In this document: one piece after another, positions 1-46,017 of the stretch
Position numbering within the stretch: position 1 is the stretch's first letter
How the letters are laid out: each line of letters starts with the position of its first letter
Source: Bacteroidaceae bacterium
Lineage (GTDB): Bacteria; Bacillota; Clostridia; Oscillospirales; Oscillospiraceae
Assembly: GCA_963593515.1 (NCBI GenBank)
Contig: CAVBAZ010000171.1
Location: 1-46,017 of the forward strand
DNA: 46,017 nt
Reading direction: 5' to 3'
The notes under the pieces: generated by a model
Told to the model about the DNA's origin: nothing
Seen by the model: only the letters and a program-made list of their open reading frames with translations
The model's database searches: none
Position numbers and translations under genes: made by a program

Positions 1-175
1 CTTGTGACAAGGAGCAAGCAATCAAGTATTTGCAGAGGCTATTATCAATATAATAATTGCCTTTGGCGCAAATCGACTGGCAATGTCCTTTGAGAAACGG
101 AAAACCAACTTAAAGAGAAAATGTCCCGTTTCCTGCACAGGATTCGGGACATTTTCGGATATGCCAGCCCTTTCA

Positions 176-207
176 TAGAGCGTCCGTTCCGGGCGCTCTA
201 AATTTTT
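176..207. terminator. Hairpin downstream of nrdD, possible terminator
   Basis: TAGAGCGTCCG-TTC-CGGGCGCTCTA followed by AATTTTT. Confidence 0.4.
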
Positions 208-302
208 GCCATGAAGAAGGAGCAATATGCCGAGTAAATTGCAGATGTGCGGTTGTTTCCGGATAACTTTATGCAAACACTACGAAAAGGCCGCGATCAC
301 AT

Positions 303-2642
303 CTACTTCAGGAATTCTTTGATTTTTGTCACACCGGCATAGACAACAGGTGAATCGCTCTGTACGACGAGGGAGGGGGCCTGCGTAAGGCCAAGTGCGG
401 TGGCTTCCTGGATATACTGTTCTACATCCCGCTCTTCAAAGGGAATCCCCGCTTTTTTCAGAATGGGTTTGATGCTGCGGCAATTCGGGCAGGTGGCGGT
501 GGTATAGAGGTAATACTGCTCCGCCGTTTTTTCAACCGGCTCCTGCTCCTCCTGCTTTGGCATGACCACCAGTGCACCGCTTACCTGATAAGTCTTTCTG
601 TCCAAGAATTCCTGGCTCTTACCATCGTTCCAGTTCTGCACCGGACGGTAATAGCCGGTGATGCGGCTGTAGACCTCCGTGGCCTTTCCGCAGATTGGGC
701 AGGTTTTCTGTTCGCCCTTCAGATAGCCGTGCTCGGTACAGACGGAATAGGTCGGTGACAGTGTGTAGTAGGGCAGTTCGTAATTCTCCGCAATCTTGCG
801 CACCAGAGCCGCCGCGGACTGCCAACTGGGCAGTTTCTCGCCAAGGAAAGTATGGAACACTGTGCCGCTGGTATAGAGCGTCTGAAGCTTGTCCTGCACA
901 TCCAGTGCTGTAAACACATCCTCTGTATATCCAACCGGCAAGTGACTGGAGTTGGTATAGTAGGGCGTGCCGCCCTCATGTGCGGTAATGATATCTGGAT
1001 ACCGGGCCTTGTCGTGTTTGGCAAGGCGGTAGGCGGTGGATTCCGCCGGGGTTGCCTCCAGATTATAGAGATCGCCGTACTGCTCCTGATAATCAGAGAG
1101 CCGCTCCCGCATATGTTTCAGCACCCGGACAGCAAAGTCCTGCGTTTCCTCGTGCGTGAGATCCTTGCGGAGCCAGTTGGCGTTCAGCCCCGCCTCGTTC
1201 ATGCCCACGAGGCCGATCGTGGAAAAATGATTGTCGAAGCCACCCAGGTATCGCTTGGTATAGGGGTAGAGTCCCTCTTGCAGCAGTTTTTCCACGGTTG
1301 TACGCTTGATCTTCAGGCTGCGGGCGGCAATATCCATCATTCGGTCGAGCCGAACGAAGAAGTCCGCTTCATCCTTTGCAAGATACGCGATGCGGGGCAG
1401 GTTGAGGGTCACGACGCCCACCGAGCCGGTAGATTCGCCGCTGCCGAAAAATCCGCCGCTTTTCTTGCGCAGCTCCCGGAGATCCAGCCGCAGACGGCAG
1501 CACATACTGCGCACATCGCCGGGCTCCATGTCGGAGTTGATGTAGTTGGAAAAGTAAGGCGTACCGTATTTGGCAGTCATTTCAAAGAGCAGGCGGTTGT
1601 TTTCCGTCTCAGACCAGTCGAAATCTTTGGTGATCGAATAGGTGGGGATGGGATACTGAAAACCGCGGCCGTTGGCGTCGCCCTCGATCATGACCTCGAT
1701 AAACGCTTTGTTAATCAGATCCATCTCCGCCTGACAATCACCGTAGGCAAAGTCCATGGGCTTGCCGCCCACGATGCAGGGCTGATCGGCAAGGTCGGCA
1801 GGAACCGTCCAATCCAGCGTGATGTTGGAAAACGGTGCTTGCGTCCCCCAGCGGCTGGGCGTGTTGACGCCGAAGACGAAGCTCTCGATGCAGTGCTTGA
1901 CCTCGTTGTAGGTGAGTTTGTCTGTGCGCACAAAGGGCGCAAGGTAGGTGTCGAAGCTGGAGAACGCCTGCGCACCCGCCCACTCGTTCTGCATGATGCC
2001 GAGGAAATTCACCATCTGATTGCACAGCGTGGCCAGATGCTTGGCCGGTGCGCTGGTGATCTTGCCGGAAACGCCGCCAAGGCCTTCCTGAATGAGCTGC
2101 TTTAAGCTCCAGCCGGCACAGTAGCCGGTGAGCATGGACAGATCGTGCAGATGGAGATCCGCATTGCGGTGGGCGTCGCCGATCTCCTCGTCGTAGATCT
2201 CGCTGAGCCAGTAGTTTGCGGTGATGGCGCCGGAGTTGGACAGAATCAGACCTCCGACTGAGTAGGTGACGGTGGAATTCTCCTTGACACGCCAATCGGA
2301 TACCCGCAGATAGTCGTCCACCAGCTTCTTATAGTCCAGCACGGTGGAGCGCATTTCCCGCAGCTTTTCCCGGTTCTTCCGATAGAGGATGTAAGACTTC
2401 GCCACGGCCGCATACCCGGTGCGCTGCAGCACTGCCTCCACGCTGTCCTGGATATCCTCCACGCCGATCTCGTTGTTTTTAACCTTGCCGGCATAGTCTG
2501 CCGTTACCTGCAGAGCCAGCAGATCAATGATATTCGGATTGTACGGGATATTCGTTGCGTCAAACGCCTTGGTGATGGCGTTTGCAATTCGGGTCAAATC
2601 AAAATCTACCTTTCTTCCGTCCCGTTTGATTACCTGATACAT
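303..2642 (-). CDS. nrdD: Class III anaerobic ribonucleoside-triphosphate reductase with N-terminal ATP cone and fused C-terminal glutaredoxin-like domain
   Basis: ATP cone (VIKRDG), finger loop SMCCRL, YNLEATPAES, Zn site CTEH...CPIC, glycyl-radical motif RITGYY, C-terminal TCPNC redoxin fold. AAGGAG RBS favours ATG at 2642. Confidence 0.96.
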   Translation of the reverse strand: MYQVIKRDGRKVDFDLTRIANAITKAFDATNIPYNPNIIDLLALQVTADYAGKVKNNEIGVEDIQDSVEAVLQRTGYAAVAKSYILYRKNREKLREMRSTVLDYKKLVDDYLRVSDWRVKENSTVTYSVGGLILSNSGAITANYWLSEIYDEEIGDAHRNADLHLHDLSMLTGYCAGWSLKQLIQEGLGGVSGKITSAPAKHLATLCNQMVNFLGIMQNEWAGAQAFSSFDTYLAPFVRTDKLTYNEVKHCIESFVFGVNTPSRWGTQAPFSNITLDWTVPADLADQPCIVGGKPMDFAYGDCQAEMDLINKAFIEVMIEGDANGRGFQYPIPTYSITKDFDWSETENNRLLFEMTAKYGTPYFSNYINSDMEPGDVRSMCCRLRLDLRELRKKSGGFFGSGESTGSVGVVTLNLPRIAYLAKDEADFFVRLDRMMDIAARSLKIKRTTVEKLLQEGLYPYTKRYLGGFDNHFSTIGLVGMNEAGLNANWLRKDLTHEETQDFAVRVLKHMRERLSDYQEQYGDLYNLEATPAESTAYRLAKHDKARYPDIITAHEGGTPYYTNSSHLPVGYTEDVFTALDVQDKLQTLYTSGTVFHTFLGEKLPSWQSAAALVRKIAENYELPYYTLSPTYSVCTEHGYLKGEQKTCPICGKATEVYSRITGYYRPVQNWNDGKSQEFLDRKTYQVSGALVVMPKQEEQEPVEKTAEQYYLYTTATCPNCRSIKPILKKAGIPFEERDVEQYIQEATALGLTQAPSLVVQSDSPVVYAGVTKIKEFLK

Positions 2643-2654
2643 ATATTTCACTCC

Positions 2655-3347
2655 TTAAATGCCTCGCAGCTGTGTGTTTGGAATATAGGGCAGCACGGCT
2701 TGCCGCAGTCGTGCTAACTCCTCGTGTGTATGCGCCTGTACGCCGCCGGACACCAGATTGCCTGAGTCCACAAAGGGCTGCAGGAAATAACGCTTCGCAC
2801 CCTTGAGCCAGAGTCCAATCTCCTCTATCTCCTTTTCAGTGTGCAGAGGCTTGCAGACCGTCGTCCGGAACTCGTACTCCGCCGGACCGTCCAGCAGCAG
2901 TTCGGCGCTCTCCTGAACCTTTGAAAGAACATCTACTCCGCCACTGGTCTCGGCATAACGAAAAGGGCTGTTCTTGATGTCCATAGCCACATAGTCAAGA
3001 ACACCATTGAGAAGGAGCGCTTTCAGCATCCCGGGATTGGTGCCGTTGGTGTCCAGCTTTGTGGCATAGCCAAGGTCACGGAGCTTTTTCAGAAACTCCG
3101 GCAGATCCGGCTGGAGTGTCGGCTCCCCGCCGGTAACACAGACTCCGTCCAGCTTGCCCTTCCGCTTTTCCAAAAAGGCAAGCACCTCTGACTCCGATAT
3201 TTCCGGATCGTTGTTCCGCTCCGTCAGCACCAGACCGGGGTTATGGCAGTAGGAACAGCGCAGATTGCATCCGGACAGGAACACCGTGCAGGCGACCTTG
3301 CCGGGATAATCCAGCAGCGTCAGTTTTTGCATTCCGCCAATGCGTAT
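2655..3347 (-). CDS. nrdG: Class III RNR activating enzyme (radical SAM)
   Basis: CNLRCSYC radical-SAM motif, GGEP, KLDTNG; adjacent to nrdD. The SD and the family N-terminus point to an ATA at 3347; first ATG is 3332. Confidence 0.93.
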   Translation of the reverse strand: MRIGGMQKLTLLDYPGKVACTVFLSGCNLRCSYCHNPGLVLTERNNDPEISESEVLAFLEKRKGKLDGVCVTGGEPTLQPDLPEFLKKLRDLGYATKLDTNGTNPGMLKALLLNGVLDYVAMDIKNSPFRYAETSGGVDVLSKVQESAELLLDGPAEYEFRTTVCKPLHTEKEIEEIGLWLKGAKRYFLQPFVDSGNLVSGGVQAHTHEELARLRQAVLPYIPNTQLRGI

Positions 3348-3391
3348 GGCAATGCACCCCCCTTCCCGGATACGGCTAATGTGGTATGATA

Positions 3392-3420
3392 AGTATACTG
3401 GATATTGTAGTGAATGTCAA
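3392..3420 (-). promoter_or_regulatory. Sigma-A promoter of nrdG-nrdD
   Basis: TTGACA (3420-3415), 17 bp, TATACT (3397-3392). Confidence 0.85.
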
Positions 3421-3442
3421 TACGAATATACTATATCTTGTG
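3396..3442. promoter_or_regulatory. Tandem NrdR boxes
   Basis: TACTATATCTTGTG (3429-3442) and TACTGGATATTGTA (3396-3409) resemble the CaCwAtATaTwGtg NrdR palindrome. They are 33 bp apart, one lies in the promoter spacer, directly upstream of RNR genes. Confidence 0.75.
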
Positions 3443-3460
3443 TTTCATAAGCTGCACGCA

Positions 3461-3504
3461 AAAAAGGGGCGTTGGCAGTACAAATGACTGTCAACGCCCC
3501 TTTT
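3461..3504 (-). terminator. Intrinsic terminator after the AraC gene
   Basis: AAAAGGGGCGTTGGCAGT-loop-ACTGTCAACGCCCCTTTT. Confidence 0.85.
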
Positions 3505-3549
3505 GCATGTAAGCTGGATTCCGATATTTTTACTGTGCGCTTTTTGAAA

Positions 3550-4362
3550 TCAGTGCTTTCTGACGGGGACATAGATATAGGTTTCTTCCCCCCGATAATA
3601 CTCAAAATCAAACTTGGAGTGATCGAAAGTGTATCCACTGTCGTCAAACCAGTCGTTGAAAATAAAACGCCATGTCTTTTTTACATTCTCGTGCAGCGTG
3701 GGAGCATCCGAGCCCTTGGGAACCTGGAATACGGCGTATTCCGCTTCTGGGATGTTCAGCGCCTTCATACCGGACGGGACAAAATCTTCGCTCTTGACCA
3801 CAGGTCCGAAGAAATAAAAAAGTTCCTCGCCCTTTTCAGCTGGATGTATCCACAGCCCTACCTCGCCGCACGCGGCGGCACTGAGTTTTGCATAGTCCTC
3901 CTTGCTGACACTGGAGAAATCTTTGCCCAACCAGTAGGCACCATTTTCCCTGACATCGATTTCACTTTCGGGTTTCAGAATGTATCCGACTGCCGTAAAT
4001 GCCGGAAAATGTTTCATTTCGGGTTTCATATCAACGCTCGCTCCTTTTGTTTTTTTATACACCGATGGTGCAACTCCGAATTTTCGGGTGAACGCGCGGG
4101 TGAATCCAGATACGGTATCAAAGCCGGAATCCATTGCAGTTTCCGTGACGCTGCTTCCGAGCAGCAGCTGGCTTGCCGCCGCGCATAGGCGACGATCCCG
4201 CAGATATTCCGCCACTGCTATTCCGTTCACGCTTCGAAACACATGGCAGAAATGATAATAAGAATATCCGAATCGGTCCGCCAACTCTGCAGTCGTCAGT
4301 TCCTCCTGCAGATGCTCCGCAATGTAGTCCCGGCATCGAGCCATATCCTCACTGTAACCCAT
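3550..4362 (-). CDS. AraC-family regulator with C-terminal GyrI-like effector-binding domain
   Basis: N-terminal double HTH (GYSYYHFCHVF; GFDTVSGFTRAFTRKFGVAPS), C-terminal AEYAVF...WF...FDFEYY. AAGGTGGTG RBS before ATG 4362. Confidence 0.9.
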   Translation of the reverse strand: MGYSEDMARCRDYIAEHLQEELTTAELADRFGYSYYHFCHVFRSVNGIAVAEYLRDRRLCAAASQLLLGSSVTETAMDSGFDTVSGFTRAFTRKFGVAPSVYKKTKGASVDMKPEMKHFPAFTAVGYILKPESEIDVRENGAYWLGKDFSSVSKEDYAKLSAAACGEVGLWIHPAEKGEELFYFFGPVVKSEDFVPSGMKALNIPEAEYAVFQVPKGSDAPTLHENVKKTWRFIFNDWFDDSGYTFDHSKFDFEYYRGEETYIYVPVRKH

Positions 4363-4450
4363 TTGCTTCACCACCTTGGCCTGTATTTTATCACATACTT
4401 GCCGCATTTGCTTTTCCGTTCTTGTGAAGTTCCAATGAATGGACAAAGTT

Positions 4451-4752
4451 TTAATCCAACAGCTTTGCCTTTATGCTGCTCTCCTTTACAAACGGATCCG
4501 CCCAGAATCGGGAATCATAGGAGTTCTCGACATTGTCACCCCGAACATAATAGCAATTCTCCGGCACAATCATTGTAATTCCATTTTGCGTGACAGTTTC
4601 ACCTCCTGACGCCGCAATTCGTTTGACAAGCAGCCGCCCATCCCGCTCGAAGATAATGATGTCCCCATCGGTCAGATCTCCGTACAGCCGCGTTCCCAGG
4701 ATGAACGAATCTTTCTTCAAGGTTGGTTCCATGGATTCTGTTGGAACATGAC
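4451..4752 (-). pseudogene. lepB: 5'-truncated signal peptidase I
   Basis: In-frame VPTESMEPTL (catalytic Ser lies upstream of the ATG), LVKRI, GDN..NSYDSRFW. No N-terminal membrane anchor or RBS; sequence upstream belongs to the adhesin gene. Confidence 0.8.
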
Positions 4753-7700
4753 CTGCCCCTGTTCTTTGATTGTTACCGGGAATAGATCCTTACTCAGAAC
4801 GAACCCCTGGGGCTGCTCAATCTCACATACGATCCAATTCCCGACAGGGACCTTTTCAAAACTGAATCTACCATCCTCGGCGGATACAGCAGTCATCAAT
4901 GCGGTCGCTTTTGTAAACTTCGTCTCAGATGCGGCAAACAGACCTACGGTTGCGCCGGCGAGAGGCTTGTCGCTTGCATCTACCTTCAGGCCGGAAACAG
5001 CGCCGTAGATCAGCTTGTTTTCAATGGCCGCGCCATCATTGGCGCTCAGTTTGACAATCTTTGTGTCCTGACCGGCATAATTAAATGCCACCGGGTACTT
5101 CGCGTCGCTGAGCTGGTAGTGGGAGTCAGTGGAGAGTTCCTGCAGATAGTAGCTCCCAAGGGGGAGGTCGGTCGTGCAGATTGCCTTTCCGTCTTTATCC
5201 AAAGAAACGATCTCAATCAGGCCATCCTGCGGAATGTTGCTGCCGTCTGCAGCAATGATTTTCTCCGCAGCATAAAGGCCGAATGTTACATGGGTAACCT
5301 CATCGCTTTGGCCAATGCCGAACAGCTTATCTGTTTCCATGGATTTCACCAGACCAATCTCAACGCGCTGCCGCTCATTATATACGCCCGCCTGCACCTC
5401 GGTGAGTTCGATTTTCTGTCCGGCGTAGACCAGTTCTACCGTCTGCGGTTCGCTCTGGAGTGTCATTCCGTGTGGTGCCTGTTTCTCGGTAATCACATAT
5501 TTCCCAAGATAGAGCTCTTTGCTGGCGGCCATACCGTCCGACTGCGTGGTGAGCGTATCAACGACTTCTCCGGCTTCTGCACGCAGGGTTCCATCAGGCG
5601 TGTAGATGTCCTCCGCAGCGGTAATTTCAAACACTGCGCCTTCAAGGCCTGCACTCTTATATACAGGCTGGAAGATTGTGCCCTCATTGACCACGCTGCT
5701 GAAGATCTCGCCGGTTTTCTGGATGCGGATGACGCCCTTTTGCGCCATGTTGGCTTTTGTGACCGTAACAACAGCCTGCGATCCGTCCACAACAAACGGA
5801 ACCGGCGTGGAGTCCAGCACATACCCCTGGCAGGTTTCCACCTCAATCAGTTCATAGCTGCCGTAGGGAAGCTCGCAGGGGAGCATCAAAGTTCCGTCAT
5901 CTGCGGTGTAGAAGGTGGAGATGGTCACAGGCGTCGGATAGTAGACGGTCTGCGAAATCAGTTCGCCGGTATCCACATTTTTGACCTGAAACCCGATGCC
6001 GGCGGCCGGAATGATTTTCCCGGTTTCCGCATCGCGCTTTTCCACGCGAATGAAGCTGGTGATGGTCTGGTTGTTCAGGATATAGGAGTACAGGTGGCTG
6101 TCAGAACTGATGAATACGGTGAAGTCCGGGATAAACGCCTGTCCATCCTGACCTTCGATCTGATGCACGGTATAGCGTCCATAAGGCAGATCCTTGGAAA
6201 GCGCCACACCGTTTTCATCCGTCATGAGCAGGTCGCGCTCGCTCTCCTTTGCGGCATCATAACTTCCGGCAGCGGAAAGATAAAGCTGGAACACCGCGCC
6301 TTCCTCCGGCTGCTCAATAATACCCGCATTGCCGGAGGGATTGAATTCGGGTTCCGGTACTGCCTCTGTTTCAGCCGGATCGGGCATCGGAGTGTCAGTG
6401 GATTCCGTCTCAGTCTCTGTTTCCAGCTCAGCCTGCTTGGATGTCGAAGGCTCTTCCGCTTCCGGTTCAGCATCATCTACCGGCGCATCGGGGACTGCAT
6501 TTTCCGGCACAGTCTCCAAAGCCTCTGTGTCCGGGCTTACTGCATAAGTGGATTCCTCTGATACGGGCTGTTCTGTGGCCACAGGCGCTTCGGTCTCCAT
6601 CTGCGGGACTGGCGTACTCTCGGAGATTTCCAGTTCCGCGTCAATATGCTTGATCAGACGAATGCTGCCTTTGATCACCGTTTCTGTCACGGCGTTGGCC
6701 GTTGTATTGTGTTCAACCGTATACTGACCAGGCTCTGCGCCAACGGCATGTTCTGCCGTGTCAAGCAGGTATCCTTCCGACGGCTCCATTTCACGGATTG
6801 TCCAGTCGGTATCGCAGATATACTCTTTGCTGGTAAACTGACCATTGGCATCGGTATAATACGTATCGATCAGTTTTCCGCCCTTATAGATTCCGTATTT
6901 GGCGCCTGCCAGGGTGGCATCGCCCTGAGGGGTTCCGGTTTCAGCGTCCGATTTGGTTACGGACACGGTGAACTTTTTGAGGGTATTGACAAAGCTGCGC
7001 TCCGCAACCTGATTCCACTGGATGGACACAGTCTGGGACTCTGGGATAACATAACGAATCGCAGTATCCACCTCCTCGATGGTATACGGGCCGCCAATCA
7101 AAACATTGCGGAACTTCGCTACTCCGGAGGAATCCGTTACCGCATACTCATCGACAGCCAGACCAGACAGAGAATTTCCGTACAGGTGGAACTTCACGCC
7201 CTCAACAAATCCGTCTTCCGAAGTCTTGGTTACTTCCAATGCGCCGCGTTTGAGAACATTGTTAAAAGTTACGGTCGAGGTTTGTCCTCCGACAATTGTG
7301 ACCTGCTGGGAAGCCTGGGGCGTATAGCGCTCACTGTCCGCTTCCGTTACGGTATAAGTACCGGCCATGAGTTCGGACACATCAACCGTGCCGTCGCGGC
7401 CTGTCGTTACAGTCCTGGTGATGCCGTTACCGGAGATTGTGAACGAAATGCCGGCGACAACGCCGTCCTCACTGGTCTTGACCAGATGCAGAGTGCCGAG
7501 CGCTTCCATTTCAAGCCGCAGATAGGCGCTGACTGGGTCAGATACATTCTCGCCGTAGGTGATGACATCCTGGATGCCGCCGCCCTTATTTCCATCAGTC
7601 CAAACAATCACGCCGCTGCGTACACCGTTGGTCTTGCTGGCACTCACAAGGATGTCGCCTGCAATCGGCGTATCGGAGGTGATTGTCAGACGGTTGCCGC

Positions 7701-8523
7701 TCCGAGAAAAATTGATCCCGGATTCCGAAGAACTAAACGAGAAGTTCGACAGCACACCATTGGTATCCGTCAAAGTCACGGTATACCTTGTGCCGTCATA
7801 TTTGAGTTCATAACTGCTGGAACTGTCCATGCTCCGGGAACAGAAGCTGGGAATCTCGGCGTGGCTCTGCACGCTGGCGGCCATGGAATTGTAATAGGAG
7901 CGAATCTGGCTGTAAAGCGGATGCGAGTCCCGGACATAGCTCCATACCGCGCTTTTCCCATAAGCGGAGGGATCTACCTTGTTGAAGCTCGCATCACGCT
8001 CGCCGACAACCGTCTCCCAAACCAACAGCTGCGTGGCGATTGCATGGCTGAGCGCATCTGCGTCTGATGCATTCTGAGAACGCCAGGCGGTAGAGATGTT
8101 GCCCTGATAGCCATACTGCATGATGCGGCCAAGCAGGACCTTGATGGTATCCGGCGAAATGGTCGGATTGAGGTTGTCGGGATAGTTCTCCCAAAAGTTC
8201 TCATCCTTGTAAGAAAGAGTGTCGCCAACCGATTGCCCGATACCGGGTTCAATGCAGTACGAAACCTGTCCGTTGTAGGTTCCGATGCTGTGCAGCGTCG
8301 TGTAGTTGCTGTTGAGGAACCGCCAACCGCCCATCAGCGATGCGGCAGAATGTCCCCATGCGGTCGTCGAGTAATTGCTGTCCCCGTCGCGTGGGAAATC
8401 CACCATGTAGGCGTCTACCGTCGTTGCTGCGAATACGGGTGTGCTGACAGACAAGAGCGTCGTCAGGCACATGAGTAAAGACAAAAACACCGACAGGACT
8501 TTCTTCAAATTTTTTCGTTTCAT
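4717..8523 (-). CDS. Secreted SpaA/CnaB-repeat adhesin with N-terminal thioester-type domain, C-terminally truncated (no LPxTG anchor)
   Basis: Signal peptide; YCIEPG and TQLLVW motifs; repeated K.D/GA.F/G.Y...E...P.GY modules; ends QQNPWNQP, read out of frame from lepB. Confidence 0.88.
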   Translation of the reverse strand: MKRKNLKKVLSVFLSLLMCLTTLLSVSTPVFAATTVDAYMVDFPRDGDSNYSTTAWGHSAASLMGGWRFLNSNYTTLHSIGTYNGQVSYCIEPGIGQSVGDTLSYKDENFWENYPDNLNPTISPDTIKVLLGRIMQYGYQGNISTAWRSQNASDADALSHAIATQLLVWETVVGERDASFNKVDPSAYGKSAVWSYVRDSHPLYSQIRSYYNSMAASVQSHAEIPSFCSRSMDSSSSYELKYDGTRYTVTLTDTNGVLSNFSFSSSESGINFSRSGNRLTITSDTPIAGDILVSASKTNGVRSGVIVWTDGNKGGGIQDVITYGENVSDPVSAYLRLEMEALGTLHLVKTSEDGVVAGISFTISGNGITRTVTTGRDGTVDVSELMAGTYTVTEADSERYTPQASQQVTIVGGQTSTVTFNNVLKRGALEVTKTSEDGFVEGVKFHLYGNSLSGLAVDEYAVTDSSGVAKFRNVLIGGPYTIEEVDTAIRYVIPESQTVSIQWNQVAERSFVNTLKKFTVSVTKSDAETGTPQGDATLAGAKYGIYKGGKLIDTYYTDANGQFTSKEYICDTDWTIREMEPSEGYLLDTAEHAVGAEPGQYTVEHNTTANAVTETVIKGSIRLIKHIDAELEISESTPVPQMETEAPVATEQPVSEESTYAVSPDTEALETVPENAVPDAPVDDAEPEAEEPSTSKQAELETETETESTDTPMPDPAETEAVPEPEFNPSGNAGIIEQPEEGAVFQLYLSAAGSYDAAKESERDLLMTDENGVALSKDLPYGRYTVHQIEGQDGQAFIPDFTVFISSDSHLYSYILNNQTITSFIRVEKRDAETGKIIPAAGIGFQVKNVDTGELISQTVYYPTPVTISTFYTADDGTLMLPCELPYGSYELIEVETCQGYVLDSTPVPFVVDGSQAVVTVTKANMAQKGVIRIQKTGEIFSSVVNEGTIFQPVYKSAGLEGAVFEITAAEDIYTPDGTLRAEAGEVVDTLTTQSDGMAASKELYLGKYVITEKQAPHGMTLQSEPQTVELVYAGQKIELTEVQAGVYNERQRVEIGLVKSMETDKLFGIGQSDEVTHVTFGLYAAEKIIAADGSNIPQDGLIEIVSLDKDGKAICTTDLPLGSYYLQELSTDSHYQLSDAKYPVAFNYAGQDTKIVKLSANDGAAIENKLIYGAVSGLKVDASDKPLAGATVGLFAASETKFTKATALMTAVSAEDGRFSFEKVPVGNWIVCEIEQPQGFVLSKDLFPVTIKEQGQVMFQQNPWNQP

Positions 8524-8552
8524 GGGTTCTTTACCTCCTGTTTTTTAGCAGC

Positions 8553-8582
8553 AAAAAAGCGCACCGTTTCCGATGCGCTTTT
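8553..8582 (-). terminator. Intrinsic terminator directly upstream of the adhesin RBS
   Basis: Minus strand AAAAGCGCATCG-GAAA-CGGTGCGCTTTTTT. Confidence 0.75.
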
Positions 8583-8603
8583 CGCCGCGTGATATGGGTT
8601 GGT

Positions 8604-9302
8604 TCAGGCATAGCCGATATACAGATCGTAGCGTCCGTCTGCTCTTAGCTGCGCCCAAACGCAGAAATATGTGATGCCGTCTGCTGCGTACAGATCCAGC
8701 CGCGATTTGATGTCACGCTCCAGATAGATCGATCTGTCGCTGGCGATGATTGGGTTATCCCAGCATGCGGTTGCGGTTGCATCATAGATCAGGCCAACAT
8801 CGGCGCCATAGGCTTGCGCAAACGCAACCCACGCACCGATGTCAAAAGCCGGCTTTGTCTCTTCTGAAAATTCCGGCTCCGGCACAGGATCCTGATCGGT
8901 GCTTGGCTCCGTATGTTGTATTGGATTTTTGCCCGGCGGCATTTCCGCTGGGACGGGTTTTTCTGGTACGGCTGGTGCTGATTCCGACGGGCTTGACGGC
9001 TGTAAAGCGTCCGCCGAATCGTCGCAGGATGGTTCCTGGATTTCGCTGTGAGTTGTTTCATCCAGGTGCTGTCGGGAGACTGTGGGTTCGTCCGGCACAG
9101 CGGAATCGGTGGGTTGTTCACATCCGCTTTCCGTGTCTTTCGGTTGAGCAGACGCTTGCTGCTCGGCTGGAGCCTGTTCTGTTTCATACATTGCAGTGTC
9201 TCGCTGCAACATATCCGGTTCTTGCGCGTCCTGCATCGATGCCGCGCAGGCGGACAACAGCAGGACACAGCAAATCAATGCCGCTGCAAAAAAGTTTTTC
9301 AT
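8604..9302 (-). CDS. Lipoprotein, Pro/acidic-rich linker and small C-terminal domain
   Basis: MKNFF-hydrophobic-LLSAC lipobox; AGGAGG RBS. Confidence 0.8.
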   Translation of the reverse strand: MKNFFAAALICCVLLLSACAASMQDAQEPDMLQRDTAMYETEQAPAEQQASAQPKDTESGCEQPTDSAVPDEPTVSRQHLDETTHSEIQEPSCDDSADALQPSSPSESAPAVPEKPVPAEMPPGKNPIQHTEPSTDQDPVPEPEFSEETKPAFDIGAWVAFAQAYGADVGLIYDATATACWDNPIIASDRSIYLERDIKSRLDLYAADGITYFCVWAQLRADGRYDLYIGYA

Positions 9303-9367
9303 AGCGGATCCTCCTGTAATGGTTTACTTCAATTACACGGATACGCCTTAAAAATTACAGCGGGATG

Positions 9368-9781
9368 CTATCCAGCCAGGCAAAAAAAGCCACGATCCGC
9401 TTCGTCAACACAACGGTTGAGAATCTCAAAGAACCGTGCGGGTGAAAGTTCCGTATCCAGCCAGTGTGTGGCACGATAGGAATAGCATCCGACCGCCTCG
9501 TTAATGGCGTGGCTGCCCAGCACGCTGTGCAGATTCAGCTCGTTGGCAAGCTGCCACTTGCGGATGCCGTCCGGGTTTCGGATTGCTTTGGCCAAACATA
9601 CGACCAGCAGCGGATGCAGAGGAGAGAACGAGACCTGCATATAGTAGCCGCGGTAGTCCAGCGTAAGCGAAGTCTCATCCTCCGCCTCGACATGCATGTT
9701 GGACAGAATCATGCTGCGGGCTTTTTTTGCCAAGTTCGTCCTCCTGACCTGCTCCTCGCGGGTCAGATTGTAATCAAGCAT
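9368..9781 (-). CDS. Hypothetical ICE protein
   Basis: AAGGAGGTGA RBS, co-oriented 137-aa ORF. Confidence 0.7.
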   Translation of the reverse strand: MLDYNLTREEQVRRTNLAKKARSMILSNMHVEAEDETSLTLDYRGYYMQVSFSPLHPLLVVCLAKAIRNPDGIRKWQLANELNLHSVLGSHAINEAVGCYSYRATHWLDTELSPARFFEILNRCVDEADRGFFCLAG

Positions 9782-9818
9782 AATCGTTCACCTCCTTGCA
9801 GATTACGATCTGTTCCGA

Positions 9819-11225
9819 TTATCTCGGGATAGCAATATGCGTGATTGCACCCCAAATTCGGTTGGACTCGTTGTTGATGCCCAGAATCCGTACCGTCACA
9901 CGGGCGCCCCTAGGCGGGCGACCTCGCTTGGGATAGCTGCACAGACAGTCGATGCCGCCGTCCAGAGAGACGAACACACCGTTCATATCCACCATACTGA
10001 CTGTGCCTACATAGCGGTTGCCCACAGAGTAACGCCGCAGTGCCTTCTCATAGGGGTTCTCTCCGGCCTGCTTAATGGAAGCACTGACACGAATGTGATT
10101 TCGGTCGCTGCGGTCAATGCTCAGGATCTTGACCAGGATACGCTGCCCGGGCTGGAAGCTGTCCTGAGCATCGATCATGCGCTGGTAGCTCAGCTCCCGA
10201 AGAGGGATGTAGACCTCCAGGCCGAACAGATCCACAAAGATGCCGGCCCGGATCACGGAGACAACACGTGCCTCCGCACAGATGCCTTCGTAAAGCAGGT
10301 TATTTCCATCCCGGTCTGTGCCAAAATAGTATTCCCGACGCTTGGCGGACATGGCCTCCAGTCGGCTGCCGACGGCAACGCCCGCTTTTGCATCAATGCC
10401 CTTAACGATGTAATCCACCTCTGCACCCAGGCGCTTGGTGATCATGTAGTGCAGCACATCCTCCGGCAGTCTGCCCCGGAAATCCTCCGGCGGTTCCACC
10501 GCCTCCTCCGCCGGAATGATGACCTTGATATCGCCATGATAAATGACTGCAAGAGAACGTGCAGGGTGATCTGTGGGACGTTCGATGCCCTGAATGGTGC
10601 CGGTCAGAACACGCTTGGTCTTTAAGGATTCCACAAGGTCAAGCAGGTCGTTGCGGGCCTTGTCAGCCTCCGTTTCCACACTGGGGCGCTCGTCGATGGA
10701 TACCACAGGCAAAACCGGTCTGGCAGAAGCGCGTCTGCGGGGCTTCTTCTCCGGAGCATCGACGCCATTGGATGCATCCTCGGGTCGTTTTTCCGCCGCT
10801 GTGTCAGACTCACTTTTCTTTGCTCTGGGTTTTCTGGTTCGGCGGGCCGGCGGGCTCTCTTCAGGCGTTTTCTCGCCCATATTGGGAACAGTCTGGGAAG
10901 CCGGAGCTTCCGGTGCAGTTATAACATCGGATCCGGCCGGGATTTCTCCAGGATTTTCGGAATCCAACTCAGTCTGGGGTAACAGCTCTTCCGGTATGCT
11001 GCGTGCGGTGTCTTCGATCGGAATTCCTTCGTAATCCACAGACTCAGAATCAGTCTGGTGGATATCGGCGGGAGCAGAGTCTGCAGGTGCCCCTTCGATG
11101 CTGAGCTCCTCATCTTTTTCAGATTCGGTTTCAGTCTGGTGTAACGAGCGTTCGCTGGTGTTTTCTTCCGTCGCGGCCGTAAGAATTGCCTCTTCCGGGA
11201 TCGCTGCTGTTTTTTTCGTTGCCAT
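9819..11225 (-). CDS. S1 RNA-binding-domain protein with long disordered N-terminus
   Basis: S1 repeats (ARVVSVIRAGIFVDLFG...IPLRELS; GTVSMVDMNGVFVSL); GGAGGA RBS. Confidence 0.85.
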   Translation of the reverse strand: MATKKTAAIPEEAILTAATEENTSERSLHQTETESEKDEELSIEGAPADSAPADIHQTDSESVDYEGIPIEDTARSIPEELLPQTELDSENPGEIPAGSDVITAPEAPASQTVPNMGEKTPEESPPARRTRKPRAKKSESDTAAEKRPEDASNGVDAPEKKPRRRASARPVLPVVSIDERPSVETEADKARNDLLDLVESLKTKRVLTGTIQGIERPTDHPARSLAVIYHGDIKVIIPAEEAVEPPEDFRGRLPEDVLHYMITKRLGAEVDYIVKGIDAKAGVAVGSRLEAMSAKRREYYFGTDRDGNNLLYEGICAEARVVSVIRAGIFVDLFGLEVYIPLRELSYQRMIDAQDSFQPGQRILVKILSIDRSDRNHIRVSASIKQAGENPYEKALRRYSVGNRYVGTVSMVDMNGVFVSLDGGIDCLCSYPKRGRPPRGARVTVRILGINNESNRIWGAITHIAIPR

Positions 11226-11257
11226 TGTTCAGTCCTCCGTTTCTTTTATTTGAATAT

Positions 11258-11286
11258 AAAAAGAGCGTCCCATCTCTGAGACGCCC
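11258..11286 (-). terminator. Intrinsic terminator upstream of the S1-protein RBS
   Basis: Minus strand GGGCGTCTCA-GAGA-TGGGACGCTC-TTTTT. Confidence 0.7.
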
Positions 11287-11304
11287 ATTTTCTGGTGATG
11301 TATT

Positions 11305-11535
11305 TTATTTGTTCAGGTTATATGCTGTAAAAATCCTTTTTAAAAATTCCTCCTTCGACAATCCCCGTATTCCGAGTGCCTTGAGATCAATCGGTTCTTT
11401 ACTCATAGCAGCAAGAAAGTCTTGCATCTCTTTGCGGATCGCTTGCGGCAAAGCAAGCGTGTCATTTTCTGTCAACAGCATACTGAGCCGAATCACATCA
11501 TTTTTGTGTTTCCGAATGTTTTTGCTGTCAACCTT
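11305..11535 (-). pseudogene. 3' remnant of a putative nucleotidyltransferase (AbiEii-like toxin) gene
   Basis: Frame open upstream of the called start as KVDSKNIRKHKNDVIRLSMLL, which I recall as the C-terminus of NTases that follow this regulator family; no RBS or start of its own. Confidence 0.6.
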
Positions 11536-12464
11536 TCCAGTATTTCTTCAATACACTGTTCTACTCGCTCGTCCGTGTCGTCGGCTAAGCTTGCCGCCAA
11601 CGACAACGCATCGATTTTGTCTGTCTGACTGATACGGCGCGGATCATAGCGCCAGAGCTGCAGGGCGCATTGCTTTTCAGAATCGATCAATTTCTGTGCC
11701 GATCCCTTAATTTTGCCGCCAACCGTACCCCATGTTTCGACCGTCGGCGGATTGAGCATGCTCATTTCCGAAAGCGCACTCAGCCCTGCGGGAAACATAT
11801 CCCGGGTCACAGCGCTCTTTTCGATGAATACGGTTGTCCGGACAGGCTGGATGAGGTAAGGGAGGGCTTTTTGATACAGTTCCTTTGTGTCGAGTTTGGT
11901 ATGGAGCATTTTCTGTGCGCCAACGGAGTTAGACTTATATAGGAGTCCGAGCTCTACCAATTGATTTGCCGCTCGCGTGATTGTCATTGCGGAAAAGGCG
12001 AATCGCTCCGCAAAAGGTGTCATCGGCATAGGTTTGTTACCGTTCAGGATGTAGGCAAACAACATCATCTGTGCAGATGGCTGCAGCTTCTCTGCGGTCG
12101 GCATGAGTCCCTCATTGTCGCAGCGCTCCGTAAGAGAAATTCCGATAAAGGGAAGATACACCTGTTTTTCCGGCACAACAAACGCTATCTTTGCATCAAT
12201 GAACGATTTGCGGCGCTGCCGGGATATGGCCGTCAACTCAAAAACAATCTGTCTCCCGCTTACTGCAAACATCCTCGCCACATGCTTTTTAAGGGTATTG
12301 ATCGTATCGAGTTCCTCCACAGGATGCACAATAAGACACGCTACTCCGCCAATGTCCGCTTGTTCAAACGTATATTTTTCATTCAAAAAAAACGGCAGAG
12401 ATGCCTGTTGCTTCCACTCTGTCCGTACCACCGGCACGCCCAGTATTTTTGTGATATAGTCCAT
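11493..12464 (-). CDS. MarR-like wHTH / AbiEi-like antitoxin-type regulator, last residues frameshifted
   Basis: Central wHTH (FSAMTITRAANQLVELGL), AGLSALSEMSMLNPP, LQLWRYDP, DALSLAASL...DERVE; own consensus promoter. Confidence 0.75.
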   Translation of the reverse strand: MDYITKILGVPVVRTEWKQQASLPFFLNEKYTFEQADIGGVACLIVHPVEELDTINTLKKHVARMFAVSGRQIVFELTAISRQRRKSFIDAKIAFVVPEKQVYLPFIGISLTERCDNEGLMPTAEKLQPSAQMMLFAYILNGNKPMPMTPFAERFAFSAMTITRAANQLVELGLLYKSNSVGAQKMLHTKLDTKELYQKALPYLIQPVRTTVFIEKSAVTRDMFPAGLSALSEMSMLNPPTVETWGTVGGKIKGSAQKLIDSEKQCALQLWRYDPRRISQTDKIDALSLAASLADDTDERVEQCIEEILERLTAKTFGNTKMM

Positions 12465-12477
12465 TTGCTCACCACCG

Positions 12478-12537
12478 ATTTAACTTTCTTTTGGCATTAT
12501 AACATCGCTAAAGTTAAATGTCAATTTTTTAGTTAAA
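12478..12537 (-). promoter_or_regulatory. Consensus sigma-A promoter with flanking inverted-repeat operator
   Basis: TTGACA (12524-12519), 17 bp, TG-n-TATAAT (12501-12496); perfect IR ATTTAACTTT (12478-12487) / AAAGTTAAAT (12510-12519). Confidence 0.85.
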
Positions 12538-12546
12538 ATATTGAGT

Positions 12547-14427
12547 TCAAAACTCGCTCGGCGGTTTTGCGGAGCTATACAGAGTTCTGCGTTTGGGGCT
12601 TTTTGGTGATGCATTCGGGCGCGTCTCCTGTACAGCAACGGGCTTTATCATCTCGGTCTGAGCGAATGGGGCGTCCATGCGCTGAGGCTTGTAGTCGAAA
12701 ATGCTGACGGGGGACAATTCTCTGGACATTGGATGATCTGTATAATCAAACTTTTTCAGTTTCAGGACATTGTGTCCGCGAATGACCACCAGCAATTCCT
12801 CATTCGGAATACGCAGCACCTCGTCCGGAGTCAGTAGCCGCCTGCGTCCCTGACCCTCCGTCTGACGGTACTGGGGGATGACCTGTGCTACGGCAATGGT
12901 CTTGCGTACGGTCATGGTGGAGTTGATCTCCACTGACATATCGCCGCTTCGCGCGGAGAAATACTCGGCGCTGACTTCGTCGGTACAGCCAAGCATGAGC
13001 TGTACATCCAGGTTGCCGATTATTTCTGCCCAGAGGTTGTTGGGATACCGGTTCTGGAGCTGACCGAGACTCTGCACGGCCAGCATTACATAAATTGCGC
13101 GGCTGCGGATGACGCTGAGAGTGCGGGCAAAATCCGAACCGTCTGCTGCGCCGCCGAGCTTGCCTACATTATTGAACTCATCGAAGATGAGGTTGACAGG
13201 GACTTTGCAGCGCAGCTCCGGTGTGCTGTCGGCATAGCGCACCAGCTTGATGAACAGGAATGAGAAGAACAGGGAGGATAGAAATGCCATCGTTGCGTCC
13301 TGGTCGCTGAGTATGACGAAATAGGCACATTTGCGCTTGCCCGGCGCCGTCAGATCGATATCGCTGCGGCTGATGATGTTCCGTACCGACTCATTCTGCA
13401 AAACCTGCAGCCGGGTGCCAAGCCCCAAAACAATGCCGGAACGCACCGTGTCGCTGGCCTGCGAGAACAGATTGAACGGCGCACGGGCGGGGTGATCCAG
13501 CGGCAGCTTCTCAAAAAGTGCCGTAAGCTGCCGTTCGCTGTTTTGGGTCAGAAGCTGATAGGCGGCTGCCAGATTCTTCGTCTCCGGGCTGCGGCTTCTG
13601 TCCAGATCGATATAGAGCACCAGCGCTTTCAGCAGGTTGGCTTCGCCGTTGTCCCAGAAATGGTCGCCCTTGCCCTCACTGGTGTTGGAGATGATGACAT
13701 TGGTCAGCACCTGCGCCAGCAGGGTGTCACCGTTCAGATCGGACATGCAATTCCATGAGTCGCCGTGCCGGGGGTCTACCAGGTTGAATACCTTTACCTC
13801 ATACCCATTCCTGCGGAATAGCTCTGCGGTATCGTTGTAGAGCTCCGCCTTTGGATCCGTAATGACCGCCGACTCTCCGCGTTTGAGTATGGTGAACAGT
13901 GCCGGTCGGATCACGCCGCGGGATTTTCTGGTGCCGGATGCACCGAATACCGCGATGTGCCGGTTCAGTCTGGTGTCTTTGGGCAAGCAGACGACGCTGC
14001 TGTTCTTTTCGCCCAGAATGATTCCGTCTGCCTGTGATGGCAGTTTAATCTCAAGGATCTCTTTCAATTCCTTGTCGTTCATCCATGATGCGGTGCCGTA
14101 AGTTCCGTATTTGCTGCGGGTGAAGCCGCGTTCGTCGTAGTCCTTGGAACTGAATTTGTCGTGGAGGCGCACATAGGCCGTGATACCGGCTCCGACCAGC
14201 AGCAGTAGTCCGATGCCTTTGAGCCTCGGGATGCTGAAGGCACTGCTCATGCACACAATCGGATTCCAGTCTACGGCTCCGATGGCCGCCTGCCCGGTAA
14301 GCCCGCCTGAGCTCAGCCAAAGCTCGTAGTTTTTCAACAATTGGCCAAGCATTCCTCCCAAGTAAAACAGGGCGGCCAGACCCAGTATGGAAGCGGCAAT
14401 AATGGCCGCCGTTCGTTTTTTATCCAG
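12547..14427 (-). CDS. virD4: VirD4/TraG-like type IV coupling protein
   Basis: YGTASWM, Walker A GASGTRKS, TDPKAEL, FWD, Walker B LIFDEF, AVQSLGQL, LLTPDEV. GGAGG RBS points to CTG start at 14427, restoring the first TM helix. Confidence 0.93.
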   Translation of the reverse strand: MDKKRTAAIIAASILGLAALFYLGGMLGQLLKNYELWLSSGGLTGQAAIGAVDWNPIVCMSSAFSIPRLKGIGLLLLVGAGITAYVRLHDKFSSKDYDERGFTRSKYGTYGTASWMNDKELKEILEIKLPSQADGIILGEKNSSVVCLPKDTRLNRHIAVFGASGTRKSRGVIRPALFTILKRGESAVITDPKAELYNDTAELFRRNGYEVKVFNLVDPRHGDSWNCMSDLNGDTLLAQVLTNVIISNTSEGKGDHFWDNGEANLLKALVLYIDLDRSRSPETKNLAAAYQLLTQNSERQLTALFEKLPLDHPARAPFNLFSQASDTVRSGIVLGLGTRLQVLQNESVRNIISRSDIDLTAPGKRKCAYFVILSDQDATMAFLSSLFFSFLFIKLVRYADSTPELRCKVPVNLIFDEFNNVGKLGGAADGSDFARTLSVIRSRAIYVMLAVQSLGQLQNRYPNNLWAEIIGNLDVQLMLGCTDEVSAEYFSARSGDMSVEINSTMTVRKTIAVAQVIPQYRQTEGQGRRRLLTPDEVLRIPNEELLVVIRGHNVLKLKKFDYTDHPMSRELSPVSIFDYKPQRMDAPFAQTEMIKPVAVQETRPNASPKSPKRRTLYSSAKPPSEF

Positions 14428-14441
14428 AATGCATTCCTCCT

Positions 14442-15197
14442 TTATATTCCCAGTTCTGCTTCTACAGCGGCAGTTTCAATGGTTTTGAGTGTAATATGCG
14501 GGCCAAGATACTCTCTTAGAAAAGTTGCCTGATCTTCAAAACAGAGCACTTCGAAATGCTTCGCGCTCATCTGTAGTGCCTCACGAAAGCGGATCAGCCG
14601 TGCGATGTCTCCGTCCAGATGTGAGAAAATACAGGTGTCTCCAATGCTGGCATCATACTCCATGAATCCCCGGTTATAGGATCGGATATCCGGATCAAAC
14701 AGCAGGTCAAGAAGCTTTTCGTTCCAGTCTGGGACGGTGAGCAATCTGAGCTGCCGGATGCCGTTTGCATTCATGGGCACGAAGTGGATATGCCGATAGA
14801 TACCATCGAACCGAAGCTCCAGACGCCGGTTTTTCTCCGACTCCAGCAGCGTGGTCAGCGCCGTGTCATAGGATTCGCCCAGCAGAATAGCGGAGTCGAT
14901 GCTCTGGAGGCCGGCATTCATGCGGGCAAGCTCCATCAGACTGTGGAGCGCTTTGAATTCTCCCATGCCGTTCCACTTCATCGCGGCATTCCGCGTGTTG
15001 TAAACGGCGTAACAGCCGCCGGGGTAAAACATGGCGCCAACGATACGCGTGAACATGGTTTTATCCACAACGACCCGGTCCACGCGGGAGGAGAACGGCT
15101 CATCTGTGCAGGAGCGACGGTTGTAGAACATATAGAGGATCTCAGCCGTCGCTTCATCCGGATCCTTGGGTTGGATGATACTGTTGCCGCACTGCAT
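14442..15197 (-). pseudogene. Chimeric ORF: short VirB4-like N-terminal fragment joined to the 3' part of an ICE hypothetical gene
   Basis: MQCGNSIIQPKDPDEATAEILYMFYNRRS...SRVDRVVVD then KTMFTRIVGAMFYPGGCYAVYNTR...; no RBS. The split is from my recall of clostridial ICE proteins and is unverified. Confidence 0.5.
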
Positions 15198-15618
15198 CCG
15201 CAAGCCGCTGTGTAATGCTGCGGGGAAGGCAAAGAAATCCGTAGCCATCGGTTGCATAGACCGCTCCGCTCATGCATTCAGCTCCGGAGCACTTTACGAC
15301 CCAATCAGTGATGGCATATTCCAGCTTCTTTGTTTTCTCGTCCAGCGTATAACGGATATATCCGAAGCGCTGGAGCGTATTCATGATTTCCAGAGCCTCT
15401 GTGCGGCTTTTAACGCCCAGAATACTCTTTAATCCAACCACGCCGCCGGACCACATTCCGGGCGCTACATCGTTTGTATAGCCACAGTAGTGGGTCTGCC
15501 CCTTGCGAAACGCTGCCCGTGAAGCCAGCTTCGCCCAAAAACCCATGATTCCTTTACCGACCGGCAAATGGATTCTGGATAGCTTGACCCAGTGGTATTT
15601 GAGCAGGCATTTCGGCAT
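15154..15618 (-). pseudogene. Conserved ICE hypothetical protein, apparently 3'-truncated
   Basis: GAAAGGAGG RBS, MPKCLLKYHWVKL...; runs into the frame of the next ORF after ITQRLAD. Confidence 0.55.
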
Positions 15619-15648
15619 GGCGGATTCCTCCTTTCTGCGGTTGGGCAT

Positions 15649-15684
15649 AAAAATAGGGCAGTCCCTGTGTCTTAGAGACTGCCC
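15649..15684 (-). terminator. Intrinsic terminator after DUF5348 gene
   Basis: Minus strand GGGCAGTCTCT-loop-AGGGACTGCCC-TATTTTT. Confidence 0.7.
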
Positions 15685-15701
15685 GGCAGTATGTGGTTAT
15701 T

Positions 15702-15914
15702 TTATATTCTTACGTGAAGTCGGGATAATGATTCGTGCGGTATCCCTACAAGATACCAGTCATCTGCGTATTCGATACGAGTAGGCATCCACTCGTTGTC
15801 TATCAAAGCCTCCATCACAGTGCCGCAGTACAGGCCACCATAACGGCTTCCCTCCGCATACAGAACATCCAACCGATCCGTTGAGGGATCATATATAAGC
15901 ACTCCTTCTTTCAT
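15702..15914 (-). CDS. DUF5348-like small protein (first gene of the ICE operon)
   Basis: G.LIYD...DR.D...YGGL.CG...W.PTRIEY.DDWYLVG pattern; AGGAGGT RBS. Confidence 0.8.
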   Translation of the reverse strand: MKEGVLIYDPSTDRLDVLYAEGSRYGGLYCGTVMEALIDNEWMPTRIEYADDWYLVGIPHESLSRLHVRI

Positions 15915-16069
15915 GCTGGCGTACCTCCTGACAAAGAATTTAGATTCATTTTCTCGTAGTCACATTTTATCAAATAAGTGCAAACCATATCAGAAGCCGA
16001 GCAGAGTAATTTTGCTTGGGAATCACCCGGAAAAATCTCGGCAAATTCACTTCGAAAGGCCTCTTCGGT

Positions 16070-16143
16070 TCACCCATTTACTCACCCATTTACTCACCCA
16101 TTTGGCCCGGTTCACCCATTTTTAGCCCATATAAAATGGGTGA
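16070..16143. repeat. TCACCCATTT repeats, probable integrase arm-type sites of the att junction
   Basis: Direct copies at 16070, 16082, 16094 (12-bp period) and 16112; inverted copy at about 16133-16143. Confidence 0.75.
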
Positions 16144-16209
16144 ACCAAGGTTTCCTTCGGTCAAAATCTGTGAAAAAGCTCAAACTGTATCAAACCGAAA
16201 AGATATGAG

Positions 16210-16245
16210 AAAACCCCGGAAAACCTTGATTTTCCGGGGTTTTTG
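16210..16245. terminator. Terminator hairpin downstream of rpsI
   Basis: AAAACCCCGGAAAA-CCTTGA-TTTTCCGGGGTTTT. Confidence 0.8.
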
Positions 16246-16273
16246 AACTTTTGAGTTGTGAATTTGCGTCCGA

Positions 16274-16678
16274 TCAGCGCTTGCTGAACTGGGGAGCGCG
16301 GCGTGCGGCCTTGAGACCGTACTTCTTACGCTCCTTCATACGAGGATCGCGGGTCAGAAAGCCAGCCTTCTTCAGGACGGCGCGGTATTCGGGGTTCACC
16401 AGCAGCAGAGCGCGGCTGATGCCGTGACGCAGGGCGCCGGCCTGACCGGAAACGCCGCCGCCTTCCACGGTAGCAACGATGTCCACCTTGCCCAGGGTAT
16501 CGGTGGCGGACAGGGGCTGACGGACGACCATCTTCAGGGTCTCCAGACCGAAATACTCTTCGATGTCGCGGCCGTTGATGGTGATATTGCCGGAACCGTT
16601 CTCAAACAGATGCACGCGGGCAACGGAGGACTTGCGGCGGCCGGTGCCGTACTTGTAGGGATTCTTGGACTGATACAT
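16274..16678 (-). CDS. rpsI: 30S ribosomal protein S9
   Basis: [13 protein letters not shown]...[14 protein letters not shown]...[19 protein letters not shown]. Confidence 0.99.
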
Positions 16679-16697
16679 TCTTCGTTTCCTCCTTCAA

Positions 16698-17123
16698 TTA
16701 CTTGACCAGCTCGGGCTTCTGTGCCTGATGCTCGTGGGTGTCGCCGGCATAGACGTGCAGGCGCTTCAGGGAGTCCTTGGTAACGGTGTTGCGGGGCATC
16801 ATGCCGCGGACGGCCACGCGCATGGCCAGCTCGGGCTTGTCCTGCATCAGGATGCGGTACTTGGTCTCCTTCAGACCGCCGATCCAACCGGAGTGGGTGC
16901 GATAGTACTTCTGCTCCAGCTTGTTGCCGGTCAGAACCGCCTTGCCGGCGTTGATAACGATGACGTTATCGCCGCAGTCAGCGTGGGGGGTATAGGTGAC
17001 TTTGCCCTTGCCGCGCAGCAGGTCGGCCACGACGACAGCGGTCTTGCCCAGAGGCTTACCGGCGGCGTCAACGACGTACCACTTGCGCTCGATGTTGGCC
17101 TTGTTTGCCATAAAAGTGGACAT
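16698..17123 (-). CDS. rplM: 50S ribosomal protein L13
   Basis: RKWYVVDA...YTPHADCGDNVIVINA; GGAGGA RBS before ATG 17123. Confidence 0.99.
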   Translation of the reverse strand: MSTFMANKANIERKWYVVDAAGKPLGKTAVVVADLLRGKGKVTYTPHADCGDNVIVINAGKAVLTGNKLEQKYYRTHSGWIGGLKETKYRILMQDKPELAMRVAVRGMMPRNTVTKDSLKRLHVYAGDTHEHQAQKPELVK

Positions 17124-17219
17124 GGTGTTTTCCTCCAAATTTATTATAATGTATTTTGCTTTACTTTTTCGTGTTCCCTTGCTAAAATCGTAAGGAAACG
17201 CGCCAAACGCGCAAGGATA

Positions 17220-17248
17220 TTTATAGCATAACCGCGTCAGGATGTCAA
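17220..17248 (-). promoter_or_regulatory. Sigma-A promoter of rplM-rpsI
   Basis: TTGACA, 17 bp, TG-n-TATAAA. Confidence 0.8.
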
Positions 17249-17350
17249 CAGCATTTTGATTTACGATAAAAACATCTTGCGTTTTCTCTCGTTTTCTCAC
17301 GATATCTCTTGTTTTCGGAGTTTGCAATTTCACTTTTGGAGGTATACGCC

Positions 17351-18076
17351 ATGCAGCATATTCTGGGGCTTGTCCGCCGGTGCGTGGAGGACTATCATAT
17401 GATCGAGCCGGGCGACCGCATCGCCGTGGGCGTCAGCGGCGGAAAGGACAGTCTGCTGACGCTGGTATCGCTGGCCCGGCTGCAAAAATTCTATCCCATC
17501 CCCTTCACAGTAGAGGCCATCACCATGGAGATGGGCATGCCGGGCATGGACTTCTCCGGCGTGGCGGCGCTGTGCGAAAGGCTGGAGGTGCCCTACACCC
17601 GGATACAGGTGCCGGTGTACCAGATCATCTTCGAGGAGCGGAAGGAGAAGAATCCCTGTTCCCTGTGCGCCAAGCTGCGGCGGGGCAGCCTGAACACCGC
17701 CCTGACAGAGCGGGGCATTCACAAGATCGCCCTGGGCCACCACTATGACGACGCGGTGGAGACGCTGCTGATGAACCTCCTTTTCGAGGGCCGCATCGGC
17801 TGCTTCCAGCCGGTGACGTTCCTTGACCGCACCGGCGTGACCCAGATCCGCCCCCTGCTGTACTGCCACGAGGACGACATCCGCTGTGTGGCCCTGCGGG
17901 AGGGCCTGCCCATCGTCCACAATCCCTGCCCCATGGACGGCCACAGCCGCCGTCAGGAGGTGAAGGAGCTGATCGTCTCGCTGGAGGAGCGATACCCTGA
18001 CCTGAAGCAGAAGCTGTTCGGCAGTTTGCAGAGGTATCCCCTGTACGGGTGGGATCTGACGAAGGACGAGCGATGA
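17351..18076 (+). CDS. TtcA-family PP-loop ATPase (tRNA thiolation family)
   Basis: SGGKDS, PCSLCAKLRRG, GHHYDD, IRPL; GGAGGT RBS. Confidence 0.92.
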   Translation: MQHILGLVRRCVEDYHMIEPGDRIAVGVSGGKDSLLTLVSLARLQKFYPIPFTVEAITMEMGMPGMDFSGVAALCERLEVPYTRIQVPVYQIIFEERKEKNPCSLCAKLRRGSLNTALTERGIHKIALGHHYDDAVETLLMNLLFEGRIGCFQPVTFLDRTGVTQIRPLLYCHEDDIRCVALREGLPIVHNPCPMDGHSRRQEVKELIVSLEERYPDLKQKLFGSLQRYPLYGWDLTKDER

Positions 18077-18120
18077 AAAACGGCAGGGCGTGACCCTGCC
18101 GTGTGTCGATGTTCATGTTT

Positions 18121-18178
18121 GTAGGGGGCGGCGTCCCCAATACCTGATGCGTAGGGCGGCATGACCACATGCCGCCGC
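18121..18178 (+). repeat. GTAG-type REP palindromes
   Basis: GTAGGGCGGCATGACCACATGCCGCCGC at 18151-18178 and a degenerate GTAGGGGGCGGCGTCCCC at 18121. Confidence 0.75.
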
Positions 18179-18194
18179 TATGTATCAAACGATT

Positions 18195-18464
18195 TTATGT
18201 ACCCAGCACCCACTTGACCAGCAGGAGCAGGCAGAACCCCGGTACGCCCAGTATGGCGATGACCAGCGCGTTGAACAGGCTCAAGCCCAGACTCAGCCCC
18301 GTATAGGCGGTGGTGAGGTTCAGCACCCACACCGCGCCGAACCCCAACGCCGTATTCACCGCCAGCCGCAGCGCCAGCTTCAGCGGTGTTTTGAACAGCC
18401 GCCAGATGGCCACCAGCAGGAACAGCAGCACCAGTCCCAACGATACCTTTTCTACGACCGACAT
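18195..18464 (-). CDS. bofA: Pro-sigmaK processing inhibitor BofA family
   Basis: 89-aa membrane protein with N...G...NALVIAILGVPG; follows a yaaL-like gene as in Bacillus. Confidence 0.88.
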   Translation of the reverse strand: MSVVEKVSLGLVLLFLLVAIWRLFKTPLKLALRLAVNTALGFGAVWVLNLTTAYTGLSLGLSLFNALVIAILGVPGFCLLLLVKWVLGT

Positions 18465-18751
18465 GCCTTCCCTCCCTTTATTGCGGATGCCGCCACGCTG
18501 GCCTCACGGGGCAGCGGAACTGCCGCGCCGCGGCCTACGGGCATGCCGGAGCGCTCCTTGACGCACCGCAGGAAATAATCGTACTTCGCCTTCAGGGCGT
18601 TGATCTCGAAAATGCTGGCCTCTACCAGCTCCGGCTCACAGGCGTAGTTGAAGCGGTCATAGGCCTCCTTCAGCTGGCGGTTGATCCGCTCCAGCTCCTG
18701 ACGCAGCTCCTTGTCGGTGGGCCACTGGGTATCCTTCTGCTTTTTTGCCAT
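18452..18751 (-). CDS. YaaL/DUF2508 family protein
   Basis: AYDRFNYACEPELVEASIFEINALKAKYDYFL; GAGGAGGA RBS. Confidence 0.85.
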   Translation of the reverse strand: MAKKQKDTQWPTDKELRQELERINRQLKEAYDRFNYACEPELVEASIFEINALKAKYDYFLRCVKERSGMPVGRGAAVPLPREASVAASAIKGGKACRS

Positions 18752-18870
18752 GATATGTCCTCCTCGTCCGAGGCGGGGATACTTCCCCTGCCAATATTGT
18801 ACGAGTAGTTTGGACAAATATGCCGGAGTTTAACCTCATTCCGGAATTTTTTTGAAAAGGAGCGCTGCTC

Positions 18871-19318
18871 ATGACCCACGAGGACTATATGCATCAGGCG
18901 CTGGCGCTGGCCCGCGAGGCCGCCGCCCACGGCGAGGTACCGGTGGGCTGCGTCATTGTCAGGGACGGCCGGATCATCGGCCGGGGCCGCAACCAGCGGG
19001 AGGAAAAGCAGGCCGTCAGCTCCCACGCGGAGATGGAGGCCATGGCGCAGGCCAACGCCGCCCTCGGCACATGGCGGCTGGAGGACTGCGACCTGTATGT
19101 GACGCTGGAGCCCTGCCCCATGTGCGCCGGAGCCATCCTGAACGCGCGGGTGCGGCGGGTGTTCTACGGCACCCGTGACCGTGCCATGTGGGGCCTGCGG
19201 CGGCGTGCTGAACCTGTTCATGGAGGACTTTCCCCACCACCCCCAGTTGGTGGGCGGCATCCTGGCGGAGGACTGTCAGGCGGTGCTGTCGGCGTTCTTC
19301 AAGGGACTGCGGAAATAG
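18871..19318 (+). pseudogene. tadA: tRNA adenosine deaminase with a +1 frameshift near 19189 (real or sequencing error)
   Basis: GEVPVG, HAE, TLEPCPMC. Removing one base restores GACGGVLNLF...GGILAEDCQAVLSAFFKGLRK-stop at 19318. Confidence 0.9.
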
Positions 19319-19320
19319 AC

Positions 19321-19360
19321 AACACCCCGTCCACCCTCACATGAGGATGAACGGGGTGTT
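19321..19360 (+). terminator. Hairpin after the restored tadA stop
   Basis: AACACCCCGT...ACGGGGTGTT. Confidence 0.6.
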
Positions 19361-19375
19361 CGCTGTACAGAATTT

Positions 19376-19453
19376 GCGGCGGGGTGTGGTCACCCCGCCC
19401 TACGCAGCACCAGCGGCAGACCTTTGTAGGGTGGCATGACCACATGCCGCCGC
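19376..19453. repeat. Inverted pair of GTAG-type REP palindromes
   Basis: Minus copy 19376-19403 (GTAGGGCGGGGTGACCACACCCCGCCGC) and plus copy 19426-19453 (GTAGGGTGGCATGACCACATGCCGCCGC). Confidence 0.8.
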
Positions 19454-19720
19454 GCTTTTGCGCGGTTATTTCATGCCAGCAATAGATAAAAACCATAAAG
19501 CCGAAGGCGGAACGCCCTCGGCTTATTATGGCAGGAAGATTGATGAAAAAAGTTTTTGTCTCTTGCAAGTATTAAGATACCCGACGGTTGTTAAAAATCA
19601 TCGTAAGGAACTGTTACAAAAGTATTAAATGTTTTTCTGATGGCTGTCATAATTCCGGATTCTTCCGTTTTCGCCGTGGCGTTCCCCTACACTGGAGATC
19701 TGAGAAAGGGGAGTGTGACC

Positions 19721-20719
19721 ATGAGACAGACCATTGGAGCGGGACTTTTGCTGTTGCTGCTGCTATTCCTTCCGCCGTGGCTGCGGGCGGAGGAGACGGC
19801 CACCACCGGCGGCACCGCCGCGCCGCTGCAAGCGGAGCAGAGCGTTCCGGAAAGCGGCTCAGGCTCCGACGCCGCCCATACGGTGCGGCTGTGGAACGGC
19901 AGCGCTGTGGAGACCATGACGGCGGCGGAGTATCTGCCGGGGGTGGTGCGGGGCGAGATGCCCGCTGCCTTTGAGACCGAAGCCCTGAAAGCACAGGCGG
20001 TGGCGGAGCGCACCTATCTCTACTACCGCATGGCGTCCGCGCCCAAGGACAGCCATCCCGACGCCGACGTGTGTACCGATCCTGCCTGCTGTACGGCGTG
20101 GCTCAGCGAGGCGGACGCCAGAGCCAAATGGGGCGACAAATTCGACCAGTGTGAGGTCAAGATCCAGCAGGCGGTGGCGGATACCGACGGACAGGTGGTG
20201 CTGTACGAGGGCGCGCCCATCATGGCGGTGTTCCATTCCTCCTCTGCCGGAGCCACCGCCGCCAGCGGCGACGTGTGGGCGGCGGAGCTGCCGTATCTTG
20301 TCAGTGTGAAAAGCCCGGAGGACGCCGACAGCGTGCCCAACTATTACAGCGTCAATACCTTCACCGCCGAGGAGTTCCGCGCCATCTTCTGCAAGGCGTA
20401 CCCGGAAGCAAAGCTATCCGGCGACACGGGCGGCTGGGTCAAGGATGTGTTGCTGACGGACACGGGACGGGTGGCTTCCGCCACGGTGGGCGGCGTGTCC
20501 GTCACCGGTAAGGAGCTGCGGAGCCTGTACGGTCTGCGCAGCACCGCCTTCACGGTGGAGGCCTCCGGCGACAGCGTGACCTTCCGTGTCACCGGCTACG
20601 GCCACGGCGTGGGCATGAGCCAGTACGGGGCCAACGCACTGGCCAAGGAGGGAAAAACATGGCAGGAGATATTGCAGTGGTACTACACCGGCGTGACGAT
20701 CGGACTGTACAACGGCTGA
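19721..20719 (+). CDS. spoIID: Stage II sporulation protein D (lytic transglycosylase)
   Basis: EYLPGVVRGEMPAAF..EALKAQAV, PYLVSV.SP, GYGHGVGMSQYGAN. Confidence 0.93.
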   Translation: MRQTIGAGLLLLLLLFLPPWLRAEETATTGGTAAPLQAEQSVPESGSGSDAAHTVRLWNGSAVETMTAAEYLPGVVRGEMPAAFETEALKAQAVAERTYLYYRMASAPKDSHPDADVCTDPACCTAWLSEADARAKWGDKFDQCEVKIQQAVADTDGQVVLYEGAPIMAVFHSSSAGATAASGDVWAAELPYLVSVKSPEDADSVPNYYSVNTFTAEEFRAIFCKAYPEAKLSGDTGGWVKDVLLTDTGRVASATVGGVSVTGKELRSLYGLRSTAFTVEASGDSVTFRVTGYGHGVGMSQYGANALAKEGKTWQEILQWYYTGVTIGLYNG

Positions 20720-20837
20720 AAAATGTGATATACTATGCTATTATTTCCTGCGCGAGTTTACAGAAAGTTCAGGAAACGTCCCACAACTTCGATATAATGG
20801 CAATATAGTATAGAAATACATTGGGAGGCTATCATAT

Positions 20838-21527
20838 ATGGCACGCAACATCCTTGTGGTGGAGGACGACCACAATATCTCCGACCTCATTCGCATGTAC
20901 CTGGAAAAAGAGGGCTTCGAGGTGCGTATCGCCTACGACGGCGGCAAGGCCGTGGAGGAGTACGACGCCAAGGCCCCGGACATGGTGCTGCTGGACATCA
21001 TGCTGCCGGTGATGGACGGCTGGGCCGTGTGCGCCCATATCCGGGAAAAGGGCAAGACCCCCATCATTATGCTGACCGCCAAGGGCGACGTCACCGACCG
21101 CATCACCGGCCTTGAGATGGGCGCCGACGACTATCTGGTGAAGCCCTTCGAGATGAAGGAGCTGATGGCCCGCATCAACGCCGTGCTGCGCCGCAGCGAG
21201 ATCCCCGACGACACCCGCAAGCGTCTGGTGTTTGACAAGCTGGTGATCGATCTGGACAGCTATGAGCTGCTGGTGGACGGCAAGAAGGTGGACACCCCGC
21301 CCAAAGAGCTGGAGCTGCTGTACCATCTTGCGGTGACCCCCAACCGGGTGTATACCCGCAACCAGCTGCTGGACGAGGTCTGGGGCTTCGACTACTTCGG
21401 CGACAGCCGCACCGTGGACGTGCATATCAAGCGTCTGCGGGAGAAGGTGGAAAACGTCTCCGACCAGTGGGCGCTAAAAACTGTGTGGGGCGTAGGCTAT
21501 AAGTTTGAAGTGCAGCAGCCGTCATGA
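20838..21527 (+). CDS. OmpR-family response regulator
   Basis: ILVVEDD, LLDIMLP, GADDYLVKPF, RTVDVHIKRLREK, TVWGVGYKF. Confidence 0.97.
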   Translation: MARNILVVEDDHNISDLIRMYLEKEGFEVRIAYDGGKAVEEYDAKAPDMVLLDIMLPVMDGWAVCAHIREKGKTPIIMLTAKGDVTDRITGLEMGADDYLVKPFEMKELMARINAVLRRSEIPDDTRKRLVFDKLVIDLDSYELLVDGKKVDTPPKELELLYHLAVTPNRVYTRNQLLDEVWGFDYFGDSRTVDVHIKRLREKVENVSDQWALKTVWGVGYKFEVQQPS

Positions 21528-22987
21528 TCGAACAGTTCAAACGAAAATTCAATAGCCTGTACTGGCACCAGTTCGCGCTGACGGCCGGTATGGTGCTGCT
21601 GACCCTGCTGCTGCTGGGCGTCAGCTTCTTTACCCTCAGCTACGGCACCACCACGGCGGACAAGCGGGGCGAAATGCGCACCCGTGCCGAGCTGATCGCG
21701 CAGGTGTCCGCCGATTACTTTACCGCCGCGGGCGACGACAGCGTTGACCAGAGTACCGCTCTGCGGAAGCTGGCGGACATGGCGTCGCGGATGACGGATG
21801 TGGACTTCCTTATCTGCTCGCCCCAGGGCAACGTGCTGCTGACCACCGACAACGATCTGGTGGGCCGCAGCATCACCATCCCGCAGGACATCGTGGACGA
21901 TATTCTGGGCGAGAAGGCCCTCTATCAGGGCCGCAGCAATGTCAACGGCACATACAGCGCCAAGAAGTTTGCCGTGGCCGTCCCGGTCAGGGGAACCGAG
22001 AGCCAGCTGCTGGGCATCGTGCTGGCGGTGATGGACGAGTCGGAGATCATGCAGGTGTGGCGCTCCTTCATCGGACTGTTCCTGATGACCTCCGCCATCA
22101 TTCTGCTGATCGCCTTTCTGGCCAGCTCCGTCACCTCCATGCGGCAGATCCAGCCTATCACCGACATGGTGAAGGCCACCCGTGCCTATGCCGCCGGTGA
22201 CTTCGACGTGCGCATCCCCGAGCTGGATCGCAGCGACGAGATCGGCGAGCTGGCCCAGTCCTTCAACGCCATGGCGGATTCGCTGGCGGAGACGGAGCGG
22301 CAGCGCCGGGACTTCATCGCCAATGTGTCCCATGAGCTGAAGACCCCCATGACCACCATCGCCGGTTATACCGACGGTATTCTGGACGGCACCATCCCGC
22401 CGGAGCGTGAGAAGCACTACCTGCAAATCATCTCCGACGAGAGCCGCCGCCTGAGCCGTCTGGTGCGCCGGATGCTGGATATCTCCCAGATCCAGTCCAA
22501 GGAGATGAAGAAGGAGGACTTCGACATCTGCGAGGTCATGCGTATCGCTCTTTTGAGCATGGAGCAGAAGATCAACGACCGGGGGCTGGATGTGGAGACC
22601 AATATCCCGGAGGATTCCATTATGGTGCAGGGCGACCGGGATCTCATTACACAGGTGATCTATAACCTGCTGGAAAACGCCACCAAGTTCGCTTCGCCCA
22701 ACACCGCGCTTTATCTGGGGCTGGCCACCAACGATGAAAAGGCCATCATCTCCGTCCGCAACCACGGCGCCACCATCGCGCCGGAGGAGATCCCCCTGCT
22801 GTTCGAGCGGTTCCACAAGTCCGACAAGTCCCGCAGCGAGGATAAGGACGGCTACGGTCTGGGCCTGTATGTAGTCAAGACCATTCTGGCCCAGCACAAG
22901 GAGCACATCTCCGTCACCAGTGAGAACGGACTGACATCCTTTGATTTTACCCTGCAATTATCGGCGCCTCACAACGCGGAAAGGTAA
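21524..22987 (+). CDS. HAMP-domain sensor histidine kinase
   Basis: Two TM helices, HAMP, SHELKTP, NLLENATKF, GLGL; ATGA overlap with the regulator. Confidence 0.97.
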   Translation: MIEQFKRKFNSLYWHQFALTAGMVLLTLLLLGVSFFTLSYGTTTADKRGEMRTRAELIAQVSADYFTAAGDDSVDQSTALRKLADMASRMTDVDFLICSPQGNVLLTTDNDLVGRSITIPQDIVDDILGEKALYQGRSNVNGTYSAKKFAVAVPVRGTESQLLGIVLAVMDESEIMQVWRSFIGLFLMTSAIILLIAFLASSVTSMRQIQPITDMVKATRAYAAGDFDVRIPELDRSDEIGELAQSFNAMADSLAETERQRRDFIANVSHELKTPMTTIAGYTDGILDGTIPPEREKHYLQIISDESRRLSRLVRRMLDISQIQSKEMKKEDFDICEVMRIALLSMEQKINDRGLDVETNIPEDSIMVQGDRDLITQVIYNLLENATKFASPNTALYLGLATNDEKAIISVRNHGATIAPEEIPLLFERFHKSDKSRSEDKDGYGLGLYVVKTILAQHKEHISVTSENGLTSFDFTLQLSAPHNAER

Positions 22988-22995
22988 CCAGAGAT

Positions 22996-24273
22996 ATGGA
23001 TGAATTGAGAGATAGAAACGAACCTCAGGAGGTCGTGGATTGGTATATTCCCCAGCAGGGGAAGGAGGTGGTGGATTACTACATCCATCACCAGCCCCTG
23101 CCGGAAAGCGTCCGCCCCGCGGCGCCCCAGCCGCCCAAAAAGAAAAAGCATCTGGGCTTGTGGATCTTTCTGGGCATTATGGGCGTGCTGGCAGTGGTCG
23201 TGGTGCTGTTTGCCATTTTCAGCCAGCCGGAGGACGACGGCTACAACGCCGACGGCGATAACGACGCCAGCAGCATCGTGGATATTTTCGGCGACCACAC
23301 TACCTCCATCCCACGGTTCACGGACTACGATCCCACGCTGAAGCTTGCTGTCAGTTCGGATCACGGCCCGGAGCTGACAGCGCAGGAGGTCTATGCCAAG
23401 GTGAACCCCGCCACCGTGCTGGTGGTGGCCGAGCTGGGCGACAGCGCCTCGGTGGGCACCGGCGTCATTATGACCGCCGACGGCTATGTCATCACCAACG
23501 CCCACGTGATCTCCGGTGGCGAATCCTGCTGGGTGGTGCTTGCCAGCGGCGTGCAGTACGACGCGCTGCTGGTGGGCTATGACGCCGACGAGGATCTGGC
23601 GGTGCTGAAAATGGAGAACGCGCAGGATCTGCCGGCGGCCGAGTTCGGCAACAGCGACCTTGCGGTGGTAGGCGATCAGGTCTACGCCATCGGCAACCCG
23701 CTGGGCATCGAGCTGCGGGGCACGCTGACGGAGGGCATCATCTCCGCCATCAACCGTGACGTGGAGCTGGAGGGCCGCACCCTGAACGTGCTGCAAACCA
23801 CCGCCGCCCTGAATAACGGCAACTCCGGCGGCCCGCTTATCAATCGCTACGGGCAGGTCATCGGCATCAATACCTTGAAAATGAGCGGCACCGGCGCGCC
23901 GGACGAGGCTACGGTGGAGGGCTTGGGCTTTGCTCTGCCCATCTCCAGCGCCAGCTTCGTCATCAACGACATCATTGCCAACGGCAAGTTCCACGGCACG
24001 CCCACGCTGGGCATCATGGTCTATACCGGCGTACTGGAGGACGGCACCAGCATGGTGATCGTGGACAGCGTCACCGCGGGCTCCGCCTCTGACGAGGCCG
24101 GTATAGAGGCCGGAGACATTATTCTGGCCGTGGACGGACAGGATATATCCGTCACCGCCGACCTGATGGCCATTCGCCGCCAGCACGCCATCGGCGACAC
24201 CATCGTGCTGACCGTCCTGCGGGACGATCAGACGCTGGATATCCCCGTGGTGCTGCGTTCCAACAAGAAATGA
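22996..24273 (+). CDS. htrA: HtrA/DegP-family membrane serine protease with PDZ domain
   Basis: TNAHV, DLAVLK, GNSGGPL, C-terminal PDZ. Confidence 0.95.
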   Translation: MDELRDRNEPQEVVDWYIPQQGKEVVDYYIHHQPLPESVRPAAPQPPKKKKHLGLWIFLGIMGVLAVVVVLFAIFSQPEDDGYNADGDNDASSIVDIFGDHTTSIPRFTDYDPTLKLAVSSDHGPELTAQEVYAKVNPATVLVVAELGDSASVGTGVIMTADGYVITNAHVISGGESCWVVLASGVQYDALLVGYDADEDLAVLKMENAQDLPAAEFGNSDLAVVGDQVYAIGNPLGIELRGTLTEGIISAINRDVELEGRTLNVLQTTAALNNGNSGGPLINRYGQVIGINTLKMSGTGAPDEATVEGLGFALPISSASFVINDIIANGKFHGTPTLGIMVYTGVLEDGTSMVIVDSVTAGSASDEAGIEAGDIILAVDGQDISVTADLMAIRRQHAIGDTIVLTVLRDDQTLDIPVVLRSNKK

Positions 24274-24274
24274 T

Positions 24275-24313
24275 AAAAAGCGCCTGATCTCGCAAGAGAT
24301 CAGGCGCTTTTTT
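24275..24313. terminator. Bidirectional terminator
   Basis: AAAAAGCGCCTGATCTC-GCAA-GAGATCAGGCGCTTTTT. Confidence 0.9.
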
Positions 24314-24331
24314 GCGCGGTGTCCGCGCGTC

Positions 24332-25216
24332 TCACTTATCCCCGTTTTCCGCCACCCACGTCCGTACATACTCCACGAAAAGCCGGGTGGAGTTGGACAG
24401 GGCCTTCTCGTCTTTCACGCCGATGCCGATGGTACGGTGGAAGGTCATGGGCGGGCGGCAGGCGGTGACAGGCGCGGGGCTGTGGCGCACCATCAGCTCC
24501 GGCAGCAGGCTGATGCCCAGCCCCTCCGACACCATGGAAAGGATCGTCCGGTCCTCCCGTGCCACATACTTCACATGGGGCCGGATGCCCATTTCATCAA
24601 AGGCCGCCATGATCTCATAGTCGTCCCCCTCCTCCAGTTGGATGAACGGCTCCGACGCCAGCAGCTCCCTGGGGAAGGGATCGCTGTCCGCGTAAGGATG
24701 GTCACAGGGGACGATGACCTGCAATTCGTCCCGGTGCAGGGCGTAGGTCTGCAGGCGCTTCACCGACGGCAGCCGCAGGAAGCCGCAATCCACCGCACCG
24801 GTGACGATCCAGTTCTCGATCTGGTCGTAGAAGTCGCCGGTGACCACCTCGAACTCGATGTTGGGGTACAGCTTGCCGAAGCTTTTCAGAATACGGGGCA
24901 GCCACTGGGCCGACACACTGGAAAAGGTGGCGATCTTCACAAGGCCGCTGTCCATGTCCTTCAAGCCCTCCACCGTCTGCATGAGGGCATGGTGGGCGGC
25001 GCACAGCTTCTCGATCTTGGGCAGCACGGCCCGGCCATCCGCCGTCAGCACTACGCCGCCCCGGTTGCGGCTGAGGAGCGTGATGCCCAGCTCGCTCTCC
25101 AGCGACGTGATGGCGTGGCTGATACCGGACTGGGTGAAGTTCAGCGCCTCCGCCGCCTTGGTAAAGGTGCCGCAGGACACCACCTTCAAAAACACCTGAT
25201 ATTTGGAAATGCTCAT
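24332..25216 (-). CDS. LysR-family transcriptional regulator
   Basis: FTKAAEALNFTQSGISHAITSLESELG; GAGGTG RBS before ATG 25216. Confidence 0.95.
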   Translation of the reverse strand: MSISKYQVFLKVVSCGTFTKAAEALNFTQSGISHAITSLESELGITLLSRNRGGVVLTADGRAVLPKIEKLCAAHHALMQTVEGLKDMDSGLVKIATFSSVSAQWLPRILKSFGKLYPNIEFEVVTGDFYDQIENWIVTGAVDCGFLRLPSVKRLQTYALHRDELQVIVPCDHPYADSDPFPRELLASEPFIQLEEGDDYEIMAAFDEMGIRPHVKYVAREDRTILSMVSEGLGISLLPELMVRHSPAPVTACRPPMTFHRTIGIGVKDEKALSNSTRLFVEYVRTWVAENGDK

Positions 25217-25253
25217 GGCAATCACCTCGTCGTTGGATATCACCTCCATTATA

Positions 25254-25270
25254 CATGACGACCGCTCATG
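25254..25270. promoter_or_regulatory. Candidate LysR T-N11-A box
   Basis: CATGA-N7-TCATG between divergent genes. Confidence 0.5.
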
Positions 25271-25352
25271 AAATCAATAGCAAAGATGCGTTTTACAAAT
25301 GCGAATTTCCGTGCTATTCTATATGCAGCTTACGAAACGGAGGACAAGAAAC

Positions 25353-25571
25353 ATGGCCGCGCCTGCAAAAACCATTCGCTGTGCCCTGTGCGGCAGCAGC
25401 AATGTGGTGTACCGGAGCGGACGCTACTATTGCGTCTCCTGCGGCGCCAAGGGCGACCATCCCATGTCCGACGCGGAAGTGGCCAACATCGACCAGGCCC
25501 TTTCACTGGGCGATGACAGTGCGGAGCTAGCGGCACTGCGACGCCGCTATCCCCGGCTGAGAGTCAGATAA
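25353..25571 (+). CDS. Small zinc-ribbon protein (72 aa)
   Basis: GGAGGA RBS; CALCG...YCVSCG; followed by a terminator. Confidence 0.7.
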   Translation: MAAPAKTIRCALCGSSNVVYRSGRYYCVSCGAKGDHPMSDAEVANIDQALSLGDDSAELAALRRRYPRLRVR

Positions 25572-25622
25572 TCCCCCTATCTGTACCCAATCTTTTCCAT
25601 AATGAGGGCATCCTCCCCTCGG

Positions 25623-25722
25623 ATCGCACCCGGTCACACCGCCCTGTGACCGGGTGCGATTTTTGCTGCCGCGCCGATGACAAAAAGCAAGCCCTTCAGC
25701 TTACGCCGGAGGGCTTGCTTTT
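25623..25722. terminator. Two convergent terminators (Zn-ribbon gene; pepT)
   Basis: ATCGCACCCGGTCACA/TGTGACCGGGTGCGAT-TTTT and AAAAGCAAGCCCT...AGGGCTTGCTTTT. Confidence 0.8.
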
Positions 25723-25738
25723 CGTATATGAGCCACGC

Positions 25739-26965
25739 TTATTCGTCTGTGCTGTATGCTTTTACAATGGCCGTCAGGATATCCACCATCTGGTCCATCT
25801 CCTCCGCCACCGCGTACTCATACGGCCCGTGGAAGGCGTAGCCGCCGGTGCCCAGATTGGGGCACGGCAGTCCGCGGAAGGACAGCTGTGCGCCGTCTGT
25901 TCCGCCGCGGACGGGGTTGGAAACGGGGGTGCAGCCCACGCTTTGGATGGCCTTCCGGGCATTGTCCAGCACCTGCGGGTACTGCTGGACGATCTCCGCC
26001 ATGTTGCGGTACTGATCCTGTACCGTCAGCACGGCTGTCCCTGCGCCGTATTTGGCGTTGATGGCCGCTTCGATGTCCGCCATCCGCCGCTTTCGCGCCG
26101 CGAAGCCTGCGGCGTCGTGGTCGCGGATGATGTAGTCCAGCATGGCCGAGGCCACTGAGCCCTCCACCTGTATCAGGTGGTAAAAGCCTTGACGGCCCTC
26201 CGTCTCACGGGGTGTCTCGTCTTGCGGCAGCATGCCGTTGATCTCCATGGCCACCAGCGCGGCGTTGACCATGGTGTCCTTACCCTCTCCCGGATGGACG
26301 GACACGCCGTGGATCTGCCATTTGGCCCGCGCGGCGTTAAACGTCTCGTACTCGATCTCGTTGGGCACAGAGCCGTCCACCGTATAGGCCAGCTCCGCGC
26401 CGAAGCGCTCCAGCTCCAGCAGGGCCGCGCCGTGGCCGATCTCCTCGTCCGGCGTGAAGCAGACGCAGACCGTGCCGTGGGGCATATCGCCGGTAAGAAT
26501 GCGCTGGCACATGGTCATGATCTCCGCGACGCCTGCCTTGTCGTCCGCGCCCAGCACCGTCGTGCCATCGGTGGTAAGCAGGGTCTTGCCCTTCAGGGTG
26601 GTCAGATGGGGAAAGCTTTCCGGCGTAAGCTTCAGGCCGCTGCTTCCCAGTGTGATGCTGCCGCCGTCATAGTTTTCAATGACCTGCGGCTTTGCCGCGC
26701 CGTGGCAGGCGTCCGTACTGGTGTCCAGATGCGCGATGAATCCCACGCAGCAGCGGGTCTCATACCCGGCGGTGGCGGGGATCCTGCCATAGACGTAGGC
26801 GTGCTCGTCCACATATACGTCCGACACGCCCAATTCACGAAGCTCCTCCGCCAGCTTCTTCGCCAGCACCAGCTGCCCGGCCGACGACGGTGTCACCTCT
26901 GACGTCTCATCGCTGCCTGTATCGATGGCCGCGTACCGCAGCAGTCGCTCATAAGCTCTTGTCAT
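25739..26965 (-). CDS. pepT: Peptidase T (M20B tripeptide aminopeptidase)
   Basis: FIAHLDT, LGADDKAG, FTPDEEIG, VRGGTDGAQLSF, FHGPYE; AAGGAGG RBS before ATG 26965. Confidence 0.97.
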   Translation of the reverse strand: MTRAYERLLRYAAIDTGSDETSEVTPSSAGQLVLAKKLAEELRELGVSDVYVDEHAYVYGRIPATAGYETRCCVGFIAHLDTSTDACHGAAKPQVIENYDGGSITLGSSGLKLTPESFPHLTTLKGKTLLTTDGTTVLGADDKAGVAEIMTMCQRILTGDMPHGTVCVCFTPDEEIGHGAALLELERFGAELAYTVDGSVPNEIEYETFNAARAKWQIHGVSVHPGEGKDTMVNAALVAMEINGMLPQDETPRETEGRQGFYHLIQVEGSVASAMLDYIIRDHDAAGFAARKRRMADIEAAINAKYGAGTAVLTVQDQYRNMAEIVQQYPQVLDNARKAIQSVGCTPVSNPVRGGTDGAQLSFRGLPCPNLGTGGYAFHGPYEYAVAEEMDQMVDILTAIVKAYSTDE

Positions 26966-27193
26966 GGTCGTTTCCTCCTTATTTGTATTCGCAGGGCCTG
27001 ATACGTGCCCGCTAAAAGTGTATTTGGTACTTAAATTATACTGTGCCGCCCGCGCTTTTGCAAGGGGAAGGCGCCGGCAGTTATCGCAAACGAAAAGCGG
27101 ACGGCAGGATTTGCGTTTTACTGCGTGGTACGGTATAATAACCAATGAGAACAAAAAGCTGCCGATGCAGGCAGAATGAAGGAGCCGGACGGG

Positions 27194-28264
27194 ATGGAAC
27201 GTGTGATCTTATGGATATTGGCGGGCGGTGCGGCGCTGGGCGGGCTGGATCTGCTGTTTGGTAACCGCTTCAAGCTGGGCGAACGGTTCGAGGAGGGCTT
27301 TCAGCTTCTCGGCCCCACGGCCCTGTCCATGGCGGGCATCCTGTGTCTGGCCCCGCAGCTCTCCGGTGCGCTGGAGGGCACGGTGGCGCCGCTGTGGCTC
27401 CGGCTGGGGCTTGACCCGGCCATGCTGGGCGGTATTCTGGCCATTGACATGGGCGGCTATCAGATGGCGGCGGCACTGGCGGCGGATGCCGCTGTAGGGC
27501 GCTATGCGGGGATACTGGCGGCGGCGACACTGGGCTGTACTGTTTCCTTTACCATCCCTCTGGGTATCGGCATGGTGAAAAATGAGGAAGCTACCGACTT
27601 TTTCCGGGGGTTGTTGATCGGGCTGGCGGTGCTTCCGGCGGCGCTGATGGTTGGCGGTCTATGCAGCGGCATGGCGTTTCTGCCGCTGCTGCTCCAGACG
27701 CTGCCGGTACTGCTGCTGGCCATCCTGCTGATGGCGGGGCTGCGGTTCCAGCCCCGGCAGACGCTGGTGGGCTTTTCCTGGTTTGCCCGGATCATCCGGT
27801 GGCTGAGCATCATCGGGCTGGTACTGGGCGCGGTGCAGTACATCTCCGGTACGGTGCTGCTGCCGGGACTGGCCCCCATCGAGGATGCCATGAAGGTGGT
27901 GTCCGGCATTGGCGTGGTGCTGCTGGGCAGCCTTCCGGCGGCGGAGCTGCTGCGGCGGGCGCTGCGGCGTCCCCTACAGGCGCTGGGCCGGAGGGCCGGA
28001 CTGGCGGACAGCAGTCTGACCGGACTGCTGATCGGCTTTGTCAGCGTGACGCCGGCACTGGCTATGCTGAAGGATATGGATCCACGGGGGCGGGCCATGA
28101 ACGCCGCGTTTCTGGTGTGCGGCGCGTCCACGCTGGCGTCCCATCTGGGCTTTACGCTGAACGCGGAGCCCACTATGCTGACACCCCTGCTGCTGACCAA
28201 GACGCTGGGCGGTCTGCTGGCGGCGGCGCTGGCACTGCTGCTGACGAAACCGAAAAACGCATAA
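27194..28264 (+). CDS. eutH: EutH-family membrane transporter
   Basis: LGERFEEGF, LSMAGI, DPAM, LAIDMGGY, LGCTVSFTIP, HLGF. Confidence 0.85.
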   Translation: MERVILWILAGGAALGGLDLLFGNRFKLGERFEEGFQLLGPTALSMAGILCLAPQLSGALEGTVAPLWLRLGLDPAMLGGILAIDMGGYQMAAALAADAAVGRYAGILAAATLGCTVSFTIPLGIGMVKNEEATDFFRGLLIGLAVLPAALMVGGLCSGMAFLPLLLQTLPVLLLAILLMAGLRFQPRQTLVGFSWFARIIRWLSIIGLVLGAVQYISGTVLLPGLAPIEDAMKVVSGIGVVLLGSLPAAELLRRALRRPLQALGRRAGLADSSLTGLLIGFVSVTPALAMLKDMDPRGRAMNAAFLVCGASTLASHLGFTLNAEPTMLTPLLLTKTLGGLLAAALALLLTKPKNA

Positions 28265-28313
28265 CGCATAACGAAAGCGGCACATCCCACAGGATGTACC
28301 GCTTTCTGTATAT

Positions 28314-29567
28314 TTACATTTCCAACAGATTTTGCAGGGCGTTTCGATAGATGCGGCGCAGCCGCTCCATGTTGGCCAGTGTGATGTACTCGTTGCCCTC
28401 ATGCTCACGGCACTCCTCGCCGGGAAAGTTGGGGCCGAAGGCGATGATGTTGTCCATGGCGCGGGCATAGGTGCCGCCGCCGATAGCCAGGGGCTGAGAC
28501 ATGTCGCCGGTCTCCTGACGGTAGGCGTCCAGCAGGCGGGTCATGACCGGGCCGTTCTTATCCAGATACACCGGGCGCAGCGGGCTGGCGGGCAGCATGG
28601 TGAAGCCGTAGGTCTCCGCTGCGGTGCGCAGGGTATCCAGCACCGCCTGACCGTCGATGGTCTCCGGATGGCGGATGTCCACCGTCAGGCGGAGCTCTCC
28701 GTTCTCCACCCGCAGCATACCCACGTTCAGGGACAAGGGGCCGCTGTCGGGGGATCCCATGTTCAGGCCCAGACGCTTGCCGTACACATCGCCGCCGAAC
28801 AGGGCCGTATAGGCATCGGCAAATTTGCCGCCCTCGGTCTGGGACAGGTGGGTCAGCACCTTGTCGATGGCGTTTTCTCCGTTCCACGGAGCGCTGCCGT
28901 GGGCGGGCTTGCCCTCGGCGCTGTGGGTGCCGGAGACGGTCTCCACCACGCACTCATCCGGCACGATGTTGGGAGCGCTACCGCCGTGGGCGCTGAGGAT
29001 GCCGCTGCCCTCCAGGGGCATGGTGAGCGTCACCACGACGATGCCCTTCTCACAGTAGATGGCGGGAAAATCGCCGTCGGGGGTGATGCCGCAGGTGACC
29101 GGCTCCTCGTTGGCCACATAGGCCTCCATGTCGTACCAGTCGCCGTTTTCCTCCGTCTGGCCGAAGATCAGCCGGATGCGGCGGGGCATCTCCTTACCGG
29201 CGGCAGCGTAGGCGTCCGCCAGATCCTTGACGGCGTAGATGCTGATGATGGCCGGGCCTTTGTCGTCCAGCGTGCCGCGGCCATAAAGGCGGCCGTCCGC
29301 CACCGTTCCGGCGTAGGGAGGATAGTCCCAGCCCTTACCGGCGGGCACCACGTCCAGATGGCTCAGGACACCGATGATCTCGTCGCCCTGCCCCACCTCG
29401 GCATAGCCGTATTTTCCATCGGCGTTCTTCACGCGGAAGCCCAGCTTTTCGCACAACGCCAGCGTATACTCCAGCGCTTTGGCCGGGCCTGGGCCGTAGG
29501 GATAGCCGTCCTTGCCGTGATCGGCCACGGATTCGATGGCCAGCAGGCCCTTCAATGCTTCGATCAT
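28314..29567 (-). CDS. M20A Sapep/PepV-family dipeptidase
   Basis: HLDVVPAG, GRGTLDDKGP, TEE, PDGDFP, GGGTYAR; ATGA overlap with upstream gene. Confidence 0.92.
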   Translation of the reverse strand: MIEALKGLLAIESVADHGKDGYPYGPGPAKALEYTLALCEKLGFRVKNADGKYGYAEVGQGDEIIGVLSHLDVVPAGKGWDYPPYAGTVADGRLYGRGTLDDKGPAIISIYAVKDLADAYAAAGKEMPRRIRLIFGQTEENGDWYDMEAYVANEEPVTCGITPDGDFPAIYCEKGIVVVTLTMPLEGSGILSAHGGSAPNIVPDECVVETVSGTHSAEGKPAHGSAPWNGENAIDKVLTHLSQTEGGKFADAYTALFGGDVYGKRLGLNMGSPDSGPLSLNVGMLRVENGELRLTVDIRHPETIDGQAVLDTLRTAAETYGFTMLPASPLRPVYLDKNGPVMTRLLDAYRQETGDMSQPLAIGGGTYARAMDNIIAFGPNFPGEECREHEGNEYITLANMERLRRIYRNALQNLLEM

Positions 29568-31072
29568 ACGCTTACTCCATACAGTCCGGTATATTTCTCC
29601 GTCAGGTAATCCACATAGTAGTGGGGCGCAAAGGGTTCGCCGGTGGCGCCCCGCAGCAGCTCGTCCGCCGTCAGCAGCATGCCGTGGCGGTAGATCTTCT
29701 CCGTCAGCCACTGCTTCACCGGGGACAGGTCGCCCCGGGCGATGCAGGCGTTCACATCCAGCTCCCGCTCCAGCGCCGCCATGAACTGGGCGGAATAGGC
29801 GGTGCCCAGCGCGTAGCTGGGGAAGTAGCCGAAGGTGCCGTCGGCCCAGTGCATATCCTGAAGAACGCCGTGGGCGTCGTCGGGCACATCAACGCCCAAA
29901 TACTTCTTGTACAGCTCGTTCCACGCGGCGGGCAGGTCATCCACCGTCAGCTCATTGCGGAACAGCGCCTTTTCCAGTTCGTAGCGCACCAGCACATGGA
30001 AGGGGTAGGTCAGCTCGTCGGCATCGGTGCGGATCAGGCTGGGACGGGCCACATTGACGGCCCGGTAGAACATCTCCGGCGTGACGGATGCCATCTGCTC
30101 CGGGAACAGGCGGCACACCTCCGGGAAGATCAGGTCGCAGAAGGCGCGGCTGCGGGCGATATAGTTCTCCCACAGGCGGGACTGGCCCTCGTGAATGGCG
30201 GTGGTAGCGCCGTGGCCCATACAGGAGTGCAGCAGCTCCGGCGCGACGCCCAGCTCATACATGGCATGGCCGCTCTCGTGGACGACGGAGAACAGGTTGC
30301 TCAGCAGATCGTCCTCGAAATACTTGGTGGTGATGCGGACATCGTCACGGGAGAACTCCACCGTGAAGGGATGCTCTGACTCCCGCAGGACACAATGGGA
30401 CTTGTCAATGCCCATCACATCCATCAGATAGCCGGACAGCTCCTTCTGCTGCGGAATGGGGAAGGTGTTGTTCAGGAAGCCCATCTCCGGCTGAACGCCC
30501 TTCTGAATGATGGCGTGGAGCACCGGTGTCAGCTTCTCCCCCATCAGGTCAAAGAAGGGATCCAGCATGGCCTGGGTGCAGCCCTTCTCGAACTCGTTCA
30601 GCAGGGTGTCATAGACATCCGCGCCGGGGCGGATATAGTTGGCGTACTGGCGGCGGATCTCCACCATGTTGGCCAGATACGGCTTGAAGATAGAGAAATC
30701 GCTCTGCGCCTTGGCCAACTGCCAGTAGTGGCGGCCGGCGTTGGCGGCCTTCTCTGCCGCCATAACGGCCTCCTTGGGGACTTTTTCCTGCTTTTCCCGC
30801 TGCTCCCGCAGCTCCTCCACCTCGCGGCGGGTCTGGAAGTCCAGTTCATCCCGGCGCTCATACAGATCGGAGAGCAGCTGTCCGATGCGGGGATCCACGC
30901 TCATGCTGTGGATCTCACCGGCAATCAGCTCCATGGTGTCGCCGGTGGCGTCGGAGCCGCCGCCGGGCATGGAGGTATTGGCGTCATACGTCAGCAGATT
31001 GGCGACGTGGGCATAGGCGTGGAGCCTCTTCTGATAATCACGCAGCTCCTGTACTTGCTTTTCCAGTTCCAT
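29564..31072 (-). CDS. M32 carboxypeptidase
   Basis: HPF, DVRITT, HESGH, HEGQSR, IRTDADEL, GVLQDMHW, GYFPSYALG. Confidence 0.96.
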   Translation of the reverse strand: MELEKQVQELRDYQKRLHAYAHVANLLTYDANTSMPGGGSDATGDTMELIAGEIHSMSVDPRIGQLLSDLYERRDELDFQTRREVEELREQREKQEKVPKEAVMAAEKAANAGRHYWQLAKAQSDFSIFKPYLANMVEIRRQYANYIRPGADVYDTLLNEFEKGCTQAMLDPFFDLMGEKLTPVLHAIIQKGVQPEMGFLNNTFPIPQQKELSGYLMDVMGIDKSHCVLRESEHPFTVEFSRDDVRITTKYFEDDLLSNLFSVVHESGHAMYELGVAPELLHSCMGHGATTAIHEGQSRLWENYIARSRAFCDLIFPEVCRLFPEQMASVTPEMFYRAVNVARPSLIRTDADELTYPFHVLVRYELEKALFRNELTVDDLPAAWNELYKKYLGVDVPDDAHGVLQDMHWADGTFGYFPSYALGTAYSAQFMAALERELDVNACIARGDLSPVKQWLTEKIYRHGMLLTADELLRGATGEPFAPHYYVDYLTEKYTGLYGVSV

Positions 31073-31088
31073 GATCGTCCTTTCGTTA

Positions 31089-32057
31089 TTACAGGGTCTT
31101 GGCCTTCAGGCAGGCCACGAAATGTCCGGGCTCCACTTCCTCGAAGGGGATGTCACCCTGCGTGCACTCCTCCGTGGCGAAGGGGCAGCGGGCGGCGAAG
31201 CGGCAGCCGGGTTTGGGATTGATGGGGTTGGTGACCTCGCCCCGGATCAGCTGGGGCTTTTTGTTGCGCATGGAGATGCTGGGCACGGGGATGGCCGACA
31301 GCAGCGCCTTGGTGTAGGGGTGCAGCGGATCAACGAACAGGTGCTTGGACTCGCAGTACTCCACGCACTTGCCCAGATACATGACGGCGATCTGGTTGGA
31401 GATATGGCGCACCACCGACAGGTCGTGGGTGATGAACATATAGGTCAGGTTCCGCTCTTCCTGCAAGTCCATCAGCAGGTTCAGGATCTGGGCTTGGATG
31501 GACACATCCAGCGCGGATACCGGCTCGTCGCAGACGATGAACCGAGGATTCAGGGACAGGGCGCGGGCCACGCCGATACGCTGGCGGCGGCCGCCGTCCA
31601 GTTCGTGGGGATAAGCGCCGGACAGGCGCTCCGCCAGACCGACGGTGTCCATCAGCTCGGCCACCTTTTCGTACACCTCGCTGCTGGTCTTATAGATGCC
31701 CGCCACGATCAGCGGCTCGGCGATCAGCTCCTGCACGCTCATGCGGGGGTTCAAGCTGGCGTAGGGATCCTGGAATATCATCTGCATGTCGCGGCGGATC
31801 TTGGCCAGCTTCTTGGCCTTGTAATGGGTGATGTCCTCGCCGTCGTAGATGATGCGGCCGCTGGTCGGCTCGTGGAGCTTCAGCACTGTGCGGCCCAGCG
31901 TGGACTTGCCGCAGCCGGACTCGCCCACCACGCCCAGCGTCTCGCCCTCGTTGATCTTCAGGGTGATGCCGTCCACCGCGTGAAGGGTGGCGTTCTTGTT
32001 GATCTGAAAGTATTTGCACAGGTTGTCCATTTCGATCAGGGGATGCTTCTGGTTCAT
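31089..32057 (-). CDS. Oligo/dipeptide ABC transporter ATPase (OppF/DppF)
   Basis: [40 protein letters not shown]. Confidence 0.96.
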
Positions 32058-32059
32058 GG

Positions 32060-33172
32060 TCAGACCTCCTCCTTTTCATCAAACAGGAAGCACTTGATGT
32101 GCAGGCCATCCACATCGCAGGTCTCGGGATGGCACTGGCGGCAGCGCTCCGTGGCGTGGGGACAGCGGGGAGAGAAATAGCAGCCCTGGGGCAGATCGGT
32201 GGGATCGGGCATCATGCCGTCGATGGGGTGCAGGCGTCTTTCGTCGGCCTCCAAGTTGGGGATGGAGTTGAACAGGCCCACCGTGTAGGGGTGATGCTTA
32301 TCGCCGGTGAACACCTGCTCCACTGTGCCGTACTCGATGATCTCGCCGGCGTACATGACGGCCACCTTGTCGCAGGTCTGGGCCACGATGCCCAGATCGT
32401 GGGTGATCATGATCATGGAGGTATCCAGCTTCTCCTGCAGCTCCATCATCATGGCCAGTACCTGTGCCTGAATGGTCACATCCAGCGCCGTGGTGGGCTC
32501 GTCGGCGATCAGCAGCATGGGGTTGCAGGCCAGCGCGATGGCGATGACCACGCGCTGCTTCATGCCGCCGGAGAACTGATGGGGATAGTCCTTCTTGCGG
32601 CTGGGCATGATGCCCACCATCTCAAGAACCTCCTCCACGCGGGCCTCCAGCTCGGCACGGGTATGGCCCTCGTTGTGCATCTGGAGGGCCTCCAAAATCT
32701 GATCGCCCACCGTCAGCACCGGGTTCAGCGCCGTCATGGGATCCTGGAAGATCATGGAGATCTTCTCGCCCCGGATGCCCAGCATCTGCTTATTATTCAA
32801 ATAGGTAGGGGCGGGCAGCTCCACAGCGGGCGATTCCGCGCTCTCGCCTTCCGGCGTTCCCTCTGGAGCCTCCGGCGTGTGGGCGGCAATGTAGTCCTCC
32901 TCGGAGATGGCGGTGCCGTCCTTGTCACGGATGGCAAGGATATCCTCGCCGTCGAACCAGATGGAGCCGCGGTTGGTGCGGGTGGTGCGCTCCGGCAGCA
33001 GGCCCAGAATGGACAGGGCCGTGGTGGTCTTGCCCGCGCCGGTCTCGCCCACCAGTCCCAGCGTCTCGCCCTTGTCCAACGTCAGGGAAATGCCGTTGAC
33101 GGCATGTACCGTTTCCAGATCGGTTCGGTAGTCAATCTGCAGGTCTTTGATCTTCAATAAAGCTTCACTCAT
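32060..33172 (-). CDS. Oligo/dipeptide ABC transporter ATPase (OppD/DppD)
   Basis: [35 protein letters not shown]. Confidence 0.96.
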
Positions 33173-33186
33173 GATTCGTCCCTCCC

Positions 33187-34065
33187 TTAATCCTTCAGCT
33201 TGGGATCCAGTGCGTCACGCAGGCCGTCACCGGCCAGATTGAAGCTCAGCGCCGCGATGACGATGAACAGGCCGGGGATGTACAGCAGATGGGGCGCGGA
33301 GAACATATAGGTCTCGGCGTCAGACAGCAGCGCGCCCCATTCGGGAGCGGGCGGCTGCACGCCCATGCCCAGAAAGCTCAGGCCGGAGGCGGACAGGATC
33401 ATGGTGGCCACGTTCATGGTGGCGGTCACGATGATGGGGCCCAGCGCATTGGGGATGACGTATTTCAGGATGATGCGCATGTCGCTGGTGCCGTAGGAGC
33501 GGGCGGCCTCGATATAGTCCTCCTCCACCACGCCCAGCACCACCGAGCGCACCATACGGATGATGCCGGGGACGCAGGACACGGTAATGGCGATCAGCAG
33601 GTTGCGGAGGTTGGCGCCCAGCGCCGCCACAACGGCAAGGCTCAGCAGGATGGGCGGCACGGTCATGATGACATCGGTGATGCGCATGATGACGTTGTCC
33701 ACCCAGCCGCCGTAGTAGGCGGCCACGGCGCCCAGCAGGCCGCCGATGACCATGGACACGATGGTGGTGATGATGCCGATGGCCAGCGAGTAGCGGGAGC
33801 CGTGGATGATGCGGGCGAACAGGTCGCGGCCCGCTTCATCGGTGCCGAACCAGTGGGCCGCGCTGGGGCCCTGCAGGCGGTTGGGGATATCCTGCGCGAT
33901 GGCGTTTTCATAGGGAACGATCACATCGGCAAAGATGGCGATGCCCACCACGAAGATCAGCAGTACAAGGCCCAGCATGGCGGTCTTGCTCTTGCGGAAG
34001 CGCCGCCAGATCTCTTTGGCCTGACTGTTTTTCTTGCTCTTTTTGATCACTTTTTTCTCGTTCAT
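33187..34065 (-). CDS. Peptide ABC permease (OppC/DppC)
   Basis: HWFGTDEAGRD, YIEAARSYG, LSFLGMGVQPP..EWG, GDGLRDALDPK. Confidence 0.96.
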   Translation of the reverse strand: MNEKKVIKKSKKNSQAKEIWRRFRKSKTAMLGLVLLIFVVGIAIFADVIVPYENAIAQDIPNRLQGPSAAHWFGTDEAGRDLFARIIHGSRYSLAIGIITTIVSMVIGGLLGAVAAYYGGWVDNVIMRITDVIMTVPPILLSLAVVAALGANLRNLLIAITVSCVPGIIRMVRSVVLGVVEEDYIEAARSYGTSDMRIILKYVIPNALGPIIVTATMNVATMILSASGLSFLGMGVQPPAPEWGALLSDAETYMFSAPHLLYIPGLFIVIAALSFNLAGDGLRDALDPKLKD

Positions 34066-34087
34066 CAGTGTGCTCTCCTTTCCGCCG

Positions 34088-35020
34088 TCAGGACTTATAC
34101 AGTGCCTTGATGCGCGGGTCGATATAGGCGTAGAGGATATCGACGACGAGCATTACGATACAGAACAGCGCAGCCAGAAACAGTGTGGCCGCCAGCACCA
34201 CAGGGGTGTCCTTCTGCCGGATGGATTTAACGATCAGCATACCGATGCCCGGCATGCCGAACACCGTCTCGCAGATAACGGCGCCGCCCAGAGAGGCGCC
34301 GAAGCTCATGCCCATGGAGGTGATCACCGGCAGCAGGGCGTTGCGCAGGGCGTGCTTCCAGATGACGACCTTTTCCGGCACGCCCTTGCTGCGGGCGGTG
34401 CGGATGTAGTCCTGACGTATCGTTTCCAGCATGGTGGAGCGGGTCAGACGCATATCGCTGGCGGCGCTGCCCAGTGCCAGCGTGATGGTGGGCAGGATGT
34501 AGCCGGTCCAGCTGTCGATGCCGCTGAAGGGGAGCCAGCCCAGCTTCAGGGCGAAAAGGATCATCAGCATCAGGCCCAGCCAGAAGCCGGGCATGGCGGA
34601 GAAGAACATGGCCAGCGTGGTCAGCACGTTATCCAGCCATGAATACTGCTTCACGGCGGAGACAATGCCCAGCACCACGCCCAGACCCACACCCAGAATG
34701 GTGGAGGTGATGGCCAGCGTCAGTGTGCAGGGGAAGCGGGACATGATGGACTGGAACACCGGCTCGCCGTTGCGGTACGAGGTTCCGAAGTCGAAGTGCA
34801 GGACGATGCCCTTCAGGTAATTGAAGAACTGCTCGAAGAACGGCAGATCCGCGCCCAGCTTGTGGTTCAGCGCGGCGATGTCCTCCGGCTTGGCGGTGAT
34901 GCCAAGGATCAGCTCGGCGGGGGTACCCGGCGTCAGGTACATGATGGCGTACACCAGAAAAATGGCGCCAAGCAGAACCGGTATGGTCAACAGGATCCGC
35001 TTGATAACGTATTTGTACAT
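34088..35020 (-). CDS. Peptide ABC permease (OppB/DppB)
   Basis: DFGTSY, QDYIRTARSKG, HALRNAL, ETVFGMPGIG, DILYAYIDPR. Confidence 0.96.
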   Translation of the reverse strand: MYKYVIKRILLTIPVLLGAIFLVYAIMYLTPGTPAELILGITAKPEDIAALNHKLGADLPFFEQFFNYLKGIVLHFDFGTSYRNGEPVFQSIMSRFPCTLTLAITSTILGVGLGVVLGIVSAVKQYSWLDNVLTTLAMFFSAMPGFWLGLMLMILFALKLGWLPFSGIDSWTGYILPTITLALGSAASDMRLTRSTMLETIRQDYIRTARSKGVPEKVVIWKHALRNALLPVITSMGMSFGASLGGAVICETVFGMPGIGMLIVKSIRQKDTPVVLAATLFLAALFCIVMLVVDILYAYIDPRIKALYKS

Positions 35021-35070
35021 ACGATCTCCTCCCTGTTATCTGCGGAGCGTGGCTCCGGGGTGTTAAGGTC

Positions 35071-35156
35071 ATTTTACTTTCGTTTTGCAAAAATGTCAAT
35101 AATTTTATAAAATCTCTCGAAAAAATATTGCAAAATACCGAAAGATTTGATAATAT
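35071..35156. promoter_or_regulatory. Back-to-back promoters with a central palindrome
   Basis: Minus: TTGACA (35099-35094), 17 bp, TAAAAT. Plus: TTGCAA (35128-35133), 17 bp, TG-n-TAATAT. Palindrome ATTTTATAAAAT at 35102-35113. Confidence 0.7.
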
Positions 35157-35249
35157 GTAGTCGAAGAGAAGGAACACCCCTGATTTTTAGTCGATGTTTC
35201 CCTTTTTTCGGTCTGTGTAATCGTAATAATGTATATAGGAGGATGAAGC

Positions 35250-37199
35250 ATGAGCGAAATGAAATGGCCCTATCCTGCCAAGGTGAGCCAAGTCAACCGC
35301 ATGGAGGCGGATGTGATCGTGCTGGGCGGCGGCATTGCCGGATGCATGGCCGCCATCAACGCCGCCAAACGCGGCCAGAGCGTGATCCTGGTGGAAAAGG
35401 GCGCCACCAAGCGTTCCGGCGCAGGCGGCAGCGGCTGCGACCACTGGGAAAGCGCCGCCACCAACCCCTGCTCCGGTGTCTCTCCGGAGGATCTGGTGCA
35501 GGCCATGCTGGACGACAACGACGGCTACAACAACGGCATCTCTCATTATATAGAATGCCGCGAGGGCTGGGATCACCTGCAGGAGATTGAGAAGATGGGC
35601 GGCAAGATCCGGGATACCGAGGACGAGTTCAAGGGCGCGGACTTCCGGGATGAAAAGACCAAGCTGATGTTCGCCTATGACTATAAGAACAAGTTCACCA
35701 TCCGCATCTGGGGCACCACCTTCAAGCCCGCTATGGAGAAGGAGTGCCGCCGTCTGGGCGTGAAGATCGTGGATCGTGTCATGGTCACCTCCCTGCTGAC
35801 CGAGGGCGGCAAGAACGGTGCCAAGTGCGTGGGCGCTACCGGCGTTCACACCCGCACCGGCGAGTTCTATGTGTTCTCCTGCAAGGCGGCCATCATCACC
35901 ATGAGCCGTCCCGCCCGCGTGTGGCTGTTCTCCGCCGCCTATCCCGGCCTGTGCGAGTTCCGCCCCATGTGCACCATCGGCGACGGCCACGCCATGGGCT
36001 GGCGTGCCGGTGCGGAGTTCAACATGATGGAAAAATCCGTCCGGGCTGAGTTTTCCTCCGCCGGACGCTCCTTCCCGCCCTATTCCGCGGGCAACAACCA
36101 CAACACCTGGTATCCCGCCTCCCTCATCGACGCCGAGGGCAAGGAGATCCCCTACGCCGACCGTGACGGCAACATCCTGACCAATGTGGCCCAGCGCTTC
36201 CAGCCTGCCAAGGGTCAGCACTATTTCCTGAAGGGCGGCAACATCGAGCAGGCCAAGTACGCCTACGACGGCCCGGAGACCCTGCCCTATGACAAGCTGA
36301 AGGAGATGGGCTACAAGCTGCCCTTCTACGCTGATCTGTCCAACATGCCGGAGCTGGAGCGGAAGGTTATTTGGGGTATGATGGTTGGCCAGGAGGGCAA
36401 GACCAATGTGCCCGTATACAAGAACTTCACCGAGGCGGGCTTCGATCCCACCAAGGACGTGCTGCAGTGCTACGGCGTGGGCTGGACCAGCGCCGAGTTC
36501 CTGCCTCAGGAGCGCCAGCTGTTCGGCATGCCCGGCGGCTTCATGAACGACTGGGATCTGATGACCAACATCCCCGGCCTGTTCGTGGCGGGCGACTCCC
36601 TGTTCTCCTCCAACTGCTTCGGCCATGCCGCCTCCACCGGCGCTTACGCCGGACGTAAGGCCGCGGCCTACGCTGCCAAGCAGGAGGGTATCATCGCTCC
36701 CTGCGAGACCCAGATCGCAAACGAGATGGAGCGCGTTTACGCGCCGCTGGGCGGCGACCCCATCAACGGCGTCAGCTGGAAGGAGCTGAACGAGGCCATC
36801 GCCAAGGCCATGCAGAACTACTGCGGCGAGCAGAAGCGGGACGAGCTGCTGCTGTCCGGTGTAGAGCTGCTGGAGCGCTATGAAAAGGAGATCGTGCCCC
36901 ACACCTATGCCGCCAACCCCCACGAGCTGATGCGTCTGCTGGAGGTGTTCGACATCCTGACGGTGGCCCAGATCATCCTGCAAGCCTGCCTGGCCCGCCA
37001 CCAGACCTGCCCCAAGCTGGAGTTCTACCGCACCGACGACGACGGCAAGGCCATGGCTCCCTTCATCTGCATCCACAACGACGGCGAAAAGGTCGTGGCC
37101 CGCGAGGTGCCGCTTGACTACGCCGGTAATATCAAGGAAAATTACGAGAAGCACAATCAGGACTATATGGCAGAAATGGCAAAGGAGGCGCAGGCATGA
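35250..37199 (+). CDS. FAD-dependent oxidoreductase, AprA-like (SdhA/FrdA/AprA superfamily), substrate unknown
   Basis: VLGGGIAG, EKG...RSGA, GDGHAMGWRAGA, TNIPGLFVAGD, C-terminal helical domain. Confidence 0.88.
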   Translation: MSEMKWPYPAKVSQVNRMEADVIVLGGGIAGCMAAINAAKRGQSVILVEKGATKRSGAGGSGCDHWESAATNPCSGVSPEDLVQAMLDDNDGYNNGISHYIECREGWDHLQEIEKMGGKIRDTEDEFKGADFRDEKTKLMFAYDYKNKFTIRIWGTTFKPAMEKECRRLGVKIVDRVMVTSLLTEGGKNGAKCVGATGVHTRTGEFYVFSCKAAIITMSRPARVWLFSAAYPGLCEFRPMCTIGDGHAMGWRAGAEFNMMEKSVRAEFSSAGRSFPPYSAGNNHNTWYPASLIDAEGKEIPYADRDGNILTNVAQRFQPAKGQHYFLKGGNIEQAKYAYDGPETLPYDKLKEMGYKLPFYADLSNMPELERKVIWGMMVGQEGKTNVPVYKNFTEAGFDPTKDVLQCYGVGWTSAEFLPQERQLFGMPGGFMNDWDLMTNIPGLFVAGDSLFSSNCFGHAASTGAYAGRKAAAYAAKQEGIIAPCETQIANEMERVYAPLGGDPINGVSWKELNEAIAKAMQNYCGEQKRDELLLSGVELLERYEKEIVPHTYAANPHELMRLLEVFDILTVAQIILQACLARHQTCPKLEFYRTDDDGKAMAPFICIHNDGEKVVAREVPLDYAGNIKENYEKHNQDYMAEMAKEAQA

Positions 37200-37489
37200 A
37201 AGAGATCAAGGAATTTGGCTTCCGTCAGACGCCGCCTGCCACGCCGCTGCGGTTCGACGCGGAGAAGTGCATCGGCTGCAACCGCTGCATGGAGGCGTGC
37301 ATGATCGACGTGATGACCCCCGGCGAAAAGGGCAGCCATCCCGTGGTGTCCTATCCCGACGAGTGCTGGTACTGCGGCTGCTGCGTGATGGAGTGCCCCA
37401 CCGGCGCCATCAGCCTGCACCATCCGCTGATGAACCAGACCCGCTGGGTGGAGAAGGCCAGTCTGCTGAAAAACAGAAAGGAGAACTAA
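37196..37489 (+). CDS. AprB-like 2x[4Fe-4S] ferredoxin
   Basis: CIGCNRCMEAC and PDECWYCGCCVMECP; ATGA overlap with the flavoprotein. Confidence 0.93.
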   Translation: MKEIKEFGFRQTPPATPLRFDAEKCIGCNRCMEACMIDVMTPGEKGSHPVVSYPDECWYCGCCVMECPTGAISLHHPLMNQTRWVEKASLLKNRKEN

Positions 37490-37493
37490 GCGT

Positions 37494-38507
37494 ATGGCAA
37501 ATTTTGAGCTGCTGAAGGAGCTGACCCAGGCATGGGGCGTGGCAGGCCGGGAAAAGGCCGTGCGGGCCATCGTGCTGCGCGAGCTGGAGGGCCATGTGGA
37601 CAACGCCTATGTGGACAACATCGGCAACATCATCGCCGTCAAGCACGGTAAGGGCGGCCCCGACAGCAAGAAGATCATGCTCTCCGCCCATATGGACGAG
37701 ATCGGCCTTCAGGTGAAGAAGATCGAGTCCGACGGCCGCATCAAGGTATGCCATGTGGGCTGGGTCTGGACCTCCGCCCTGTATAACGATCAGGTGGTGT
37801 TCCAGAACGGCACCATCGGCGTGGTGGGCTGCGACGGCAAGATCGAGGATGCCAAGAACGACAGCGGCAAGCTGTACATCGACATCGGCTGCACCAGCAA
37901 GGAGGACACCGAGAAGTACGTCAAGGTGGGCGATTACGCCGGTTTTGTGGGCCCGTGGTACGAGCTGCAGAACGGCCGCATCAGCGCCAAGACCTTCGAC
38001 GACCGGGTGGGCTGCTTCATGCTGCTGGAGGCCTTGAAGCGGAACAAGGGCGAGTGCCCCAACGATGTGTACTACGTCTTCTCCGTGCAGGAGGAGGTGG
38101 GCTGCCGCGGCGCCGTTACCGCCGCCCATCAGATCCGCCCCGACATCGGCATCAGCGTGGACGTGACCCCCGACCATGCCTATCCCTGCGATCTGGAGGG
38201 CTGCAACGCCGTGGGCGAGGGCATCAGCGTCACGCTGGGCGACCCCAGCGCCATGCTGGACGAGGATCTGGTCAACGAGATGCTGGCCTGCTGCGAGGAG
38301 AACGGCATCCGCTATCAGCGGGGCGTGATGGATCGCGGCGGCACCGATGCCAGCTCCATGAACCAGTCCGGCGACGGCGTCCGGGTGGCCGGTATCGCCG
38401 TGGTGGACCGCTATCCCCACAGCAAGTGCTCCGTCATCGCCAAGGATGACGTGACCGCCGGTATCGACCTGCTGGACAAGTACACCCACCGCGTATTCAA
38501 ATTCTGA
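37494..38507 (+). CDS. M42-family aminopeptidase
   Basis: AHMDEIG, LYIDIG, FDDRVG, QEEVGCRGA, GGTDA, YPHS. Confidence 0.93.
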   Translation: MANFELLKELTQAWGVAGREKAVRAIVLRELEGHVDNAYVDNIGNIIAVKHGKGGPDSKKIMLSAHMDEIGLQVKKIESDGRIKVCHVGWVWTSALYNDQVVFQNGTIGVVGCDGKIEDAKNDSGKLYIDIGCTSKEDTEKYVKVGDYAGFVGPWYELQNGRISAKTFDDRVGCFMLLEALKRNKGECPNDVYYVFSVQEEVGCRGAVTAAHQIRPDIGISVDVTPDHAYPCDLEGCNAVGEGISVTLGDPSAMLDEDLVNEMLACCEENGIRYQRGVMDRGGTDASSMNQSGDGVRVAGIAVVDRYPHSKCSVIAKDDVTAGIDLLDKYTHRVFKF

Positions 38508-38571
38508 GCAAGTTTTCCCGTATCTCCACGCCGGAATGGCGTCAAAATAAAAAATGAAAAGGAGACACCCC

Positions 38572-40092
38572 ATGAAAAAGTTTCTTGCACTGGTGCTGGC
38601 TCTGGCCATGGCACTGAGTCTGGTCGCCTGCGGCGGCAACGGCGGCAATAACGCCTCTGCCGGCGATGGCACCAGCCTGACCATCGCAGTCGATCAGGAC
38701 TACGAGACCCTGCATCCCGTGAACACCAGCCTGAACGTTGAGACCAACCTGGTCAACCAGATCTACGACTATCTGGCCATCGACAACCCCGACGATCCCA
38801 CCGGCGACATGATCCCCCGCATCGCCGAGCGCTGGGAGGTCAGCGAGGACGGCCTGTGCTACACCTTCTATCTGCGCAAGGGCATCAAGTTCCACGACGG
38901 CTCTGAGCTGACCGCTGACGATATCGGCTTCAGCCTGGATCTGTGCAAAGCCTCTGAGTATCAGGGCGCCATGGTGGACGGCATGGATCACTGGGAAGTG
39001 GTGGATCCCTACACCATCAATGTGTATACCGCCACCGTGTACGCCCCCTTCCTGCGCAGCGTGGTGGACGTGCCCATCGGCTGCAAGGCCTACTATGAGT
39101 CCGTGGACGAGAGCACCTTCGCCCAGCAGCCCGTCGGCTGCGGCCCCTACAAGTTCGTCAGCCACAATCAGGGCGATTCCTTCGTGCTGGAGGCCTTTGA
39201 GGACTACTACGGCGGCGCTCCCGCCATCAAGAACGTGACCTTCAAGGTCATTGCCGACGCGGCCTCCATGTCCATCGGTCTGCAGTCCGGCGGTATTGAC
39301 TTCGCCGAGGTGGACGCTTCCGTGCTGTCCACCCTGCAGAGCGCGGCCAATGTGGAGATCACCACCGCCGAGCAGACCGCTTTCTACTTCATCGCCATGA
39401 ACACCGAGAAGGAACCTTACAGCAATGTGAAGTTCCGTCAGGCCATCAACTACGCCATCGACCGCGAAGCCCTGGTCACCGCCGTACTGGAGGGTGAGGG
39501 CGAGGTCAACTCCAACCTGCTGACCCCCGACCGCGAGGGTTATTCCGACAGCCAGAAGCAGTACACCTATGATCCCGAGCAGGCCAAGGCCCTGCTGGCC
39601 GAGTGCGGCTATGCCGACGGCTACGATCTGGGCACCTTCATCGTGGCCGAGAGCTACAAGCTGCTGGCCCAGGTGATCCAGTCCGATCTGGCCAAGGTGG
39701 GCCTGACCTGCAATCTGGAGATCCTGGAGTTCAACGCCTATCTGGACAAGCTGATGGACGGCGACTTCGGCATGACCTGCCTGAACATGGCGCTGCAGGG
39801 CGACACCCAGCAGCTGTCTCTGGCGCTGACCAAGGATTACATCGGTATGGCCAACAACGCCCGCTGGTCTGATCCCAAGGTGGAGGAGCTGTTCCAGAAG
39901 GCCGTCGCCACCGTGGACGAGGCCGAGCGCGAGGCCGTGTACAACGAGCTGTTCTCCTATGTTCAGGAGCAGGCCGTGTACTGCGTCCTGTGCAACCCCA
40001 CGCTGCTGTTCGCCCACAAGACCGGTCTGGAGACCGGCACCATCGCGCTGGAGGGCGTGTACTATCTGCAGAACTTCCAGTGGAACGCCTGA
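38572..40092 (+). CDS. Peptide ABC substrate-binding lipoprotein (family 5)
   Basis: LVAC lipobox, YTFYLRKGIKFHDG, PVGCGPYK, RQAINYAIDR. Confidence 0.95.
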   Translation: MKKFLALVLALAMALSLVACGGNGGNNASAGDGTSLTIAVDQDYETLHPVNTSLNVETNLVNQIYDYLAIDNPDDPTGDMIPRIAERWEVSEDGLCYTFYLRKGIKFHDGSELTADDIGFSLDLCKASEYQGAMVDGMDHWEVVDPYTINVYTATVYAPFLRSVVDVPIGCKAYYESVDESTFAQQPVGCGPYKFVSHNQGDSFVLEAFEDYYGGAPAIKNVTFKVIADAASMSIGLQSGGIDFAEVDASVLSTLQSAANVEITTAEQTAFYFIAMNTEKEPYSNVKFRQAINYAIDREALVTAVLEGEGEVNSNLLTPDREGYSDSQKQYTYDPEQAKALLAECGYADGYDLGTFIVAESYKLLAQVIQSDLAKVGLTCNLEILEFNAYLDKLMDGDFGMTCLNMALQGDTQQLSLALTKDYIGMANNARWSDPKVEELFQKAVATVDEAEREAVYNELFSYVQEQAVYCVLCNPTLLFAHKTGLETGTIALEGVYYLQNFQWNA

Positions 40093-40129
40093 GCATGATC
40101 TGAGTCTTCTCAATTACCCCTCTCATAAA

Positions 40130-40164
40130 GAAAAGGAGGATGTCCGTCGGACATCCTCCTTTTC
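40130..40164. terminator. Bidirectional terminator
   Basis: AAAAGGAGGATGTCCG-T-CGGACATCCTCCTTTT. Confidence 0.88.
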
Positions 40165-40185
40165 TATCTATTTAATATGTGATCC

Positions 40186-41430
40186 TCAGCGGGCGGCCAT
40201 AAAGGCCTCGATCTCCTCCACGGTGCGGGGGATGGAAGCGGTCAGGTTCTCGCAGCCTGTCTCGGTGACAAGGCAGTTGTCCTCCAGCCGGAAGCCGATG
40301 CCCCACGGCTCGTAGTAAACACCCACGTCCACGCAGAACACCATGCCCGCCTCGGTGAGACGGCTGTAATCGATCACGTCGTGGACGTCGAAGCCGATAT
40401 GGTGGGCGCCGTCGTGCCACATGATCTTGCGGATATCCTTGAAGTCGTCGATGATCCCCAGCTCCTTCAGCTGGCCGAAGCAGTACTCGCGGGCCAGCTG
40501 GTCGATGGAGCGCATGGGCATGCCGGGCTTGATGATGGAGAACATATGCTCCGAGGTGTTGTAGATGCACTGGTACAGGGCCTTTTGCCGCTCAGTAAAT
40601 TTGCCGTTGGCGGGCCATGTGCGGGACACGTCGTTGCACTCGTAGTCCTGCCACGCGCCCACATCGTTCAGCACCATGTCGCCATCGGCCACAGTGCCGG
40701 TATAGTCGTAGTAATGGATGCAGAAATTATTCTGGCCGCTGCAAATAATGGACGGGAAGGCCGGGGTCAGCACACCCCGCTTGGCCAGCGCGTAGTCGAA
40801 CTCCGCCTTCAGCTCATACTCCCTCATACCGGGGCGGCAGGCGGTCATCATGGCTTCGATACCGGCGCGGGTGATGGGCACGGCGCGGCGCATGGCGTCG
40901 ATCTCGCAGGGCTTTTTGATGGTGCGCAGCGTCCGCATACGGGAGCGCAGGTCGCCCAGCCGCAGCCACGGCCACACAGCGGCGGCGCGGGCCGCAAACT
41001 GCCGTGCCTCATTGGGCTGCTCATCCAGAGACTCCCGGTCGAAGTCCAGCCACAGCCGGTCAAGGGTCTGGTCGGCGGCCAGCCGGTCGAAATCATCCTC
41101 AAAGCTTTCCACATACCGGCAGTCGGTGAAGCCATAGCGCTCCGGCACGTCCGCCGCGTGGATCCGGCGGCCGAACCACCGCTCCTGCATGGGATCCTCC
41201 TGCTGCAAATAGATGGCCTCCTCCACCGCGCCGCCGCGCTTGACCGCCAGATAGACGAGGTTCTCCTCCATGCCGGTCAGGTACAGGAAATTGCGGTTGG
41301 CAAAGAAGGGATAATAGGCATCGGCGCTCTGCCGGGGCGCGTGTCCGGCAAACACCACCGCGACGCTGTTCTCCGGCAGCGTCTCCAGCAGCTGGCGGCG
41401 GTTCTCTTCATAAAAGGTTTTGGGTAACAT
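40186..41430 (-). CDS. Xaa-Pro aminopeptidase (M24B, PepP-like)
   Basis: NRNFLYLTG, RTIKKPCEI, IHY, NDVG, DVSRTWP, HHIGFDVHD, FRLEDN. Confidence 0.92.
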   Translation of the reverse strand: MLPKTFYEENRRQLLETLPENSVAVVFAGHAPRQSADAYYPFFANRNFLYLTGMEENLVYLAVKRGGAVEEAIYLQQEDPMQERWFGRRIHAADVPERYGFTDCRYVESFEDDFDRLAADQTLDRLWLDFDRESLDEQPNEARQFAARAAAVWPWLRLGDLRSRMRTLRTIKKPCEIDAMRRAVPITRAGIEAMMTACRPGMREYELKAEFDYALAKRGVLTPAFPSIICSGQNNFCIHYYDYTGTVADGDMVLNDVGAWQDYECNDVSRTWPANGKFTERQKALYQCIYNTSEHMFSIIKPGMPMRSIDQLAREYCFGQLKELGIIDDFKDIRKIMWHDGAHHIGFDVHDVIDYSRLTEAGMVFCVDVGVYYEPWGIGFRLEDNCLVTETGCENLTASIPRTVEEIEAFMAAR

Positions 41431-41581
41431 ACAGCAGCCCTCCTGTTATCAATATCGTGGCGCACCTTGTACAGGTTCCGGCGTTATTATACCATTTCCG
41501 TTTCCGGAATGTCCAGCTGTCCCGGCGTGATTTTACAATATTTTTTGATAATTTGCAAAACAAGGAGCGCGGTTTCCATCG

Positions 41582-41667
41582 GATTTTCTAAAATCTGCTT
41601 GTGTGCCGGTAAGATATGATGATATTTTATAAAATCTGTTGATTTTTCATAGAATATTTGGTATGAT
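41582..41667. promoter_or_regulatory. gntR promoter with two palindromic candidate operators
   Basis: GATTTTCTAAAATC (41582-41595), ATTTTATAAAATCT (41624-41637); TTGATT, 17 bp, TG-n-TATGAT (41639-41667). Confidence 0.65.
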
Positions 41668-41705
41668 ATTTCTGAAAAGAAAAATGAAAAAGGAAGTATC
41701 TACTT

Positions 41706-42365
41706 ATGGCTGGACAAACCCTTTCCGAACAGATCTATGACGAGCTGTACCATGACATTACCGACCAGCGGCTGGTATGCGGCCAGAAGCTGACGCTGAA
41801 GGTGCTGAAGGACCGCTTCAATGTCAGCCACACCCCCATCCGCGAGGCGCTGATGCGTCTGGCGGAGAACGGACTGGTGACCTACTACTCCAACTGCGGC
41901 GTTACGGTGACGGAGTTTACCGAGGCGGACATCCGCCAGCTGTACCAGTTCATCGGTGAGCTGGACTCCATGGCTATTCTCTTCTGCCAGAACAATTTCA
42001 ATCAGGTGCCCCTGCTGATGGATCTGCAGGACGTGGTGGAGAGCGGCAGCAAGGCGCTGGCCGCAGGCGACCGGGCCGCGTGGAAGGAGCAGTCCGAGCA
42101 GTTCCATGTGGTGTTCTACCGCCACGCCCAGAACTGCTACCTCAACGAAGCCGCCGCCAAGCTGCGGGCACGGCTGGAGGTGCTGTCCTGCATGTACTAC
42201 TATCAGGATCAGAATGTGGAGCTGATCCATCAGGGACACGTTACCATGTATGAGCTGGTGAAGGCCGGTGAATTTCAGAAGGCGGCTGACGAGATGCGCC
42301 AGCATTTGCAGCGGGACATGGCCTTCGCCCTGAAGGCTTACGCCTACCAGACCCGCAATCACTGA
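41706..42365 (+). CDS. GntR/FadR-family regulator (FCD domain)
   Basis: LSEQIYDEL...FNVSHTPIREALMRL; C-terminal FH...H...M..H. Confidence 0.93.
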   Translation: MAGQTLSEQIYDELYHDITDQRLVCGQKLTLKVLKDRFNVSHTPIREALMRLAENGLVTYYSNCGVTVTEFTEADIRQLYQFIGELDSMAILFCQNNFNQVPLLMDLQDVVESGSKALAAGDRAAWKEQSEQFHVVFYRHAQNCYLNEAAAKLRARLEVLSCMYYYQDQNVELIHQGHVTMYELVKAGEFQKAADEMRQHLQRDMAFALKAYAYQTRNH

Positions 42366-42375
42366 GGAGGACATT

Positions 42376-43452
42376 ATGCTGCATTATGACCGGCTGAAAG
42401 CCGTTTTGAAGAACATGGAGCTGTGCGGCCTGCGGCAGGTGATCATCTCCGATCCCGGCGCCATGCAGTACCTGCTGGGGCAGAGCGTGGACGCCATGGA
42501 GCGCTGCGGCATCCTGCTGCTGCGGGAGGACGGCCAGCTTCACGCCTTTATGAACCTGCTGTTCTGCTTCCCTCCCGTGGAGGGCGTCACGCTGCACCAG
42601 TACCGGGACGGGCAGAACGTATACGAAATGATCGCGGCGCTGCTGCTGCCGGGCGCGGTGGGCATCGACCGCAGCTGGCCCAGCGGCCACACCATCGCGC
42701 TGATGGCCCAGCGCAGCGACATCCATCCCGTTCCCGGCTCCGACCCGGTGGACATGGCCATGGCCTGCAAGGACGCACGGGAGCAGCAGCTCCTGCTGGA
42801 GGCCGGTGCGGTCAACGACAAGGCCATTGCCTACGGCATCCGCCACATTGCCCCGGAACGCAGCGAGGCGGAGCTGGCTCAGATGATCGACGATTTCTTT
42901 ATTGCCAGCGGCGGCACGCAGGTGGGACAGTATCAGATCGTCTGCTACGGCCCCAACGCCGCCCAGCCCCACCATATGCCGGACGGCACGCTGCCCCGGC
43001 CCGGCGACGCGGTGCTGCTGGATCTGGTATGCCCCATCAATGGCTATTGGTGCGACATGACCCGCACGGTCTTTTACCGGCAGGTCAGCGACCGGCACCG
43101 GCACATCTATGAGGTAGTGCGGGAGGCCCAGCAGGCCGGTATCGACTTTGTCCGGCCCGGTGTCCGCATGTGTGACATCGACCACGCGGTGCGCTCCGTC
43201 ATCGAAGCCGCCGGATTCGACGATGCCTTCATCACCCGCACGGGCCACGGCATCGGCACCCATGTGCACGAGCCCCCTCAGGTCAGCAGCGACTGCACCG
43301 TTATCGCCCAGCCGGGCATGGTATTCTCCATTGAACCGGGTATCTACCTGCCCGGCGATACCGGCGTGCGGATCGAGGATCTGGTGCTGGTAACGGAGGA
43401 TGGCTGCCGGGTGCTGACCCACTATCCCAAGGAGCTGCAAGTCGTGGAATGA
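42376..43452 (+). CDS. Xaa-Pro dipeptidase/aminopeptidase (M24B, PepQ/YpdF-like)
   Basis: PHH, DL, DMTRT, GHGIG..VHE, FSIEPGIY, GVRIEDLV. Confidence 0.94.
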   Translation: MLHYDRLKAVLKNMELCGLRQVIISDPGAMQYLLGQSVDAMERCGILLLREDGQLHAFMNLLFCFPPVEGVTLHQYRDGQNVYEMIAALLLPGAVGIDRSWPSGHTIALMAQRSDIHPVPGSDPVDMAMACKDAREQQLLLEAGAVNDKAIAYGIRHIAPERSEAELAQMIDDFFIASGGTQVGQYQIVCYGPNAAQPHHMPDGTLPRPGDAVLLDLVCPINGYWCDMTRTVFYRQVSDRHRHIYEVVREAQQAGIDFVRPGVRMCDIDHAVRSVIEAAGFDDAFITRTGHGIGTHVHEPPQVSSDCTVIAQPGMVFSIEPGIYLPGDTGVRIEDLVLVTEDGCRVLTHYPKELQVVE

Positions 43453-43577
43453 CGGCAATAGGCAATATATAAAGTAAGAGACCGCTTTGCGGTCTCTTAC
43501 TTATCATAAATTCTGCAAAACAGGAAGGGGCTGCCGAAGGATCTCCCCTGTGACAGCTAAGACGAGGAGGGCAAAAC

Positions 43578-44432
43578 ATGAAAGAGCTATTGAAAAAATA
43601 CAGCATCATCACACTGGGCTGTGCGGTGTACGCCGTCGGCTTCTGCTGGTGCTTCGCCCCCGGTCACATGACCATCGGCGGGCTGACCGGCGTGGCACAG
43701 GTCATAAACGTCTTTCTTCCGAAGCTTCCGGTGGGTATCATGACACTGGTGATGAATGTACCGCTGTTTATTCTGGGCTGGAAGCTGCTGGGAAAAGACG
43801 TGCTGATCAGTTCGCTGTACGCCATGGCGGTAAGCTCCCTGATGATCGACGGTCTTAATGCCGTGTTTACCTTTTCGGCGCTGGAGCCGATACTGGCCGC
43901 CGTCTACGGCGGCATCCTCTGCGGCGCGGCCGTCGGCCTGATGCTGCGGCAGGGCGCGACTACCGGCGGCACGGAGCTGGCGGCCCGGCTGCTGAAGCTG
44001 AAGATCCAGCAGCTGCCCATCGGCAAGTTGTGTCTGGCCATCGACCTGATCGTCATTCTGGCATACTCGCTGACCTTCCGGCAGCTGACACAGGCCCTGT
44101 ACAGCATCGCCGCGCTGTATATCTGCACCACCGTGATGGACAAGGTGGTCTACGGCGGCAACGCGGCCAAGCTGGCCTACATCATCAGCCCCCGCCACGA
44201 GGAGATCACCCGCCAGCTGCTGGAGCTGGATCTGGGCGTGACGCTGCTGGACGGCACCGGTGCCTACTACCACAAATCGACCGAGGTGGTCATGTGTGCC
44301 TTCAGCCGGAACTACATTATTCCGGTGAAAAAGCTGGTGCAGAAAATCGACCCGGACGCCTTCATCATCGTATGCGACACCCACGAGATCCTGGGCGAGG
44401 GCTTCGGCACCTACGATCCCACCGGATTGTAA
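43578..44432 (+). CDS. YitT-family membrane protein
   Basis: GGLTG, NVPLF, ATTGGTE, GVT..G.GAY, IDPDAFII, EILGEGF. Confidence 0.93.
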   Translation: MKELLKKYSIITLGCAVYAVGFCWCFAPGHMTIGGLTGVAQVINVFLPKLPVGIMTLVMNVPLFILGWKLLGKDVLISSLYAMAVSSLMIDGLNAVFTFSALEPILAAVYGGILCGAAVGLMLRQGATTGGTELAARLLKLKIQQLPIGKLCLAIDLIVILAYSLTFRQLTQALYSIAALYICTTVMDKVVYGGNAAKLAYIISPRHEEITRQLLELDLGVTLLDGTGAYYHKSTEVVMCAFSRNYIIPVKKLVQKIDPDAFIIVCDTHEILGEGFGTYDPTGL

Positions 44433-44527
44433 AGCTACCGCCGCCATCGGGTGTGGCAGCAGCGATTTTGCCCGATAGCGTCCAGTTCCTCTGATTGTCA
44501 ACTAATCCCACACGCACTCGCAGTCGC

Positions 44528-45084
44528 TCCACAGCCTACAGGCGCCCACAGACCATGAAGAATGGGCACGAGTGGTGGAAGTATGTCTATGATGAATTCT
44601 ACGACTGCGTGATCTGCCCCGAATACCAGCCGCTGAAATACAGCACGACAAATCGTGACGGATACCGGGAATACAAGAGTGATCCGGAGAAATGCGCCAA
44701 CTGTCCGACCAGAGAGCGGTGCACTCGTTCCAAGGACTGTGTAAAGACCGTACAGTGGCATATCTGGAAGGACTATGAGGAGCTGGCGGACGATGCCAGA
44801 TATACGCCTGAGTACAGGGAGCTTTACAAGAAACGCAAAGAGACCATTGAACGGGTCTTTGCCGATGCCAAGGAAAAACACGCGATGCGTTATACGCAAT
44901 ACAGAGGCTTGACCCAGGTCACAAACTGGGTGAAGCTTAAGTTTGCTGCAATGAACTTGAAAAAGTTGGCCACATGGAAATGGAGAGATCTGTTACCTTC
45001 GTTTCGCTTTGCTATTTTTTTCGCTCATATATGTTCGAGCCCCTGTCTGTTCCTGATTACAGACTGGGTTCCTCGACAGACTGG
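44528..45084 (+). mobile_element. IS1182-family remnant (C-terminal transposase and right end)
   Basis: YVYDEFYDCVICP, YREYKSDP..C..CP...CT, YKKRKETIERVFADAKEKH..R; end ...CTCGACAGACTG abuts a hairpin; 5' part missing. Confidence 0.85.
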
Positions 45085-45147
45085 GGGAGGTTCATAGCAC
45101 CTCCCCTCTTACCATTTTTATGTGGTAGTTGATACCCTTGACCATAA

Positions 45148-45669
45148 TCAGAGCGCTTTCGCCATAACCGTATCACGCAGCGCTTGGTAAAAATCCGCAT
45201 ATGCCTCCGGCGTCAAAACACTTGGTGAGCTCATTACGACGAGGTCATGACCGGCATGGCCCTTGTGATAGGGCGGATGAGTGTGCGGATATGGATTTTC
45301 CACGAATCCGCAGCGCTCGTAGAAGCCTTTTCGCCGTTGAGATATCGCATCCGTTGGCGGATCGATCTCCAAAATCAACGGCTTATCCTGCAGGGCGGCG
45401 AGGATATTCTGCCCGTAGTGCTTGTTTCGCATGGCGGGCAGAATACAAAAGTGCTCAATATAAAAAGCGCTGCCCACGTCCCAATACAGGACTTCTCCAA
45501 TGAGATCGCTATCGTCACAAACAATATCAAAATGATACGCCGCGTTTCCGAGGATCTCGATCTGCGACGGTTCCTCGCGCTGTTCATGAAGCGGAAAACT
45601 GATTTTATATAGGTTGATCGCATCCGTATAGAGCGGATGCTCCGGTGTTGTGATACGTTCAAATTTCAT
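45148..45669 (-). CDS. GNAT-family acetyltransferase
   Basis: YIEHFCI...RNKHYG, LILEIDPP, RRKGFYERCGF; AGGAG RBS before ATG 45669. Confidence 0.9.
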   Translation of the reverse strand: MKFERITTPEHPLYTDAINLYKISFPLHEQREEPSQIEILGNAAYHFDIVCDDSDLIGEVLYWDVGSAFYIEHFCILPAMRNKHYGQNILAALQDKPLILEIDPPTDAISQRRKGFYERCGFVENPYPHTHPPYHKGHAGHDLVVMSSPSVLTPEAYADFYQALRDTVMAKAL

Positions 45670-45953
45670 TCTGCTTTTCTCCTGTGAAATGGGATTTGTA
45701 AACTGGGATGCGCCTTCGCGGAAGATTATCCGCCCCAAGTATAGCAAACTGCCTGTATATATGCAATGGAGTAAAAAAGGGGCCGATGCTCATTCAGCCT
45801 TCAAAATATCACGAACTGAAATAACCGCAAGAATGGTGCCGCAGCATCACGCACATAGGCGTAAACTTATATTATGCTTGGCGCTTTTCGCCGTTCGGCA
45901 TAGCAAATACTTTTCATTTGGAATTCGGATGCCGTCCATAGTGAAGGCGGTGC

Positions 45954-46012
45954 TAATACGCATTTAATACGCACGCAATACGCATTATTTCCGTAATACG
46001 CATTTAATACGG
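45954..46012. repeat. (T)AATACGCA direct repeats
   Basis: Copies at 45954, 45965, 45976, 45994, 46005 (11-bp period within groups). Confidence 0.85.
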
Positions 46013-46017
46013 AGATA

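Follow-up and report, generated by a model that had tools for sequence, protein, structure and literature searches.

An AprA/SdhA-fold flavoprotein and an AprB-like ferredoxin, encoded among peptidase and peptide-importer genes, raise the question of what substrate such a redox pair acts on and by what chemistry. The pair lies in a window of 46,017 nucleotides (the whole stretch of DNA analyzed here), in which a profile search recovered all 13 genes listed in the first-pass annotation at approximately the positions given there (Table 1).

Gene organization and a shared palindrome

The family-5 ABC importer proposed earlier is complete, being split over two divergent operons (OppF/D/C/B on the minus strand, the SBP_bac_5 lipoprotein on the plus strand), and the five claimed peptidases (M20A, M32, M42, and two M24B) and the GntR regulator were all identified by profile. 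The metal-ligand motifs of these families are kept in all five peptidases, with Asp at one Glu ligand position of the M24B protein at 40186–41430. The suggested translational coupling of the flavoprotein and ferredoxin genes is borne out by an ATGA overlap at 37196–37199; the M32 and M20A genes also overlap by 4 nt (29564–29567).

A 12-bp palindrome, ATTTT-RY-AAAAT, occurs at both divergent promoters (35102, 41583, and 41624), with 4 matches in the window against 0.01 expected, and the window sites account for 3 of the 5 genome-wide matches. The exact motif stands 5′ of 34 of 60 operon-leading homologues but of only 1 among 18 that are internal (0.09% in shuffled sequence), and sites lie beside gntR genes in other genomes, suggesting that GntR binds the palindrome. 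In five carrier genomes, 6–13 sites were counted per genome versus 0–5 for a reversed control, most of them falling in coding or unrelated regions, and the palindrome search found no further regulon members in G000. Elsewhere, one site precedes an aminotransferase gene (L201), and another lies between a nitrilase-family amidase gene and a RidA operon (L223).

Table 1 Features of the locus (positions in the window)
Feature	Position	Strand	Evidence and remarks
M20A PepV-like dipeptidase, variable add-on	28314..29567	-	TIGR01887 370 bits, over cut-off; 10/53 loci; likely start 29567, not 29711
M32 carboxypeptidase, variable add-on	29564..31072	-	PF02074 6e-166; HESGH motif; 12/53 loci
OppF-type ATPase	31089..32057	-	profile match
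OppD-type ATPase	32060..33172	-	profile match
OppC-type permease	33187..34065	-	profile match
OppB-type permease	34088..35020	-	profile match
Sigma-70-like promoter match facing oppB	35071..35099	-	11/12, consensus match only
Palindrome ATTTTATAAAAT, putative GntR operator	35102..35113	.	weaker copy ~35125-35136
AprA/SdhA-fold flavoprotein, 649 aa, 'DHWE' subfamily, core	35250..37199	+	profiles, fold, alignments
AprB-like 2x[4Fe-4S] ferredoxin, 97 aa, core	37196..37489	+	W58 at electron-transfer position
Dedicated M42 aminopeptidase, core when importer is Opp	37494..38507	+	PF05343
Family-5 solute-binding lipoprotein (OppA), core	38572..40092	+	PF00496; likely start 38572
Terminator-like hairpin, 17 pairs, between convergent genes	40129..40165	.	
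M24B aminopeptidase P-like, variable add-on	40186..41430	-	PF00557 + PF05195 (AMP_N)
Operator-like site ATTTTCTAAAAT	41583..41594	.	motif match
Putative operator palindrome upstream of gntR	41624..41635	.	motif match
GntR-FCD regulator	41706..42365	+	profile match
M24B PepQ/YpdF-like peptidase, variable add-on	42376..43452	+	profile match

Relationship of the flavoprotein to known enzymes

The flavoprotein has the AprA/SdhA fold, an AprB-like 2x[4Fe-4S] partner, and the bridging Trp, but is not a true AprA, a distinction on which the first-pass annotation had made its reading depend. It scores 66.9 bits against TIGR02061 (AprA; cut-off, 641.75), 105.4 against NF005331 (cut-off, 557), and at best 69.5 against the SdhA/FrdA/NadB families (cut-offs >450), and an Atlas search returned only unnamed FAD-protein clusters. 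With AprAB (1JNR, 2FJA, and 3GYX) it shares the fold, the ferredoxin partner, and a Gly replacing the covalent-FAD His (Gly57 in 72 of 72 aligned rows), whereas the beta subunit is short here and sat/dsrAB-type families were not found. The top structural match is the PAPS reductase of Methanothermococcus thermolithotrophicus (8A8O; Foldseek E 2e-32; Z 44.1, rmsd 3.3, 515 aligned residues), which likewise joins a soluble flavoprotein to a small 2x[4Fe-4S] subunit, has the electron-transfer Trp, and lacks a membrane partner; the role of this Trp is described for PAPS reductase in PMC10322725. However, identity to 8A8O is only 21–24%, the present flavoprotein is about 80 residues longer, F237-R238 takes the place of W206-Y207 of 8A8O, neither the Asn nor the His of the sulfite-binding site is kept, and the gene is linked to peptide import, without detected sulfate-activation genes.

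Active-site positions were assigned by sequence alignment to 1JNR and 8A8O, from which their nearness to the flavin is deduced. D64-H65-W66-E67 is kept in 72 of 72 rows, and E236, E382, E421, and C456 are invariant in 80 of 80; further invariant basic residues are R152, R238, H284, and R422. The position of AprA Asn74 is Glu67 in all 72 rows, and no His matching AprA His398 occurs within 420–432 in any of the 80 rows; we take Asn74 and His398 to be the sulfite-binding positions. AprA Arg265 aligns ambiguously to E267 or F268; its place might be taken by an R/K found at position 265 in 73 of the 80 rows. The acidic flavin face would argue against sulfite-type chemistry.

The best NCBIfam match is NF006131 (PRK08275; 170 bits, cut-off 587), which we take to be AsfA-like; 16 relatives scanned also fall below its cut-off, the best at 323 bits. 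D64 and E382 also occur in the PRK08275 type and across the wider clan, so that these two residues may be general, and both types place an FAD–ferredoxin pair beside an importer and GntR. At about 25–32% identity, however, the PRK08275 type keeps the AprA Asn and His, and its loci (L197 and L198), from aerobes, carry nitrate/sulfonate-type ABC and HEAT-repeat genes without M42 or a dedicated permease; such ABC and HEAT-repeat genes are absent from the recurring neighbors of the present family. The analogy with AsfAB drawn in the first-pass annotation stands for the architecture only (for the role of AsfA, see PMC4267179). NadB and SdhA/FrdA belong to the same superfamily but show 14–19% structural identity, and the dicarboxylate-binding His/Arg set and the covalent His are lost according to sequence mapping, with catalytic-position numbering that we assume for these families. 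Within this fold, NadB sets a precedent for C–N redox chemistry with an amino acid as substrate.

The lack of sat noted in the window extends to the genome (93% complete), in which a profile search found no member of the Sat, PAPS_reduct/CysD, and NIR_SIR families (control matches, 5/14, 14/14, and 11/14, respectively). That the enzyme is an APS or PAPS reductase of divergent sequence, as its fold and AprB-like partner might suggest, is extremely improbable given the family scores, the low identity, the lost catalytic positions, and the missing Sat, CysD, and sulfite reductase. An oxidized-sulfur or sulfated residue (methionine/cysteine sulfoxide, S-sulfocysteine, or tyrosine O-sulfate) reduced by ferredoxin electrons, a sulfo compound passing its SO3 group to FAD N5 as in AprA, is another alternative. 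It is in keeping with PAPS and APS reductases as the closest solved relatives, with the invariant C456, with an acid near the flavin that could protonate a sulfoxide, and with sulfatase genes near one Lachnospiraceae lineage and L126 and cysK upstream in L167/L168. The oxidized-sulfur substrate considered in the first-pass annotation is nevertheless weakened by loss of the AprA sulfite-binding positions, including two that the PRK08275-type enzyme keeps. No siroheme sulfite reductase for sulfite use was found in the genome, MsrA is present in four of the five carriers tested, and sulfur-assimilation genes are not conserved among the neighbors in the surveyed loci; we regard this alternative as unlikely.

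Conserved linkage to peptide import

Loci were surveyed for the best 80 of 223 flavoprotein matches in GTDB and the best 80 of 495 in metagenomes. Genes were called by our own ORF scorer, except that ferredoxins were counted by tblastn because the scorer missed the Cys-rich ferredoxin. Among the best 80 of 223 GTDB matches, the ferredoxin gene immediately follows that of the flavoprotein at 78 of 79 loci, the exception being a contig end. Homologues do not usually occur without peptidase or Dpp neighbors: among the 53 well-flanked loci of these best 80, 48 encode M42, an importer of peptides or amino acids, or both (43 of 47 when de-replicated at 88%); 36 have M42 together with Opp, 5 have neither M42 nor an importer, and 31 have a GntR. 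Both Bacillota subclades, as well as Chloroflexota, contain M42 with Opp, the genes being arranged in several ways, so that the predicted co-conservation persists through shuffled gene order for M42 and the importer. For M32 (12/53), M20A (10/53), and M24 (10/53) in the same set it fails; these are add-ons, and trimming of the peptide from both ends does not belong to the conserved core. A recurring 196-aa neighbor proved to be a VWA-like protein and gives no lead to function. The cultured carriers include Emergencia timonensis SN18, Lutispora thermophila DSM 19022, and Fusibacter paucivorans DSM 12116.

The M42 peptidase (PF05343, 260 bits, with metal-ligand motifs) falls under all named NCBIfam cut-offs that might have pointed to an S1 specificity class, its nearest solved relative being a Thermotoga enzyme. 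Among 398 other Clostridia, an M42 of ≥50% identity was present in all 5 genomes with the flavoprotein and in no other (next best, 43%). The FAD–M42 and FAD–OppA identity matrices correlate modestly (rho 0.39 and 0.36, kin not being independent). Where a single-gene permease takes the place of Opp, M42 is lost: among the matches listed, M42 is present in 68 of 78 Opp loci versus 1 of 39 APC/SSF loci. In 399 Clostridia genomes the linked APC clade has no match and the SSF clade one (34%), indicating that these permeases are dedicated. The linked SSF permeases form one group of 47–73% identity across phyla, with choline transporters (SLC5A7) as the nearest solved relatives; only 1 of 6 ammonium-cage aromatics is kept, and a quaternary-ammonium substrate (trimethyl-lysine) was therefore dropped.

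If the flavoprotein acted on some common amino acid or other small metabolite, with the peptidases and Opp serving general nitrogen scavenging under a shared regulator, this would agree with the free variation of extra peptidases among loci (M29, amidohydrolase, M20, M24, and M32) and with the 5 of 53 loci lacking M42 and importer. Restriction of the M42, APC, and SSF clades to flavoprotein loci in the genomes sampled counts against it, and the rarity of the module (5 of 398 Clostridia genomes, 2 of 36 congeners) fits a specialized substrate, making simple scavenging improbable.

The family-5 binding protein has HbpA/DppA-type nearest solved relatives. In L044/L045/L138 a Liv-type binding protein instead matches 8WCH (E 2.6e-69; next match, 1e-10), which is SAR11_0655 with L-pyroglutamate according to PMC11485210. 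Pyroglutamate could be the substrate if M42 deblocked pGlu-peptides and the C-alpha–N bond were oxidized to the 2-oxoglutaramate lactam for opening by omega-amidase, an ATP-free alternative to 5-oxoprolinase. Each of the four plasmid relatives examined has pxpB/C, a gene of the oxoprolinase family, or a gene for a putative hydro-lyase as a neighbor; a nitrilase-family amidase gene adjoins the flavoprotein in L015, L016, and L037; and pxpA was not found in three of five carriers. However, the Liv-type protein occurs in one lineage only, forms a separate long-branched subclade with Glu/Asp where oxoprolinase-linked relatives have Arg (both Arg positions are changed), and has orthologues (59–67%) in five genomes without the flavoprotein; Lutispora-type carriers have pxpA, and the G000 amidase is unlinked to the locus. 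Pyroglutamate is accordingly a rather remote candidate. A modified aromatic residue, such as tyrosine with a halo, nitro, or other substituent, that would be converted back to its parent amino acid for aromatic fermentation, is suggested by iorAB in 6 loci (co-directional with opp in L018) and by a tyrosine phenol-lyase over cut-off in L043, but IOR appears in only 3 of 47 de-replicated loci and amino-acid fermenters cluster iorAB-like genes anyway, leaving this substrate very unlikely. The pyroglutamate, sulfur, and aromatic leads are all weak.

Proposed pathway and its implications

Building on the gene content, linkage, importer swapping, palindrome, fold, and loss of the AprA and Sdh/Frd/NadB catalytic positions, our preferred explanation, held at somewhat less than even confidence, is that the AprAB-like pair, the dedicated M42, and Opp form a module that frees a non-standard residue for a two-electron step at its amine-bearing carbon. 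The pathway-level reading, which it shares with the sulfur, pyroglutamate, and aromatic alternatives, we consider quite probable. Opp would bring in peptides carrying the non-standard amino acid, M42 would release the modified, probably amine-bearing residue, and the extra peptidases of the window may digest the remaining peptide, while GntR would repress both divergent promoters through the palindrome. Because the APC/SSF permease lineages drop M42, the substrate presumably occurs both free and in peptides. Electrons would reach the non-covalent FAD by way of the two clusters and W58, as in AprAB, most likely for a flavin step at an amine-bearing carbon, not a sulfo group; the invariant D64, E67, and E382, predicted to lie near the flavin, would favor a substrate with an amine or imine group. 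One candidate is a lysine-type residue carrying an N-substituent, derived from protein that has been modified or damaged. The Glu/Asp that replaces Arg in the Liv-type binding protein also speaks for the amine reading. We lean slightly toward reduction with low-potential ferredoxin, which would serve as an electron sink in Clostridia, because the surveyed loci share neither a membrane anchor nor an Etf gene in the vicinity. No downstream catabolic enzyme is conserved in these loci either.

In the literature searched, outside which most subscription journals lie, we found neither a characterization of this flavoprotein family or its context nor a link between it and carboxymethyl-lysine, on whose microbial degradation pathways there are few reports (PMC9501902). 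How anaerobes handle modified residues from dietary or decaying protein is poorly mapped, and the module, which is conserved among bacteria of the gut and of sediments, gives four independent points of access to a single substrate: the binding protein, the regulator with its predicted operator, the dedicated peptidase, and two single-gene permeases. Flavoprotein genes of this type are not safe as aprA or sdhA markers. If the chemistry is non-sulfur, the AprA scaffold gains a new reaction. More tentatively still than for the module itself, an anaerobic pathway of bacteria from the gut and from sediments, spanning five or more phyla, may use non-sulfur C–N redox on a repurposed APS-reductase scaffold to process a modified or damaged residue from protein, with each subfamily of the large clan (G-x-D-H...E) acting on a different imported substrate.

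Flavoprotein family, residues and ferredoxin partner

The flavoprotein–ferredoxin pair has an AprAB-like architecture but lies outside AprAB, because the flavoprotein falls far below the cut-off for every named family (NF006131, 170 bits against 587; NF005331, 105 against 557; TIGR02061, 67 against 642), the AprA Asn74 and His398 positions are lost, and a genome search for Sat, PAPS_reduct/CysD and NIR_SIR gave no match. The reading as something other than a true AprA thus holds, and sat, stated by the first-pass annotation to be absent from the window, was not found in the search of the 93% complete genome either. The confident structural model (pLDDT 94.8) best matches PAPS and APS reductases, followed by SdhA/FrdA. 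In a search of 50% representatives, a distinct group of ~650-aa proteins (38–59% identity) is followed by ~550–590-aa proteins (29–36%), and a 92-row FastTree tree unites the 80 de-replicated close homologues with support 100. This clade, named the DHWE subfamily, comes from records titled Bacillota, Chloroflexota, Spirochaetota, Planctomycetota and Acidobacteriota.

A profile alignment with 1jnr and 8a8o places E67 at AprA Asn74, F237 at Trp234 and E267 or F268 at Arg265, with no counterpart of His398. D64-H65-W66-E67 is invariant in 72/72 covering rows, as are R152, E236-F237-R238, N282-N283-H284-N285, E382, W412, E421-R422, F425-G426 and C456 in 80/80 rows. D64 and E382 also occur across the wider clan and in PRK08275-type proteins (NF006131), whereas E67 and the loops are specific to the DHWE subfamily. 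The wide AprA-like clan (P0121–P0270, alignments A2 and A3) carries G-x-D-H near residue 64 and Glu at 382 with strongly varying substrate loops, and looks, from its alignments, like a diversified, unstudied oxidoreductase family. Flavoproteins of 750–790 aa (L028–L030, L033, L068, L070, L116, L188–L192) have a putative C-terminal extension of >100 residues into or over the ferredoxin start, either real or read-through.

Among 142 ferredoxins, the electron-transfer position (W58) is Trp in 108, Tyr in 32 and Ile in 2. One cluster Cys is missing from 31/142, all seen in the environmental clade; in this clade (L067, L076, L117–L163) the second cluster motif has Glu, Asp or Ser in place of its second Cys, which suggests a [3Fe–4S] or carboxylate-ligated cluster and may raise the potential, favouring oxidation in that clade.

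Conserved neighbourhood in an accessory locus

All 13 genes originally noted are found in 28314–43452. They make up four apparent transcription units: oppBCDF-M32-M20A diverges from FAD-ferredoxin-M42-oppA, and the aminopeptidase P-like gene from gntR-M24B. The FAD and ferredoxin genes, noted as translationally coupled, share an ATGA overlap, and all core genes occur once in the assembly. The closest named records among the matches listed (98%) are Oscillospiraceae MAGs. The locus is accessory, since the flavoprotein orthologue occurs in 2/36 congeneric genomes (with a 42% relative in one more), 0/24 genomes from other families of the order and 5/398 other Clostridia.

Each scan was limited to its best 80 matches (80 of 223 GTDB, 80 of 495 metagenome), so the neighbourhood counts contain related loci and lean towards close homologues. 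The ferredoxin gene lies directly 3' of the flavoprotein gene in 78/79 GTDB loci, and the anticipated co-conservation is seen at 48 of the 53 well-flanked GTDB loci (≥4 kb on both sides), which carry M42 or an importer (M42, 41; Opp, 38; both, 36; M32, 12; M20A, 10; M24, 10). After 88% de-replication of these GTDB and metagenome matches, M42 or an importer remains at 43/47 loci, and M42 with Opp at 24/47. Gene order is shuffled from lineage to lineage, and Opp is replaced in some loci by an APC permease, an SSF symporter or a Liv-type ABC system. Among the best 80 matches per scan, M42 is present at 68/78 Opp loci, eight of the ten misses ending ≤~2 kb downstream of the gene, and at 1/39 APC/SSF loci, the symporter being non-adjacent in that one. 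In the Clostridia sample, the five genomes with the flavoprotein are also those with an M42 of 51–58% identity, encoded each time on the flavoprotein's contig, and no other M42 exceeds 43%; in 399 genomes, the module-linked APC had no match and the SSF a single one (34%).

The complete genome G458 (L011, L214, L223, L226, L229) holds two paralogous flavoprotein genes ~30 kb apart (L015 has two paralogues as well); the G458 region also contains three GntR genes, many peptidases, a hydantoinase/oxoprolinase A-type gene, a RidA operon and, adjoining proC, a glycyl-radical enzyme gene, presumably HypD-like, and may form a large island devoted to modified amino acids.

Features of the locus, its surroundings and compared loci
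Feature	Position	Strand	Remark
Lower-GC block	window 4717–15650	-	Probably part of a conjugative element
Thioester-domain SpaA-repeat adhesin	window 4717–8523		Within the block
VirD4-like coupling protein	window 12547–14361		Within the block
OppD-type ATPase	window 32060–33172	-	~45-residue acidic, proline-rich insertion; most homologues (328–332 aa) without it
Palindrome	window 35102		Exact
Aminopeptidase P-like protein	window 40186–41430	-	Asp368 at the metal-ligand position, usually Glu in M24B enzymes
Palindrome	window 41583		One mismatch
Palindrome	window 41624		Exact
Transposase fragment (PF13751)	window 44495–45097	+	Just right of the locus, at a GC drop
Two-paralogue region	G458:C1:2221000–2286000
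Different SdhA-fold flavoprotein	L291:1432–8307		Operon with M24 peptidase, PLP enzyme, GntR and SAR11_0655-like Liv importer; putative parallel orphan module
L111 homologue	G159:C32:16313–18235		One TAA inside the search match

A shared palindrome

The three copies of ATTTTATAAAAT in the locus make up 3/5 genome-wide matches, including the top two PWM sites, and link the M24B-gntR-M24B block on the right with the core. Exact ATTTT-RY-AAAAT lies ≤300 nt upstream in 34/60 loci with the flavoprotein first in the operon, against 1/18 with it internal and 0.09% in shuffles; paired sites stand 21 bp apart in several loci. In other carriers the sites flank gntR genes too, and we infer that GntR binds the palindrome. 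At nine environmental loci (L118, L121–L123, L127, L132, L135, L139, L140), a gene for a ~450-aa winged-helix/TPR regulator diverges from that of the flavoprotein and takes the place of gntR.

Substrate and predicted reaction

The suggestion of an oxidised-sulfur residue is weakened, because the AprA Asn and His positions are lost and sulfite-handling genes were not found. Weak hints converge instead on a non-standard, amine-bearing amino acid, on account of the amino-acid-class permeases, the invariant acidic set that maps close to the flavin, and the replacement of Arg by acidic residues in the Liv-type binding protein. This protein of the variant loci resembles SAR11_0655, solved with L-pyroglutamate according to the accessible parts of PMC11485210 and its preprint, and four plasmid relatives and two Bacillota relatives (~40%) adjoin oxoprolinase-type or hydro-lyase genes; however, it branches as a separate subclade in which neither conserved Arg position is retained, one being Glu/Asp instead, its closest orthologues come from genomes that lack the flavoprotein, and 2/5 carriers have pxpA. 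We consider pyroglutamate an unlikely substrate. Even less probable is a modified aromatic amino acid, hinted at by iorAB at 6 loci and by a single tyrosine phenol-lyase. A quaternary amine was rejected: the nearest solved relatives of the SSF are choline transporters, but it retains 1/6 cage residues (PMC11589582, in part). For N-substituted lysines, the accessible parts of PMC9501902 and bioRxiv 10.64898/2026.06.11.731642 give no link to the module.

A peptide would be imported via Opp, as the importer's family suggests, and M42 would release the non-standard residue, given the exclusive linkage of M42 and its loss with the permeases. By analogy with AprAB, electrons may follow a clusters–W58–FAD path, and a two-electron step on an amine-bearing carbon, reduction or oxidation, is quite conceivable. 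An N5-attack mechanism, FAD-binding W206/Y207 and a bridging Trp of the small subunit are described in the accessible part of PMC10322725. AsfABC is covered in a review (PMC4267179, in part), and our literature search found no published characterisation of the flavoprotein family or its context. Altogether, a known AprAB-like scaffold is found in a conserved, undescribed catabolic module that is directly testable.
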